Source: an uncultured Clostridia bacterium
GTDB taxonomy: Bacteria; Bacillota; Clostridia; TANB77; CAG-508
NCBI GenBank assembly: GCA_947626885.1
Contig: CANQTX010000001.1
Location: 30,741-94,740 of the forward strand
DNA length: 64,000 bases
Direction of reading: 5' to 3'
A program made the translations under genes and the position numbers. Positions 1 to 64,000 of this stretch are shown piece by piece. How positions within the stretch are numbered: position 1 is the first letter of the stretch; the number at the start of each line of letters is the position of its first letter. Below the pieces are notes generated by a model. The model was not told the origin of the DNA. It searched no databases and worked only from the letters and a program-made list of their open reading frames with translations.

Positions 1-798
1 ATTCATAATTCTAAGCATTTCATCTGGTTTTATATCATATAATTTCATGACTGTTGGAATAATAGAAGGATCAACATCACCACATCGTGTTCCCATAGGA
101 ACACCTGCCAAAGGCGTTAACCCCATGGTTGTATCTATTGATTTACCATCTTTTATAGCACACAAAGACGCCCCTTGTCCTAAATGGCAACTAATGATAC
201 GTAAATCATTTCTGCCTAACATTTCTGATATTCTCTTTGCAATATATCTGTGAGAAATCCCATGAAATCCATATTTTCTAATTTTATAATCTTCATAATA
301 TTTATAAGGAAGTTGGTAAATAAATGCTTTTTCTTCCATTGTTTGATGAAAAGCTGTATCAAATACTGCTACCATAGGCGTATGAGGTAATAATTTTCTA
401 CACGCTTCAATTCCTGCTAAACCTGCTGGATTATGCAATGGTGCTAAAGTAATATTTTCTTCTATGGCTGCTATTACATCATTATCTATTATCACAGAAT
501 TTTTAAATTTTTCTCCTCCATGAACAATACGATGCCCCACTGCTCCAATTTCATTAAAATCATGAATTACTTGATATTCTTCACTTGTCAGCAGACTTAA
601 TATTTTCTCAATAGCCTCTTCAAAATCTCTTGCAGGATATTCTATAACAGATTTATTTCCTCGTACATTAAAACGAAGAGAAGATCTAGCACCACCAATT
701 CTATCGTAATGTCCTTTCATAATTCTTTCTTTTTTTTCCATATCAATTAATTGACATTTTAATGAAGAACTACCACAATTTAATACTAATACTTTCAT
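1..798 (-). CDS. acetate/propionate kinase family protein, second tandem paralog (partial; C-terminus lies beyond the window start)
   Basis: Absent from the ORF track only because no stop codon falls inside the window. Reverse translation from the ATG at 796-798 reads MKVLVLNCGSSSLKCQLIDM...VGHRIVHGGEKF...LAPLHNPAG...VFDTAFHQTM...IRKYGFHGISHRY...CHLGQGASLCAI. This is colinear with the ackA product next door. A strong SD (aaaaggaggcttt) precedes the ATG. Confidence 0.85.
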   Translation of the reverse strand, partial: MKVLVLNCGSSSLKCQLIDMEKKERIMKGHYDRIGGARSSLRFNVRGNKSVIEYPARDFEEAIEKILSLLTSEEYQVIHDFNEIGAVGHRIVHGGEKFKNSVIIDNDVIAAIEENITLAPLHNPAGLAGIEACRKLLPHTPMVAVFDTAFHQTMEEKAFIYQLPYKYYEDYKIRKYGFHGISHRYIAKRISEMLGRNDLRIISCHLGQGASLCAIKDGKSIDTTMGLTPLAGVPMGTRCGDVDPSIIPTVMKLYDIKPDEMLRIMN

Positions 799-811
799 AA
801 AGCCTCCTTTT

Positions 812-855
812 AAAAATAAAGAGCAACGTAATAACTCGCGATACTACGATGCTCT
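812..855 (-). terminator. possible intrinsic terminator/attenuator between the two kinase genes
   Basis: On the minus strand: agagcaUcg - 18-nt loop - cgUugcucu (9-bp stem with one U-U mismatch), followed by uuauuuuu. It lies 13 nt after the ackA stop. Confidence 0.45.
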
Positions 856-867
856 CCTTAAACTTAT

Positions 868-2070
868 TTATTTTAAACTTTCAACAATATTTTTTGTGTC
901 TCTTGCAATTACCATTTCTTCATCTGTTGGAATAACGTATACTAACACTTGAGAATCATCTGTTGCTATTTTTATTTCTTCTCCTCTAATAGCATTTTTG
1001 TCTAAATCTAGTTTTACTCCCATCCACTCTAAATTTTCGCAAATTTTCTTTCTAATATTTATCTGATTTTCTCCAATACCACCAGTAAATACAATTGCAT
1101 CAATTCCTTTTAATGAAACAGCATATTTTGCAATAAACTGTGCAATTGTTTTGGTAAATAATTCTATAGCAACTTTTGCTTTTGGTTTATCGTCTTCATA
1201 AGAAGCTAATTCTATTTCTCTAAAATCTGGATTTAATCCTGTCATACCGTATAAACCAGATTTTTTATTTAATATACGATTCATTTCCTTTGGAGAATAT
1301 CCTTCTCTTTCCATAATATCTGTTACAACAGATGGATCTAAATCTCCTGAACGTGTTACCATTGCAATACCACCTAATGGAGAAAGTCCCATTGAAGTAT
1401 CAATTGATTTTCCACCATCAATTGCGCAAATAGAGGCACCTTGCCCTAAATGACAAGTAACTATTTTTAAATCTTCTATTGGTTTTCCTATTAGCTTAGC
1501 TGCTCTTTTTGATACATATTGATGTGAAGTTCCGTGAAATCCATATTTTCTAATACGATATTTTTCATAATATTCATAAGGAATTGGATATAAATAATTT
1601 TCTTTAGGCATCGTTTGATGAAATGCAGTATCAAATGTTCCTACCATTGGAACACCTGGCATTTCCTTTTGACAGGCTCTAATTCCTAAAATTCCCGCTG
1701 GATTATGAAGTGGTGCCAAAGATGCACAATCTTCTATTTTTTGAATGACATCTTCATCAATTAAAACAGATTTATTGAAAAGTTCTCCACCATGAACAAC
1801 TCTATGTCCTACTGCATCAATTTCTGATAGTTCTTTGATGACACCATATTCTTCATGTTTCAATTGTGCCAATATAATTTTTAATGCTTCTTCATGATTT
1901 TTTACTGGTTCTTTTATTACGTATTTTTCTCCACCCACTTTATGTGTTAAAAAAGCTTCTTGTTCTCCTATTCTTTCAAAATTTCCTTTTGCTAAAACAG
2001 ATTCATCTTGCATATGAATTAATTGATATTTTAAAGATGAACTTCCACAATTGATTACTAAAATTTTCAT
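868..2070 (-). CDS. ackA: acetate kinase
   Basis: 400-aa ORF with MKILVINCGSSSLKYQL N-terminus and GHRVVHGG, LAPLHNPAG, FDTAFHQTMP and KYGFHGTSHQY motifs. It sits immediately downstream of pta. Confidence 0.95.
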   Translation of the reverse strand: MKILVINCGSSSLKYQLIHMQDESVLAKGNFERIGEQEAFLTHKVGGEKYVIKEPVKNHEEALKIILAQLKHEEYGVIKELSEIDAVGHRVVHGGELFNKSVLIDEDVIQKIEDCASLAPLHNPAGILGIRACQKEMPGVPMVGTFDTAFHQTMPKENYLYPIPYEYYEKYRIRKYGFHGTSHQYVSKRAAKLIGKPIEDLKIVTCHLGQGASICAIDGGKSIDTSMGLSPLGGIAMVTRSGDLDPSVVTDIMEREGYSPKEMNRILNKKSGLYGMTGLNPDFREIELASYEDDKPKAKVAIELFTKTIAQFIAKYAVSLKGIDAIVFTGGIGENQINIRKKICENLEWMGVKLDLDKNAIRGEEIKIATDDSQVLVYVIPTDEEMVIARDTKNIVESLK

Positions 2071-2112
2071 AATTTACTCTTTTCCTTTCCGAGGGACAAT
2101 CTTTCCCTATAT

Positions 2113-3105
2113 TTATTGCGCTTGAACAGCAGTAATAGCAATAACACCTGCAATATCTTCTGCACTACATCCCCTTGATAAGTCGTTTACTGGTCTTGCA
2201 ATTCCTTGACAAATAGGTCCATATGCCTCGGCTTTTGCCAATCTCTGTACAAGTTTATAGCCAATATTTCCTGCATTTAAATCTGGAAAAATTAACGTAT
2301 TGGCACATCCTGCAATATTACTGTTTGGTGCCTTACTTGCCCCAACTTCTGGAACAATAGCAGCATCTAATTGTAATTCTCCATCTACTTTCATAGTAGG
2401 ATAAGTTTCTTTTGCTATTTTGGTTGCTTCAATCACTTTCTCTGTTAATTCAGATTTAGCACTTCCATAACTTGAATAAGAAAGCATTGCTACTTTTGCC
2501 TCTTTTCCTACCAATTGTTCAAAACTTTTACTTGAGGAATATGCTATTTCTGCTAACTCTTCTGCTGTTGGGTTTTGATTTAAACCACAATCCCCAAATA
2601 CAAACACACCTTCATTACCATAAACACAATCTGGTACAACCATTAAGAAGAATGCTGATACAAGTTTTGTTCCTGGTGCCGTTTTTAAGATTTGTAATGC
2701 TGGTCTTAATGTGTCTGAAGTAGAATGAATTGCACCAGATACTAAACCATCTGCTTCTTCCAATTTTACCATCATCATACCAAAATATACTTCATCTTTC
2801 ATAAGTTCTTCTGCTTGTTCTAATGTCATTCCCTTTGCTTTTCTTAATTCATATAAGCTTTCTGCATATCTTTTGCTATTTTCAGATGTTTCTGGGTTAA
2901 TAATAGTAGCTCCAGAAATATCTACTTGATTTTCTTTTGCTATTTTTTGAATCTTCTCTTCGTTACCTATTAAAATAATTTGTGCATATTTTTCTTCTAA
3001 AACTGTTGCAGCTGCTATAATGGTTCTCGCATCAGAAGCTTCTGGTAGTACAATTTTCTTTATTTGTTTTTTTGCTCTTTCTTTCATTCCTTCTATAAAA
3101 TTCAT
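2113..3105 (-). CDS. pta: phosphate acetyltransferase (short, catalytic-domain-only form)
   Basis: 330-aa ORF. N-terminus KKIVLPEASDARTI, plus SGAIHSTSDTLRPALQILKT and FGDCGLNQNPTAEELAEIA, are typical of Pta. SD gaggagg precedes the ATG. Classic pta-ackA pairing. Confidence 0.95.
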   Translation of the reverse strand: MNFIEGMKERAKKQIKKIVLPEASDARTIIAAATVLEEKYAQIILIGNEEKIQKIAKENQVDISGATIINPETSENSKRYAESLYELRKAKGMTLEQAEELMKDEVYFGMMMVKLEEADGLVSGAIHSTSDTLRPALQILKTAPGTKLVSAFFLMVVPDCVYGNEGVFVFGDCGLNQNPTAEELAEIAYSSSKSFEQLVGKEAKVAMLSYSSYGSAKSELTEKVIEATKIAKETYPTMKVDGELQLDAAIVPEVGASKAPNSNIAGCANTLIFPDLNAGNIGYKLVQRLAKAEAYGPICQGIARPVNDLSRGCSAEDIAGVIAITAVQAQ

Positions 3106-3137
3106 TTTTTAATTCCTCCTCATTCTACATCTTAGTC

Positions 3138-3166
3138 ATTATATATAAGTTTCTTAAGAAAGTCAA
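3138..3166 (-). promoter_or_regulatory. sigma-A type promoter for pta-ackA
   Basis: Minus strand reads TTGACT - 17 nt - TATAAT, about 30 nt upstream of the pta ATG. Confidence 0.6.
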
Positions 3167-3275
3167 TTTTAAATTTGAACATTTTAACAAATACTAGATA
3201 AATTTTAAAGCTTATTTTTGAATCGAGTAACATAGAAAATTTTAATAGATGAAATCTTGATTCTCTCACACCATG

Positions 3276-3310
3276 AAAAAGGTTGCTTGCTTTCTTAAGC
3301 ATAGCAACCT
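3276..3310 (-). terminator. intrinsic terminator after the 3360-4340 gene
   Basis: Minus strand: aggttgct(a)tgc - ttaagaaa - gca agcaacct, followed by TTTTT. Confidence 0.7.
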
Positions 3311-3359
3311 GATTTCTAGTGTGTAATTTTTAGATTAAAAAATTTTAATTTAAAATTGT

Positions 3360-4340
3360 TTAGTAAGTCCTATAATGGACTCCCTCACTTCTGTCAATGA
3401 TTCCGGACTTGGTATACAATGTATACCATTGTCCTAAGGCCATTACACCCGATGTAACCTCTCGGTTATAACTATTAGCCGATGAATATATGTTTTCATA
3501 GTAATTCCCAGAGGAATCTATCCAAGCAACAGTTTCCTCTGCATAACTGCTATAAAAAGACTCTACACCCTCTGCCAGCTTTTTTGAGAAAGTGTCTGAT
3601 AAAATATACAGTTTCTTCTCTACAGTTTCATAGGCAAGTACCGAGTGTTCCTCTTCTCCGTAAATATTGTGGATTTTTAACCAAATACCTGGATATGGGG
3701 TCTCTACATCATTGCCTACATTTTCGAATGTGTCAAAATACATATATACTTTTTCATTGATGATCTCTTTTTCTGGACTTTTTTTCGTCCAGTCTATAAG
3801 TATTTCTTGGTGCGTGATGTAATTTATGAATCGCACTTTTTCCTTACCTTCCATTCGGTAGTCGAATACATACTCCGATAATATTTCCTCTTTGCTTTCA
3901 TCAATATCAAGCTTTATAAGCTTATTATTGTTATAGAATAAAAGCTTATTTTCGACAATTGCTATCGGATAGATATTTTTTACCCTTCCGTATTCTATCG
4001 AAAAGGTGGACTCATTCAGGTAGATCCTTTTTATTATTTTTCCAAATTGCCACTGATTGAATGTTCCATCGTCTCCAACCAACACACTATCCTTTAAGTC
4101 CACTATATATTTGGATTCATCAAACCTATATGGAAGATGTATATTTCCCAAAAGGTCTCCCTTGTAATAAATTTGACTTCCTTCCATAGTATAGCCTGAG
4201 GGAATTTCTTTCCCTGAATTTAATATTTCCTGTACATGCTGAAACCGTTCCTTTGGAACAATACCTGACTCGCTTACCGCAAATACTCCTGCTAAAAAGA
4301 GCAAAAATATTGTTATAAGAAGTATTTTTTTAATTTGCAT
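3360..4340 (-). CDS. secreted or membrane-anchored protein of unknown function
   Basis: 326-aa ORF. N-terminal hydrophobic signal/anchor MQIKKILLITIFLLFLAGVFAV; no motif I recognise. It has its own promoter and terminator and a good SD (caggaggaatttt). Parts of the gene are visibly G+C-richer than the surroundings. Confidence 0.75.
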   Translation of the reverse strand: MQIKKILLITIFLLFLAGVFAVSESGIVPKERFQHVQEILNSGKEIPSGYTMEGSQIYYKGDLLGNIHLPYRFDESKYIVDLKDSVLVGDDGTFNQWQFGKIIKRIYLNESTFSIEYGRVKNIYPIAIVENKLLFYNNNKLIKLDIDESKEEILSEYVFDYRMEGKEKVRFINYITHQEILIDWTKKSPEKEIINEKVYMYFDTFENVGNDVETPYPGIWLKIHNIYGEEEHSVLAYETVEKKLYILSDTFSKKLAEGVESFYSSYAEETVAWIDSSGNYYENIYSSANSYNREVTSGVMALGQWYTLYTKSGIIDRSEGVHYRTY

Positions 4341-4448
4341 AAAATTCCTCCTGTTAAATTTTACTTTTTAACCTTCTTCTTACACACTTTTGAATGCAGA
4401 CATCCATGGTAGTCTTTGATGACTATTCAAAAAATCTCATCCACAATG

Positions 4449-4477
4449 AGTATATCATTATTTACATAATTTTTCAA
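4449..4477 (-). promoter_or_regulatory. sigma-A type promoter for the 3360-4340 gene
   Basis: Minus strand reads TTGAAA - 17 nt - TATACT, about 110 nt upstream of the ATG at 4340. Confidence 0.5.
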
Positions 4478-4542
4478 ATACTATTTTCTTAAAACATATT
4501 TTTATCCAATGTATCATTTGATCTTTCTATGCTTAAACTAAC

Positions 4543-5175
4543 CTATTTTTTAGCTTCCCTACAATACTGATTTACTGGACATATTGTACATTTAGGATTT
4601 CTTGCACTACATATATTTCTACCATGCCATACAAAAAGATGATTTACATCATAGTAATATTCTTTCGGAATTTGTTTTAATAAATCCTGTTCTATTTTTT
4701 CTGGATTAGTCTGTTTTGAAAATCCCATTTTATTAGCAATGCGTTTTGCATGTGTATCTACTGCTATTCCTTGAGGATTATGGAAGGCTTCCAACATAAT
4801 GACATTCGCACTTTTCCTTCCTATACCTGGTAAGCTCTGCAATTCTTCCATTGTTTCTGGTACAACACCTTTGAAATTTTCCAACAATTTCTGACTACAT
4901 GCTTTTATATTCTTAGCTTTATTTTTATAAAACCCACATGGATGAATTAATGTTTCTAATTCTTTGATGCTAATCTCTGCTAAAGCTTGAGGTGTATTAT
5001 ATTGTTTAAATAAATCAGGTGTAGTTTTATTAACCCTTTCATCTGTACACTGTGCTGAAAGCATAACCGCTATCATTATTTCAAATGGTGTGGTAAAGTC
5101 TAAACTACAGGTAGCATCTGGATAATACGTTTTTAAGATTTTTATAATTTCTATTGCTTCTTTTTTAGATTTCAT
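4543..5175 (-). CDS. nth: endonuclease III (DNA glycosylase/AP lyase)
   Basis: 210-aa ORF. HhH-GPD motif LPGIGRKSANVIM, catalytic region AVDTHAKRI, and a C-terminal CX6CX2CX5C iron-sulfur cluster loop (CSARNPKCTICPVNQYC). Confidence 0.93.
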   Translation of the reverse strand: MKSKKEAIEIIKILKTYYPDATCSLDFTTPFEIMIAVMLSAQCTDERVNKTTPDLFKQYNTPQALAEISIKELETLIHPCGFYKNKAKNIKACSQKLLENFKGVVPETMEELQSLPGIGRKSANVIMLEAFHNPQGIAVDTHAKRIANKMGFSKQTNPEKIEQDLLKQIPKEYYYDVNHLFVWHGRNICSARNPKCTICPVNQYCREAKK

Positions 5176-5204
5176 TTTTTTCTCCTTGTATAATTGCTCA
5201 ATTA

Positions 5205-5249
5205 TGAAAGAAAACAGCTTAAAAATAGTAAACTATCTTTAAGCTGTTT
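5205..5249 (-). terminator. intrinsic terminator after the 5263-6516 gene
   Basis: Minus strand: aaacagcttaaa - 14-nt loop - tttaagctgttt (12-bp perfect stem), followed by a U-rich tail TCTTTC. Confidence 0.6.
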
Positions 5250-5262
5250 CATGATTTTTATA

Positions 5263-6516
5263 TTATTGTTCCTTAGTAGTTACATTCAATTCTTCTGTTT
5301 TTTTCTTGCTAAATATAGATATAACAATATATCCTAAACCTAGTAACACAGCAATTATTGACAAAATTGAACCTACTATTGGAATATATTCTATTGCCTT
5401 TACCACTAAATAGATAACAGCCGTTCCTATAAATAATGCTACCTTCTGATTTGCTTTTTCTTTTAATGCAACAGATGCTATTACAAATGATGCAACTAAT
5501 TTTGAAACATATATCATACTAATATAAATAAACAATAGTATTATGCCTAATGATAAACCAAATACCTGTGTAAAACAAATCAACGCAATGATCGGACAAA
5601 GTATCAATGTTAAAAGTCCTATTCCTAATGTCTTCAATGTACTTTTAGTTGTAATGGATTTATTTGCTTCTCTTAATTTAGTATTAGCTATTACTAAGAA
5701 AAGAGCAATTACAACAGCTTTTACAATTATAGTTAATATACTTGTTAGAATCGTTTGTAATGAATTGGCTTCCTCCGTTACATTACTCTCTACAAATTTT
5801 GTATAATGCACATCTGCAATATGTGCACTTTGTGGTATGTTCGTTTCTTCACTAGACATATAAGAGAATTTTCCACCTATGATAGTATTATCTGCTATTT
5901 GAATCTGATTTGCTAGCATGGTTAAATTTCTTCCAATTGCTCCCTTGAAAGTAAAATTATCTCCTAAAATATAAGCATTTCTTAAAATATCCGTATCTGT
6001 ATTGAGATTCACCGTACTGCCTAATATATATACATCATTAGCTTGCCCATTAAATACAATATTTTCTGCACCTATGTAAGCTGTTCCATTAATAATCGTA
6101 TTTTCTATATCAATATCATTTGCCATTAAGAATACATTTCCATCAATCATAACATCTGTTAAAGTAATTTTTTCTGCTAACACATAGATATTACCATTAA
6201 CATTTTGTGTTAAATGATATTCTCCTTCTTGTATCTGAAATATGTCGTCGTTGTAAGTGTTATTTGTATTACCAATCTCATTCATTGGATCTTCTGAAAT
6301 TAATGCAATATCACCTTGTACAGCATCTATAACACCATCTCTTAAATACTCCTCACTAATAGGATTAGTAACTTCTGTTGTTATTTCATCTGTATTCATA
6401 TTGGTTTCTTGATTTTCTTCTGTGGCATAACATGCAGAAATCATTCCTGTTGCAATAGTACATACCAACAATACAATAAATATTGTTCTTATCCATGTTT
6501 GTTTTATCAGTCTCAT
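5263..6516 (-). CDS. membrane protein with extracytoplasmic bactofilin-like beta-helix repeats
   Basis: 417-aa ORF. Signal peptide MRLIKQTWIRTIFIVLLVCTIATGMISACYA and an acidic linker. About 170 aa of short beta-strand repeats follow (NVNGNIYVLAEKITLTDVMIDGNVFLMANDIDIENTIINGTAYIGAENIVFNG...), then about 5 hydrophobic helices. Confidence 0.75.
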   Translation of the reverse strand: MRLIKQTWIRTIFIVLLVCTIATGMISACYATEENQETNMNTDEITTEVTNPISEEYLRDGVIDAVQGDIALISEDPMNEIGNTNNTYNDDIFQIQEGEYHLTQNVNGNIYVLAEKITLTDVMIDGNVFLMANDIDIENTIINGTAYIGAENIVFNGQANDVYILGSTVNLNTDTDILRNAYILGDNFTFKGAIGRNLTMLANQIQIADNTIIGGKFSYMSSEETNIPQSAHIADVHYTKFVESNVTEEANSLQTILTSILTIIVKAVVIALFLVIANTKLREANKSITTKSTLKTLGIGLLTLILCPIIALICFTQVFGLSLGIILLFIYISMIYVSKLVASFVIASVALKEKANQKVALFIGTAVIYLVVKAIEYIPIVGSILSIIAVLLGLGYIVISIFSKKKTEELNVTTKEQ

Positions 6517-6608
6517 GTTCTTTTTTATGATATTTTAAAAATATCATATCTCCTTTCTTTATTATTTATATTAGTTACCATGATTATATATTATATCATC
6601 ATGGTATG

Positions 6609-7271
6609 CTAATCCAGTTTTAAATTGGCTACTGATTCTTTAAAATTATCTGAAGATGTAACATAATTACCTGCCACTAAAATATTGGCACCTGCTTCTT
6701 TAACCAACTTCGCTGTTTTATCATTGATTCCACCATCCACTTGTATATCAATATCTATATGATTTTGTGTTACATATTCTTTTAATGCTCTTACTTTTTC
6801 TATTGTACTAGGAATGAGTTTTTGCCCACCTTTACCTGGTACTACTGTCATAACCAAAATCATATGCACATATGGTAAAAAAGGTTTAATAACATCAATA
6901 CTTGTATCAGGACTAATAGCAATACCAACTTTTATATGATTTTCTTTTAACATTTTAATAATAGTTTTAACACGTTCTATATCTTTTACAGCTTCTATAT
7001 GAAAAGTGATTCTATCTGGCTTTAGGCTTAAATATTCTTCAATATGTTGTTCTATATCTTCCACCATAAAATGAATATCCAAAGGAATATTACTAATATG
7101 AGAAATAGTTAACGCATAATTTTTCATGATATCTATTGTATTTTTTTCTACAAATTTTCCATCCATCACATCAATATGAAAATAATTTATTTTAGCTACT
7201 TCCAATTCGTATAATGCATGCACTACATTATCTGTATGCATTGTTAATAAAGAAATCGATATTTCTACCAT
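6609..7271 (-). CDS. rpe: ribulose-phosphate 3-epimerase
   Basis: 220-aa ORF with HIDVMDGKFV, MTVVPGKGGQK and QVDGGIND motifs. Confidence 0.93.
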   Translation of the reverse strand: MVEISISLLTMHTDNVVHALYELEVAKINYFHIDVMDGKFVEKNTIDIMKNYALTISHISNIPLDIHFMVEDIEQHIEEYLSLKPDRITFHIEAVKDIERVKTIIKMLKENHIKVGIAISPDTSIDVIKPFLPYVHMILVMTVVPGKGGQKLIPSTIEKVRALKEYVTQNHIDIDIQVDGGINDKTAKLVKEAGANILVAGNYVTSSDNFKESVANLKLD

Positions 7272-7292
7272 ATACCCCTCACTACAACCATT

Positions 7293-9335
7293 TTATTGTA
7301 CATTAATCGTTTGACTACCTTTATTAAAATCTACTGTCTGCGTAAACTTTGTAACACCATCTACTTTCACCTTTACTTCTTTTACACCTGACGTTGTCCA
7401 AGATTTCGAAATATCCGTTTTGGTTTTTTTATACGATTCGTTCAAAATTGTATCTTCTCCAATTTCTATTACAACTATAGCCTCTTCCACCTCTGGTGTT
7501 TCTGATACTGATACTGTATTACCATTCTCATCTACTGTTGTATTCGTTGTTGGTGCTGGTTCTGTATAGCCTATTAAAGATTTTAAATTAACATTTACCG
7601 TAACAGTTGCTTTGACTGGTTGTTTATTCACTACAATCTCAACTGTTTCTCCTTCTTTTATAACTTTTCCTGCATTAACACTTTGTGAAATAACTACTCC
7701 ATCAGATTTTGAAGCATTTTCTTGATATGTCACATTAACTACAATACCACTATCTGTTAATGTTTTCTTAGCAGCATCTTCTGGCATTCCTAAAACACTA
7801 GGAATTGTTACATCTTTATAAGCACTTCCTTTACTAACTGTTATCTTTACTTCAGTGGCTGCTGTTATTTCTTCTCCTTCTCCTGGGTCTACATCTAACA
7901 CAATATCTGCTTCTACTTTTTCACTATTTTCTTCTATTACTTCATATTTTAATTCTAATGTATCTAATTCTGCTGTTACATCATCAATATTTTTTCCTAC
8001 CATTTTCTTCGGTAAGGTTACTATTTTTTGCCCTTTGCTGATAACTAATGTAATTGCTTTTGTAACATTTACTTTAAAATTGGCTTTATATTCTGGCACT
8101 TGTGATATAACATATCCCTCTTCTACATCGTCACTATATTCTTCTTCAATGGTAATATCTTTAAATCCTAAATTATTTAGTTTTTCAATTGCTTCTTCTT
8201 TTGTCAATGGTTTTTCATTATTATATCCTGCTACATTTGGTACTTCTGCTTCATTGGGTCTTGTTGTATTTAATACAGCAATTGTACCATACATAGCGCC
8301 AAAAAAGAGTAAAATAATAGCAATTATTATCGTGAGTGGTTTTGCCCATTTATGTTTCTTATAAAAAGCTCTTATATTTCCTTCTTTCTTTTCCTCCTCT
8401 TTTGTGGATTTTCTATCTTGATTGCTCTCCCTTTCCAAATCATAAATGGTTGGTACTTTTTGTGTAGGAGAATCTTCTCTTAATTTTTCTAAAACAACAA
8501 AATCTTCATCTGGTTTCTTAAGTGCTAAAGATAAATCTTCTAACATTTGTGTTGCATTTTGATAACGCAAATTAGGATCCTTTTGCATTGCTTTTAAAAT
8601 AATTTTATCTACACTAATAGGAATATTACTATTATATTTTAACGGATCAATTGGCTCTTCTTGAACTTGTTTTAGTGCAACTGATACAGGTGTATCTGCA
8701 TCAAATGGCACCCTACCTGTTAGCATTTCATACATCACTACACCTAAAGAATATAAATCTGATTTAGCATCTGTAAATCCTCCCCTTGCATGCTCTGGAG
8801 AGAAATAATGCACTGATCCGATTGTAGTTCCAAATGCTGTAATTGTTGAATTTGAAACGGCTTTTGCTATACCAAAATCTGTTACTTTGGCAATACCATC
8901 TTCTGTTATAATAATATTATGTGGTTTAATATCTCTATGAATAATATTATGTTTGTGTGCCATTTCTAATGCTGAAGCAATTTGCATCGCAATATTAACA
9001 GACCATTTCCATGAAAGCATACCATCTTCTACAATAATCTCTTTCAATGTTTTACCTTGTATTAATTCCATAACAATATAATACAAATTATCTTCATTAC
9101 AAACATCATAAATAGAAACAATATTAGGATGTGTTAAACTTGCTGCAGATTGTGCTTCTGTATTAAATTTTTTAATAAACTCACTATCTGTTGTAAATTC
9201 ATCTCTTAATACTTTTACTGCTACATATCTATTTAGAACATGACATTTTGCTTTATAAACTGTTGCCATACCGCCATTGCCAATCTTCTCTAAAATTTCA
9301 TATCGATTATTTAACATTTTACCTATTAGATTCAT
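7293..9335 (-). CDS. prkC: PASTA-domain Ser/Thr protein kinase
   Basis: 680-aa ORF. Hanks kinase motifs GNGGMATVYKA, VAVK, HRDIKPHN, DFGIAK and SPE. One TM helix (LTIIIAIILLFFGAMYGTIAVL). Three PASTA-like repeats plus a C-terminal beta-rich extension. Confidence 0.95.
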   Translation of the reverse strand: MNLIGKMLNNRYEILEKIGNGGMATVYKAKCHVLNRYVAVKVLRDEFTTDSEFIKKFNTEAQSAASLTHPNIVSIYDVCNEDNLYYIVMELIQGKTLKEIIVEDGMLSWKWSVNIAMQIASALEMAHKHNIIHRDIKPHNIIITEDGIAKVTDFGIAKAVSNSTITAFGTTIGSVHYFSPEHARGGFTDAKSDLYSLGVVMYEMLTGRVPFDADTPVSVALKQVQEEPIDPLKYNSNIPISVDKIILKAMQKDPNLRYQNATQMLEDLSLALKKPDEDFVVLEKLREDSPTQKVPTIYDLERESNQDRKSTKEEEKKEGNIRAFYKKHKWAKPLTIIIAIILLFFGAMYGTIAVLNTTRPNEAEVPNVAGYNNEKPLTKEEAIEKLNNLGFKDITIEEEYSDDVEEGYVISQVPEYKANFKVNVTKAITLVISKGQKIVTLPKKMVGKNIDDVTAELDTLELKYEVIEENSEKVEADIVLDVDPGEGEEITAATEVKITVSKGSAYKDVTIPSVLGMPEDAAKKTLTDSGIVVNVTYQENASKSDGVVISQSVNAGKVIKEGETVEIVVNKQPVKATVTVNVNLKSLIGYTEPAPTTNTTVDENGNTVSVSETPEVEEAIVVIEIGEDTILNESYKKTKTDISKSWTTSGVKEVKVKVDGVTKFTQTVDFNKGSQTINVQ

Positions 9336-9347
9336 TTTTAACTCTCC

Positions 9348-10106
9348 TTAGTTTTTTTCACTAAATTCAATATTATCAATGATGATTGCTGTTATATTAT
9401 CATATCCACCAAGCTCATTTGCTTTATCTATCAGTGCTTGTGTTGGATTTTCTGGATTATTTAATAATAGCGTATATATTTCTTCATCTTTCACCATATT
9501 CGTTAAACCATCTGAACACATTAATAAGATATCATCTTTTAGGAATCCTTTATATAAAATATCCGGTTCTACAAGTGAGTGACAACCAAGTGCTTTCACT
9601 AACATGTTTTTTTTAGGATGATAATATGCTTCTTCTTTTGTAATTGTTCCTTCTTTTACTAATTTTTCCACATAACTATGATCATTTGTTAATTTACGAA
9701 TAATATTTTTTCGAATACGATATACTCTACTATCTCCTACATGCCCTATAAATACGTTATTATTATATATTATTGAAACATCCAAAGTAGTACCCATATC
9801 ATGCAATTCTTCATTTTCTTGTGCTTTTTCATACACAATCATATTAGCATACTCGATAGCACTGTTAATAAGATGCAATATTTCTTGTTTTTCTTTTTTG
9901 ATATTCTTAAAATTATTAGTGATATACTTTTTAACATTTTCTACTGCTAACGTACTAGCAATTTCTCCACCAGTGTATCCACCCATACCATCGGCTAATA
10001 TAAATAACTTTACCTCATCCTTTTCATCTGATACAAAATATCTGTCCTGGTTCATTTCTCTTGCTTTTCCCGTATCAGATTTTGCTAAGATTCTCACCTG
10101 TATCAC
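9348..10106 (-). CDS. stp: PP2C-family Ser/Thr phosphatase partner of PrkC
   Basis: 252-aa ORF with LADGMGGYTGGEIAS, HVGDSRVY, MCSDGLTN and GGYDNITAIII motifs. Conserved stp-prkC pairing. Confidence 0.93.
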   Translation of the reverse strand: MIQVRILAKSDTGKAREMNQDRYFVSDEKDEVKLFILADGMGGYTGGEIASTLAVENVKKYITNNFKNIKKEKQEILHLINSAIEYANMIVYEKAQENEELHDMGTTLDVSIIYNNNVFIGHVGDSRVYRIRKNIIRKLTNDHSYVEKLVKEGTITKEEAYYHPKKNMLVKALGCHSLVEPDILYKGFLKDDILLMCSDGLTNMVKDEEIYTLLLNNPENPTQALIDKANELGGYDNITAIIIDNIEFSEKN

Positions 10107-10109
10107 CTC

Positions 10110-11156
10110 CTATTCTTTCATATTTTGCTTTCTAAGTTGTCCACAAGCGGCATTTATATCGGTTCCTAATTCTCTTCTAATGGTAGTAATAATACCATGG
10201 TTGTTTAAATAGTCTCTAAATTTTATAATATTCTCATTTGTACTCTTGGTATAAATTCCTTTTTCTATAGGATTAATAGGAATCAAATTGACATGTGCTA
10301 GCATTCCTTTTAGTAAATTCACTAATGCTTTTGCATCTTCTATATTATCATTATTATCTTTTGCTAATGCATATTCAAATGAGATTCTTTTATTAGTTTT
10401 TTTTATATAATACTGGCAAGCTTCCATTAATGTTTCTATTGGATAAGTTTGATTAATCGGCATCATACTACTTCTGATGGAATTACTAGCAGCATGAAGT
10501 GAAATAGAAAGTGTGCATTGTATCTGTTTATCTGCCAATTCATATATTTTAGGAACTATTCCACTCGTAGAAATGCTAATATGCCTTGCTCCAATATGCA
10601 ATCCTTTAGGATGATTGATAATCGCAATGGCTTTCATCAAATGATCAAAATTATCTAACGGTTCTCCAATTCCCATAAAAACAATATTTGAAATAGTAAT
10701 CTTTTCATCTCTCTGGATGGTTAATATCTGCTCTATTATTTCTCCAACTTCCAAATTCCTAACAAAAGGAATCCCTGTAGAAGCACAAAATTTACATCCC
10801 ATTTTGCAACCTATTTGTGATGATACACATATTGTATAACCATGATGGTACTGCATTAATACAGCTTCTATCATATTGTGTTCTTCGTCTTGAACATCTA
10901 ACAAATACTTTTTAGTACCATCAATAGATTCTAATTTATGTACAATTTTAAATAAACCTAATATATAATTTTCTTCTAATCGTCTTCTTAAATCTAAGGA
11001 AAGATTCGTCATTTCTTCAAAACTTGTTACATTATCTTGATATAACCATTTAAATATTTGTTCTGCACGAAAAGGCTTTTCTCCTATAGCCATCATTTCT
11101 TTTTTTAAATCATCTAAATCATAATTTTTGATTGATTTTTTCAAATTTTCCTCCAA
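10110..11156 (-). CDS. rlmN: 23S rRNA (adenine2503-C2)/tRNA methyltransferase, radical SAM
   Basis: 348-aa ORF. FRAEQIFKWLY N-terminus, CX3CX2C radical-SAM motif (GCKMGCKFCAST), and C-terminal DINAACGQL. Conserved rlmN-stp-prkC order. Confidence 0.93.
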   Translation of the reverse strand: MEENLKKSIKNYDLDDLKKEMMAIGEKPFRAEQIFKWLYQDNVTSFEEMTNLSLDLRRRLEENYILGLFKIVHKLESIDGTKKYLLDVQDEEHNMIEAVLMQYHHGYTICVSSQIGCKMGCKFCASTGIPFVRNLEVGEIIEQILTIQRDEKITISNIVFMGIGEPLDNFDHLMKAIAIINHPKGLHIGARHISISTSGIVPKIYELADKQIQCTLSISLHAASNSIRSSMMPINQTYPIETLMEACQYYIKKTNKRISFEYALAKDNNDNIEDAKALVNLLKGMLAHVNLIPINPIEKGIYTKSTNENIIKFRDYLNNHGIITTIRRELGTDINAACGQLRKQNMKE

Positions 11157-11286
11157 TTTGTCTTACCATCTATCAGGTTATTTATATCACAAAACATCTG
11201 CCTTTACAATATTTTTTTAGAATTTATTAAAAGTGAATATGATTCATTTTGTCGATTCGTTTTTCATACAATTGTTTATATTTGTC

Positions 11287-12558
11287 TTATCCAAACTTAG
11301 TTTCTTCACTAGAATATTCTTCTGGTTTTAAACCAACTCTATTTTTCATATATAAAATTAGTACCATTACTACAAATGTAAACATAATCCCTATAACAAT
11401 AATGGCATTGGCTGTATTGGTTATTCTTAATAAGTATGAACCTATAAAACCAATGAGCACTCTAAATATATTTCTGCTAATGCTATTGACTGCATAAATT
11501 TTAGGTAAAATACTTTCATTTGTAAAATTTTGTAAATATCTTGTTGTTAATACTCCATGTACACCTTTTATAAATTGTAACACTATTAAGGTTAAAACAA
11601 TCATACCAATTGATAAAATCATATTCAATTGTAATATTCCTACCAATCCAATTATCCAAATACATAACAAAGTAATTATTAAAATTGTTTTTAAAGATTT
11701 ATTTTTTAATTTATTATGAAAAACTAATTGCCTTTTAGCTCCTATACCAGATGATATGTCTTTAATGGCAGAAATAATAGCTATAACAGTTGCAACTGCT
11801 CCGAGATCTGTTAACAAACTTGTTATACAAGTATTCATTAAACAAAAGATTCCCCAAATAATACCCGAATATAACAATAAAGCTTTTAATCGGTTGGAAT
11901 GTAAAATGAATTGAAAAGAATACACTAAATCCCTGAAATAGTCTTTTATTTTTATATTTTCAGATTTTGATTTTGCTTGTTTTATCTCCTCAAATCCTAA
12001 CGAAATCATACTAGCCATGATAGATATCAAGAAAGATATTATTATGGGAATATAAGGATTTATTTCATATAATATTCCAGCTGTAATAGATGATATAGCT
12101 GAAAAAAAATAATAGTTTTTTAATCCTTTTCCTTCTATCTTTGAATAAATTTCACTTTTCATTGTTGTTTCTGGTATAGAAACATTTAATAAACTCGTAT
12201 CAGATGTATCTTTTAAAGAAAAACCTATTGCATCAAAGAATTGTGCTAAAATAAGTGTACTGATATTCTGACAATTCAAAATGGTAAAAACAAACGCAGC
12301 TAAAAATAAATTAGCCAAAACCGTACACTTTTTATTTCCTAATTTATCAATCAACATAACAGCAGGAATTTGTAAAATCATCATAAATAATGCATAAACA
12401 GATGAACCTAGTACAATATCTGCAGCTGTTAGTCCTTTTACTTCTGTTAAAAACATAAATTCTATAGCATAATAGAAAATATGATCCATTGATAGCATTC
12501 TATATAATGCATAAATTTTCATATTATGTTTTCTCACCTGTGATACTTCTTCTTTCAT
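11287..12558 (-). CDS. MFS-type transporter
   Basis: 423-aa ORF with about 12 hydrophobic segments arranged 6+6 around a charged central loop (EEIKQAKSKSENIKIKDYF). SD gaggag precedes the ATG. Confidence 0.75.
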   Translation of the reverse strand: MKEEVSQVRKHNMKIYALYRMLSMDHIFYYAIEFMFLTEVKGLTAADIVLGSSVYALFMMILQIPAVMLIDKLGNKKCTVLANLFLAAFVFTILNCQNISTLILAQFFDAIGFSLKDTSDTSLLNVSIPETTMKSEIYSKIEGKGLKNYYFFSAISSITAGILYEINPYIPIIISFLISIMASMISLGFEEIKQAKSKSENIKIKDYFRDLVYSFQFILHSNRLKALLLYSGIIWGIFCLMNTCITSLLTDLGAVATVIAIISAIKDISSGIGAKRQLVFHNKLKNKSLKTILIITLLCIWIIGLVGILQLNMILSIGMIVLTLIVLQFIKGVHGVLTTRYLQNFTNESILPKIYAVNSISRNIFRVLIGFIGSYLLRITNTANAIIVIGIMFTFVVMVLILYMKNRVGLKPEEYSSEETKFG

Positions 12559-12712
12559 TTGTGACTCCTCAATTTATAATCTCCTGTATATTTTAAATCA
12601 TAAAATTGTTGCTCATTAGACAAAAATTTACTTATTATACTGATGTTATATCATAAATGCTTTTTTTTGACAATATGTATCTTATTCAAAGCCATTTATC
12701 CTCTTATGATCT

Positions 12713-13600
12713 TCATTTATTGAATAACTTTCTTACAGGAATTTCTATTAGTAATTCCACTTTTCTTATCCCATACAATACCTGAAAAACAATTTCTTGC
12801 CATTGATAAATATGATTATACTGCTTATGATAATACATTTTACTTTGATGAAGTTGTTTTACTTTTTGATAATAATTCATTGCTTTCCCGATGGTTTGAC
12901 TTTCATAATGTATAAATGTTTCACTATTTAAACTGATTATTTTATACTTTTTTTCTTTTAAACGCTTTGCTAAAATATCTTCTTCATAAAATAAAAATAC
13001 GTTTTCATCCAAAAGACCTATTTCTTTTAGCACTTCTGTTTTGATAATAAAAAAAGCTCCTGAAATGGCCTCGACCTCCAATTCTTCTTGTTCAAAGTCT
13101 TCTTTTGTATATTCTCCTTTTCTTAAATATTTATAAAATATTATTTCCAATATTCTTGTAGCATGTATGACATCTAGTCCAAAAGTTCTTATTTTCCATG
13201 CACTTCTTCGAATAGGTTTATTTTCTTTATTAAACATTCTTGGTGCCACCACAGCAACTTCTTGGTAATTTTCAAGTATCTCTAGGCAATGCAAAATAGC
13301 AGTTTCTTCTACTATAATGTCTGGATTCGATATAATCATTGCGTCATATGTTTCTCCTCTTTGTTCTAAATAATGTATACCAAAATTATTGCCATAACCA
13401 TAGCCACCATTTTTTTGAGATTGTATAACAGCTACTTTTTCATTTTCTAGTTGTTTTAATTTTTGAAAAGCACCTGTAGTAGTAGATAAATTATCTACTA
13501 CTACAATTCTATGAATTACATTATACTTTTGTATTTTGTTAACGTACTGTAAAGTTTCTTCCTCATCATTATAATTAACAATAATAGCTGCTACTTTCAT
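12713..13600 (-). CDS. family-2 glycosyltransferase (RfbF/WbbL-like, rhamnosyltransferase-type)
   Basis: 295-aa ORF. AAIIVNYN N-terminus, VVVDNLS, GYGYGNN, and the acceptor-side FLFYEEDIL motif. Confidence 0.88.
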   Translation of the reverse strand: MKVAAIIVNYNDEEETLQYVNKIQKYNVIHRIVVVDNLSTTTGAFQKLKQLENEKVAVIQSQKNGGYGYGNNFGIHYLEQRGETYDAMIISNPDIIVEETAILHCLEILENYQEVAVVAPRMFNKENKPIRRSAWKIRTFGLDVIHATRILEIIFYKYLRKGEYTKEDFEQEELEVEAISGAFFIIKTEVLKEIGLLDENVFLFYEEDILAKRLKEKKYKIISLNSETFIHYESQTIGKAMNYYQKVKQLHQSKMYYHKQYNHIYQWQEIVFQVLYGIRKVELLIEIPVRKLFNK

Positions 13601-13653
13601 GTTATCTCCTATTCAAATTTTTGCTATATGCATTTTTTATAATACTTTTACTT

Positions 13654-15468
13654 TTATTTTTTCTTTAAAATAACACCTGCTTCATTTTGGAATACCAATT
13701 CATATGTATCTGTTGTTTGATAAGTATCTCCTGTAAATAATACAAAATAAGTTTTATCTTTATTTTCCATCCAATCATCAATACTTGTTTCTACTACTGC
13801 TGTTTGTAAATCATTAATAGATTCTCCACCAGATGGTATTCTTGAAATAACATATATCCAAGCTTTACAATTGGTATTCATACCGCCTACTAGCATATTT
13901 TTTAATGTCATTCCTTCAACATCTCCCATAGCTTCTGCTAATTTTACTCTATTGGCATCTACAATACAAGAAGCATTAATATTTTTTACTGTTTGAACAT
14001 TTGTATCATAATAAATTCCTGCCAATTGACCAGCTTTTACATAATCCATTAAACCGGGATATTTCATTTGTACTCTTTCTTCAAATTCCGTAACACTACA
14101 CAATACAATAGCTACAAACATAGTTAAAAAAGATAGCATATATACTTGTAATTCTATATTTTTTGCATCATTACACATAACTTCAATCGCAATATAAACC
14201 AATACAATATACAAAATATAATAAATTTTATAATAATAATAAGATGATACTATTCCAATAGCTAGTCCAATCAATGATAAAAGTGTTTGTCCACCAATCA
14301 TTATCAATGCTATTAACATAGGATGTATTTTTTTTGTTTTGATAGCTCGATAAAGAAATAAAATAACAAATGGTACATAAAACAAGAAATCAACATATAA
14401 TCCTTTATAAATGCCACCTTCAAACCCTATAGCATCTGTTAATTTGTTTTGCGTTTCTACAGTAAAAGTAGGAATCACTAGATATAGAATACCTATCATT
14501 GTTACAACTAATAATAATCCTGTTAAAATCATAGTGTTTTTTTTGAATAATTTATGTGATTTATCTTTATCCAATAGAAAGGCATTTATACAGATAAAAG
14601 CAAACATTGCGGGTACAAATAAACAATAAGAGAAAATAATACCTATTCCTATTATAACTATCAATCCAATCTGTATCCACAAATCTACCTCACCTGTTTG
14701 ATACATTTTTGCTAAATACAACATAGCTGTACAAAAGACAATTGCCACACTTAAATAAGAGAACCCATAAAGTAGACTTGTATAAGGATAAGCAAAAGCA
14801 TACAATATTAAAAATACCATTCCTACACTAAATTGATATTTGGATTGTAATTTATCTATAATTAATAGATAAAAAGCTAATGCATTTAAAGTAAATATAC
14901 CTATTTCAAAATATTTGAATGTGATAAAATCTTTAGCATCTGTCAAAATAGTTTTTACCGTATTCATTAAAATTCCTGTATTGATATAAGCTCCTGGTTG
15001 CATTGTTAGAAAATTATATCCTGTTGTATTATCAATTTTGGAAAGAATCATCATATGATCTGCAAAATTTGTTGCCGCACTGTAATGCATACATCCATCA
15101 ACAGATGCTGTTGCGATGGTTCCATCATAAGGATGATATTGTTTTATACTAGCAAATCCTGCAATTCCTATACAAATAAAAACAGCTATTATATCTCTTT
15201 TTCTTATAAAGTATTTTTGCCTGTCTTTATCTCTAACTATTTTTATGATGCACAATACCATCATTACAACATTAACAATGGATAAACACAGTAAATTAGT
15301 ATAAATACCAATACTACCTAATAATAAACATACTGCAATGTTATACGCTAAATATATTATAATACTAAGAATAATCCATCCTATTAAATTTTGTTTACTT
15401 TCTGATTTCTTCATCCATAAGAAAGCTATGATTAAACTCAAAGTTGTTATCATATACAAAATTCCCAT
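13654..15468 (-). CDS. large polytopic membrane protein, unknown family (candidate GT-C-like transferase/polymerase), paralog of 15543-17633
   Basis: 604-aa ORF with at least 12 hydrophobic helices, then a C-terminal soluble domain of about 140 aa. It shares the MGILY start, SVDGCMHYSAATNFADH, GFSYLSV and FSYCLFVPAMFAF..FKKNT blocks with the next gene. Confidence 0.8.
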   Translation of the reverse strand: MGILYMITTLSLIIAFLWMKKSESKQNLIGWIILSIIIYLAYNIAVCLLLGSIGIYTNLLCLSIVNVVMMVLCIIKIVRDKDRQKYFIRKRDIIAVFICIGIAGFASIKQYHPYDGTIATASVDGCMHYSAATNFADHMMILSKIDNTTGYNFLTMQPGAYINTGILMNTVKTILTDAKDFITFKYFEIGIFTLNALAFYLLIIDKLQSKYQFSVGMVFLILYAFAYPYTSLLYGFSYLSVAIVFCTAMLYLAKMYQTGEVDLWIQIGLIVIIGIGIIFSYCLFVPAMFAFICINAFLLDKDKSHKLFKKNTMILTGLLLVVTMIGILYLVIPTFTVETQNKLTDAIGFEGGIYKGLYVDFLFYVPFVILFLYRAIKTKKIHPMLIALIMIGGQTLLSLIGLAIGIVSSYYYYKIYYILYIVLVYIAIEVMCNDAKNIELQVYMLSFLTMFVAIVLCSVTEFEERVQMKYPGLMDYVKAGQLAGIYYDTNVQTVKNINASCIVDANRVKLAEAMGDVEGMTLKNMLVGGMNTNCKAWIYVISRIPSGGESINDLQTAVVETSIDDWMENKDKTYFVLFTGDTYQTTDTYELVFQNEAGVILKKK

Positions 15469-15542
15469 AACTTTTACCTTTTCTCTTTCTATTTTTCTTA
15501 TTTTTAGATAAATTTACATTGGTTTTTTCACTGCTTATATTA

Positions 15543-17633
15543 TTATACATGATGATTCACTTTAGCAATAAATCCATTTTCATTTTCTAATAAAATTTCA
15601 ATATTTTCATTTTCTCTTACAAGTTCCATTTGTTTTTGATAAAGTTTTAATTTTTCCTGATCCTTTGATACTAATTGCATAATATACTTTTTGCTTGTAT
15701 CTAAAAGTGCATCCTGCACTGTATAAATAGTACTATCTTGCACAAAAATTTCGTATGGTATTGTATCACTCGTAATCTCTGACATAGCCGTTGCCCATAT
15801 TCTTGTATAATACCCATTTGTTATTAATTCTAAGTTATCTGCACTTAAATCTGAAATATGATCTCTTGCATATGTTACTAATTGTATTTCATTGGCATTA
15901 AGATTCTGTTCTAAATCAATTAATTTTCTCTGATCGCAGTTTTCACTATAATACATACCTACTAAATTAGGAAGTGCATGTTTTTGTTCTTCTCCAATGA
16001 CACCTCCAGCTTTTATTAAAACCCAACTACTAACAAATAATCCCCAAATCACAACATAAACCGTTCCCGTTACACGCAATATAGGCATAAACTTAGAGGA
16101 TAGTTTTTCAAACCATTTATCTAGTTTCAGTTTACTAAATATTGCTTTTACATTAATTCTTTTTATCACTTCTCCTAGAGTAATATATAACACTAATATT
16201 ATGTATAAATAAATTTTTACAATAGAAAAAATATCTTTTCCTTTCAATATTAAAATAGGATATAGTAATAATAATAGAATAAAATCTATTCGAAACATTT
16301 TATCATTGACATATTGATTGACAATATCTATTGCCACTATAAAAACAACCATCCAAATAATAAAATACATTTTTAACATATAATATCTTGATACAAATCC
16401 ATATAATCTTCCTAAGCAGATTAGTGCCAAATATCCCATAAGAACCACAGAAAAAACATCCATATAACGTAATTGTTTTTTCTGAATTCTTTTAATTACT
16501 TCTACAGCATAAATTAAAGCAAAAGGAATGTATGGTAAAAAGTTTCGATATTTTTCATTGTAGATTCCTCCCTCTACTTTTAAAGCATCAATTAAATTAG
16601 TTTGTCCTTCAATAAAAAATGTTGGAACAACTAAATATCCAATACCAACAAATGCAATGATCAAAAGCATTATGGTTATGATGCATGTATTTTTCTTAAA
16701 GAATTTACCATACGTTTTTCCCTCTTGTGAAAAATCTTTTAAAAATACATAAATACATATAGCCGCAAAAATAGCTGGCACAAATAAACAATACGAAAAA
16801 GTAAGACCAGTTGCTAACATACCTATTAAGCAAAATATCAATACCGAGTGTACTTTTTCTTCTGTATATAAATACTCTACTACTGTGAGCAACATAGCTA
16901 CCATAGCAATACCAACAGATAAATAAGAGAATCCATATATCCAAGAATTATAAGGATATCCATATATATATAAAGCAAATAAAATAAGACTTGCTACTAA
17001 TCCTCTTTTTGTCTGTATTTTATCCATAAATGCACTGTAAAATGCTAGTCCGCCTAAGAACATAACCATTGTTTCAAAAATTTGATAAATATACACATGA
17101 TGCATATGAGTTATATTATGAATCACATTCATAAAAATGCCATCATTAATATATGCACCTGTTTGCATAACATTAAAATTGAAGAAAGTTTTATCTTCTA
17201 CATGAATAAAAAGCTTTAAATGATCTGCATAATGTTTTGCTGCTCTATAATGAACAGCTGAATCTACTGCATAATGTGTTACATCTCCCTGATATATATA
17301 GATATCTTTTATAAACATTACTGTAAATATTACTAAAATAATACATATACCAACAATATCTATTTTTCTTACAAAATATGCCTGTATTTCTCGAAATTTA
17401 ATACATCGATAGCCTAGTACAATGGAAAAAGCCAAATTTATTCCACATAATAATAGTATATGTGCAGTGATGTTACATAAACCTAACACCATTCCCAAAA
17501 CAATATTATAGGCTAATAAAGAAACTACATAAATCATTAACCATTTTATAAAATTAAGCTTTTTATCTGACTTCTTAAAAGCCATAAAGCTAATTCCTAA
17601 AATTATTAATGTTAAAATATAAAGTATCCCCAT
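15543..17633 (-). CDS. large polytopic membrane protein, unknown family, paralog of 13654-15468
   Basis: 696-aa ORF with the same block order (AVDSAVHYRAAKHYADH, GFSYLSVG, FSYCLFVPAIFAA..FKKNT). It has extra helices and a C-terminal soluble domain of about 170 aa. Confidence 0.8.
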   Translation of the reverse strand: MGILYILTLIILGISFMAFKKSDKKLNFIKWLMIYVVSLLAYNIVLGMVLGLCNITAHILLLCGINLAFSIVLGYRCIKFREIQAYFVRKIDIVGICIILVIFTVMFIKDIYIYQGDVTHYAVDSAVHYRAAKHYADHLKLFIHVEDKTFFNFNVMQTGAYINDGIFMNVIHNITHMHHVYIYQIFETMVMFLGGLAFYSAFMDKIQTKRGLVASLILFALYIYGYPYNSWIYGFSYLSVGIAMVAMLLTVVEYLYTEEKVHSVLIFCLIGMLATGLTFSYCLFVPAIFAAICIYVFLKDFSQEGKTYGKFFKKNTCIITIMLLIIAFVGIGYLVVPTFFIEGQTNLIDALKVEGGIYNEKYRNFLPYIPFALIYAVEVIKRIQKKQLRYMDVFSVVLMGYLALICLGRLYGFVSRYYMLKMYFIIWMVVFIVAIDIVNQYVNDKMFRIDFILLLLLYPILILKGKDIFSIVKIYLYIILVLYITLGEVIKRINVKAIFSKLKLDKWFEKLSSKFMPILRVTGTVYVVIWGLFVSSWVLIKAGGVIGEEQKHALPNLVGMYYSENCDQRKLIDLEQNLNANEIQLVTYARDHISDLSADNLELITNGYYTRIWATAMSEITSDTIPYEIFVQDSTIYTVQDALLDTSKKYIMQLVSKDQEKLKLYQKQMELVRENENIEILLENENGFIAKVNHHV

Positions 17634-17713
17634 AAAATTCTCCTTCTTTTACAACATTTTTATACTCTCTACCATTTTTTATTTTTCATATTTCTTTCAG
17701 TTTTGCTCATATT

Positions 17714-18985
17714 TTATATTTTTAAAGAATGTTCCCTATTTTTAGCGTTGTTTTTTTGTATTTTATGCATAATAACTCTTGTTACAATTCCGTATAAAAC
17801 AAACTGTATAGCCAATGTTACTGTACAAGAAAAAGTAGCTCCATTAATACCAAACTGCTTTACTAATATATTCGATCCTATCCATGCAATTACCATTGAT
17901 ACGATATAAATGACAAATTGTATAAAAGTATGTCTAATCGTTGTTAATACTACCAAATTAATATAAGAAATCGCATAAAAGATGTACGAACCTATAATGA
18001 CGCATAAATTTATTCTGTAAGCTAATAATTCTACACCATAAACTAGTCCTAAAAATTCTGGTCCTAATAAGTAAGCTGCTCCTACTGCAAATACTCCAAA
18101 AGCAATGACGATACATTTAATTTTTAAAGTAATTATATGAAATTGTTTAAAATTTTTTTCCTCATATAATTCTTTTAATTTACTTAAAAATGGCATCACG
18201 ATAAATTGCGTAAATAATGTCATAACAGTTGCCGGCATCATAATATAACCATATATAGCTTGTATGTCTTCTGTTAAAAAACTATCAATTGCATATTTGG
18301 GTGCATTTAAAATATATATTCCTGCAAATGAATTAGCAAATACAAAAAACTCATTTTTTAAAATAGATAACACATTTTCTCGATTAATCTTTTCTGTTTT
18401 ATCTATTAAAATACGACCAATCAATAAATAATCAAATTCAATAAGTACCAATGCATTAACAATAATTAATGCTAGACATGCATAAATTAGGTTATGTGTG
18501 AACCCATCAACAACTAAGAATAACACCACGCCTACCAATCCTTTTATCGTTAAAGATTGACCTGCTTTGTACAAAATACCATTCTTTTGCATAATACCAT
18601 ATAAAATATCTGAAAATGCCTCTATTCCCTTAAAAATGGCTAGTAATATGAATACTTCTGTTTTAAAAGGTGTATATTGTTTTATACTTAAAAATACTAT
18701 TGCACCAATAAGCATAATGCCACAAGTAAGTGCTCTATTGCAAATATAATCTTTATCTGTTATTTTTTCTTCTATATCTGTTACCTGACAAAGTCTTCCT
18801 GAATATAGTGCCAATGTATATAGGATGGTAGAAGTAGCATAAGCAATGGAAAAAATTCCTGCTATCTCTAACCCATTTATTCTTGTAACAATGATTAAGA
18901 AAAATAAAGAATTAAAAGAGTTCCATCCTGTACCCAGTGTATTCCATATAAAATTCTTTAAAAATAATTTTTTATCATTATCCAT
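17714..18985 (-). CDS. MOP/Wzx-type oligosaccharide flippase-like membrane protein
   Basis: 423-aa ORF with about 12 TM segments. The N-terminus FLKNFIWNTLGTGWNSFNSLFFLIIVTRINGLEIAGIFSIAYA follows the Wzx/RfbX pattern. Confidence 0.7.
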   Translation of the reverse strand: MDNDKKLFLKNFIWNTLGTGWNSFNSLFFLIIVTRINGLEIAGIFSIAYATSTILYTLALYSGRLCQVTDIEEKITDKDYICNRALTCGIMLIGAIVFLSIKQYTPFKTEVFILLAIFKGIEAFSDILYGIMQKNGILYKAGQSLTIKGLVGVVLFLVVDGFTHNLIYACLALIIVNALVLIEFDYLLIGRILIDKTEKINRENVLSILKNEFFVFANSFAGIYILNAPKYAIDSFLTEDIQAIYGYIMMPATVMTLFTQFIVMPFLSKLKELYEEKNFKQFHIITLKIKCIVIAFGVFAVGAAYLLGPEFLGLVYGVELLAYRINLCVIIGSYIFYAISYINLVVLTTIRHTFIQFVIYIVSMVIAWIGSNILVKQFGINGATFSCTVTLAIQFVLYGIVTRVIMHKIQKNNAKNREHSLKI

Positions 18986-19016
18986 GAATGATTTCTACTC
19001 CTAATTCATTTATCAT

Positions 19017-19925
19017 TTATAAAATTCCTATCAAAAAAATCACTCGTAACATTAAATCATCTATTGTTCTTCTGCGCAATTTTTTAGGATAACACGCTTT
19101 CTGAACTGCTGTAGAAAAGTGATATGTTTCATTAGAAAATAAATCAATTATTTTCTGATTTTCTGGACTTAATTTTTCATAATATATTGTTTTAAAATTA
19201 ATCATCTGTTTTTTAATATCTTTTATGCCATGATTACATAATAAATTTTTCACTCTCCATAATAATAATTTTATATATCCTTGCCCTTCTGAAGTAGCAT
19301 TAGTCTTCATTCTTCTATATTTTACAGTTGTTACATTATCATATGCTACATTTCCCATACCTATACAAATCAAATATGTCCACCAATCATGAAAAAAGCA
19401 GGTCTTTGGAGGATTTTCTACAATTAAATCTCTTGTCTTTTGATTAATTGTCATAGTCATTCCTTGTGTCACACATTCAAATAATGCATTTCTAAAAGAA
19501 AACTTTCGATTCGTTTCACCATATCCTAATAATTCCATATTTTCATTATAATAATCGGAATTCCCAAAAGCCATATTGGGTTTATTATTGTCTAACTGAT
19601 TTAATGCGTGTACTGCCAATGCAATTTTATTTTCAAGCCAAATATCATCTTGGTCTGCATAAGCATAATAATCCGCTTTTGCTATTTTTAATAATGTAAA
19701 AAAACTTTTAATAAATCCTATATTTTTTCCTTTTATTAAATGAATATTATCATACTTTTTTTGATAGTCCTCTATCATACTAACTGTATCATCTGTAGAA
19801 CCATCATCTCTTACAATTACTTCAATATTTTTATATGTTTGACATAATATAGAATCCATTTGTTCTTTTATAAATTTTGCTCCATTATAAGTAGACATTA
19901 AAATAGCTACTTTTTTTTCTTCCAT
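19017..19925 (-). CDS. family-2 glycosyltransferase
   Basis: 302-aa ORF with VAILMSTYNGAKFIKEQMDSILCQTY, VRDDGSTDDT and ADQDDIW (DXD) motifs. Confidence 0.9.
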   Translation of the reverse strand: MEEKKVAILMSTYNGAKFIKEQMDSILCQTYKNIEVIVRDDGSTDDTVSMIEDYQKKYDNIHLIKGKNIGFIKSFFTLLKIAKADYYAYADQDDIWLENKIALAVHALNQLDNNKPNMAFGNSDYYNENMELLGYGETNRKFSFRNALFECVTQGMTMTINQKTRDLIVENPPKTCFFHDWWTYLICIGMGNVAYDNVTTVKYRRMKTNATSEGQGYIKLLLWRVKNLLCNHGIKDIKKQMINFKTIYYEKLSPENQKIIDLFSNETYHFSTAVQKACYPKKLRRRTIDDLMLRVIFLIGIL

Positions 19926-19986
19926 TTATGTTTCCTTCCCTATCCTCTTTACCAAGTATAGTTACTATGAGTATTGATTTGCCATG

Positions 19987-22113
19987 TTAATTTACACGAA
20001 AAATATACATGCCATCTTCGTAGTACACTTGCTCAAATGTTTTATCAAAATTTTTTTGATTTATATCTTCTTTTGAAAGAATATACTGTACATTCAATTT
20101 TTCTAAATCTTTATAATTTAAGTGAATAGCAATATTATCTGCATATAATAATTCTACTGTTGACTCTGTATCTACTATATCAAAATTAATATGTGCATAT
20201 CGATTATATGTTATCTCATTTTCTTTGGCTTTATCTCCTAAAATTGTTTCAAACATTGCCAAATTAGGATATACATTCGTTGAATTTAATGTACGAATAC
20301 CATTAGCTACTGAATAATCATTTATATACCATCCAGTATCATTAACAACCCAAATTGCTTCTGGATTTTCTTCTCTTATTTCTTGCATCTTTATAGCCAC
20401 TGGTTTCGTATAGAATATATCTGTTGTTCGAATCACAGGATTTACTCTAAGCCCTGTAATCAAAGCAATGGCTATCAATCCATATATTGTATAATTCTTT
20501 ATTTTTTCATTTTGCATATTCAAAATGCCAAAGATAGCCACTAAAAAGATTTCTCCTCCTGCTAATATCTTAAACTTATCAATATATGGGAACCCACACG
20601 TTTTTTTTGCTTGATAAATAATATATATGGTAGCAAAACCTGCTAAATAATAAGTTAATTTCTTGGGAATCCATTTATCATCTAATTGAATGCTTCCCAT
20701 AAGGTAAATTAACATATAAATATTTAATGTTCCTAACGCTATTGTAGCTCTTGGCGCTGTGGCATTAGACATTAATGTTATTTTTGCCAATATCTCTGGA
20801 AATCCATATTTACACCATATTGTTAAAAAAGCACTAGCAACCAATGTTGGTAACCAAAAAGATAAATTTTTTTTATTACGAATCACATACACTAGTCCTA
20901 ATAAAATTGGAATCGGGAAAAAAGATAACATACTAGCATATTCACATGGATTAGGAAAATCTTCAAATGTAAAGAAGATATTATAAAAATACGCATATAA
21001 AGTAAAGGTTCCGCCTCCTGTTTCACATCTATCTCCCGGATAAGCAGTATGACTAACAGCTGCAATAGTATCTTTTGATAACATATACCATCTTCCCAAT
21101 AATAAAACAATGCAAAGAATGGTTAAAATGATAACTGCTATGTCATGTTTTGATATGCGATATCCTTTTTGAAAATTTTGTATTATCATCCAAATAGCAA
21201 TCGCTAAAAATACATAAGCAAATGAGACTTGCCATGCAGGATATAAAACAAATACATAGGCTAAGCATGAAGATATTAGTCCTATAGCACATACATATTT
21301 TTTCCATTTTTTATCTGTATTCATAAAAGTATTTACTAATACCAGTATAATTTGTCCCCAAATTAAAGTATCCATGCAATACCACCATTGCACCGCTGCT
21401 GAAAAAGTAATCACAATGGCACCACATAATGAAAGTTTTTTGTTTTTGTTCGTTAAGATGAGACATAATTCATATGCTCCTAATAGCATAGCGGTTATTC
21501 TTGCATACCAATAGAAACTGAATCCGGCATCATTTCCTAATAACAAGAATGCTAATTGAAAAGGTTTTCCTAACATCAAAATATCATATACAGGACTATT
21601 TACCAACGTAAACATATCTGTTGTTGTACCTCTTAAGGCATTATTAAAATACGAAAATGCGTGATTTCCTTGCGACTGAGACAGTATGTAAGTAGTAGAA
21701 GTAGCCCATTCATCTGTACGAATCATTCTTGCTTTACCTAATAACGTATGATATTTTCTATCATCACAGTTGGGTTGAATTTGACTATTAAAATTAACGA
21801 TAGAAGATCCAGAATATTTAAATATCATAACAAACAACAAAAAGGCACAAGCGATTTTGTACCTATGTTTATGAATCCATTCATACATATCTTTTAATTT
21901 AAAAATAAAATGTAAACCTATAAAAATGAAAATACATGCTACCAACATAATTCGATTTTTAGAAATAAATTCAGGATACCATCTTCTAAAAATGGTATAT
22001 TCACATATGGTCGCCATTACTATTGACATTAAGAACAATAATATCAATTTTATTGTTACAAAATTCTCTTTATTTATTACTTTCTCAAAATATGCTTTTC
22101 CTTTATCTAACAT
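19987..22113 (-). CDS. very large polytopic membrane protein, unknown family (candidate GT-C-like), paralog of 62085-64000
   Basis: 708-aa ORF with about 14 hydrophobic helices and a C-terminal soluble domain of about 150 aa. It shares RTDEW/HSDEY, YPGDRCETGG/YPGKRIETGG, FFPIPILLGL/IFPIPMLIGL and NRYAHI/NRYAHV blocks with the last gene of the window. Confidence 0.8.
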   Translation of the reverse strand: MLDKGKAYFEKVINKENFVTIKLILLFLMSIVMATICEYTIFRRWYPEFISKNRIMLVACIFIFIGLHFIFKLKDMYEWIHKHRYKIACAFLLFVMIFKYSGSSIVNFNSQIQPNCDDRKYHTLLGKARMIRTDEWATSTTYILSQSQGNHAFSYFNNALRGTTTDMFTLVNSPVYDILMLGKPFQLAFLLLGNDAGFSFYWYARITAMLLGAYELCLILTNKNKKLSLCGAIVITFSAAVQWWYCMDTLIWGQIILVLVNTFMNTDKKWKKYVCAIGLISSCLAYVFVLYPAWQVSFAYVFLAIAIWMIIQNFQKGYRISKHDIAVIILTILCIVLLLGRWYMLSKDTIAAVSHTAYPGDRCETGGGTFTLYAYFYNIFFTFEDFPNPCEYASMLSFFPIPILLGLVYVIRNKKNLSFWLPTLVASAFLTIWCKYGFPEILAKITLMSNATAPRATIALGTLNIYMLIYLMGSIQLDDKWIPKKLTYYLAGFATIYIIYQAKKTCGFPYIDKFKILAGGEIFLVAIFGILNMQNEKIKNYTIYGLIAIALITGLRVNPVIRTTDIFYTKPVAIKMQEIREENPEAIWVVNDTGWYINDYSVANGIRTLNSTNVYPNLAMFETILGDKAKENEITYNRYAHINFDIVDTESTVELLYADNIAIHLNYKDLEKLNVQYILSKEDINQKNFDKTFEQVYYEDGMYIFRVN

Positions 22114-22180
22114 TTCTATACTCCATTTTCGAATTTTTCATCATTTCTTACCGTATTTTTCTAATATTTTATTAATATTG

Positions 22181-23221
22181 TTACCATTTCACTTCAATTT
22201 TTAAAACATCTACTAAAAATCGATTCACCCAAATATAGATTATCGGTAAACGCAACTTAAATAATAGATGCACTCCCCAAATACAAATAAATTTTAATCC
22301 CTTTTTAAAACAATGTGATATTTTAAAAAATTGACTATTTCTCCATTCAGCAAAATTCTCATCTAAATATTGCACCACATCTTTTATAACAAGTGACATT
22401 TTTACAGACTTATCATATGAAACCATAAATACCCATGAAATAGCAAGATGTAAGAAAGCCATGGTTGCTAAAACTTCTTTATATGCTTCATATTTACCAA
22501 TTGCTTTAGCATGTTCTTTTGTCACCAATAAATATTTTTTTAAATTTTCAATATCTTGTAAGTTTAAAGAATGAATTTGCGAACTAGAACGCAAATAATA
22601 GTGATACAATACATCTGGTATAAAAGTTAATTTTTGAACACCATCCATATAACTATGAATGAGAAATAATGTATCATTACACCCTCTAAATGGTAAAAAT
22701 TCTAAATGTTTCACTTTTTCTAGTCGATAAATTTTATTCCATAAAGAAGGATTTGCATATACAATAAAATCATCATTCCAATCCACCTGCTTATTGATGG
22801 TACCATATTGTGTCATTTCGGTTGCTACAATTTTTCCTGTATCTAAATCTATTCGATCATATCCACAAAAAGCAATATCTGCATCATTTTCCTTTGCTGC
22901 TTGATACAGTTTCTCTGCCCATGTAACTTCGGGAACATCATCACTATCAATAAACCCTACATATTCTCCTGTGGCATGCTTTAAACCATAAGTACGTGCA
23001 GACCATTCTCCTCCATTTTCTTTATGAAATGTTTTTACTTTATGGGGATATTTTTTCTTATAATCTTCAATAATCTTTGGTGCTGAATCTTTAGAACCAT
23101 CATCAACACAAAGAATTTCTATTTCCTCCAATGTTTGATGAACCAATGCCTCTAAACATCTTGGCACAAATTCTTCTAAATTGTATATTGGCACTACAAT
23201 TGATACTTTTATTGGGTTCAT
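22181..23221 (-). CDS. family-2 glycosyltransferase
   Basis: 346-aa ORF with VSIVVPIYNLEEFVPRCLEALVHQT, CVDDGSKD and FIDSDD motifs. Confidence 0.9.
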   Translation of the reverse strand: MNPIKVSIVVPIYNLEEFVPRCLEALVHQTLEEIEILCVDDGSKDSAPKIIEDYKKKYPHKVKTFHKENGGEWSARTYGLKHATGEYVGFIDSDDVPEVTWAEKLYQAAKENDADIAFCGYDRIDLDTGKIVATEMTQYGTINKQVDWNDDFIVYANPSLWNKIYRLEKVKHLEFLPFRGCNDTLFLIHSYMDGVQKLTFIPDVLYHYYLRSSSQIHSLNLQDIENLKKYLLVTKEHAKAIGKYEAYKEVLATMAFLHLAISWVFMVSYDKSVKMSLVIKDVVQYLDENFAEWRNSQFFKISHCFKKGLKFICIWGVHLLFKLRLPIIYIWVNRFLVDVLKIEVKW

Positions 23222-23224
23222 GAT

Positions 23225-24160
23225 TTATTCCTTTCTGGCTTTTCGTTCTCTTTCGCAATCAATTAATCTCATTTCAAAGGTTTGTTTTGAATTTTTTATA
23301 ATATTATCTAAAGTCATTCCTGAAAAGAAAGATTGTACAGCACATAAGAAAAATAATACACTAATTACCAATGTTGGTATTTTAACAACACCTCTATTCA
23401 GAAAATCAATAAATACTGGTACAAAAAAAGCTAGTCCAATTATTGTTAAAATAAAAGCTAATAAAGTAAAGAATGCCATTGGTTTATAATTTTTATAGAA
23501 TCCAAAAATAGTTTTTAAAACTTTAATACCATCTGGAATTGTGTTCAATTTTGAAGGACTATCTGCCGGCCTATCTCTATAATCAATAATTATATTTTTT
23601 ACTTTCATATTTTTATCTAAACAATGTATTGTCATTTCGGTTTCTAATTCAAACCCTTTAGACATAACAGGAAATGTTTTTACAAATTTATAACTAAAAG
23701 CTCTTAGTCCTGTCATCACATCACGAATATCACTTTTATAAATTCTATTAATTAACGCTCTAACTGTAACATTTCCTATATTATGAAAAGGTCTTTTATT
23801 CTCTGTAAAATAAGTGGAAGAAAGTCTATCTCCTATTACCATATCTACATTTTCTTCTAAAACAGCTTTCACAAATTCTTTAGCAACCTCTGCAGGATAA
23901 GTGTCATCTCCATCTACCATAATATAACATTCAGCATCAATCTCTCTGAACATGGTTCTGATAACATTTCCTTTTCCTTGTCTTGTTTCATATCTTACAA
24001 TTGCTCCTGCCTCTTTGGCAATTTTATCTGTTCCATCTTTAGAATTATTATCATACACATATATAACTGCCTCTGGTAATTCTCTTCTAAAATCTTCTAC
24101 TACCTTTCTTATGGTTTTTGCTTCATTATAACATGGTACTAAGACTGCTACTTTGTCCAT
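23225..24160 (-). CDS. polyprenyl-phosphate glycosyltransferase (GtrB/CsbB/DPM1-like)
   Basis: 311-aa ORF. GT2 core (AVLVPCYNEAKTI, YDNNSKDGT, VDGDDTY) followed by two C-terminal TM helices. This is the architecture of Und-P-sugar synthases. Confidence 0.85.
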   Translation of the reverse strand: MDKVAVLVPCYNEAKTIRKVVEDFRRELPEAVIYVYDNNSKDGTDKIAKEAGAIVRYETRQGKGNVIRTMFREIDAECYIMVDGDDTYPAEVAKEFVKAVLEENVDMVIGDRLSSTYFTENKRPFHNIGNVTVRALINRIYKSDIRDVMTGLRAFSYKFVKTFPVMSKGFELETEMTIHCLDKNMKVKNIIIDYRDRPADSPSKLNTIPDGIKVLKTIFGFYKNYKPMAFFTLLAFILTIIGLAFFVPVFIDFLNRGVVKIPTLVISVLFFLCAVQSFFSGMTLDNIIKNSKQTFEMRLIDCERERKARKE

Positions 24161-24287
24161 ATTCTTGTCTCCTTTTTCTTAACTTTCTTTCATTTTCTCT
24201 CTCTCTATTTTATCCCTTGTTATTTTTTTACAGTCAAACTAGATAACTGTTTTCTTTTACTTTTGTTGTTATGTATTTTATGTTTTA

Positions 24288-24779
24288 TCACAATGATTCT
24301 TTTTTAAAAATAAATAATTTACTAAATACAAAATTTAATATAATAACAACTATATTAGCAATCACTTTCATAATAACATCATTAAAATGAATTATAACAG
24401 CAAAATTCATAAGTCCTATACTAATAGCTTCCGTCACCAATCGACAGCTCACAAAAGATATGATTTCTTTTATAAACGCCTTATGCGTATTCGTTTCACT
24501 TTGAAAAACACATATTTTATTTGTAAAATAAGCAAAAACAACTGCTGCTATAAAAGCAATGATTTCACTCATATTAACTTTTAAAGATTCATTAAATCCT
24601 CTAAATAATATTTGACTACAAAAAATATAAGCTAAAATGTTAACCACAGTAGATAAGGCACCAAAAACAAGATATCGCATTCCCTCTAAATGATTTTCAT
24701 ATATATCTGCTAATTTTCCTAATTTAATTTTCCTTGCTATTTCTAAAAAGAATTTTTCAATTGCTTCCCAGACCTTCAT
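24288..24779 (-). CDS. GtrA-family small membrane protein (putative lipid-linked sugar translocase)
   Basis: 163-aa ORF with 4 TM helices and the YLVFGALSTVVN...FTNKICVF pattern. It is adjacent to the GtrB-like gene. Confidence 0.8.
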   Translation of the reverse strand: MKVWEAIEKFFLEIARKIKLGKLADIYENHLEGMRYLVFGALSTVVNILAYIFCSQILFRGFNESLKVNMSEIIAFIAAVVFAYFTNKICVFQSETNTHKAFIKEIISFVSCRLVTEAISIGLMNFAVIIHFNDVIMKVIANIVVIILNFVFSKLFIFKKESL

Positions 24780-24861
24780 TTTACTCTCCCTAATTTCTTT
24801 TTTAGTCTTTGTATTATTTAAAAAAATAGTTTTTTCTACATTTTCTTCTTTTTTCTTTTCT

Positions 24862-24890
24862 ATTATATATGGTTTCTATAAATTTGTAAA
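24862..24890 (-). promoter_or_regulatory. sigma-A type internal promoter ahead of the gtrA-like gene
   Basis: Minus strand reads TTTACA - 17 nt - TATAAT, about 80 nt upstream of the ATG at 24779. Confidence 0.5.
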
Positions 24891-24956
24891 TATATTTTAT
24901 TACAGTATTATTCTTTATACAACTTCTTTTTTATCTTCCCATTAAAGGTTTTTCTG

Positions 24957-26831
24957 CTACACTTTTTTGGTTGCAATATCAAAATGACAAGTATCTCTCC
25001 TAAAATTAGGATTATAATATGGATCTGATACAGATAACGTTTCTTTCCATATTTCTTGAAATTTGTGGCATTCTTCTTGAAATCTTGCTTCTTGCTTTTT
25101 AGAATATTCATAGCCTCTGGTTTTGGATTCATAATGAATTAATTCAACATAAGGATTATATACAATTCGATAGCCTTTTTCAAGGATTTTTAGACAAAAA
25201 TCTACATCATTCAAAGCGATTTTAAAATTTTTCTCGTCCATAAAACCCACTTCTTCATAAATTTCTTTTCTCGTAAACAAACAAGCTCCTGTAACAGCTG
25301 ATACATTACATGTAGCGGCTTCTCTTCCAAAATAAGCATGCTTACCATATGGTAAATTAACAAGAAGATTGGCTGCTATTCCTGATAAACCATAGGCAAT
25401 TCCTGCATGCTGTATGGTTTTATCTTTATAATATAATCTAGCTCCTACAGCTCCAATTTCAGGATTTTGCGCATATCCTATTAAAATCTCTAGCCAATGC
25501 GGTGTTAAAAGCTTTGTATCATTATTTAATTGTAAAATAAAATCACCATCTGCTTGTTTAACGCCAAAATTAATAATAGCAGAATAGTTAAATTCTGGTT
25601 TATCAGTATTTTGAGATATTTCCTTATTGAAATCATCTTGTTTATCATAAGACATACCTACATAAGAAGGATAATATAAAATTTTTATTTTTTCATTTTG
25701 AGAAAGTGTTTTATAATAATCAAATGTTTCTCTTTTTTCACTATTATTTTCTATTATCAAAACTTCATAGTTTTCATAAGTTGTCAATTTTAAAATAGAA
25801 TCTACACAAGTTTTTAGTAATGCAATATTATCTTTATTAGGAATTAAAATAGATACTTTGGGTGTTCCTTCTATTTCAAAGTCAATTTTATAAATGCCAG
25901 GAACATCTTGTCCCAAAGCAACTTTTCCTTTTTTATTTATTCTTTTTAAATGTTCTTCTACCGCTTGTCTTCCTACTTCACAAGCATAGGGCTTACTATC
26001 TATATGGTGAGCTGTAGAATTTCGATGCATTCTCCAATGATATAAAATTTTGGGAATATGGACTATTTTTTGAGCTTGTTCCGTAGCTCGCAAAATAAAA
26101 TCAAAATCTTGTGCACCATCAAATGCACTTCTCAGCATGCCTACTATATCTATTAATGTTCTCTTTACAACAACAAAATGTGTAATATAATTATGACATG
26201 CTAATGTTTCTGGCGCATAGTCTGGCTTAAAATACGGTTCAAAACGATTCCCTTGTTCATCTATCTTATCCTCATCTGTATAAATAAAATCTACCTCTTT
26301 ATTTTGATGAATACATTTTACAATTTCAAATAATGCTTCTGGAGACAATACATCATCATGATCTAAAAAACCAATATATTCTCCTGTTGCCATGAGAATA
26401 GCAGCATTGGTATTATCTGATATTCCTTTATTCTCCTTTAATAATTGATATTTTATTCTTTTATCTTTTTCATAATATTTTCTAAAAATGGCATTTTCTT
26501 TTTCACTACCATCTGCCAAACATAGTTCCCAATTGGTATAAGTCTGATTTTGTAAAGAAACCACTAATTCCTTAAAAAATTTCTCTGGTGTATGATACAT
26601 AGGAACAACAACACTAATTTTCGGCATAATTTCCAATATGCTTTCTCTTTGTACTTTTAACTCCTCTTCTGTTGGATCATTATATTGCATCCATATTGCA
26701 TATTGTTCCTGATTCGTTAAACGATTTTCTTTTATATGTAATATTCTTTTCAAACATTTTTTTAATGTTATCCAAAAACCATATCTTTGCAAATAATATA
26801 TGACTTTATTAACATTATCTTTTATATTCAT
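24957..26831 (-). CDS. bifunctional-type glycosyltransferase with two GT2 domains (paralog 1 of 3)
   Basis: 624-aa ORF. First GT2 domain: KISVVVPMYHTPEKFF, LADGS, FLDHDD. Second GT2 domain: KVSILIPNKDN, IIENNS, QLNNDT, ALNDVDFCLK. Confidence 0.9.
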   Translation of the reverse strand: MNIKDNVNKVIYYLQRYGFWITLKKCLKRILHIKENRLTNQEQYAIWMQYNDPTEEELKVQRESILEIMPKISVVVPMYHTPEKFFKELVVSLQNQTYTNWELCLADGSEKENAIFRKYYEKDKRIKYQLLKENKGISDNTNAAILMATGEYIGFLDHDDVLSPEALFEIVKCIHQNKEVDFIYTDEDKIDEQGNRFEPYFKPDYAPETLACHNYITHFVVVKRTLIDIVGMLRSAFDGAQDFDFILRATEQAQKIVHIPKILYHWRMHRNSTAHHIDSKPYACEVGRQAVEEHLKRINKKGKVALGQDVPGIYKIDFEIEGTPKVSILIPNKDNIALLKTCVDSILKLTTYENYEVLIIENNSEKRETFDYYKTLSQNEKIKILYYPSYVGMSYDKQDDFNKEISQNTDKPEFNYSAIINFGVKQADGDFILQLNNDTKLLTPHWLEILIGYAQNPEIGAVGARLYYKDKTIQHAGIAYGLSGIAANLLVNLPYGKHAYFGREAATCNVSAVTGACLFTRKEIYEEVGFMDEKNFKIALNDVDFCLKILEKGYRIVYNPYVELIHYESKTRGYEYSKKQEARFQEECHKFQEIWKETLSVSDPYYNPNFRRDTCHFDIATKKV

Positions 26832-26908
26832 AAAAATTAATCACTTTCTTTATTACTTGGATTCTCTAATAAATTAACGCTTCTCTATAAAACCTTGCTT
26901 TATACTTG

Positions 26909-28819
26909 TTATTTCTCATAGTTTACTTTACATTTCTTCATATGGTACACTTCTGTATCTAAACTTAAATTAATATTATAATAAGGATCTCCTTCATCTA
27001 AAAAATCTCGCCAACGATTAGCAAATGTTTCTATTTCTCCTTGAAATCTTTTAATTTTAGCAGGTGTATCTTCTTGTCCTCTCGATTTTGATTCATAATG
27101 CCAAAATTCAATATAAGGATTATATACAATTAAATAACCTTTTTCCCTAATTTTAAGGCAAAAATCAACATCATTAAAAGCTACTGCTAATGTTTCATTC
27201 ATATAACCTACTTCTTCATAAATCTTTCTAGGATTCATCATACATGCAGCTGTTACAGCACTTAGATTTTCAATCATACTTTCTTTTGCAAAATAAGCAT
27301 GTGTATCTTTAGGTATACTTTTAAATCGATTACCAGCAATTCCACCAAGTCCCACAATAATACCTGCATGTTGAATGGTTTCATCTGGATAATATAATTT
27401 TACACCGACACCTCCTACATCTTCTCTTTGTGCAAAACCTAACATTAATTCTATCCAATTGGGTGTTATTAGTTCTGTGTCATTATTCAGTTGAATAATA
27501 TACTCTCCTTCGGAATGTTTCACACCACAATTAATAATAGCAGAATAATTAAACCCTTGTTTTATTTTTCTCGCATGTTCTTTCGTATAGGCTATATTGC
27601 ATTGTAACTTATCTTGTATCATTTTTCCCGTATTATAATTCACTATTTTTATATTACGATTCTGTAATAATGTTTGATAATAAGCAAATATTTCTTCTGT
27701 TTCGCTATTATTTTCTACTATTATAATTTCATAATTTGTATAAGTGGTTTTTGCCAAAATTGACTGAATACATACTGTTAAAATATCCTTTCCATCTTTA
27801 TTGGGAATAACGATAGAAACTTTTGGGGTTCCTATAACAGCATAATCAATTCTATAAATTCCTTCAACAGCACCTTCCGAAACAGTGCCTTCTAATCCCA
27901 CTCTTTTTAAATGATCTTCTATGGCTTTTTTTCCACTTTCAAAAGCATAATTTTTAGCATGACTATTTAATTGCGCTGTAGAATTTTTATGTACTCTCCA
28001 ATGATACAATATTCTTGGGATATGTTTTATTTTTGAAACATCTGTTATTTCTGCCATTCTTAAAAAAATATCATAATCTTGTGCACCATCATAATCTGTT
28101 CTAAAACCACCTAATGTTTCCATTAATTCTTTTTGGAATATACTAAAATGGCAAATATAATTTTGACTTCTTAACGTATCTGGTGCAAAATCTGGCTTAA
28201 AATAGGCATCATAACGATTTCCCTTTTCATCAATTTTATCTTCATCCGAATACAAAAAAGCAACATCTGGGAATTGATTAATACACTTGACCACTTCATA
28301 CAGAGCATATTCTGACAAAATATCATCATGATCCAATAAAGCAATATACTCTCCTGTTGCCATTGCAATAGCGGCATTGGTATTGCCTGCTATTCCTCTA
28401 TTTTCTTTTAATAATTGATATTTTATTCTTTCATCCTTTTCATAATATTTTCTAAAAACAACATTTTCCTCTTCACTACCATCTGCTAGACATAATTCCC
28501 AATTGGTATAAGTTTGATTTTGTACAGAAGTCACTAATGCCTTAAAAAATTTCTCCGGTGTATGATACATAGGAACAACAATACTAATTTTTGGCATTAA
28601 TGGAAATGTTTTCTTTTTCTGCATAGCCAATTCCACATTTCCTACTTCATTGGCATATATCCAATCACCATAATCACCATATTGCGGATCTTTTTCTCCT
28701 GTTATCCATCTTTTTATTTTAATACATCCTACTTTCAGGCATTTTCGAATTGTTTTTAAAAAACCATATTTTCCTAAATAAAATTTTACTTGATTATAAA
28801 TGTTTTTTATTGGACTCAT
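26909..28819 (-). CDS. bifunctional-type glycosyltransferase with two GT2 domains (paralog 2 of 3)
   Basis: 636-aa ORF with the same motif order as 24957-26831. About five of six residues are identical by eye across a 90-aa stretch of the first domain. Confidence 0.9.
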   Translation of the reverse strand: MSPIKNIYNQVKFYLGKYGFLKTIRKCLKVGCIKIKRWITGEKDPQYGDYGDWIYANEVGNVELAMQKKKTFPLMPKISIVVPMYHTPEKFFKALVTSVQNQTYTNWELCLADGSEEENVVFRKYYEKDERIKYQLLKENRGIAGNTNAAIAMATGEYIALLDHDDILSEYALYEVVKCINQFPDVAFLYSDEDKIDEKGNRYDAYFKPDFAPDTLRSQNYICHFSIFQKELMETLGGFRTDYDGAQDYDIFLRMAEITDVSKIKHIPRILYHWRVHKNSTAQLNSHAKNYAFESGKKAIEDHLKRVGLEGTVSEGAVEGIYRIDYAVIGTPKVSIVIPNKDGKDILTVCIQSILAKTTYTNYEIIIVENNSETEEIFAYYQTLLQNRNIKIVNYNTGKMIQDKLQCNIAYTKEHARKIKQGFNYSAIINCGVKHSEGEYIIQLNNDTELITPNWIELMLGFAQREDVGGVGVKLYYPDETIQHAGIIVGLGGIAGNRFKSIPKDTHAYFAKESMIENLSAVTAACMMNPRKIYEEVGYMNETLAVAFNDVDFCLKIREKGYLIVYNPYIEFWHYESKSRGQEDTPAKIKRFQGEIETFANRWRDFLDEGDPYYNINLSLDTEVYHMKKCKVNYEK

Positions 28820-28890
28820 GTATACTCCTTTTATAAGGTTTTATTGCATTACACAATACTTTCAATACTTTCATTACTTTATTTACTATA

Positions 28891-31227
28891 CTATATTTCA
28901 TAAATTGCTTTATCAATTCTAATTAAACAATTATTCGATATTGGACTAAAATTAATATTATAATAAGGATCTGGTTTTGCTAATACGCTGTGCCACTTTT
29001 TCTTAAAAGCTTGTACCTCTCTCTTGTAAGCAAAAATATCTTCATCTTCTATTGTTTCTCTTTCATCTGATATATCTCTATCATTCATTTGTACATATGG
29101 TGTATAAACATTAAGATATCCCTTCTCTCTTAATTTAAGTGAAAAATCTACTTCATTAATTTTTTCAAAATGAATCTCTTCACTCATACCTTGCACTTCT
29201 TCAAAAACTTCTTTTCGATACATCCTACATAAGCTAGATATACAACTCATATTAGAAACAAATTTATCCTTTGCACGATACCCATTATAATTTCCTCTAT
29301 ATAGATATTCCGCAAATTCACCGATACCATAAACAATTCCCGCATGCTTAATGGTTCCATTGGGATAATTTACTTTTACACCTACACATCCAACATCTTC
29401 TCTTTGCGCAATACCTATCATACTTTCTAACCATTCCGGTGTTACCACTCTTTCATGCCTATCCAACTCGACAATAAATTGTCCATCTACATGTTTTACT
29501 GCAAAATTCATTAATTGAGAATAATTTGCTTTTTCAAAATCACAATTCGCTATTTCTGTTTCACTCACTTGACCATTAATCATATCTTGTACAGTTATGG
29601 TATTATTAGAAAACGTTTGATCTGCATAATGCCACACTTTTATATTGGCATGCTTCTCTAATTGCTTATAAAAGGTAAGTGTTTCTTTATTATCAGTGGC
29701 ATTGTCAATAACATCAATTTCAAAATTATCATAGGTTGTTTTTTCTAAAATTGTTTTAATACATTCTTGCAAATGTATAATATCATCTGTATTAACAATA
29801 ACAATGTTCACTTTAGGATGATTTTTCACAGAATAATTTACTGTATAAATTCCATAATATTCTTTGTGTCGTTTAGCAATAGCTTTTATTCCCATTCTAT
29901 CTAAATGATGTTGAACCGCTTTAGCACCTGCTTCATATGCATATAGTTTTGCTTCTGAATTTCCTGCAGTTGATCCAGGATGGATTCTCCAATGGTACAA
30001 GACTTTAGGAATATGGTAAATCTCATTTGCTTTTGCCAATTCTGTAGCTCGCAATATAATATCAAAATCTTGTGCACCATCATAATCACTTCTAAATCCT
30101 TCTAATTGATCCATTAATTCTTTTTTGAAGATACTAAAATGACAAATGTAATTTCCTCCTAATAAAAAATCGGGAGAATAATCAGGTTTAAAATGTGGAT
30201 CATATCTTGGCTTATCAATCGCCTCTATTTTATCTTCATCTGTATAAATAAATCTCACTTCAGGATGAACATTAATACAATTTACAACTTCATATAAAGC
30301 ATTCAATGGCAACAAATCATCATGATCTAATAAAGCAATATAATCACCTGTTGCAAGTTTTAACGCTTCATTAGAATTCCCAGAAATGCCCTTGTTTTCG
30401 CCAATAAAAGTATACTTGATTCTTTTATCTTTCGCACACATACTTTCTATTTCTGTAAGCCTCTCTGGACTCCCATCTGCTAAACATAATTCCCAATTGG
30501 TATAAGTTTGATAATATACCGTAAACAGTAACTCTCTAAAAAATTTAGTTGGTGTATTATATAAAGGAATAATAATACTAATTTTAGGTTTTATAGTAAA
30601 GTGCTTTGAAGCTTCCTGTTGTTCTTTGATATCCGCCAAAGAACAATCATTTAACTTTCCCCAAAATTCATAGGGATCTGAATCCGATTGTAAAATAGCA
30701 TTTTCTATTTGTTCTCTTCTTTTTTTCCATATCTTCTCTAATACTAGCCAATATTCTGCTGTTTCTTCATCCGTAGCATTTCTTATATTTTGTACTCTTA
30801 AAATTTCTTTTTTCTCTGCACGTTTTTTATCAATTTTCTCTCTTCTTCTAGTTCCAAGAGGACAAAATCGATCTAATAAACTAAGACCATTACCAAAATT
30901 TAAAATATGAATGATTCTCCTGATTTTACTAACAATTTTCCAAGAAGTCGTATTTGCCATTGCTCTTACTTCATTTGCATAGTCAACAACTTTTGCTCTA
31001 GCATCCTCTAATTCTAAATGCAAATCATGATTCTGTTTTTCTAATTGTTCTACACTTTCCTGAAGAGCAAACGCTTGCTTTTTATAAATTTCTCTTTGTC
31101 TATTTTGTTTTTGTAACTGTTTTTCTAGATTTCCTATAGTTAAATAATGTCTAAAGAAAATATCATGCACTTCATAATCAAATGTTCTATCTCTTAAATC
31201 TTTTTCTAATAATTCAAATAAATCCAC
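28891..31227 (-). CDS. double-GT2 glycosyltransferase with an N-terminal coiled-coil extension of about 185 aa (paralog 3 of 3)
   Basis: 778-aa ORF. Residues about 30-90 are heptad-like (NLEKQLQKQNRQREIYKKQAFALQESVEQLEKQNHDLHLELEDARAKV). The same double GT2 core follows (KISIIIPLYNTP, LADGS, LLDHDD; KVNIVIVN, IDNAT, EVDFSLK). Confidence 0.9.
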   Translation of the reverse strand: MDLFELLEKDLRDRTFDYEVHDIFFRHYLTIGNLEKQLQKQNRQREIYKKQAFALQESVEQLEKQNHDLHLELEDARAKVVDYANEVRAMANTTSWKIVSKIRRIIHILNFGNGLSLLDRFCPLGTRRREKIDKKRAEKKEILRVQNIRNATDEETAEYWLVLEKIWKKRREQIENAILQSDSDPYEFWGKLNDCSLADIKEQQEASKHFTIKPKISIIIPLYNTPTKFFRELLFTVYYQTYTNWELCLADGSPERLTEIESMCAKDKRIKYTFIGENKGISGNSNEALKLATGDYIALLDHDDLLPLNALYEVVNCINVHPEVRFIYTDEDKIEAIDKPRYDPHFKPDYSPDFLLGGNYICHFSIFKKELMDQLEGFRSDYDGAQDFDIILRATELAKANEIYHIPKVLYHWRIHPGSTAGNSEAKLYAYEAGAKAVQHHLDRMGIKAIAKRHKEYYGIYTVNYSVKNHPKVNIVIVNTDDIIHLQECIKTILEKTTYDNFEIDVIDNATDNKETLTFYKQLEKHANIKVWHYADQTFSNNTITVQDMINGQVSETEIANCDFEKANYSQLMNFAVKHVDGQFIVELDRHERVVTPEWLESMIGIAQREDVGCVGVKVNYPNGTIKHAGIVYGIGEFAEYLYRGNYNGYRAKDKFVSNMSCISSLCRMYRKEVFEEVQGMSEEIHFEKINEVDFSLKLREKGYLNVYTPYVQMNDRDISDERETIEDEDIFAYKREVQAFKKKWHSVLAKPDPYYNINFSPISNNCLIRIDKAIYEI

Positions 31228-32443
31228 ATATTCCCAAATTCCGAAAAGCTTTTAATAAAGACTCTTTTCCCAGTTTTTCTAAACAATTTGTGGTATTTAA
31301 TAATGCCCTATAATAAATATACTCTACCGGAATATTATATTCTATCCACTCTTGATCAAATACTTTTAGGTTTCCCTCTATATAAAAACAATTCTTAGGA
31401 ATTAAATCAATAAATCCCCTTCTCAAAAAATGCAAACTTTTCAATTTTTCTGGATGATACATTTGAATACATTTTTTTATGGTGAATAGTTGCTCTTTTT
31501 CCTTATGATATGTATCTTTTCTTTGGGTAATCATTGCTTTTTCTTTTTGAATGTCCTTTATTAAGTCTTCATAAGTACAAGTATCTTTATTTAACACCTC
31601 TTTTAAAATTTGAAACTTCTCCATAAACTCTTCTATGGTACTTGTTTCTGAAAGTACAATATCAAATCGTTTATGCTTAATAAACTGACTGATAATTTGA
31701 CCATCTTTTTTATTTTCAATAACATCAATTCCCATTTGTCTGAGCTCTTGTATATTTCTTTCCATTTGCTCCATATGGTTCTGTGCTTGTTTATCAGCTA
31801 CTTTTTTAATAACAACATCTTCTTTAATTAATGTCATCATACGATATTCGGGTTTTCGATAATTAGTAAATGCCACATATTTGATATCTGTATTAATTGG
31901 TTTTTGTGATACTTCTATAAAAAACGAATTGGCAAATTGATTAACATATGTCTTATCTTCTTTTAACAACTGTTGATAAACATCATTCTCATTAAGATGT
32001 ATAATTGTATTTTGAGGATATACCGCAAAATTCCTTGTTATATCTTCCTCCGTTAAACTATAGTCTTCACTATAAATTAAATTAGCCATTTCAAAATTAG
32101 GAAAAACATAATAGAATTTTGTAAAATGCAATTGATTTTGCTCAAAAAGAGATAGCAACGTATTTTTACTAATATCTTTTTCCAAAGCATTTGTAGTATT
32201 CCAATTTTTTAAACCAAATTGATTATCTATAGCAATTAATATTTTACCATCCTCTTTGATATAATTTTTAGCAAGTAACAATTTTTGTTCAAATTCTGAT
32301 GAATATTTCCCTATTATTGTTATATAATCATATTGTTTGTCTAATTTTTCGTAACCATTTTCTATATGAAAAATAGAAGCATTCTCTTTAAAAGGATACC
32401 ATAATAAAATATTTTTTTTAAATTCCAACAATCTTGCTTCCAT
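31214..32443 (-). CDS. two-lobed protein: degenerate methyltransferase-like N-lobe plus protein-kinase/APH-like C-lobe (WbdD-like candidate chain terminator)
   Basis: The ORF track starts at a GTG (32467). The ATG at 32441-32443 has an SD (gaaagga) 7 nt upstream, so I place the start there. The 3' end overlaps the next gene start by 14 nt. See findings for motifs. Confidence 0.75.
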   Translation of the reverse strand: MEARLLEFKKNILLWYPFKENASIFHIENGYEKLDKQYDYITIIGKYSSEFEQKLLLAKNYIKEDGKILIAIDNQFGLKNWNTTNALEKDISKNTLLSLFEQNQLHFTKFYYVFPNFEMANLIYSEDYSLTEEDITRNFAVYPQNTIIHLNENDVYQQLLKEDKTYVNQFANSFFIEVSQKPINTDIKYVAFTNYRKPEYRMMTLIKEDVVIKKVADKQAQNHMEQMERNIQELRQMGIDVIENKKDGQIISQFIKHKRFDIVLSETSTIEEFMEKFQILKEVLNKDTCTYEDLIKDIQKEKAMITQRKDTYHKEKEQLFTIKKCIQMYHPEKLKSLHFLRRGFIDLIPKNCFYIEGNLKVFDQEWIEYNIPVEYIYYRALLNTTNCLEKLGKESLLKAFRNLGICGFI

Positions 32444-32501
32444 GAAAAATTCCTTTCTTTTAGACACATTCTTACATTCTTTACATCTTCTATTGATATC
32501 T

Positions 32502-33797
32502 TTAAATTTTACGTACTGTAATATGAGAATCTAACCTTACTATACCAACTGTATTTTTAGTTGTAATAACTTCTATTAACAAAGCATCATATTTTCTACT
32601 TAAAACTTCTAGTTCTCCTTTTAGATTAAATCTTGTACAACTAAAAGATAATGTATATTTTCCAACAGCTATTGGTAATTTTTGTTTAAATTCTGCAATA
32701 ACAATATCGCCTTTTTTGAAATTTCCTGTTAACACCTTTTCAATCTCTGAATTGGTACCAGCTATATCATTTCCATTAAAATCTTTTACTGTCATTGTAA
32801 ATATTGGATCTTTAACATCTTTATAAAACTTTACTTTCGATTTTAAAATAATCGTATCAGCGTTATCAAAAACATTAATAGCATTTCCCTCTAAATCAAA
32901 CATTCCATAGTCAATTACTTCAGCGTCCTTATTACCATACTCAATAATATTAGGATTTTGATTAAATTTTTCTTTCCAAGTTTCAGAATCATCCATTTTG
33001 ATAGAAATTTCCTCTAATTGCTTATCTAGTTGTTCTTCTCTTTGGACATCTTCAGGACTTAATCCTACAATAATCTTTTTATAACGATTCACTCCATCTT
33101 TAACAGAACCATCAAAAGTTTTTCTACCATTTTCGATAATAATAGCTCTATTACAATTTTTCAAAACATCTGTCACATTATGTGTAACAAATATAATTGT
33201 TTTACCACTATTTTTAAATTGTTCAAACTTTTTAAAACATTTTAATTGAAATGCCATATCTCCTACAGATAGTACCTCATCTACAATTAAAATATCTGGA
33301 TTAACATTAATTGCACAAGCAAATGCCAAACGAGCAAACATACCTGAAGAATATGTTTTAACAGGTTGATATAAATGATCTCCTATGTCTGCAAAATCAA
33401 TAATTTCTTGCTCTTTTTCTTTAATTTCCGCATCTGTTAGTCCCATAACTTGTCCATGTTGATAAATATTCTCTATTCCGGTTAAATCTGGATTAAACGC
33501 AGCTCCTAATTCTAATAAAGAACTTATTTTTCCATTCACTTCAATTTCCCCAGAAGTCGGACTCACAACTCCCGTAATCATTTTTAATAAAGTAGATTTT
33601 CCGGCACCATTCTTTCCTAAAATTCCTAATACTTCTCCTCTTCGAATTTCAACATTAAAATGATCCATCGCTCTAAACGTACCATGTTTCTTATAGCCTG
33701 GAACAATCGCCTCTAATAATCGGTCCTTTTTCCTATCAAACATCTTATATTCTTTAACTAAATTGGTTATTTTAATGACTACATCATTATCCTTCAT
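32502..33797 (-). CDS. polysaccharide ABC exporter ATP-binding protein, Wzt/TagH type, with a C-terminal extension domain
   Basis: Walker A GKNGAGKST, signature YSSGM, Walker B ILIVDEVLSVGD, plus a beta-rich C-terminal domain of about 150 aa. I place the start at the ATG at 33795-33797 (MKDNDVVIKITNL, SD gagagg 7 nt upstream). The 25 extra codons in the ORF track are encoded by a hairpin arm. Confidence 0.9.
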   Translation of the reverse strand: MKDNDVVIKITNLVKEYKMFDRKKDRLLEAIVPGYKKHGTFRAMDHFNVEIRRGEVLGILGKNGAGKSTLLKMITGVVSPTSGEIEVNGKISSLLELGAAFNPDLTGIENIYQHGQVMGLTDAEIKEKEQEIIDFADIGDHLYQPVKTYSSGMFARLAFACAINVNPDILIVDEVLSVGDMAFQLKCFKKFEQFKNSGKTIIFVTHNVTDVLKNCNRAIIIENGRKTFDGSVKDGVNRYKKIIVGLSPEDVQREEQLDKQLEEISIKMDDSETWKEKFNQNPNIIEYGNKDAEVIDYGMFDLEGNAINVFDNADTIILKSKVKFYKDVKDPIFTMTVKDFNGNDIAGTNSEIEKVLTGNFKKGDIVIAEFKQKLPIAVGKYTLSFSCTRFNLKGELEVLSRKYDALLIEVITTKNTVGIVRLDSHITVRKI

Positions 33798-33819
33798 ATT
33801 ATATCCTCTCTGTTCCTTT

Positions 33820-33950
33820 TGTCCTTTTAGGAACGTTAGTTTTTGGACATTTATGACCCAATAGGGACACATGTTATTGGATGAGAAAAAATTTTATATT
33901 CGTATAAAATTGGACTAAAATGTCCAAAAACTAACGTCCCTAAAAGGACA
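33820..33950 (-). repeat. 131-nt element: 32-nt inverted repeat arms (33820-33851 and 33919-33950) around a 67-nt loop
   Basis: 31 of 32 positions are complementary. The single exception is a G-U wobble on the minus (sense) transcript but an A-C mismatch on the plus strand. It overlaps the stop codon of the GT2 gene and ends 22 nt before the wzt start codon (about 9 nt before its SD). Confidence 0.85.
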
Positions 33951-34923
33951 AAAGAGATACTTTCTTTTTTATGTTAAATAATATTCTAGCTACTATAGGT
34001 ATGTTTAAAATTATAAAATTCTCCATTTTATAATTCCATGTTTCGTATTGATACAATTTAAAAAACAATTTCCAATTCTTTACATTTAAATATTGTTTTT
34101 TTTCCAAATGTTCAAAATATTGCAAACTTTGTCTATTAAGAATTCTAATTTTTTCTTCTTTAAATTTTTCTTCTTGTTGTATAAAAACTGAAAAATGTTG
34201 CTTTTTTACTTCTATAAATAAATTTCTCATTTCATCAAAATTAGAAATTTTATCTGATTTTCTTTTAGAACCAATATGATTGTTTTTATGTTGTCTATAT
34301 TGAATTAAAGGTTCTTCTAAATAAGCTATTTTTCCTTCTTGACTCGCTATTAATGCTATCCAATAATCATGCAACACATATTTACTACTGTGAGGTAATG
34401 GTAAAGCCTTGGTAATAATTTCTTTTTTACAAAGCATGGTACAACCAGTTATAAAATTATTTAAGTACAAACTTTCAAAATGATTATACTGTTTTATTTT
34501 ATGATACAATCCTTTAAATCTCCAATATGATGGTTCAATTATGTGTAGATCACTATCTACAATTTCTAAATCTGTATAAACAAGTTCTGCGTTTGTTTCT
34601 TTTATTTTTTCTATGGATTTTTCTATTTTCTCCTTTTTCCATATATCATCTTGATCACAAAACATAAACCATGGACTCTCCACTTTCTGGAGTAAAAATT
34701 CAAAGTTCTTAATAACACCCATATTTTTTTCTTGATAAAAATAATAAATTCTACTGTCTTTTTGTGCGTAATTCTCTATAATACTTCTCGTATTATCAGA
34801 AGATTTATCATCAGAAATAAGTAGTCTAAAATCCATATAAGTTTGACTTAAAATACTCTCAATCTGCTCTGCCAAATATTTTTCGCCATTATATGTTGCC
34901 ATTATAATATCAACTTTTGCCAT
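33940..34923 (-). CDS. family-2 glycosyltransferase
   Basis: VDIIMATYNGEKYLAEQIESILSQTY, SDDKSSDNT and CDQDDIW motifs. I place the start at the ATG at 34921-34923 (MAKVDII, SD agaaagg). The upstream ATG in the ORF track has no SD. Confidence 0.88.
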   Translation of the reverse strand: MAKVDIIMATYNGEKYLAEQIESILSQTYMDFRLLISDDKSSDNTRSIIENYAQKDSRIYYFYQEKNMGVIKNFEFLLQKVESPWFMFCDQDDIWKKEKIEKSIEKIKETNAELVYTDLEIVDSDLHIIEPSYWRFKGLYHKIKQYNHFESLYLNNFITGCTMLCKKEIITKALPLPHSSKYVLHDYWIALIASQEGKIAYLEEPLIQYRQHKNNHIGSKRKSDKISNFDEMRNLFIEVKKQHFSVFIQQEEKFKEEKIRILNRQSLQYFEHLEKKQYLNVKNWKLFFKLYQYETWNYKMENFIILNIPIVARILFNIKKKVSLLSF

Positions 34924-34977
34924 GAAATTTACCTTTCTTTTATTGCTCTCTTTTTGGTTAGCCATACGTGTTTTTTG

Positions 34978-35781
34978 TTACAATACATCTGCAAAGTCTT
35001 TTCTTGTCTTTTTAAATACGGCATTTCCCCATAGGAATAATAAAATGGTAATAACCCAAAAAATAATAGAATACATACCGTAATTTTCTGTAATAATTGT
35101 TGAATCCTTCATAAAAGCTTGTCGAAATCCTTCTACTAAATATGTAAATGGAAATGCTTTAAAAAACTTTCTCCAAGCATCTGAAAGCATAGTTAAATTC
35201 CAAATAATAGGAGTAAACCACATAAATAATTGCATAAGAATATTTAACAATTGTGCAAAGTCTGGTACAACTGTGGTTAAAGCCGATGTAAATCTTGTTA
35301 ATGCAATAATAAATGTTAAAGCACAAAATAAAATATATACTACTGTTAGGAAATTCGGGATATAACGAAAGATAGAAGCTACAACAATGGCTATACAAAT
35401 TAAAAATATTCCTATAAAACTGGAAGATATGATTGATATAATAGGAATAATATCTACCGGAAAAACAACCTTTTTTACTAAATAACTATAATTTCTAATA
35501 GAATTACTTGCTGTAAGAATAGCATCACTACAGAATAACCACATTGCCATTCCTGGTAAAAACCATACAACATAAGGGTACTCTCCATTACTATTGGATT
35601 TTAAGATGTATTGAAATACAATTACATAGGTTAACATAAATACAAATGGCTGTGCAAACCCCCAGATTGTACCAAGCCCTGTACCAGCAAATCGGTTTCT
35701 AAAATCGTTCTTTCCTAATTGCATTGTTAATTTTCTGTTTTTGAAAAGTATTTTTAAAAATTCCATTCTTCTACTTAACAT
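34978..35781 (-). CDS. polysaccharide ABC exporter permease, Wzm/TagG type (ABC-2)
   Basis: 267-aa ORF with 6 TM helices and the ABC-2 N-terminal pattern LGKNDFRNRFAGTGLGTIWGFAQPF. The exact start is uncertain (no clear SD). Confidence 0.88.
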   Translation of the reverse strand: MLSRRMEFLKILFKNRKLTMQLGKNDFRNRFAGTGLGTIWGFAQPFVFMLTYVIVFQYILKSNSNGEYPYVVWFLPGMAMWLFCSDAILTASNSIRNYSYLVKKVVFPVDIIPIISIISSSFIGIFLICIAIVVASIFRYIPNFLTVVYILFCALTFIIALTRFTSALTTVVPDFAQLLNILMQLFMWFTPIIWNLTMLSDAWRKFFKAFPFTYLVEGFRQAFMKDSTIITENYGMYSIIFWVITILLFLWGNAVFKKTRKDFADVL

Positions 35782-35885
35782 TAGTTTTTTAAACTAACAT
35801 TTCCTTATATATTTAGGTTTTTAAAAGGACTACCTATAAACCTTTCTCTATTCTTTATTCATTTTTTGCATAAATTTCTTGCGTT

Positions 35886-35914
35886 ATTATATCATTTTAT
35901 CCTATTGATTTCAA
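35886..35914 (-). promoter_or_regulatory. sigma-A type promoter heading the ABC-exporter module
   Basis: Minus strand reads TTGAAA - 17 nt - TATAAT, about 100 nt upstream of wzm and directly after a terminator. Confidence 0.6.
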
Positions 35915-35954
35915 TGCTTTATTGTGTCCAAATTGTAAATTTTGTGTGCCTTAT

Positions 35955-36000
35955 GCAAAAAAGCACAGATATCATTTTTCTTAAAATCAAATCTATGCTT
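35955..36000 (-). terminator. intrinsic terminator after the TagF-like gene
   Basis: Minus strand: aagcauagau - 20-nt loop - aucugugcuu (10 bp including one U-G wobble on the sense strand), followed by UUUUUU. Confidence 0.55.
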
Positions 36001-36014
36001 TTATGGTGATGATT

Positions 36015-37181
36015 TTAGGTTTCCATCTTTTCTTTTATAATATCTACAATTATCCTAGAGGCATTCTCATTTTCTACAAACCCCATTTTATCGATAAAAG
36101 ATTTTGTTTTTTGTAGAAATGTTTCTTCTGAAAAATGGCGAATATTGTTGATTAATTCCTCACTGGTTAATGCTATTGATTCTGAAAAATCCTTCCAATC
36201 AAAATAAAACTTTCTTTCACTTTTTTTATAATTTTCTAAATCTTTTGCTAATAGAAAGGTTGGTTTATTTAATCTTAAAAAAGTAAATATAATACCTGAA
36301 TAATCAGATATCAATACATCTGATATGGCAATTAATTCCTGCATATCGGGATATAACGTAGCATTTAATATTCGTTCATTATAGGTAATTTCCTTACTTT
36401 CAGCTTGTACAATAGGATGTAATCTGATTAGTAAAACAAACTTACCTCCAAATTTTTTTTCTAATTCATCACAACACTTCTGATAATCAAATGTATATAC
36501 TGATAAATCGGACTGATTTCTAAAAGTAGGTGCATACAATGCAATTTTATAATGATTATCTATATGAAAATACTGATAAACTTTATGTTTTATTGCTTCT
36601 GTAGGATGAAAAATAATATCATTTCTTGGAATACCACATTTTAATATTTTTCCATCATACCAAAAAGCATTTCGAAATAAATGTTCCTGAAAGGTATTAC
36701 TAGTAAACATTAAGTCTGTTCTTTTGGCATCTTGTTTTGCCGCTTTTACATATTCAGGACTTAAACTATCTTCTGCATCAGCTTCTATGTATTTATTAGG
36801 TAATTCTCCGTGCCAAGTTTGAATATAAAATTGATTCTTCTTTTTTCTAATGCCATTACCAACTCTAACATTATCTATCCAAATTTTAGCAGTGGCTAAT
36901 TCCCAAAAAGCTTTTATACTACCAATTTTCACTTTTCTTATTTGGTGCGGTATTTCCTCTTCTAGATTGTTTACGAGCCATACCATATCACAATCAATTC
37001 CTTGCTTTATGATTTCTTCTGCTATATATTTAGGATTACAACCATATCCTTTGCCTGAAAAATTATCAAAAACAATTTTATTATTTCTTACCCTACCAAA
37101 TAAGTAACATATATTTTTTATTATATATTTTCCCAAACCATATAAATCCGCTTGCAGTTTTTTTATTTTTTCTACAATCAT
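36015..37181 (-). CDS. CDP-glycerol glycerophosphotransferase family protein (TagB/TagF-like)
   Basis: 388-aa ORF with YIQTWHGELPNK, LYAPTFRN and ISDYSGIIF motifs characteristic of the TagB/TagF family. Confidence 0.88.
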   Translation of the reverse strand: MIVEKIKKLQADLYGLGKYIIKNICYLFGRVRNNKIVFDNFSGKGYGCNPKYIAEEIIKQGIDCDMVWLVNNLEEEIPHQIRKVKIGSIKAFWELATAKIWIDNVRVGNGIRKKKNQFYIQTWHGELPNKYIEADAEDSLSPEYVKAAKQDAKRTDLMFTSNTFQEHLFRNAFWYDGKILKCGIPRNDIIFHPTEAIKHKVYQYFHIDNHYKIALYAPTFRNQSDLSVYTFDYQKCCDELEKKFGGKFVLLIRLHPIVQAESKEITYNERILNATLYPDMQELIAISDVLISDYSGIIFTFLRLNKPTFLLAKDLENYKKSERKFYFDWKDFSESIALTSEELINNIRHFSEETFLQKTKSFIDKMGFVENENASRIIVDIIKEKMET

Positions 37182-37228
37182 GCTCTACTCCTAATATCAG
37201 TCAATTTTTTCTATAGGTTTATTATATT

Positions 37229-37654
37229 TTATTCATCAAACTCATTACAAAAAGCAATAAACTTATCTCTTAGTTTGGTAGATGAAACATTTTTGGTATA
37301 TGGAAAATAAATAATTTTAATTCCTTCTTCAGCAAATTCTTTTTCGTATTGGTTCCATTTATCTGTATGATACCAATCATCTCCTACAAACATAATCGAT
37401 GCACCTAGCTTTTTACACATTGTTAATTTGTCCATATCGTATTGTGGTACAGCTGCATCTACATATTTACATGACCTTACAATTTCTATTCTTTCCTCAA
37501 AAGGAATGATAGCATTTTTTCCTTTGTAAGAAACTAATTCGTCTACTGTAACACCTACAATTAGCTTATCACACATTCCTTTTGCATTTTTAAATAAATT
37601 TAAGTGTCCCATATGAAATAAATCATATACACCTGCCGTATACCCTATTTTCAT
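37229..37654 (-). CDS. tagD: glycerol-3-phosphate cytidylyltransferase
   Basis: 141-aa ORF. GYTAGVYDLFHMGHLNLFKNAK (HXGH nucleotidyltransferase motif), with the size and C-terminal VSSTKLR motif typical of TagD/TarD. Confidence 0.92.
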   Translation of the reverse strand: MKIGYTAGVYDLFHMGHLNLFKNAKGMCDKLIVGVTVDELVSYKGKNAIIPFEERIEIVRSCKYVDAAVPQYDMDKLTMCKKLGASIMFVGDDWYHTDKWNQYEKEFAEEGIKIIYFPYTKNVSSTKLRDKFIAFCNEFDE

Positions 37655-37699
37655 GAATTTTTCTCCTTTCTATCTTCTTTATATAGTATCACACATGCT

Positions 37700-38905
37700 T
37701 TATATTTTTTTTCTATAATAATTGTATATCTTTTCTATATCTTCTATTTTTCCATTTCCCTGTATCGGAAATTCACCGTAAGTTTTAATATATTTGTATA
37801 AATACCAAAGTACTTTATATTTATTATACATTCTATAATAATTTCTATTATATTTTATACGATACTGATGATCTTTCGCATATCTGAGTGTATTATCATT
37901 CAATGTTATAATAAACGGTCCTGCTCCATATAATACAGGAAATAACGAAATATGACAATCTAAATACGTTACATCTAAATGTCTTATTTCATCTATTAAG
38001 AATTGGTGTCTATTTACTCTTATGGTCTTATTGATAATTAAGAGTTTTGTTTCATCATTAGCAAATAATAAATTATGTGGTAATGTACCACTAATGGCAG
38101 CTACTACATTACTTTTTTTCATAATTTGTATTTGTTGCTTCACAGTATATTTTTCTGGTGCTATAATTTTAAAGCCATTGTGTTGCAACCACTTTTCAAT
38201 TGATTTTTCTCCTATTTCTTTTTTATTAGCTGTTTTTAAATGCTGTCTAGAAAAATATACTTTATCATAAGGTACTTCTGTATCTTCTACATTCTCTTTT
38301 ATAGTATCAAATATAAATTTATATTCCTTTGTATAATATTTCCCAGGATATAAAGCACTTTCGGGTATAATAATTTTTTTAAATTTTGTTGGTTGATGAA
38401 TGCTTATTAAGTTTTCTTTCGCAATTCCTAGTAAATTTAAAAATTCTAAATAATGTCCCGAAATTTGATTGTTTTTTCCTTTCTCAACAATATAAGCAAT
38501 TTTTACATTTTCTTTTTCTTGTAATTTTTGGATAACATACCATAATCTACTAACTACATCTATTAAAAAATGCCCCCAATGTGCGATAAAAAAATTCATA
38601 TATATTACAGTTTCATCCCTTTTTATTAATGCCTTTTCCTCAATATCATATTTTCCTCTTACTCTATCATTCATATGAAATGCAACTTGCGCAGATGCTT
38701 CTACATAGTTTCCCTTGCTATCTACTACACCACCGCTACCCCATAATGTACCATAAGGGTTACTCTTTGTATTTACAGGAAGTAACACACCTTCTTCTAT
38801 TTCTAAGACAGCTAATTGTTTATCCACATAATATTGTTTTTGTGCTAATGCTTCATATTCTTCTCTAGCAATATCATCCATATATTCAAAATGATATTTT
38901 TTCAT
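37700..38905 (-). CDS. GT61 (DUF563) family glycosyltransferase
   Basis: The HWGHFLIDVVSRLWY motif and overall size fit the family. I place the start at the ATG at 38903-38905 (MKKYHFEY, SD aggaagga upstream). Confidence 0.8.
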   Translation of the reverse strand: MKKYHFEYMDDIAREEYEALAQKQYYVDKQLAVLEIEEGVLLPVNTKSNPYGTLWGSGGVVDSKGNYVEASAQVAFHMNDRVRGKYDIEEKALIKRDETVIYMNFFIAHWGHFLIDVVSRLWYVIQKLQEKENVKIAYIVEKGKNNQISGHYLEFLNLLGIAKENLISIHQPTKFKKIIIPESALYPGKYYTKEYKFIFDTIKENVEDTEVPYDKVYFSRQHLKTANKKEIGEKSIEKWLQHNGFKIIAPEKYTVKQQIQIMKKSNVVAAISGTLPHNLLFANDETKLLIINKTIRVNRHQFLIDEIRHLDVTYLDCHISLFPVLYGAGPFIITLNDNTLRYAKDHQYRIKYNRNYYRMYNKYKVLWYLYKYIKTYGEFPIQGNGKIEDIEKIYNYYRKKI

Positions 38906-38956
38906 AATTTTTGTATTCCTTCCTAACAACATCTACTCAAATAACAATTTATTTTT

Positions 38957-40420
38957 TTAGATATTATTTTTTTTCTCTTTTTTATGAGACTTTTGAATAT
39001 AGTCTAATACCGTATAAAACTCATCAATCTTCCACAAATAAGATAGTCCAAAGTATACAATGATACCAACCATAATTTGTAATATAATGGTTACCATAGC
39101 CGTTAGATGCAAATACGTAATGCTATAAGCTACGATTCCCATAATAACTGCTATAACAAAGCATTGTAATAAGTCCTTCATTTGTTCTTTATACCCATAA
39201 TTCATGAGTTTTCTATTAGGATATATATTTACCATAATTGCTACAATTGTATATAATACTGCAGAATAAGCTATTGCTAAAACACTAATTCGCATTGTTA
39301 GTAATAATAAAATTAAGCCAAAGATTTTCTTAATCACTTCCATTTTTAAGAAGATATCTCCTCTGCCTAAAGCTTTAATTGCTTGATTATTGGCTGTAGA
39401 AATTGGCATTGCCATTTGTGTTAAACAACTAATTTGCATAAATGGAACAGCTAACAACCACTTGTCTGTTAATAACAATTGTATTAATGGTTTTGCAATT
39501 ACCAATAATCCTATCATCATAGGAAAAATGATATATGAACTAATGCGAATGGCTTTTCTTGTTAATTGTTTTACTTGTTCTTTTTTATCATTTACATTGG
39601 AGATTGCTGGAAATAAAACACTTCCAATTGTAACATCTATATTGGTAATAATCAAGTCTGGAAATTGATTTCCCCTTTTATAATATGCTAAGTCTTCTGA
39701 AGTATATATCCTTCCAATGATCAATGATCGTAACTCACCATAACCTACACTAATAAATTCAGCAAGAGTTACCTTTGTACCATATTGCATCATACGTTTT
39801 GCACTTTCTGCTGAAAATAATGCTTTTGGTCTCCAAGGAACCGTTATCCATAAAACCATGGTATCCACAATTGAATTAACCAGATATTGTACAACTAAAG
39901 CCCAAACACCACAGCCTTTACAAGCCATTAAAATTCCTATTCCTCCAGAAAGTATGGTTCCTATAATAGTAGAAAAGAAAAACTTTTTAAAAATTAAATG
40001 TCTTGACACATAAGCATGTTGTATCGAATTCACTGCTGTTATAGGCAATTTTAGTGCTAAAATTCTTAATACAAAAGACAAATCTTCATTTTTATAAAAT
40101 TTTGCAATGTATGGTGCACTGATAAATAATACCATATAAAGAAAAATAGAAACAACTAAACTACAGTAAAACATAGTAGAAAAATCTTCTTCATTGGCTT
40201 CTTTTTTTTGAATTAAAGCAGAGCTAAAACCACTTGTTACAAATACATTGGCTAGGGTTATAAATACCAAAACCATTGAAACAATTCCATAATCTTCTGG
40301 CATTAGAATACGTGCCAAAACAATTGTTACAATGAAAGAAACTCCTTGAGCACAAATTCTTTCTGCAAATTTCCAAAATAAACTTGATACTACTTGTTTT
40401 TTTATATTTTTTTCTTCCAT
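38957..40420 (-). CDS. Wzx-type oligosaccharide-repeat-unit flippase (MOP superfamily)
   Basis: 487-aa ORF with about 14 TM segments. The N-terminus SSLFWKFAERICAQGVSFIVTIVLARILMPEDYGIVSMV is typical of polysaccharide-biosynthesis flippases. Confidence 0.88.
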   Translation of the reverse strand: MEEKNIKKQVVSSLFWKFAERICAQGVSFIVTIVLARILMPEDYGIVSMVLVFITLANVFVTSGFSSALIQKKEANEEDFSTMFYCSLVVSIFLYMVLFISAPYIAKFYKNEDLSFVLRILALKLPITAVNSIQHAYVSRHLIFKKFFFSTIIGTILSGGIGILMACKGCGVWALVVQYLVNSIVDTMVLWITVPWRPKALFSAESAKRMMQYGTKVTLAEFISVGYGELRSLIIGRIYTSEDLAYYKRGNQFPDLIITNIDVTIGSVLFPAISNVNDKKEQVKQLTRKAIRISSYIIFPMMIGLLVIAKPLIQLLLTDKWLLAVPFMQISCLTQMAMPISTANNQAIKALGRGDIFLKMEVIKKIFGLILLLLTMRISVLAIAYSAVLYTIVAIMVNIYPNRKLMNYGYKEQMKDLLQCFVIAVIMGIVAYSITYLHLTAMVTIILQIMVGIIVYFGLSYLWKIDEFYTVLDYIQKSHKKEKKNNI

Positions 40421-40458
40421 ATATTATATATTCCTCTTATCTTTTCCTTTTTCTCTCA

Positions 40459-41436
40459 CTACATGCTTCTTCTTATATGATTTTTTATTTTTAGTAAAAA
40501 GTTTAACAGGTTAGGAAATCTTCTAAATAACTTATATTTTAACTTTGTTGTTTTAGCAATAGGTAATTTCATAAAGTCTGGATAATTTCTCTTAAATTTT
40601 TCTAACAACTTTTTCTGTTCCAAAGATGCATGTTTCATATGTTTTTTTATTAATCCATAGTAAGTAATCAATATATAAGCATATAGATCTAAACTTTTTT
40701 GATATAATTGTTTATCTTTTTCCTTAAAAAATGCCATTCTTTCTTCAAGCGCTATAATATAGTCTAATCTCTTTTTATCAAATGTTTTATACATAATACT
40801 ATTAGGGTTTTGCCTGTAATAATATAAAATTGCATTAGATATTACAATTTTATTATTAGCAGCCCAAAATAACTGATAGGTTGTAAATTCATCTTCATGA
40901 ATTTTTCCTTTAGGAAATTGAATATTATTGAAAAGTCTTTTTTTATATAATTTATTCCAAACAACTACAGTATTGATATACTCATCACCATATAATCTCT
41001 CTACCATCTCTTTATTATGAATTACTTCTTCCACAGGTTCTTCTGGCTTTATGGCGGTAATATCATGAAAAAATCTTGTATATGCACATTGTGCTATATC
41101 TGCCCCATATGTCTTACACAAATGATATAAATATTCTATAAATTTTTTATCAACACAGTCATCAGAATCAATAAAACAAATATATTCTCCTGTAGCATAT
41201 TGAATTCCCGTATTTCTAGCATCGCTTAATCCTCCGTTTTCTTTATGAATGACCTTAATTCTGTGATCTTTTTTAGCATACCACTCACAAATTTCTCCAC
41301 ATCTATCTGTTGATCCATCATCGACCAAAATAATCTCCAAATGTTTATAAGTTTGACAAATAATACTATCAATACATTCTTTTAAATATTTTTCTACTTG
41401 ATAAATTGGTACTACAACTGTTATTAAAGTTTCTAT
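40459..41436 (-). CDS. family-2 glycosyltransferase whose conserved N-terminus has no canonical start codon (ATA start or start-codon loss)
   Basis: The ORF track starts at an internal TTG (41340, MEIILVDDGS). The same frame stays open 32 codons further upstream and encodes the canonical GT-A start IETLITVVVPIYQVEKYLKECIDSIICQTYKH. An SD (agagg) lies 9 nt before an ATA at 41434-41436. There is no ATG/GTG/TTG between the upstream stop and 41340. Confidence 0.7.
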   Translation of the reverse strand: METLITVVVPIYQVEKYLKECIDSIICQTYKHLEIILVDDGSTDRCGEICEWYAKKDHRIKVIHKENGGLSDARNTGIQYATGEYICFIDSDDCVDKKFIEYLYHLCKTYGADIAQCAYTRFFHDITAIKPEEPVEEVIHNKEMVERLYGDEYINTVVVWNKLYKKRLFNNIQFPKGKIHEDEFTTYQLFWAANNKIVISNAILYYYRQNPNSIMYKTFDKKRLDYIIALEERMAFFKEKDKQLYQKSLDLYAYILITYYGLIKKHMKHASLEQKKLLEKFKRNYPDFMKLPIAKTTKLKYKLFRRFPNLLNFLLKIKNHIRRSM

Positions 41437-41491
41437 TTTCTTTTACCTCTCAATAAAATATTTTCTCATTTTATACGTTTTTTCAGTTAAT

Positions 41492-41521
41492 ATTGTACGA
41501 TAACCCATTACTTTTTGTCAA
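41492..41521 (-). promoter_or_regulatory. near-consensus sigma-A promoter directly upstream of the ATA-start GT2 gene
   Basis: Minus strand reads TTGACA - 18 nt - TACAAT. Confidence 0.6.
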
Positions 41522-41547
41522 CTTTCTTTTCTATCAAGCAAATATTT

Positions 41548-42549
41548 TCATGCTTTATTGTAAAAAAAACTTTGCTGCTTTTTATCCTTTATTAATTTTA
41601 AACGTCCATATCCTAATGGAGCATAAGCAAGTATACATAACTTTATTTTTTGGAATATAGAGTAATGGTGCTGATGCATTGCTTGATACATATATTGATT
41701 TCTTTTTTTTAGTAATTGCTTTTTTTCTTTCTGAAATGTTATTTTATCAAAATAATAGCAATAATAATAATACGTCATAATATAGGAAATATAGTCAAAT
41801 AAAATAGTATTTTTAGTATCATAATCACAGATACCTATATAAGGGATAATCTCTTCAAACGCTTTGATAATGGAAAAATACTTTTCACTCTCAAAAAAAT
41901 GTGATACACTGCTTTCTCTTTGCACATAATAGTATAAATAAGCTGTTTTATCAAAATATACTTTAGAAACATTGCTGGATATTTTCACTAAAAAAACAAG
42001 GTCTTCCATCATATGAATTTCTTCGTTAAGTCTTATGGAACCAATACATTCTCTTTTTATCAATTTATTGACTAAATATCCTCTATACCACTCTTCTCCA
42101 AAAAGCATACCAATAAATTGTGATTGATTTAATACAGTTTCACATTTTTTTTCTATTACATGTGGTGATACCACAGCATGTTTTATAAAATTCACATTAC
42201 AAATGGCTATGTCATAATCGTCTCTTTTTATATAATGATATAACGTTTCTATCATATTTAATTCTATATAATCATCTGCATCGATAAAATGAATATAAGA
42301 ACCTGATGCAATATTTAAAGCTACATTTCTCGCACTAGATACCCCACCATTTTTTTTGTGAACAACTTTTATTCTATGATCTTTTTCCGCATATAAGTCA
42401 CAGATTTTTCCTGATGCATCCGTGGAACCATCATCTACTAATAGGATTTCTAATTTTTTATACGTTTGATTTATAATAGAATCTAAACATTTTTCAAGGT
42501 ATTGTTCTACGTTATATACAGGAACAATAATGGTTATTAAATCTTCCAT
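41548..42549 (-). CDS. family-2 glycosyltransferase
   Basis: 333-aa ORF with ITIIVPVYNVEQYLEKCLDSIINQTY, VDDGSTD and FIDADD motifs. Confidence 0.9.
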   Translation of the reverse strand: MEDLITIIVPVYNVEQYLEKCLDSIINQTYKKLEILLVDDGSTDASGKICDLYAEKDHRIKVVHKKNGGVSSARNVALNIASGSYIHFIDADDYIELNMIETLYHYIKRDDYDIAICNVNFIKHAVVSPHVIEKKCETVLNQSQFIGMLFGEEWYRGYLVNKLIKRECIGSIRLNEEIHMMEDLVFLVKISSNVSKVYFDKTAYLYYYVQRESSVSHFFESEKYFSIIKAFEEIIPYIGICDYDTKNTILFDYISYIMTYYYYCYYFDKITFQKEKKQLLKKRNQYMYQAMHQHHYSIFQKIKLCILAYAPLGYGRLKLIKDKKQQSFFYNKA

Positions 42550-42576
42550 ATGTATTTCCGTTAGTATTATTCTAAT

Positions 42577-43359
42577 CTAACATAATTCCTTTCTTTTATA
42601 AACTGTATATGTATTGGTTTTTCCTAATATTTCAAAACCATAGTCCTCCATATTCTCCGTAAGAGACGTTTCATTTCTAAAAACAATATAATTTGTTCCA
42701 TGCTTTTCACTATCTTCCATAATTTCTGCAACCGCTCCTCTCTGTAAGGCTGATACCATTGGTTCGTTTGCATAAGTATGTGGGTTTCTAGCATATCGTA
42801 ATATAATATCTGAATTATATTGTCTAATATAAGCTACAATCGTTTCTGGTACCAATGCTACTTTCTTTTCACATGAATCTTCTGAAATCATTGTAGCTAT
42901 TTCTAACGCCTCCTGAGGTAATTTGTACCAATTCGTAGCTACTTCAAAATTATCTGTATTGAAAACCACTTTTCCACTAAGAATAATAATAACACATATG
43001 GCTACCCCTATAAATGCTTTTTGCCAAAAAATTTTTCCCTTTGTTTTTACTTCTTCTGGCTCTTTCTTTTCTGTTATCCATTTCACGGCTACATAAGGTA
43101 CAGTAATAGCAATAGGAAACATCCAAAACATCCTCCAATAGACACCTCCTGAAAAAATTGGCTCTAATATTTTATAAACGAGCGGATTAAAAATAATAAC
43201 TGCTAAAATAATCGTACCATATAAAAATATTCTTATGGTTTTATTCTGTTTTTCTTTTATCAAAATATAGATTAGTGAAATTAAAAATAATATCATATAT
43301 GCGCCATTACCAAAATATTGTATATACATATCTTTTATATTCATGATTATTTCTTTCAT
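42577..43359 (-). CDS. membrane protein (about 4 TM) with a C-terminal soluble domain of about 130 aa, unknown function
   Basis: 260-aa ORF. An SD (gaggagggac) lies upstream of the ATG. No family motif recognised. Confidence 0.7.
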   Translation of the reverse strand: MKEIIMNIKDMYIQYFGNGAYMILFLISLIYILIKEKQNKTIRIFLYGTIILAVIIFNPLVYKILEPIFSGGVYWRMFWMFPIAITVPYVAVKWITEKKEPEEVKTKGKIFWQKAFIGVAICVIIILSGKVVFNTDNFEVATNWYKLPQEALEIATMISEDSCEKKVALVPETIVAYIRQYNSDIILRYARNPHTYANEPMVSALQRGAVAEIMEDSEKHGTNYIVFRNETSLTENMEDYGFEILGKTNTYTVYKRKELC

Positions 43360-43402
43360 TGTCTAGCTTTGTCCCTCCTCTCTTCCATAGTAAACTTCTT
43401 TT

Positions 43403-44449
43403 TTATTGTAGAAATAAATAAACAATACCACATATAACACATGGTATGCATGGTATGAAATATTTGAATAAATAATGTATTTTTCTATCTCTTATAACAT
43501 ACACCATTATAAGACTCATTAAAGTAATCGGTGCTAATGGTACACCCATAGAAGAAACAAGACATGCAGAAATCATCACTAGTAATAACACACAAAAATC
43601 TAGAATAGAATGATCCTCCTCCATGGTTGTAATAACAAAATACCATATCAGCGGAATAATAATATTGGCTAAAAATGCTTTGCCTTGCCATATTCTTAAA
43701 AATAATACAGAAAATGTCGTTCTCCTAGAATAATTACCAAATGTATACAATACTATTAAAACGAATAAAAATAACATAACTTGTTTTTTATTTTGATTGA
43801 ATAGTTTATTAGCAATTAATCCAAACACCATATATGTCATAGGAATAAATACTACGGGAAAAATGGTATGTGCTACAATGGCTGGGTGTATTTGAAGAAA
43901 CTGCGATATAGTTGCTAAATATAAGGAAAAAGGAGCTAGAACATATCTGGCTTGCCATCCCCATCCATATCCTGTAGAAGGATTAATTTTACTAATCGTA
44001 TTACTAGCAATTGATGTTGTAGCATTACCTACAAAAAAAGCATCATCATCATCTACATGCATATACCTAAACACAATAATTACTTGTAATAAAATTAATA
44101 CTACAACCAATATAGTAGACAGAGGCATTTTTTTTATGGTCTGTATATTCGTTTTAAAAAATATTTTTAAATTCTTACGATTTAATATGATTGATATAAT
44201 AGATAATAGTAATAAAATTATCTCATAAACAGATACCAAAGTAGTAAATTTACATTGTAAAAATGTCATGGGAATTGCTAATATTTCAAAAATAGCAAAC
44301 GCTATACAATAGCCTACTAGAAATAATAGAATACTATTATTTTTTTCTTGTGGTTTTCCATATCCATATAACATTCCTAGAACAGTGGGTATGAGAACTA
44401 ACCACACTACACATAGCACAAGTTTTATTATCATCTTTAAACACTCCAT
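43403..44449 (-). CDS. polytopic membrane protein (about 10 TM), candidate Wzy-type polymerase or GT-C-like enzyme
   Basis: 348-aa ORF. An acidic loop motif YMHVDDDDAFFVGNATT follows an early helix bundle. No family motif recognised. The start could instead be the ATG five codons downstream. Confidence 0.7.
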   Translation of the reverse strand: MECLKMIIKLVLCVVWLVLIPTVLGMLYGYGKPQEKNNSILLFLVGYCIAFAIFEILAIPMTFLQCKFTTLVSVYEIILLLLSIISIILNRKNLKIFFKTNIQTIKKMPLSTILVVVLILLQVIIVFRYMHVDDDDAFFVGNATTSIASNTISKINPSTGYGWGWQARYVLAPFSLYLATISQFLQIHPAIVAHTIFPVVFIPMTYMVFGLIANKLFNQNKKQVMLFLFVLIVLYTFGNYSRRTTFSVLFLRIWQGKAFLANIIIPLIWYFVITTMEEDHSILDFCVLLLVMISACLVSSMGVPLAPITLMSLIMVYVIRDRKIHYLFKYFIPCIPCVICGIVYLFLQ

Positions 44450-44469
44450 TTCTTATTTGCTTCTTATAT

Positions 44470-45405
44470 CTATCCATATACCATTATCATAAATACAACT
44501 TTTCTTAACATATTTCTTATGGTATTGCATTTTATATTTTCTAATACCTTTCTTTCTCTTATCTGTTTTTGATATTCCTTTCTATCTTTTCCCTTTAAGC
44601 TTTTCATACCCATACATGCTGCTGTTGCTACATATTCTAGACAAGTTTCTTTTGCTTGTTTGGATACATATTCCATATTTTCTAATGTCTTAACAATATT
44701 ATCATAATGTGCTAATTTGTCATTAGCTTTTTTATATGCATTCTCATAAGATGTATTTGTCATAATACTATTTTCTCTTATCACATAATAATAATATGGA
44801 TAGGATAATATAGTAGTTTTTTTTGCTTTTAACATTGCAATTAATATAATAGCAAAATCTTCATGCAATTTTCCTTCTGGAAACACAAAATGATTTTCTT
44901 GCCAATATTGTCTTTTTATACAGTATGCCCAAACAGGATCTATACAAATTTTCTTGTTCCTTAAATATATTAGTAGATCCTCTCCCAATAAATCTTGTGA
45001 CACAATTTTCTCTATTTCTAATATTTTCTCTTTTTCATTTACTCTCTTACAAGGTATTTTTATCATTTCTAAATTAGAATTTATCTGTATTTTTTGATAT
45101 AGTGATGCTAATAAATCTTTATCTATATAATCATCTGCATCTACAAAAATCAGATAATCACCTTTTGCCTTTTTAATGCCATAATTTCTAGCTTTTGAAG
45201 GTCCTCCATTTGGTATCTGATATGTTTGAAACTGTTCAGGATAACGCGTAACAAATTCATCAATAATTGCTTGAGAATTATCTAGTGTCCCATCATTAAT
45301 TATAATAACTTCAAAATTTTGAAAGGTCTGATTTTCAATACTCTGTAAACATTTTCGAACATACTGCTCTACATTATATACAGGAATAATAATACTAAAT
45401 TTCAT
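44470..45405 (-). CDS. family-2 glycosyltransferase
   Basis: FSIIIPVYNVEQYVRKCLQSIENQTF, INDGTLDNS and FVDADD motifs. I place the start at the ATG at 45403-45405 (SD aggaga). The ORF-track TTG start 14 codons upstream looks spurious. Confidence 0.9.
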   Translation of the reverse strand: MKFSIIIPVYNVEQYVRKCLQSIENQTFQNFEVIIINDGTLDNSQAIIDEFVTRYPEQFQTYQIPNGGPSKARNYGIKKAKGDYLIFVDADDYIDKDLLASLYQKIQINSNLEMIKIPCKRVNEKEKILEIEKIVSQDLLGEDLLIYLRNKKICIDPVWAYCIKRQYWQENHFVFPEGKLHEDFAIILIAMLKAKKTTILSYPYYYYVIRENSIMTNTSYENAYKKANDKLAHYDNIVKTLENMEYVSKQAKETCLEYVATAACMGMKSLKGKDRKEYQKQIRERKVLENIKCNTIRNMLRKVVFMIMVYG

Positions 45406-45542
45406 GATTTCTCCTAACCATTTAAATCTATTTCTATTTGATACCAATTTTTATATACTAGGGTATATTTCCAAAAATAAAATGATATGGACATACGCCA
45501 TGCACATTACGTATAATAAACATAACAATAAAATAAAACACA

Positions 45543-45585
45543 TACCATAATATAGTAAAGAAAAATTTTTTACTATCATATGGTA
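45543..45585 (-). terminator. possible intrinsic terminator inside the GT2 gene array
   Basis: 17-nt arms with 15/17 complementary around a 9-nt loop, followed on the minus strand by a U-rich stretch (ugugUUUUaUUUUaUU). Confidence 0.4.
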
Positions 45586-45651
45586 GTATTTAATATACGT
45601 AAAATAATCCGTTCTAACAGCATATCTAAAAGTTGCTAATGCAATTTGCTT

Positions 45652-46629
45652 TTACATGTTTTTTTTGATAAATTCTTTCATATGTATTACTAATTTCAAT
45701 AACAATATATGTTTTTCGCGCGCTAATTTGATACAAATTTGTTGAAATTTTGTCATATAAGAAATAACTGTATTTTCATACAAATGAGGATATTTTTTTT
45801 CACAAATCGTAATATGTTCTATCAATTGTTTATTCGTTTTTTTTAATTTCACTAAAGTAATAAGATTTGCATAAAAATATTCTTTAAGAAAAATCGCTTC
45901 TACTACTACTGGATATCTCGTTATCAGTTGTTTCTCTACAAAAGCTACTGCTTGGCTAGAATTTTCTAAAGATAAAGTTTGTTTTGTATGCATAATAGAA
46001 TTTTCATTCATAACATAATGATACAAAGCTTTATTATAATAATAAATTTTTTCACAATAAGACATTGCTATCTTGTTAAATACCATATCTTCACATCTTT
46101 TAAGATTGGGAAATCTAATGGCTTCATTTTTTATTATTGTTGATAAATACACTTTACACCATGTACTACCTGTACTATGTATCATGGCATTTTCTTTGGA
46201 TATGATACCATCTTCTGTTTTTAAGTAAGATTTTTGATAAATATTACGATGATTTTTAGTTTCAAAGTAATAATCAAAAATAATACATTCTGGTTTTTCT
46301 TTGTCAATAATATTGGCCAATTGCGCCAATGTATTTTCTTCAAAATAATCGTCTGCATCTAAAAAAGTAATGTAATTTCCCACTGCATTATCTATTCCTC
46401 TATTTCTAGAAAGGCCTTGCCCTAAATTTGTTTCATTTTTTATAATTTTCATCGAAAATAGGGCCGTTTTTTGGTACATTATTAACTCTTCTAATAAATT
46501 ATCATTTGATTGGTCTTCTATAAAAATTGCCTCGAAATCTTTTAATGTTTGCTTTTCTAAAGATCGCAAACATCTTTCCATTTGATTAAAATGATTAAAA
46601 CACGGAATAATAATTGAAAATTTCGGCAT
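45652..46629 (-). CDS. family-2 glycosyltransferase
   Basis: 325-aa ORF with FSIIIPCFNHFNQMERCLRSLEKQT, EDQSNDN and FLDADD motifs. Confidence 0.88.
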   Translation of the reverse strand: MPKFSIIIPCFNHFNQMERCLRSLEKQTLKDFEAIFIEDQSNDNLLEELIMYQKTALFSMKIIKNETNLGQGLSRNRGIDNAVGNYITFLDADDYFEENTLAQLANIIDKEKPECIIFDYYFETKNHRNIYQKSYLKTEDGIISKENAMIHSTGSTWCKVYLSTIIKNEAIRFPNLKRCEDMVFNKIAMSYCEKIYYYNKALYHYVMNENSIMHTKQTLSLENSSQAVAFVEKQLITRYPVVVEAIFLKEYFYANLITLVKLKKTNKQLIEHITICEKKYPHLYENTVISYMTKFQQICIKLAREKHILLLKLVIHMKEFIKKNM

Positions 46630-46638
46630 ACTTTTCTC

Positions 46639-47487
46639 CTATTTATGAAATTTTTTCTTTTTCGGTACATGACTTCTTCTAGCAAAATGTTGATAAATAA
46701 ATCCTCTTAAACTATTCGGACAAACAACCTGTACAATAAAACGGACTAACATGTTATATAAATACTGTGGCACTGTGGTAATGTGATTTTGTAACATATA
46801 TTTTTGTGTAGAAGCTGTTATTTTAAAGTATGCAATACCACCTCTTCTTTGGTACATTTCTCTTCCTACTCTAGCATAAACAAGTACTTCATCCAAATTC
46901 TTAAATTTACAATGATGCAAATACATACGTAACCATAAATAATAATCTTCATTCGATTGCCATTTCATATAGCTACCACATTTTTCAACATCCTCTTTTT
47001 TAAACATAACCGTCATGTGGTTTAAAGGACATCTAAATTTCATATATTTACAAATTTCTTTGTGTTCTAGAGGTACTTCTCGTATGCCAACTTTATTTTC
47101 TACAGCATCAATAAATTCTTGTATATATCCTCCTACAACACTTAATGTTTCATCTGCTTCAAATGCTTGTAATTGCTTTTCAAACCTGTTTAAAACACAA
47201 ATATCATCTGCATCCATTCGCGCTACCAATGGATAAGAACATTGTTTCAACCCCTCTCTCAATGCTATTCCTAGCCCTTGATTTTCCTCCAACTTAACAA
47301 TTTTTAGCGTAGGCTCATTTTTTATGTACATATCAATTATTTGCTTTATATCTTTCGGAATAAATCCGTCAATAACTAATACAATTTCATTTGGTTTCAT
47401 AGTTTGATAAAGAATACTATCCAAAGATTGTCTTAAATATTCTGGATGGTCATTTTTATAAACTGACATTAAAACCGAAAATTTCAT
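46639..47487 (-). CDS. family-2 glycosyltransferase
   Basis: 282-aa ORF with FSVLMSVYKNDHPEYLRQSLDSILYQT, VIDGFIP and RMDADD motifs. Its start codon overlaps the upstream stop codon (TAATG). Confidence 0.88.
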   Translation of the reverse strand: MKFSVLMSVYKNDHPEYLRQSLDSILYQTMKPNEIVLVIDGFIPKDIKQIIDMYIKNEPTLKIVKLEENQGLGIALREGLKQCSYPLVARMDADDICVLNRFEKQLQAFEADETLSVVGGYIQEFIDAVENKVGIREVPLEHKEICKYMKFRCPLNHMTVMFKKEDVEKCGSYMKWQSNEDYYLWLRMYLHHCKFKNLDEVLVYARVGREMYQRRGGIAYFKITASTQKYMLQNHITTVPQYLYNMLVRFIVQVVCPNSLRGFIYQHFARRSHVPKKKKFHK

Positions 47488-48173
47488 TATTTTTCCTCCG
47501 CTTTTAGTAATGCTATCGCTTCTTTTTGTTTAACTTCATATTCTTTCTGTGTAATTTGTTTTGTGCGCAATAAATAATCTCCTAAGTCTTCCGCTGTTGC
47601 TAAGTTGATAGCTGAAATGTCTTTTTGGGCTAACACCTTTGTTATTGTTAAACCAAGAATTTTCATATCGTTTAAAAAAGTTATATTTTCTATATATGCT
47701 AAATCATATCCCAATTTCTCTTCCCATGATATAGCATTTCTACCATTTATTTGTGCTAGTCCCGTTAACCCTTGTTTCACAGAGTGTCTCTTTTTTTGTT
47801 CTTCTGTCATAAATACCAAATCTTTTACTAACTGCGGTCTTGGTCCTACTAAACTCATATCTCCCTTTAGAACATTCCATAATTCAGGTAATTCATCTAA
47901 ACTCGTACTTCTTAGAAATCTTCCCAACTTTGTTAAACGTAACTCATCCGATAATAATTCTCCATTTTCATCTCTTTCATCTGTCATGGTACGAAACTTA
48001 TATAAAGTAAAAATACGATTATCTTTTCCTGGTCTTTTTTGTTTAAAAAGTATAGGACTACCTAATTTTATTTTAATGAAAATTGCCAATAAGAGATACA
48101 CAGGAGCCAATATCATCATGGTAAAAATACTCATCAAGCAATCTAGTATTCTCTTTCCATATTTTTGATACAT
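47487..48173 (-). CDS. small monotopic undecaprenyl-phosphate sugar-phosphate transferase (PglC/WbaP-C-terminal family; initiating enzyme)
   Basis: 228-aa ORF with a single N-terminal hydrophobic hairpin, and PILFKQKRPGK, YKFRTM and LDELPELWNVLKGDMSLVGPRP motifs. Confidence 0.9.
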   Translation of the reverse strand: MYQKYGKRILDCLMSIFTMMILAPVYLLLAIFIKIKLGSPILFKQKRPGKDNRIFTLYKFRTMTDERDENGELLSDELRLTKLGRFLRSTSLDELPELWNVLKGDMSLVGPRPQLVKDLVFMTEEQKKRHSVKQGLTGLAQINGRNAISWEEKLGYDLAYIENITFLNDMKILGLTITKVLAQKDISAINLATAEDLGDYLLRTKQITQKEYEVKQKEAIALLKAEEK

Positions 48174-48183
48174 AACTCTATCC

Positions 48184-49320
48184 TCATTTATTAAAACATG
48201 TTTTTATGATTTGAATTATTCGCTCCATGTCTTCTTCTGTATTTTTTGTATCTGATGGTAAGCATACACCTCTTGTGAATAAATCTTCGGATACACTTTT
48301 TTCTGTTGCATCATTATGTTGAAAAAAAGCATATGGTTTCATAAGTGGTTGTAAATGCATTGGTTTCCAAACCAATCTTGCTTCTATATTTTCTTTCTCT
48401 AAAGCATTAACTACTTCTAATGGCTTTACTCTTGCTTCTTTTTTAATTGTCATAACAGATAACCAGTAATTTGATTGTACCTCTTTACTTTCTGTTAACA
48501 TCTCGATTTCTGGAAGATCTTCAAAAGCTTTTTGATAGATTTCAAAAATTTTTCTCTTCTGTCTGATTCTCTCTTCTAGCACTTTAAGTTGCCCTCTTCC
48601 GATACCTGCCAATACATTACTCATTCTATAATTATATCCTATTTGTGAATGTTCATAATATGGTGCTGGATCTTTGGCTTGTGTTGACCAAAATCTTACC
48701 TTTTCCAGCATTTCAGTATGATGAGAAATAAGCATACCACCACTTGTGGTCGTGATAATTTTATTACCGTTAAAGGAAAGCGCACCAAGTTCTCCAAAAG
48801 TACCTGTTAATTTTCCTCGATACGTTGTTCCTAAACTTTCTGCAGCATCTTCTAATACTGGCACTTGATGTTGCTTGCAAATTTTCATAATTTCTTCTAA
48901 ATTACCAACCTGACCATATAAATGTACTAAAATAACCGCTTTCGGTTGATATTTTTTAAATGCTTTTTGTAGCGCTATAGGACTCATATTCCAAGTGTCT
49001 GGTTCAGAATCAATCAGTACCGGAATAGCATTTAAATATATAATAGGATTTACACTGGCTACAAAGGTAAGATCTGAAACAAAAACAATATCACCTTTAC
49101 CAACATTAAGTGCTTTTAATCCTAAATGAATTGCTGCAGTTCCACTAGACAATGCTACTGCTGCATTGATATTCATATACTGTTTCATTTCTATTTCTAA
49201 TTGATTGATATTTTCTCCTACAGTAGATAACCAATTGGTTTGAAATGCTTCTTCTATAAATTGTTTCTCATAACCTTCTTTTGACATATGTGGCGATGCT
49301 AAATATATTTTTTTCTTCAT
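48184..49320 (-). CDS. DegT/DnrJ/EryC1-family PLP-dependent sugar aminotransferase (PglE-like)
   Basis: 378-aa ORF with SSGTAAIHLGLKAL and SFNGNKIITT (PLP lysine) motifs and a YNYRMSNVLAGIG block. Confidence 0.9.
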   Translation of the reverse strand: MKKKIYLASPHMSKEGYEKQFIEEAFQTNWLSTVGENINQLEIEMKQYMNINAAVALSSGTAAIHLGLKALNVGKGDIVFVSDLTFVASVNPIIYLNAIPVLIDSEPDTWNMSPIALQKAFKKYQPKAVILVHLYGQVGNLEEIMKICKQHQVPVLEDAAESLGTTYRGKLTGTFGELGALSFNGNKIITTTSGGMLISHHTEMLEKVRFWSTQAKDPAPYYEHSQIGYNYRMSNVLAGIGRGQLKVLEERIRQKRKIFEIYQKAFEDLPEIEMLTESKEVQSNYWLSVMTIKKEARVKPLEVVNALEKENIEARLVWKPMHLQPLMKPYAFFQHNDATEKSVSEDLFTRGVCLPSDTKNTEEDMERIIQIIKTCFNK

Positions 49321-49326
49321 AGATAC

Positions 49327-51207
49327 CTACGATTGTCCTCCTTTTGCATTATATGTAGGGACTACTTGTTTCATTATTTTTTCTAATTCCTGTTTATCAA
49401 CATGTTCTTTTTCTGTTAATTGCTGTAATATGGCTATTTTTTTATCTATATCACTAATACTTATACCAATTGGTTCAGCTATAAAAATTTTTTCATGACT
49501 TGTCTTTTCTAATTCTTCTTCCTGCATGGTTAGTTCTTCATAAAGTTTTTCTCCTGGTCTTAATCCTATTATCTTAATTTCGATATCCTTATTGGGTATT
49601 AATCCAGAAAGTTTAATTAGTGTTTCTGCTAAATCATAAATTTTTACAGGTTTTCCCATGTCTAAAACAAATATTTCTCCACCTTTAGCATAAGTACTTG
49701 CCTGTAAGATTAATCCAATAGCTTCCGGTATTGTCATAAAAAATCTTGTAATATCTTTATGTGTTACAGTAACTGGCCCCCCCTCCAAAATTTGTTGTTT
49801 AAACAATGGAACAACAGAACCATTACTCTCTAGCACATTACCAAATCTAACAGCCACAAATTCCGTTTTACTAATTCTATCTTTTGCTTGTACCATCATT
49901 TCACAAATCCTTTTAGTGGCTCCCATAATACTTGTTGGGTTAACTGCTTTATCTGTTGAAATAAGAACAAAACGTTTTACTTGATATTTATCACAAATAT
50001 TAATTACATGATAAGTACCTAGTACATTATTCTTTATTGCTTCTAATGGACTGTGTTCCATTAATGGAACATGTTTATGTGCTGCAGCATGAAACACTAA
50101 ATAAGGATGATAAGTAGAGAAAATTTCTTCCAAACATTTTTCATCTTTTACACTACCTACAATTGCTTCTATTTTCATCTCTGGGTATTGAGATTTTATT
50201 TCTAATTCAATATGATATAAACTATTTTCATAAATGTCTAACATAATCAATTTTTCAGGTTGGTATTGTACAATTTGCCTACAAAGCTCTGAACCAATAG
50301 AACCGCCACTACCAGTTACTAATATTGTTTTATTTTTAATCAGGTTTTCAATATTATGATTATCTAATGCTATGGTATCTCTTCCTAAAATATCTTCTAT
50401 TTCTACATCTCTTAAATTATCTAACAAATTTTTACCTTTAATAATTTCTTTCATGCCTGGTAAAATTCTGACTTTTGCCTTTGTTTGTTGACAAATATTT
50501 AAGATTTCTTTTTTGTTTTTATTATCAATTCTAGCAATAGAAAAAAATATAACATCTACATTCTGTTTTTCACAAATTTTAATAATATCATTTCTATTTC
50601 CAATAATTTTAACGCCTGCTACAACCAAATTCAGTCTTTTTTTGTTATCATCTATAATACCAACAATATTATATTTTTCTTTTAAATTTGCATTAATTGT
50701 TTTTATAATCTCATGCGCTGCATTTCCTGCACCAATAATAAGTAAATTTTTTCTTTCTGTCTCGTTAATGGTAGGAATTCCTTTATTTACTATATCTGCT
50801 ACTAAAATATATCTTATAATAATTCTATAAGATACCATCATTAAACCAATGAAAATACCCGCTAAAATATTTAACTTTGTAGAAGCAGTTCCTAAGTGAA
50901 ATATGGCATCTAATATGGATACTAATATAGAGGAAATTAAACAAAATATAATGTAACATACATAATCTCTTCCCTCTTCATAACGAATAATATGATGATA
51001 AATTTTTGTTATGCGAAATATAACTTGATATACAACAGCAGATGTTATTGTTGTTATAAACAATCGTTTCACATAATAGGCATTAAAATTGAAAACAGAA
51101 TCTGTTATCAAAACAGTTCCTAAATAATATGCAATAGCAATACAAAAGATGTCCACAATAGATAAAATAAAATTTCGATATCTACTAAGTCTTTTAATAA
51201 TTTCCAA
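49327..51207 (-). CDS. membrane-anchored UDP-N-acetylglucosamine 4,6-dehydratase (CapD/PglF/WbpM family)
   Basis: 626-aa ORF. Four N-terminal TM helices, then an SDR core with VTGSGGSIGSEL, AAAHKHVP and STDKAVNPTSIMGATKR motifs. Confidence 0.9.
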   Translation of the reverse strand: MEIIKRLSRYRNFILSIVDIFCIAIAYYLGTVLITDSVFNFNAYYVKRLFITTITSAVVYQVIFRITKIYHHIIRYEEGRDYVCYIIFCLISSILVSILDAIFHLGTASTKLNILAGIFIGLMMVSYRIIIRYILVADIVNKGIPTINETERKNLLIIGAGNAAHEIIKTINANLKEKYNIVGIIDDNKKRLNLVVAGVKIIGNRNDIIKICEKQNVDVIFFSIARIDNKNKKEILNICQQTKAKVRILPGMKEIIKGKNLLDNLRDVEIEDILGRDTIALDNHNIENLIKNKTILVTGSGGSIGSELCRQIVQYQPEKLIMLDIYENSLYHIELEIKSQYPEMKIEAIVGSVKDEKCLEEIFSTYHPYLVFHAAAHKHVPLMEHSPLEAIKNNVLGTYHVINICDKYQVKRFVLISTDKAVNPTSIMGATKRICEMMVQAKDRISKTEFVAVRFGNVLESNGSVVPLFKQQILEGGPVTVTHKDITRFFMTIPEAIGLILQASTYAKGGEIFVLDMGKPVKIYDLAETLIKLSGLIPNKDIEIKIIGLRPGEKLYEELTMQEEELEKTSHEKIFIAEPIGISISDIDKKIAILQQLTEKEHVDKQELEKIMKQVVPTYNAKGGQS

Positions 51208-51319
51208 TAATAATTCCTCTTTGCTTTTATTTTTATTCTATTTATTTTATCATTATATATCTTTTTTTTCAAGTAAAATTTATGGTCCCATGATAGAATC
51301 TTATCCCATATTTCAATAT

Positions 51320-51353
51320 AAAAAACTTCTATAAAAATTTATAGAAGTTTTTT
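51320..51353 (-). terminator. intrinsic terminator after ChW gene 1
   Basis: Minus strand: aaaaaacttctataaatttttatagaagtttttt, i.e. an aacttctata/tatagaagtt stem followed by a U-run. Confidence 0.75.
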
Positions 51354-51401
51354 ATGATTTCTTTTTAAGTGCAACCTATTTTTAGTAATTTTAATATTTA
51401 T

Positions 51402-53117
51402 TTATCGATAGCGTGCTTCATAAGTCTTTTCAAAGTCTTTTGCTTCTACTTTAATGGCACCATTTTCTGTAAGTTTACTATCATCAACTTTTACACCTGT
51501 TGCTTTGTCATACCAACCATCAAATTGATAGCCATTTTTTGGCTTAGGCGCTTCTACAGTAATGTGTCCTTTTTCATACACCTCAGCTCTATAACAGGTA
51601 TAAATGATATTGGAACCATTTTGATAGGGTTGAGATTTTTCTATGTCCGTCACAAAATAAACTATACATAAACTAGAAGTACCCTTTGGTATAGATTCTC
51701 CACATACAGTACATTTACCTTGTTCATTCCAAGTATGGCCTGCTCCTACTTTATCAATTTCCTGTGTTGTCTGAATTTTTTGACAAATAAGACATTGTTT
51801 TCTTTTAAAACTATTTTTGCAAGGCGTTGCTGCTGTAGGCGCTATATATTGCCATTCATGATTTTTCTTAGGGATTATTTTTGAAGGGATTTCAACGCCA
51901 CAATAGATACATTGCATTGTTTCCGTTCTACCATATGTTTCACAAGTTGCTTCTATGCCATCTTTTTTTCCGACATACTCATGATTTAACATTGGTATTT
52001 CTGTTACATCACTGATATTACCACATCTTGTACAATGTTTTGATTTGCTGCCATTTTCTGTACATGTTGCTTTTTTATCGATGGTATATCCTTCATTTTC
52101 TTGCGTATAAATATGCCCTAAAGCTGGTTTTCCTGCTTCTTCTTTTACAGAATTATCTATTAAACCACACATCGTACAAGCATAAACAATTTTTCCATTT
52201 TCTGTACATGTTGGCTCTATTTCTACTTTTTCATATCGATGTTCTTTTAATTGAGGAACATAACGAAACCATTCCTGTTTACAAACAGTACATTGTGTAA
52301 TATTAGTTCTTCCAAATTTTTGACAAGTAGCCTCTTCATCTGGCAATTGAATAATGGTATGTACACCATTGGCTGGAATTATTTCTGTTTCTACTTTATT
52401 GCAAATAGAACATTTTCTGATTTTTTCACCACTTTCAACACATGTTGCTTGTTTGGTAATTTCCCAGTCACCAAAAATATGTGTTATGTGTTCTGTTGGC
52501 ACTAATACTATTTGAAGTGCTTCCATTCTTTTACCTTGCCATCTAGTACCAGCAAAATTTCCATCCGTTGGTTCTTCTGTTGTTACCATAGAGAAATCTC
52601 CTGCTTTCACCCAATTCATCCAGCCATATCCTTGCGAATGAGCACGATACCATAATTCATATCCATTAAGGCCTTCCACTGCAATTTGAAAAGCTTCCAT
52701 TCTCTTGGATTGATACATGGTACCAGCATAAGTACCTTCTGCTGGTTCTCCTGAAACTTGAACTTTTTGAGCATCTACCCAGTCCATCCATCCTTCTTTT
52801 TGAACATGAGCGCGATATTTTAATGTTATACCTTCTGGAACAACAATTTGAAGAGCCTCCATTCTTTTGGCTTGCCATCTTGTTCCAACAAACATTGCAT
52901 CCGCTGGTTCTTTTTCTGTTAGAGTCTCACTACTTTGTGTATTAATCCAATTCATCCAACCTTCTTTTTGAACGTGAGCACGACAAGTGATTTGTGGTTT
53001 ACTTATGACATCTTCACTAGCATATACCATTACTGGTAACATAATAGAAAACATCATAATAGTAATTAATCCTAGAATAAAACCGTGTAAACTTTTTTTG
53101 CAAAAATTTAACTCCAT
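51402..53117 (-). CDS. secreted protein: signal peptide, 3 ChW repeats, about 6 four-Cys modules, C-terminal Listeria-Bacteroides-type repeat
   Basis: 571-aa ORF with signal peptide ...MLPVMVYASED. ChW consensus YRAHVQKEGWMNW...GTRWQAKRMEALQI occurs three times. CX4GX5-6CX2C modules follow. The tail contains NGYQFDGWYD. Confidence 0.9.
   Translation of the reverse strand: MELNFCKKSLHGFILGLITIMMFSIMLPVMVYASEDVISKPQITCRAHVQKEGWMNWINTQSSETLTEKEPADAMFVGTRWQAKRMEALQIVVPEGITLKYRAHVQKEGWMDWVDAQKVQVSGEPAEGTYAGTMYQSKRMEAFQIAVEGLNGYELWYRAHSQGYGWMNWVKAGDFSMVTTEEPTDGNFAGTRWQGKRMEALQIVLVPTEHITHIFGDWEITKQATCVESGEKIRKCSICNKVETEIIPANGVHTIIQLPDEEATCQKFGRTNITQCTVCKQEWFRYVPQLKEHRYEKVEIEPTCTENGKIVYACTMCGLIDNSVKEEAGKPALGHIYTQENEGYTIDKKATCTENGSKSKHCTRCGNISDVTEIPMLNHEYVGKKDGIEATCETYGRTETMQCIYCGVEIPSKIIPKKNHEWQYIAPTAATPCKNSFKRKQCLICQKIQTTQEIDKVGAGHTWNEQGKCTVCGESIPKGTSSLCIVYFVTDIEKSQPYQNGSNIIYTCYRAEVYEKGHITVEAPKPKNGYQFDGWYDKATGVKVDDSKLTENGAIKVEAKDFEKTYEARYR
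52500..52991 (-). repeat. coding region for the triple ChW repeat of gene 1 (residues about 43-206)
   Basis: Three tandem 51-59-aa units, each with YRAH-x-Q...GW-x-W...(A/V)GT-x4-KR-x-EA-x-QI. Confidence 0.85.
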
Positions 53118-53181
53118 GCCTTTTCCTCCTTTGCATATCTTATCTTATACTTTAAGTCTTTTCAAACCCTCTTACATTATC

Positions 53182-53210
53182 AGTATAGCACGTTTTAGCA
53201 CTATAAGCAA
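53182..53210 (-). promoter_or_regulatory. sigma-A promoter of ChW gene 1 (extended -10)
   Basis: Minus strand reads TTGCTT - 17 nt (ending TGC) - TATACT. It is homologous to the promoter of ChW gene 2. Confidence 0.6.
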
Positions 53211-53276
53211 TGCATTCTACAATCTAATTCAGCATAAAACTTCAAACATGAAAAAAACTTTTATTATCTTAATTTT

Positions 53277-53310
53277 AAAAATTCCAGTGATTTCTTTCAC
53301 TGGAATTTTT
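53277..53310 (-). terminator. intrinsic terminator after ChW gene 2
   Basis: 10-bp perfect stem attccagtga/tcactggaat with a 6-nt loop, followed by a U-run on the minus strand. Confidence 0.75.
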
Positions 53311-53331
53311 ATACTTTTTTATTATACTCGA

Positions 53332-55479
53332 TTATTCTACTATTATATTCATTTTTACTTTTGCTTGTTCTAAAGCTTGTTGTACTGCTTCTGTATCTTC
53401 TAAGTCAGCAATAGTTAGTACACCTTCTGCAAAGGCATTGACTAAATCTGATGCACTTGCTGGATGCGCTTTTAATAAGTCATTCCAATAATTCTGTAAA
53501 TCGCTAATAGCATCCTTTTTTGCATTAAATACCGTTTCAACATCTTCCAATGCCTTCATTGCTGCATCAGTAGCTTCTTCTACTTCTTCTTTAGTTTCTG
53601 CTGCAGTAATTGTCGCATCAACAGTTGTTTTTATTTCATCTATTTTTTTATTAGTAGCATTTTTTAGTGGGTCTGACCCTGCCTTGTCTGTTTTTTCCTT
53701 TAGTGCTGTAACGTTTTCGTTTATTTCATTTTTCGCATTATCTTTAATATCAGGTAACACTACTTTATCCATTTTTTCTTTTGCTTCTTTTACTACTGTT
53801 TCTACTTCTTCTGGTGTTGCTGCTTTATTGATTGCATCTATTGCATCTGACAAGATTGGTCCAAACTGTTGTAATTTGTCTTCTCCATCTTTGTTAGGAT
53901 ATTGTTCTTGAAGGTCAAGCCAATACACTTGTATTTCATCTGATCCTGCTTTTTGCATATCAAATATAGCTTTTGCCTGTTCCATAGTTTCTGTTGCTTT
54001 CTTTACTGCTACTTCTATTTCCTCTGGTGTTGTTGCTTCATTAAGTACTTTCTCTGCTTCTGCTTTTGCTGCTTCTATTTTTTCTTTTAATGATGTTTGT
54101 AGAGGTGTATTTTTATTATCTTCATCTTGAATTCTACTGTCTTTTTTTATACTATCATACGTATCTTTTAAAGTAGCTGTTCCTAGTTCTTTTGCTTCAG
54201 AAAAAATTTGCTCATCAGATTTAATAGCTTCAAGTGCAGCATTTGCATCTGCTAGTGTTTGCTCTACTACTTCTATTGTTTCTGCATTTTCAATAGCATC
54301 ACACCATGAATTTAACATTTCTTCTAATGCATCAAAATCAAATGTTCCGCTATTTACTTTTTGAATCCATGCATCTTGAAATTTATTAATGGCATTGCTC
54401 TTGGCTTCTCTTAAAGCTTTCTCTGCTGCTTCTCTTTCTGCTATTTCAGTATCTGTTTCAATAGCATCCATTGCTACTTTAGCATCTTCGATTACTTTTG
54501 CTACTTCTTCTGGTGTTGTTGCTTTATCAAGTGCATCTAATGCATTAACTAATTCTGCTTCTAATGCATCACCATTTTTTTCGCATTGTGGCATTAATTC
54601 ATTAATATAATTCACTAAATCTTCCATTGCTTGATTTTTTACATCTATTAACACTTTCGTGTTATTTGGAATTGCATCTACTTTTGCTTTTGCTGCTTCT
54701 AATGCAGATTGAACATCTTCAAAAGAAGTAGCATCTTTGATAATTTTCTCTCCTTCAGTAATAGCGTTATTATAAGCTTCCGCACTGAAAGAATAGTCCT
54801 CTGGATTATGATATCCATTTAATGTTTCAATTGCTTTTTGTTTTGCTTCATCTAAAAGATTCACTAAAACAATTTGAAAAGCTTCCATTCTTTTTGATTG
54901 ATACATGGTGCCGGCATAAGTACCTTCTGCTGGCTCTCCATTTCCGATGGTAGCTACATCAATTGCTTTTACCCAGTCCATCCATCCTTCTTTCTGAACA
55001 TGAGCACGGTATCTTAACTCATAACCTTCTGGAATACCTTCAACAGCAATTTGAAGTGCCTCCATTCTCTTAGCTTGATACATAGTACCAGCGTAAGTAC
55101 CTTCTGTTGGTTCCCCTGAAACTTGATTTTTTTGAGCGTCTACCCAGTCCATCCATCCTTCTTTTTGAACATGAGCACGATATTTTAATGTTATACCTTC
55201 TGGAACAACAATTTGAAGTGCTTCCATTCTTTTGGCTTGCCATCTTGTTCCAACAAACATTCCATCCGCTGGTTCTTTTACTAGCGCTTCATTACTTCCT
55301 GTCTCAACCCAATTCATCCATCCTTCTTTTTGAACATGAGCGCGACAAGTGATTTGTGGTTTACTTATGACATCTTCATTAGCATATACCATTACTGGTG
55401 ACATAATAGAAAATATCACAGCAACTATTAATCCTACTATAAACACATGTAAACCTTTCTTATAAAAATTTAATTCCAT
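53332..55479 (-). CDS. secreted protein: signal peptide, 3 ChW repeats, long array of alpha-helical repeat modules
   Basis: 715-aa ORF. The N-terminal 146 aa are nearly identical to gene 1. About 500 aa of Ala/Glu/Lys-rich helical repeats follow, with a recurring A-T-T-P-E-E-V-x2-V-x3-K-x2-M motif. Confidence 0.9.
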   Translation of the reverse strand: MELNFYKKGLHVFIVGLIVAVIFSIMSPVMVYANEDVISKPQITCRAHVQKEGWMNWVETGSNEALVKEPADGMFVGTRWQAKRMEALQIVVPEGITLKYRAHVQKEGWMDWVDAQKNQVSGEPTEGTYAGTMYQAKRMEALQIAVEGIPEGYELRYRAHVQKEGWMDWVKAIDVATIGNGEPAEGTYAGTMYQSKRMEAFQIVLVNLLDEAKQKAIETLNGYHNPEDYSFSAEAYNNAITEGEKIIKDATSFEDVQSALEAAKAKVDAIPNNTKVLIDVKNQAMEDLVNYINELMPQCEKNGDALEAELVNALDALDKATTPEEVAKVIEDAKVAMDAIETDTEIAEREAAEKALREAKSNAINKFQDAWIQKVNSGTFDFDALEEMLNSWCDAIENAETIEVVEQTLADANAALEAIKSDEQIFSEAKELGTATLKDTYDSIKKDSRIQDEDNKNTPLQTSLKEKIEAAKAEAEKVLNEATTPEEIEVAVKKATETMEQAKAIFDMQKAGSDEIQVYWLDLQEQYPNKDGEDKLQQFGPILSDAIDAINKAATPEEVETVVKEAKEKMDKVVLPDIKDNAKNEINENVTALKEKTDKAGSDPLKNATNKKIDEIKTTVDATITAAETKEEVEEATDAAMKALEDVETVFNAKKDAISDLQNYWNDLLKAHPASASDLVNAFAEGVLTIADLEDTEAVQQALEQAKVKMNIIVE
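54862..55353 (-). repeat. coding region for the triple ChW repeat of gene 2 (residues about 43-206)
   Basis: Three tandem units with the YRAHVQKEGWM-x-W core. Confidence 0.85.
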
Positions 55480-55545
55480 GCATTTTTCCTCCTTTGCATA
55501 TTTAATCTTATACTTTTAAGTTTTTTCAAACTTTCTTACATTACC

Positions 55546-55574
55546 AGTATAGCACGTTTTTATATCGTAGGCAA
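55546..55574 (-). promoter_or_regulatory. sigma-A promoter of ChW gene 2 (extended -10)
   Basis: Minus strand reads TTGCCT - 17 nt (ending TGC) - TATACT. Confidence 0.6.
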
Positions 55575-55657
55575 TGTATTTTTCAATCTAATTTAGCATA
55601 AGTCATGCTATTGAGAAGGAAAATATAAGAAACTTTTATATGTTTTGTCATTTATGC

Positions 55658-55690
55658 AAAAAAATACCAGTGAAATCACTGGTATTTTTT
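55658..55690 (-). terminator. intrinsic terminator after ChW gene 3
   Basis: Stem taccagtg/cactggta with a 4-nt loop, flanked by an A-run and a U-run. Confidence 0.75.
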
Positions 55691-55708
55691 CTATACTATA
55701 CTATTTTA

Positions 55709-58207
55709 TTATTTTACTGCAGCTTCATAAACATTAATCATCTCTTCAAGAGTTGTAGCATTGTTTATTTCTCTCCTTGCAGTTTCTTTTACAGAAGCTT
55801 CTTTATCAACAAGTGCCACATCATTAATTAATGTAATTAATTCTGTTTTCAAAGCTTTTCTTAATTCACTTAATAAAGTAGCTTCTTTTGTTTCATAATC
55901 AGCCCAAGAATTAGCTGAATCCATAGTAGCTGATACTTTGTCTAGTATAGGACTTATAGTAGTAAGTGTTTTGTAAGCTCCACCTTTACCATCTTTTAGA
56001 ATTTCTTTGTTTAATGCAGTTACTTCTGCAAGTTCATTAAATTTAGTAGTCATTCTTCCTCTTGCAAATTCTATGTTATATAAATTAGCTTGAGAAGTAA
56101 AATTACTAATTAAAGTTTTTAAAGCATCTTCACTTGTATATGTGCTTGAATCACTACTATCATCAAGAGCTTTTGATAAATTAGCTTTAGTTGTTTCAAG
56201 AGCTTCATATGCTGATTTTGATAAAACTTTATCTGTATCAACTTTTGCAACTAAATTTTCATATTTACCTAATAATTCTAATAAATATACTCTTAATGCT
56301 TCATAAATATTTTTCTTTTGATCGTTACGTATAGCCAATAATTCATCAGCAGTTTCAATTGTATCAATCTTTGCTATTTCTGCATCAATTGTATCTTGAA
56401 TAGCAGTAATATATTTTTCTGTTGATTCTTCTGCTGTTGTGCTTTGTAATGTTGTATCTGCTATTGTTGCTACATATTTATTAATTTCTCTTCTTGAGTT
56501 ACATGCTGAACGACATACTTGTTTTACAGTTGCTATATTGGCTTTAGCAGTCGTTAAAGCCGTTTCAACTTCTCCTTCCGTTGTAGCACTTTCAATTGTT
56601 TCATAAGCTGCTGTTAATGCATTTTGTAATCTCTCTGTTTCAGCATCTGTATATTCAGGTCCATAATCTTGTTTTACTGATTTAACTGCATTTATATACT
56701 CAGTAACAAGATCATCTATTTTTTCCATTTTAGCATTCCCAGCTAACCAAGATTTTTCATAATCCGCTTTTACAACTGTTTCTGCATTTGCAGCTTGCGT
56801 TTCTGAAAATATTTTTTCTAATTCAGCTTTAGCTTCTGCTATCACTTCTTCTTCAGCATCTGTTAGCTCTTCTACTGCACTAATATACGTATCATTATTT
56901 GTTACAAGTATTTGATCCCATTTTGCTTTATAATTAGCTAATTCATATAAGTCATCTATAGCACTTTCAGCTGTTTCTACTGCTGAACTAACTCCATCAG
57001 TATCTTCTGCAGCATTAATAGCTTCTTGTGCATCAGAAACTACTTTAGCTACTTCTGCTTGTATAGCTTCATCTAATGTCACACCTTCCTCAAGTGGATT
57101 TTCTGTAGACTCATATGATGCAACTTCTTCAACTGCTTCAGTTTTAGCTTTCATTAAATTATATTCAGCTTCTGTTAATCTTCCATTAACAGCATCCTCA
57201 TATAATTCAATTACATCAGCTACATCTGTTGATGTTGCTATTGCATTACGCACAGTATTATATTGTTCTTCTGTTAATATTAATCCACTATGTGCTCCAT
57301 CATCATATAATTTCTTTAAATTCTCTGCTGCATAATCTTGCGCTGTTGCTAATAAATTTCCTTTTGCATCTTTTACAATTGTTTCAGCTTCTTTTATTGT
57401 TTCTGCTTGTGCTAAATCTGATTGTGCTTTATCTATAACATCTTTAAATTTAGATAATTCAGCATATTTTGTATATGAACCTATTTCATATCCATTTAAT
57501 TTAGAATCATTTGCTAACCACTCATTAAAACTGTCTACTACTTCTTCTACTGTTTGTGGTCCAGCTGGTGTTACTTTTACTAATGCAATTTGGATTCCTT
57601 CTACTCTTTTTGCTAATCCCTCTGTTCCTGCATATGTTCCTTCTACTGGGTCAGCTGATGTTACAGTAGATAAATCTCCTGCTTTTACCCAGTTCATCCA
57701 TCCATATCCTGATCCTTGAACATGTGCTCTATACCATAATTCGTATCCGTCTAATCCTTCTACTGCGATTTGGATTCCTTCTACTCTTTTATATAGTCCT
57801 TCTGTTCCTACATAAGTTCCTTCTGCTGGGTTTCCTGCTGGCATTGTGTTTCCTGCTGTTACCCAGTCCATCCATCCATATCCTTGCCCTTGTACGTGTG
57901 CTCTATATTTTAATGTTACACCTTCTGGTACTGCAATTTGGATTCCTTCTACTCTTTTATATAGTCCTTCTGTTCCTGCATAAGTTCCTTCTGCTGGGTC
58001 TGTAGCTACTATATCACTTACTGAGCTTACTACTCCTGGTTTTTCCCATCCATATCCTTGCCCTTGTACATGTGCTCGATATGTAATTATTGGTGCATTT
58101 GTTTCATCAGCTTGTACAATATTTGGTATTATCGCAGTTATTCCCATCATCGTCACTACACTAATTAAAATAATGCACATGGTTTTTCTTAAAAATTTAC
58201 TGTACAT
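55709..58207 (-). CDS. secreted protein: signal peptide, 3 ChW repeats (QGQGYGW variant), long array of alpha-helical repeat modules
   Basis: 832-aa ORF with signal peptide ...IIPNIVQADE. YRAHVQGQGYGW...AGTEGLYKRVEGIQIA occurs three times. About 620 aa of helical repeats follow. Confidence 0.9.
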   Translation of the reverse strand: MYSKFLRKTMCIILISVVTMMGITAIIPNIVQADETNAPIITYRAHVQGQGYGWEKPGVVSSVSDIVATDPAEGTYAGTEGLYKRVEGIQIAVPEGVTLKYRAHVQGQGYGWMDWVTAGNTMPAGNPAEGTYVGTEGLYKRVEGIQIAVEGLDGYELWYRAHVQGSGYGWMNWVKAGDLSTVTSADPVEGTYAGTEGLAKRVEGIQIALVKVTPAGPQTVEEVVDSFNEWLANDSKLNGYEIGSYTKYAELSKFKDVIDKAQSDLAQAETIKEAETIVKDAKGNLLATAQDYAAENLKKLYDDGAHSGLILTEEQYNTVRNAIATSTDVADVIELYEDAVNGRLTEAEYNLMKAKTEAVEEVASYESTENPLEEGVTLDEAIQAEVAKVVSDAQEAINAAEDTDGVSSAVETAESAIDDLYELANYKAKWDQILVTNNDTYISAVEELTDAEEEVIAEAKAELEKIFSETQAANAETVVKADYEKSWLAGNAKMEKIDDLVTEYINAVKSVKQDYGPEYTDAETERLQNALTAAYETIESATTEGEVETALTTAKANIATVKQVCRSACNSRREINKYVATIADTTLQSTTAEESTEKYITAIQDTIDAEIAKIDTIETADELLAIRNDQKKNIYEALRVYLLELLGKYENLVAKVDTDKVLSKSAYEALETTKANLSKALDDSSDSSTYTSEDALKTLISNFTSQANLYNIEFARGRMTTKFNELAEVTALNKEILKDGKGGAYKTLTTISPILDKVSATMDSANSWADYETKEATLLSELRKALKTELITLINDVALVDKEASVKETARREINNATTLEEMINVYEAAVK
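57578..58087 (-). repeat. coding region for the triple ChW repeat of gene 3 (residues about 41-210)
   Basis: Three tandem 53-61-aa units. The DNA of units 1 and 2 is visibly near-identical (ggattccttctactcttttatatagtccttctgttcc recurs). Confidence 0.85.
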
Positions 58208-58242
58208 AAATTTTCCCCCTTCTTTAAAATTATTACAGTAAT

Positions 58243-58272
58243 ATTATAGCACCATTACCAAATATTGGTCAA
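58243..58272 (-). promoter_or_regulatory. sigma-A promoter of ChW gene 3 (extended -10)
   Basis: Minus strand reads TTGACC - 18 nt (ending TGC) - TATAAT. Confidence 0.65.
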
Positions 58273-58446
58273 TGGATTTTCTAACCTGTTTAAGGTTAAA
58301 CCAAGGAATTTTACTTCCAATTTTTTCCAATTTTTAAAAAGCGTAGAAAATACTATGATACAGGTTATTTCACGGCAATATTAGAATCTATTTTTCCTAT
58401 AAAAAAATAAAAATTTTATACACTAAATTGGCATATGATATGAATC

Positions 58447-58487
58447 AAAAATCAGCGAAAATTTAAAACAAATTTTCGCTGATTTTA
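58447..58487 (-). terminator. intrinsic terminator after the rfb operon
   Basis: 16-bp perfect stem aaatcagcgaaaattt/aaattttcgctgattt with a 5-nt loop, followed by a U-run on the minus strand. Confidence 0.8.
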
Positions 58488-58512
58488 GGTTATATTTTCT
58501 TTTTTAATTGGC

Positions 58513-59487
58513 CTACACATTTTCTAAATATTCAGGATGTGCTAAATACCAGTCGATAGTCTTAACAATACCATCTTTAAACATCGTTTTAGGTGCCCAC
58601 CCAAATTCATTTTTTAATTTTGTTGGGTCAATGGCATAACGATAATCATGTCCCTTTCTATCTTCTACAAATGAAATTAGGCTTTCAGGCTTTTCCAGTC
58701 TTGCTAATATTAATTTAACAATTTCAATATTTCTTTTTTCATTATGTCCTCCAATATTATATCGCTCACCTTTTTTCCCTTGATGTAGAACAATATCTAT
58801 TGCTTCACAATGGTCTTCTACATATAACCAATCTCTAATGTTTAATCCTTCTCCATATACAGGTAGTGGCTTATCTTGAAGTGCTAAAGAAATCATATGT
58901 GGAATTAATTTTTCATGATGTTGATATGGTCCATAATTATTAGAACAATTTGTTACGCAAATATTCATTTTGTAAGTTTCTGCATATGCAAAAGCAATTA
59001 AATCTGATGAAGCTTTAGAAGCAGAATAAGGACTATTAGGTTGAATAGGAGAAGTTTCTGTAAAATATCCTTCTTCTCCTAATGTTCCATATACTTCATC
59101 TGTTGAAATATGTACAAAACGATTTGGGCTGCCTTCTCCCCAATACTGTTTGGCAGCTTCCAACAAAGTGTGTGTACCAACGACATTCGTTTGTGTGAAA
59201 ATAAAAGGATTTTTTATACTATTATCTACATGAGACTCTGCAGCAAAGTGAACAATCGCATCTATATCATATTTTTTATATGTTGCCAATACAAAATCAA
59301 AATCACAAATATCTCCTTGTACAAATGTAATTTTATCTTTAATAGCATCTAAATTATGTAAATTTCCCGCATATGTTAATTTATCAAATACAATAATATG
59401 ATATTTTCCTTCATATTTTTTTACCATAAGCTCTGCAAAATTGGCTCCTATAAATCCTGCAGCACCTGTTACTAAAATGTTCTTCAT
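58513..59487 (-). CDS. rfbB: dTDP-glucose 4,6-dehydratase
   Basis: 324-aa ORF with ILVTGAAGFIGANF, the YSASKASSD catalytic triad region and FVHISTDEVYG. Confidence 0.95.
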   Translation of the reverse strand: MKNILVTGAAGFIGANFAELMVKKYEGKYHIIVFDKLTYAGNLHNLDAIKDKITFVQGDICDFDFVLATYKKYDIDAIVHFAAESHVDNSIKNPFIFTQTNVVGTHTLLEAAKQYWGEGSPNRFVHISTDEVYGTLGEEGYFTETSPIQPNSPYSASKASSDLIAFAYAETYKMNICVTNCSNNYGPYQHHEKLIPHMISLALQDKPLPVYGEGLNIRDWLYVEDHCEAIDIVLHQGKKGERYNIGGHNEKRNIEIVKLILARLEKPESLISFVEDRKGHDYRYAIDPTKLKNEFGWAPKTMFKDGIVKTIDWYLAHPEYLENV

Positions 59488-59543
59488 TTCTTTTTTTCTC
59501 CTTTAAAACTTTTTGGTTTCACTCATTTTATCTTATCAAAATC

Positions 59544-60128
59544 TTATGATAAATTTTGAAACAAGTCCGTATCTTTTAATTCTTTTAAACTAGGCCATAA
59601 TGCATCTTTCTCAGAAGTTATATATTCTTCTGGTTTCATTCCTGGTACTTCTGGCCAAACAATACCAATTTCTTCATCATTCCACTTTAGACCACCCTCT
59701 GCCTCATGATTATAAATATCATCACACTTGTAGGTAAATTCTGCTTCATCACTTAGTACTAAAAATCCATGTGCAAATCCTTTAGGTATCATAAACATTC
59801 TTTTATTTTCTTCTGAGATAATCACACCTTCCCATTTTCCATATGTTTTACTGCCTGGTCTTAAATCAACTGCTACATCAAATACTTCTCCTTTTAAGCA
59901 TCTTACTAATTTTGCCTGCGTATTTTCTTTTTGAAAATGTAATCCTCTTAATACACCTTTTTTAGATTTTGATTGATTATCTTGTACAAAATCATTTGTA
60001 ATACCTATTGCTTCAAATTCTGGTTTACTATAGGTTTCCATAAAATAACCTCTATTATCTCCAAAAACAGTTGGTTCAATAATATATACGCCTTCAATAG
60101 ATGTATCTATTCTTTTAAATTTTCCCAT
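59544..60128 (-). CDS. rfbC: dTDP-4-dehydrorhamnose 3,5-epimerase
   Basis: FGDNRGYFMETY, RGLHFQ and PKGFAHGF motifs. I place the start at the ATG at 60126-60128 (MGKFKRIDT, SD gaggaa). The ORF-track 5' extension overlaps rfbA. Confidence 0.93.
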   Translation of the reverse strand: MGKFKRIDTSIEGVYIIEPTVFGDNRGYFMETYSKPEFEAIGITNDFVQDNQSKSKKGVLRGLHFQKENTQAKLVRCLKGEVFDVAVDLRPGSKTYGKWEGVIISEENKRMFMIPKGFAHGFLVLSDEAEFTYKCDDIYNHEAEGGLKWNDEEIGIVWPEVPGMKPEEYITSEKDALWPSLKELKDTDLFQNLS

Positions 60129-60153
60129 AATCAAATTCCTCACTCTTTCTTTT

Positions 60154-61074
60154 TTATTGACCTGCATCAAACAAATCACTTTCATATATGGCTTTATATT
60201 GTTTAAAATCTTGTTCAATAATCTTCTTTAAATATTTTCCATATTCTGTTTTTTTGTATTTTTCGGCTTCTTCTAATACTTGTTCTTTACTAATCCATTC
60301 ATTATGATAAGCAATTTCCTCTAAACAAGCAATTTGTACACCTTGCCTTAGTTCAATAGCTTTTACAAAATCTGCTGCATCAGACAATCTATCTGGTGAA
60401 CCCGTATCAAACCAAGCATAACCATTTCCTAAAGGAATTACTTGCAATTTTCCTTGCTGCATATATACTTTATTAACATCGGTAATTTCTAATTCTCCTC
60501 TTTCTGAAGGTTGAATAGATTTTGCAATTTCTATTACGGTATTGTCATAAAAATAAATTCCTGGTACTGCAAAATTTGATTTAGGCACTCTAGGTTTCTC
60601 TTCAATTGACAATGCTTTTCCTTCACTATCGATTTCTACTACACCATAAGAAGTGGGATCTGCCACTTGATATCCAAAAATAATACCGCCTTCTTTTAAA
60701 TGGCTCGCTGCTTTTAATACTCTTTCAATTCTAGAACCATAAATCATGTTATCTCCTAAAATTAAGGCAACATTATCATCACCAATAAAGTCTTCTCCTA
60801 AAATAAAAGCATCTGCTAATCCTACTGGCTTCTCCTGAATTTTATAAGTAAATTTCATGCCTAATTTAGCACCGCTTCCTAATAAATTTTCAAAAGCTGG
60901 TAAGTGAGTTGGTGTTGAAATAATGAGTACCTCTTTAATTCCTGCCATCATTAGTGTAGATAAAGGATAGTATATCATTGGTTTATCATATACGGGTAAC
61001 ATCTGTTTTGACACTGCTAATGTTACTGGATACAGTCTTGTAGCACTTCCGCCTGCTAAGATAATTCCTTTCAT
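60154..61074 (-). CDS. rfbA: glucose-1-phosphate thymidylyltransferase
   Basis: 306-aa ORF with MKGIILAGGSATRLYPVT, SKQMLPVYDKPMIYYPLS and LGDNMIYG motifs. Confidence 0.95.
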   Translation of the reverse strand: MKGIILAGGSATRLYPVTLAVSKQMLPVYDKPMIYYPLSTLMMAGIKEVLIISTPTHLPAFENLLGSGAKLGMKFTYKIQEKPVGLADAFILGEDFIGDDNVALILGDNMIYGSRIERVLKAASHLKEGGIIFGYQVADPTSYGVVEIDSEGKALSIEEKPRVPKSNFAVPGIYFYDNTVIEIAKSIQPSERGELEITDVNKVYMQQGKLQVIPLGNGYAWFDTGSPDRLSDAADFVKAIELRQGVQIACLEEIAYHNEWISKEQVLEEAEKYKKTEYGKYLKKIIEQDFKQYKAIYESDLFDAGQ

Positions 61075-61114
61075 ATTTTATTCCTCCTACTTTTATTTTT
61101 ACATACAATTTATA

Positions 61115-61981
61115 TTACATATTTTTTAATTCTTCTTTTAAATACTTCTCTAATGCTACTTCATAAGAATCCGGATAAATTCCTACAGAATGTAATTTTT
61201 CTTTAGATAATTGACTATTCGTTGGTCTATCGCTAGATTGCGGATACATTTGCTTATATTCTTGTGAAGTAATCGCTTTTACCTTTGTTGCAATATGAGC
61301 TATTTCAAAAATTTTTCTTGTAAATGCACACCATGTTGTAAATCCTTCGTTGGTAGAATGATAAATACCATATTCTGGTTCTTTTTCCATAATAGCTTCT
61401 ATAATTTCACATAATGTTGTGGTTGATGTAGGACTTCCATGTTGATCATCTACAACACTAATTTCTTCTTTTTCTTTAGATAATTTTAACATGGTTTTTA
61501 CAAAATTTTTACCACCTAGCCCATATAACCATGCAGTTCTTAAAATATAGTACTTTTCTGCCTTTTTTGCATTTTCTTCTCCCACTAATTTGGTTCTACC
61601 ATAAGCACTAACAGGATTTGGCATCATATCTTCCGTGTAAATTTTTTCTACTGATAAATTTCCTGGAAAAACATAATCTGTACTAATATGAATCAATGTT
61701 GCATCTTCCTGCTTAGCAGCTTCTGCAATATTAGCTACCGCTGTTCCATTAACAGATAACGCTAAATCTTCATGCGTTTCACAACCATCTACATTAGTAT
61801 AAGCTGCACAATTGATAATATAATCTGGTTTTACTTCTTTTGCTTTTGCTAAAACAGCTTCTTTGTTGCATATATCTAATGTTTCTATGGTGGTTCCTTC
61901 TACATCATATATTTTTTCTAGTCGCTCTTTTAGTTCTCCACCAAGCATTCCATCCGCTCCAATTAACAATACTTTCTTCAT
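61115..61981 (-). CDS. rfbD: dTDP-4-dehydrorhamnose reductase
   Basis: 288-aa ORF with VLLIGADGMLG, NCAAYTNVD, ISTDYVF and YGRTKLVGE motifs. Confidence 0.93.
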   Translation of the reverse strand: MKKVLLIGADGMLGGELKERLEKIYDVEGTTIETLDICNKEAVLAKAKEVKPDYIINCAAYTNVDGCETHEDLALSVNGTAVANIAEAAKQEDATLIHISTDYVFPGNLSVEKIYTEDMMPNPVSAYGRTKLVGEENAKKAEKYYILRTAWLYGLGGKNFVKTMLKLSKEKEEISVVDDQHGSPTSTTTLCEIIEAIMEKEPEYGIYHSTNEGFTTWCAFTRKIFEIAHIATKVKAITSQEYKQMYPQSSDRPTNSQLSKEKLHSVGIYPDSYEVALEKYLKEELKNM

Positions 61982-62019
61982 TTCTGATATCCTTTCTCTT
62001 TTTTACTTTCGATACGCAC

Positions 62020-62047
62020 ATTATATCACAGCCTATAGAATTGTCAA
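62020..62047 (-). promoter_or_regulatory. near-consensus sigma-A promoter of the rfbDACB operon
   Basis: Minus strand reads TTGACA - 16 nt (ending TGA) - TATAAT, about 35 nt upstream of the rfbD ATG. Confidence 0.65.
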
Positions 62048-62084
62048 AGTTTTTTACACACTTTCCATATTGAACACAAAACTT

Positions 62085-64000
62085 TCACAAATCTGAAACA
62101 ATTTCATAAATATAAATGCTATCTTGTAGATTATCTTCTAATTCAATTGGTTTCTCCATGTGATTGCTATATACTTCTTTTAATTTTATTCCTTTTTGCT
62201 CTAGTTCTTCTTGTTTATGATAAGAAATCATATACTGTACATGAAGTTCTTGTAGTTTTTCTGCTGTTACGTGTAATTCTATTTTATCTTTATCAATTAA
62301 TATAACATCATTTTGGGTATCTAATGTCATTTGCACATGTGCATAACGATTCCAAATAGTTTCTTTTTCTTGATACATTTCTTCTCCCAAAACTGTTTTC
62401 AATAAATCTGTATAAGGATATATATTTGTTGCATTAATGGTTTTGGCACCATTTGCCATTGCATAGTTGGCTACTACCATCATAGTATCTTCACTCATCC
62501 ATAATGCTTCTTTATCTTGGCTTACAATATCTTGTATTTTTTTTGCCAATTTTGTTTCTGTAATACTGCTAATTCCTTTTGTAATAGGATGCACAAATAC
62601 AGATCCACTCAGTGTTAAAATAATCATTATCCCCAATAAAGCATATTTATATCTTTTATCTTCGAAATTTAAAAATAAAAAGGTTAGCACGCATAAAATT
62701 CCTGCAAAAAGTAAAATAAATCCTTTAGAAGAAACCTTTTCGGGTAATGCTAAAAATGGTACTATACACATTACTATCACACTAATTCGGATTTTCGCTT
62801 TCATAGTAAAAAATTCCTTTTCCAGATGTGATATCCAATATAAAAAAATATATATATTCACAAATCCCACAGCAACTGCCATTCTTTCAACTGGAACAAA
62901 TCTTAAAAGCGTTATATTGGCTACTGTTTCTGGAATAGGTAACATGCAAAATACTGTTTCTAATACAGCCACCATTACGGTAGGTAATAAAAATGAAAGA
63001 TGCTCCTGCTTTTGGTAAAGACAGTATAAGCCTATCAACATAGGAATAGGAAATATAGAAATAATATTTGCCATAGCATAATTATCATTTGTTTGAATGA
63101 AAGGTAATAGAAAATTATATAAGTAGCTAAATAAATTCGAAAACCCTTTTCCCCCTGTTTCGATTCTCTTTCCTGGATAAATCATATTAGCAATTATGTT
63201 TAATGTATCTTTTGATAAGTGATAATATCTAAAGCAAAGCACTCCTACTATTGCTATACAACCAATCGCCATTAATCCGTCTTTTAAATTTATTTGATAT
63301 ATTGTACGATTTTTAATGATAATCCAAATTGCTAGCGCTACAAAGATATATCCAAAACTTACCATATAGGCAGGATAAAAAGTAAAAATATAAGAAAGTA
63401 CTGCCCAACTAATTCCTATTATAGATATAAAACGTACTTTAAAAGATTTGGCTGTCATCCATCGATTTAATAATATCACCGCTAATTGTCCAAAAATAAG
63501 AATATCTAAAAAAGCATTAGTAAACCACCATTGACATGCTCCAGAAAAAGCTATGAGAATAGTACCACATACAGATATGCCTTTTTTTCCATCTGTTAGT
63601 AACATACAAAATTCAAAACTAACTAATAGCAAAGCTATCCAACGTAAATTCCACCAAAATGCAAGTCCCATACCACTACTTAAAAAATAATATCCTATAT
63701 TAAATATCTTTCCAATAGAAAGAATATCTTTTACAGGTGGATGTACCACAGAAAATACATCTGTTGGTATTCCTCTTATTTGACGATTCATATATGCAAA
63801 GTGATTGCTTTTTTGAGAGATGGCTAATAATGTTTCTAAAGCATATTCATCAGAATGAATACCTCTAGCAATACCCCATATTGTATTATCTTTTTCTGGC
63901 TCTAGTACCCAATAACTTAAAGCACCATTCGATGAACCTGAATATTGTAACAATGTAAACACTATAATACATACTGCTCCTATGGGATAACGATATCGAA
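62085..64000 (-). CDS. very large polytopic membrane protein, paralog of 19987-22113 (partial; N-terminus beyond the window end)
   Basis: The ORF track starts at an internal GTG (63962). The frame stays open to the window edge, and the extra residues (..RYRYPIGAVCIIVFTLLQYSGSS) align with HRYKIACAFLLFVMIFKYSGSS of the paralog. The true start is therefore outside the window. Confidence 0.8.
   Translation of the reverse strand, partial: RYRYPIGAVCIIVFTLLQYSGSSNGALSYWVLEPEKDNTIWGIARGIHSDEYALETLLAISQKSNHFAYMNRQIRGIPTDVFSVVHPPVKDILSIGKIFNIGYYFLSSGMGLAFWWNLRWIALLLVSFEFCMLLTDGKKGISVCGTILIAFSGACQWWFTNAFLDILIFGQLAVILLNRWMTAKSFKVRFISIIGISWAVLSYIFTFYPAYMVSFGYIFVALAIWIIIKNRTIYQINLKDGLMAIGCIAIVGVLCFRYYHLSKDTLNIIANMIYPGKRIETGGKGFSNLFSYLYNFLLPFIQTNDNYAMANIISIFPIPMLIGLYCLYQKQEHLSFLLPTVMVAVLETVFCMLPIPETVANITLLRFVPVERMAVAVGFVNIYIFLYWISHLEKEFFTMKAKIRISVIVMCIVPFLALPEKVSSKGFILLFAGILCVLTFLFLNFEDKRYKYALLGIMIILTLSGSVFVHPITKGISSITETKLAKKIQDIVSQDKEALWMSEDTMMVVANYAMANGAKTINATNIYPYTDLLKTVLGEEMYQEKETIWNRYAHVQMTLDTQNDVILIDKDKIELHVTAEKLQELHVQYMISYHKQEELEQKGIKLKEVYSNHMEKPIELEDNLQDSIYIYEIVSDL

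Follow-up and report, generated by a model that had tools for sequence, protein, structure and literature searches.

SLH anchor genes are linked genetically to the synthesis of their ligand, as with the pyruvylated SCWP and csaAB in Bacillus anthracis. Rhamnose-rich wall polysaccharides are specified by the Rgp, cwps, and Epa type loci of streptococci, lactococci, and enterococci, and to our knowledge genes for surface proteins with a dedicated wall-binding module have not been described within such loci. The ChW proteins of Clostridium acetobutylicum are said to have been reported by Nolling in 2001 and by Sullivan in 2007. Three tandem SLH motifs make up a single pseudo-trimeric module, which binds secondary wall polysaccharide; the three tandem CWB2 motifs of C. 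difficile are essential and bind PSII, the locus for this polymer immediately adjoins the cwp genes, and the CWB2 family also includes peptidoglycan-modifying enzymes (PMC4973711). A triplet organization of ChW repeats has been suggested earlier and their ligand is given as not determined (PMC5817068), in agreement with the earlier note on this DNA, which had called the ligand not established. Here we describe three ChW genes in a 64,000-nt stretch of clostridial DNA (the window). They encode three paralogous, presumably Sec-exported proteins whose ChW triplet, in a tentative reading to which we give a little less than an even chance, docks on the secondary wall glycopolymer of the surrounding locus.

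Three ChW proteins within a wall-polysaccharide locus

The window has no ChW ORFs other than ChW-A, ChW-B, and ChW-C (Table 1). Each protein carries exactly three PF07538 repeats (66 to 98 bits against a curated cutoff of 22 bits; E 3e-18 to 3e-28), which start right after an N-terminal hydrophobic, signal-peptide-like segment, as the earlier note had described. Pfam (E≤0.01) found no SLH, CWB2, LysM, GW/SH3_8, or choline-binding CW_binding_1 domain in the three proteins, and they contain neither an LPxTG-like motif ([LIV]Px[TSA][GAN]) nor a C-terminal hydrophobic segment. The ChW triplet is thus their sole recognizable attachment module, as had been claimed. The tails differ from protein to protein. 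That of ChW-A is long, helical, and A/E/T-rich, while that of ChW-B consists of helical repeats with a weak DUF1542 signal, is modeled as all-helical (pLDDT 86), and bears a partial, nonsignificant resemblance to EbhA/BibA stalks. ChW-C, which is identical to an NCBI protein (P0120) encoded on a contig of 119.6 kb, has a Cys-rich region of CxxC repeats (24 Cys in the whole protein) and a weak C-terminal Listeria-Bacteroides (Flg_new) repeat. Homologous Cys-rich repeats occur elsewhere with choline-binding, dockerin, and cohesin modules, which suggests that ChW occupies the anchor slot. We infer that the proteins are exported by the Sec route and held noncovalently on the cell surface by the single N-terminal ChW triplet. 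The variable C-terminal passenger would project outward, as helical rods resembling adhesin stalks in ChW-A and ChW-B and as a Cys-rich repeat array with the Listeria-Bacteroides repeat in ChW-C.

It is improbable that the producer's wall fails to retain the proteins and that, once released, they use ChW to bind something else, for instance a glycan from host or diet, a partner protein, or the surface of another cell. Diderm Selenomonadaceae do have small secreted triplet-only ChW proteins, and the epibiotic Saccharibacteria encode ChW proteins; however, ChW is mostly fused to enzymes for the producer's own wall and to phage lysins, and the passengers seen here look like adhesin stalks, for which an anchored base is necessary.

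Table 1. Positions of the ChW genes, their transcription signals, and the flanking locus in the window
Feature	Position	Strand	Details
Block missing from closest relatives	51274..58524	.	7.25 kb, insertion at rmlB/capD junction
rmlD, rmlA, rmlC, rmlB	58513..61981	-	dTDP-L-rhamnose synthesis; upstream of ChW genes
Terminator after rmlB	58448..58486	-	-19.6 kcal/mol, z -7.3
ChW-A promoter	58243..58272	-	TTGACC-18-TGcTATAAT; 11/12 matches, extended -10
ChW-A gene	55709..58207	-	832 aa; confirmed by ORF and Pfam; signal peptide aa 1-33; triplet aa 34-212 (nt 57572-58108)
Terminator after ChW-A	55658..55691	-	-18.2 kcal/mol, z -6.5
ChW-B promoter	55546..55574	-	TTGCCT-17-TGcTATACT; extended -10
ChW-B gene	53332..55479	-	715 aa; confirmed by ORF and Pfam; signal peptide aa 1-33; triplet aa 35-206 (nt 54862-55377)
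Terminator after ChW-B	53276..53311	-	-18.7 kcal/mol, z -8.2
ChW-C promoter	53182..53210	-	TTGCTT-17-TGcTATACT; extended -10; -35 just 3/6
ChW-C gene	51402..53117	-	571 aa; confirmed by ORF and Pfam; signal peptide, then triplet aa 35-208 (nt 52494-53015)
Terminator after ChW-C	51318..51355	-	-15.9 kcal/mol, z -7.5
CapD/PglF-like dehydratase, DegT aminotransferase, Bac_transf initiating transferase	47487..51272	-	downstream of ChW genes; coding part 51207-47487; capD promoter 51244-51272
Rest of wall-glycopolymer locus	12713..47487	-	glycosyltransferase, export, and membrane genes: GT2 genes, DUF6077, Wzx flippase, GT61, TagF-like, Wzm, Wzt with Wzt_C, three tandem-GT2 proteins, GtrA, DUF7657/DUF7654, further membrane proteins
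Membrane protein	42577..43359		weak O-antigen_lig match, E 0.009, below cutoff

Each ChW gene would form an autonomous transcription unit. Promoter sequences read straight off the DNA place a TGn extended -10 promoter before each of the three genes, and each is followed by its own hairpin terminator, both as the earlier note had stated. All four terminators of the region combine a hairpin with a U-run and fold strongly (-15.9 to -19.6 kcal/mol, z -6.5 to -8.2). Promoter-like sites are no more frequent in the region than in shuffled sequence (32 versus 34), so the evidence for the promoter calls is their position and the conservation seen between genes B and C; the ChW-B promoter region is duplicated 5′ of ChW-C with 83% identity (families D11 and D14). 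The suggestion that these are major coat proteins found no support beyond good promoter and RBS matches; codon usage, which is the same as in neighboring genes, is uninformative.

The three genes lie exactly between rmlDACB and capD-degT-Bac_transf, with the flanks previously described. The whole wall-polysaccharide locus spans ∼50 kb, includes at least 14 GT2-type genes, and has the gene content of a rhamnose wall-polysaccharide locus (RmlD/A/C/B, Wzm, Wzt with Wzt_C, Wzx, GtrA, and TagF-like). It specifies at least two polymers.

A 7.25-kb insertion at the rmlB/capD junction

The ChW gene set resides on a lineage-specific insertion. In blastn comparisons, two of the closest relatives (L159 and L162) are collinear with the window from 62090 to 58525 and resume from 51273 to 47632; close relatives keep the same glycan genes without the three ChW proteins. 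No ChW gene was present at the rmlB/capD junction in 12 places sampled via RmlB at ≥90% identity. The window's own junction, with the same ChW-A start after rmlB, recurs in an independent metagenome assembly (L170). The closest ChW homologues of the same architecture, from rabbit-gut Clostridia MAGs (P0001), lie between comEC and clpB in a slot of conserved order (NlpC/P60, ComEC, ChW, BofC-like, and ClpB) that holds no glycan genes. The linkage anticipated by the earlier note is not conserved in the nearest relatives. The gene set probably arose through duplication and tail swapping: ChW-B and ChW-C have in common the promoter, the signal peptide, and the first two of the repeats. Polysaccharide-locus junctions are recombination hot spots, so an insertion at this one could be neutral.

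Proximity of ChW to rml and other glycan genes across genomes

A survey of 75 ChW loci from 64 species (GTDB) found true rml genes within 10 kb of 13 loci, against 0.5 to 1.5 expected and 3 for control single-copy units (odds ratio, 20.8; p 1e-7). Three or more glycan genes lie near 22 of the 75 loci; the other 53 show no glycan cluster. The enrichment is modest at the level of lineages (P 0.002 to 0.06), and a metagenome replicate mostly resampled one clade. The linkage was seen in at least four lineages: CAG:440-like Clostridia, Saccharibacteria, Eubacteriales ELA076, and Lachnospiraceae. The saccharibacterial ChW gene sits between an LCP ligase gene and a series encoding TagF-like, MnaA, LicD, and GT4 proteins and rmlACB, with a gap of 10 bp, and at another locus (L016) it ends only 4 bp ahead of Bac_transf. 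The cross-genome check of co-localization that the earlier note had called for thus gave a positive result, a ∼20-fold enrichment in four lineages, and ChW and wall-glycopolymer genes are also linked in the window, but this linkage is missing from the closest relatives and from the nearest homologues that share the architecture. The passengers of the linked ChW genes are mutually unrelated (Amidase_3, GH25, CotH, YkuD, CHAP, M14, helical rods, and Cys repeats), which leaves ChW as the common denominator.

These passengers also bear on whether the locus acts on the three proteins as its substrates, which would make them glycoproteins of the surface or S-layer with an O-linked, rhamnose-containing glycan. 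The slg clusters of Geobacillus and Paenibacillus, which place an S-layer structural gene next to rml and glycosyltransferase genes, offer a precedent; surface-protein genes directly adjoin rmlDACB here as well, an ABC-transporter route with Wzt_C is present, and one membrane protein is weakly O-antigen-ligase-like (Table 1). We nevertheless consider this very improbable. No Wzy_C-type or other oligosaccharyltransferase exceeded Pfam thresholds among the ORFs of ≥150 aa in the window, and close relatives have the glycan genes without these proteins. In other genomes, the ChW proteins linked to glycan genes are enzymes whose passengers are unrelated; what they have in common is therefore the ChW module rather than a passenger that is glycosylated.

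The ChW triplet and its candidate ligand

Each repeat in the window has the conserved GW dipeptide and the H-V-Q, A-G-T, and R-x-E-A motifs, and an alignment of 35 triplets has invariant positions that include W20, W75, G43, G97, T98, and H126. The window repeats have an extra loop of ∼13 residues between the GW..W and AGT motifs, an insertion that, of the 35 triplets aligned, only P0001 and P0002 share with them; the nearest database triplets are ∼50% identical to those of the window. ChW repeats come in multiples of three (3, 6, 9, and 15) in nearly all of ∼120 ORFs from 77 loci, and an AF2 model of the ChW-B triplet is one compact all-beta domain (pLDDT 94; pTM 0.89). Repeat numbers and model together suggest that the triplet is the structural unit of ChW. 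The PDB yielded no sequence match to the triplet and no structural relative of the model (best Foldseek E 0.065; TM <0.25), and the same fold was found in predicted phage lysins (BFVD, E 1e-7 to 1e-10) as their putative wall-binding part.

As LysM and SH3b do, the ChW triplet might bind directly to peptidoglycan. The proteins would then be wall anchored and their place in a glycan locus incidental, reflecting envelope-gene clustering and the insertion of variable genes at recombination-prone polysaccharide-locus junctions. We regard this explanation as possible but rather doubtful. Lactobacillus phage lysin domains labeled ChW bind more strongly after TCA stripping, which points to peptidoglycan; the CBD of phage CL1, which favors TCA-treated material, is similar to a CBD from L. 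casei whose target is amidated D-Asp cross-bridges (PMC10610939). At related loci, most proteins with ChW are enzymes that act on peptidoglycan (GH25, Amidase_3, CHAP, YkuD, and M14), the block in the window is an insertion specific to the strain, the nearest homologues that share its architecture adjoin an NlpC/P60 hydrolase gene rather than glycan genes, and most surveyed ChW loci have no glycan cluster. Binding to peptidoglycan leaves unexplained, however, the rml excess in four lineages with nonorthologous ChW genes, and in the window the adjacency holds for ChW proteins that are not enzymes. These lysin CBDs are also only remote relatives of ChW: cAM12 escaped recognition by Pfam (PMC6700490), and tblastn queries with canonical triplets found no cultured-phage lysin. 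Nor was cAM12 recovered from the digest fraction of peptidoglycan (PMC6700490).

We tentatively prefer docking on a glycopolymer. The likeliest site would be the peptidoglycan-linked secondary wall glycopolymer made by the surrounding locus, by analogy with CWB2 triplets on PSII and SLH triplets on pyruvylated SCWP, and co-location may preserve the pairing of binder with ligand whenever glycan loci are swapped. The genomic evidence confirms what the earlier note observed and partly supports its interpretation. Its narrower proposal, that the rhamnose-containing polymer is what ChW binds, is weakened by the two or more polymers of the locus and by the lysin domains that seem to bind peptidoglycan.

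Comparison with known systems

With the Rgp, cwps, and Epa loci the window shares rmlABCD, Wzm/Wzt, many GT2 genes, GtrA-type side-chain modules, and a second, Wzx-dependent arm, and it differs in having no LCP ligase within the window. The ChW proteins of Clostridium acetobutylicum and the ChW-type lysin CBDs belong to the same Pfam family (PF07538) with the same triplet organization, and in the lysins ChW acts as the wall-binding part; the window proteins are distinguished by an N-terminal triplet with a long, nonenzymatic tail and by the ∼13-residue insertion. The csaAB-linked SLH systems differ in fold; no SLH domain was detected in the three proteins, and no pyruvyltransferase in the window.

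There is also a likeness to CWB2 and PSII of C. difficile, although the ChW domain is all-beta, of an unrelated fold without a PDB relative, the window linkage is an insertion not common to the closest relatives, and S-layer, SecA2, and maturation protease genes are absent. Searches of PDB sequences and Foldseek found no homology of ChW to SLH or CWB2 in sequence or fold, and ChW would be an analogue of these families, not a member. CWB2 proteins are anchored noncovalently through an obligatory repeat triplet, as ChW proteins would be, and ChW obeys the triplet rule; both families carry structural or adhesin passengers as well as peptidoglycan-modifying ones; and CWB2 anchor genes lie beside or inside the wall-polymer locus (PMC4973711; PMC5065235), and some ChW genes adjoin glycan loci. 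It is quite possible, if somewhat doubtful, that the ChW triplet is a third secondary-wall-polymer triplet anchor, independent of SLH and CWB2, with a rhamnose-containing or related glycopolymer as its ligand and in use across phyla. If so, a fold new to the PDB would tether wall-remodeling enzymes and adhesin-like fibrils in Clostridia, Lachnospiraceae, and Saccharibacteria, and ChW genes would have been recruited repeatedly beside rml and glycan loci, with binder and ligand traveling together.

Three ChW-triplet genes within a wall-polysaccharide locus

The earlier note had described three consecutive genes for signal-peptide proteins with ChW triplets, each with its own extended -10 promoter and hairpin terminator, sited between the rfbDACB operon and the initiation genes of a polysaccharide cluster, and all of these statements held. 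The three minus-strand ORFs (ChW-A, ChW-B, and ChW-C) are real and add new members to a known repeat family, with exactly three PF07538 repeats per protein (66 to 98 bits in Pfam; cutoff, 22). Beyond ChW, Pfam gives only weak DUF1542 (ChW-B) and Flg_new (ChW-C) signals, and NCBIfam names neither the three proteins nor the unassigned proteins of the locus. Each N-terminus is a single hydrophobic segment ending in VQA-D or VYA-N/S. An LPxTG-like motif and a C-terminal membrane segment are absent from all three proteins, and no further ChW ORFs were found in the window.

Coordinates of features in the window
Feature	Position	Strand	Description
ChW-A	55709-58207	-	ORF, 832 aa
ChW-B	53332-55479	-	ORF, 715 aa
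ChW-C	51402-53117	-	ORF, 571 aa
Cys-rich array, ChW-C tail	51402-52790		
ChW-B/ChW-C shared segments	52494-53237 and 54862-55601		Promoter, 5' UTR, signal peptide, two repeats
DUF7657/DUF7654 paralogue	62085-63962		625 aa
DUF7657/DUF7654 paralogue	19987-22113		708 aa
DUF6077 and adjacent membrane protein	42577-44449		348 and 260 aa; Wzx arm
Four ORFs without Pfam or NCBIfam assignment	13654-18985 and 31214-32467		604, 696, 423, and 417 aa

An extended -10 element, TGnTATA(A/C)T, lies at the correct spacing from a -35-like hexamer in 3/3 genes, each with a good RBS. Promoter-like sites are no more numerous in the region than in shuffles, so the calls rest on position and on conservation between ChW-B and ChW-C. 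Hairpins with a U-run follow rmlB, ChW-A, ChW-B, and ChW-C (-16 to -20 kcal/mol; z, -6.5 to -8.2), which indicates that each ChW gene is its own transcription unit. Codon usage, taken as an indicator of expression or of foreign origin, does not set any genes apart (GC3 of 0.10 to 0.21 across all genes), and Rfam identified no RNA family in the window.

Upstream of the ChW block are a DUF7657/DUF7654 protein and then rmlD, A, C, and B; downstream are a CapD/PglF-like dehydratase, a DegT aminotransferase, and a Bac_transf initiating transferase. The locus runs on to ~12.7 kb in window coordinates and includes numerous GT2 genes, DUF6077, a Wzx flippase, GT61, a TagF-like gene, Wzm, Wzt with Wzt_C, three tandem-GT2 proteins, GtrA, and a second DUF7657/DUF7654 protein, followed by the housekeeping genes rlmN, stp, prkC, rpe, nth, pta, and ackA. 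The presence of both ABC-dependent and Wzx-dependent arms suggests that probably more than one polymer is made. Neither an LCP ligase nor a Wzy_C-type transferase was found within the window.

Several proteins of the locus have relatives at loci retrieved from other genomes (L numbers). DUF7657/DUF7654 homologues adjoin rml operons in Clostridia and Saccharibacteria (L027, L054, L056, L060, L076, and L158-L167), and this family may represent an uncharacterised membrane enzyme that acts in assembling rhamnose polymers. DUF6077, which directly follows rmlB in the relatives L158 and L166, and the membrane protein beside it, with a weak O-antigen-ligase-like match (E, 0.009), are candidates for a polymerase or ligase. 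Among the four unassigned ORFs, the 423-aa product is weakly flippase-like and is conserved beside ChW genes in L019, L050, and L063.

Constant anchors and exchanged tails

ChW-B and ChW-C are ~80 to 97% identical in DNA through the promoter, signal peptide, and first two ChW repeats and diverge completely thereafter; ChW-A and ChW-B share ~31% identity across 620 residues. Sequence comparison indicates that the window's ChW family grew via duplication and tail swapping. The ChW-B/ChW-C pair, with its split within the third repeat, is cassette-like, having a constant anchor and variable, unrelated tails. The ChW-B tail is modeled as all helical (pLDDT, 86), and a fold search with it gave no significant match; the EbhA and BibA adhesin stalks were partially similar, below significance. 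The ChW-C tail is a Cys-rich array (24 Cys in the whole protein; units ATC.ENG....C..C) that matches no Pfam or NCBIfam model. This tail type recurs with choline-binding repeats, dockerins, cohesins, LRR or Ig domains, and wall hydrolases, and is a passenger exchanged between attachment modules, which gives the ChW triplet the role of anchor. The array is present in dozens of metagenomic proteins (P0121-P0198), alongside dockerin, cohesin, choline-binding, LRR_5, Big_2, and hydrolase domains.

AlphaFold2 modeled one triplet as a single compact all-beta domain (pLDDT, 94; pTM, 0.89), and nearly all ORFs of the 75-locus GTDB set described below have ChW repeats in a number divisible by three. 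Sequence and fold searches of the PDB with the triplet returned no relative. In BFVD, the model matched five predicted phage lysins (E, 1e-7 to 1e-10). By architecture and analogy, the ChW triplet is likely to be a wall anchor. A tblastn search with the window's triplet and a canonical triplet against 50,697 phage records gave just 2 matches, both to uncultured phages, too few for a host profile of ChW lysins. The nearest database homologues of the window's ChW proteins are ~50% identical. An extra loop of ~13 residues in the window's repeats is common, among 35 aligned triplets, only to P0001 and P0002; patterns were designed from a tighter alignment (A2), the 35 sequences (A1) being too diverse for this purpose.

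Many secreted proteins of ~177 aa have nothing beyond a signal peptide and a single ChW triplet (P0006-P0103; L044, L065, and L075). Such triplet-only proteins are frequently encoded as tandem pairs in diderm Selenomonadaceae, away from glycan genes; in these outer-membrane-bearing Firmicutes the wall-binding module stands alone.

Recurrent linkage of ChW triplets to rml genes

Taking one genome per GTDB species, we collected 75 ChW-triplet loci, 1.21 Mb of sequence in 64 genomes, and searched their ORFs with the window's proteins, counting as true rml genes those scoring at least 150 bits. True rml genes were found within 10 kb at 13/75 loci, and at least three glycan genes at 21/75 (22/75 once LCP, MnaA, LicD, and GT4 queries were added). 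Single-copy control units of the window (rlmN-stp-prkC, rpe, nth, and pta-ackA) were found at 3 loci, matching the random expectation of 0.5 to 1.5 per unit. The rml excess corresponds to an odds ratio of 20.8 (p, 1e-7; Poisson P at most 7e-9); counted as four events, for the four lineages involved, P is 0.002 to 0.06. The co-localisation across genomes is real and recurrent, though not universal.

These lineages are CAG:440-like Clostridia (five species; in L019 and L054, the pair examined, RmlB is 75 to 78% identical to the window's), Saccharibacteria (six species), Eubacteriales ELA076 (nine ChW genes in an array ahead of DUF7657-rmlACBD), and Lachnospiraceae (one MAG). At other loci, ChW is paired with Bac_transf, Wzm/Wzt, and TagF clusters, with a gap of 4 bp in L016. 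In Saccharibacteria L025, a ChW gene lies between an LCP ligase and a TagF-like, MnaA, LicD, GT4, GT2, and rmlACB series, with a 10-bp gap. The passengers of linked ChW genes are diverse (Amidase_3, GH25, CotH, YkuD, CHAP, M14, and transglutaminase), which leaves ChW as their common element. A metagenome replicate found rml at 8/76 loci and controls at 0; it mostly resampled the CAG:440-like clade and was therefore not counted as independent lineages.

The ELA076 array (L026/L027; contig JBAWXZ010000002.1, 175-207 kb) has 3 or 6 repeats per ChW gene, and its last gene, the one of the nine scanned with Pfam, encodes GH25 and Big_7. ChW proteins of Saccharibacteria, a CPR group, (~520 to 580 aa) have 5 to 6 detected C-terminal ChW repeats and an N-terminal half without assignment. 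Their genes separate an LCP ligase gene from a teichoic-like/rhamnose polymer cluster, a synteny conserved in seven species (L023-L025, L039, L047, L049, and L056).

A lineage-specific insertion in the window

The window's closest relatives gave a different result. Members of its RmlB 90% cluster, looked up irrespective of ChW, represent 12 places in about four locus configurations, and 0/12 have a ChW gene near rml; conservation of the linkage in related genomes, which the earlier note's hypothesis called for, does not extend to them. CapD, DegT, and Bac_transf directly follow rmlB in L159 and L162, and blastn of these loci against the window is collinear from 62090 to 58525 and resumes at 51273, the -35 of the capD promoter. 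The break at the rmlB/capD junction identifies the three ChW genes as a lineage-specific 7.25-kb insertion, which a second assembly (L170) reproduces. No flanking direct repeats hinting at a mobile element were found, the repeats present being ChW units, helical repeats, and the ChW-B/ChW-C duplication.

The closest homologues with an N-terminal triplet, from rabbit-gut Clostridia MAGs (P0001), occupy a conserved slot between comEC and clpB that contains no glycan genes. The slot (L001, L003, L004, L014, and L069) reads NlpC/P60-SH3_3, ComEC, ChW protein, BofC-like protein (~210 aa), ClpB; P0001 itself is apparently split by a frameshift (250 aa, then 366 aa). Together, the insertion and the glycan-free slot indicate that the window's adjacency was acquired independently of that in the CAG:440-like clade. 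Independent acquisition argues for recurrent recruitment, and an insertion hot spot would fit as well.

Candidate ligands of the ChW triplet

The ChW repeat, named in 2001 and associated with the wall, is the only major Gram-positive wall-binding module listed without ligand or structure; the triplet idea is credited to Sullivan 2007 (PMC5817068). Our literature search found no paper tying ChW to rhamnose or wall polysaccharide. The recurrent, non-universal neighbourhood signal makes it a tentative proposal, at slightly less than an even chance, that the ligand is a wall glycopolymer made by the neighbouring genes. In the window, this polymer may be the product of the rhamnan arm or of the Wzx-dependent arm that the ChW block abuts. 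The main rival ligand is peptidoglycan, as suggested by the ChW-labelled cell-binding domain (CBD) of Lactobacillus casei phage CL1, which binds better after TCA treatment (PMC10610939). The CBD of Lactococcus phage AM12, assigned to ChW by manual alignment only, anchors proteins and was not recovered from the peptidoglycan-digest fraction (PMC6700490). A protein-glycosylation reading of the locus ranks low because no oligosaccharyltransferase was found in the window. The proposal that ChW-A, ChW-B, and ChW-C are major coat proteins is unsupported.

A concrete candidate for the ligand class and a confident fold model are now available, as are loci in multiple lineages where binder and polymer genes are adjacent, and these make the ligand question directly testable. 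If a glycopolymer is indeed bound, this would account for the display of autolysins and adhesins by many uncultured gut Clostridia and Saccharibacteria, and would give surface display and engineered lysins a new module for targeting. In the CWB2 family, which includes peptidoglycan-modifying enzymes, three tandem motifs are essential, PSII is bound, and the polymer locus lies beside the cwp genes (PMC4973711). The nine-gene ELA076 array resembles this Clostridium difficile cwp cluster beside its polymer locus, and the possible ChW-glycopolymer pairing would follow the SLH and CWB2 principle in a new variant.
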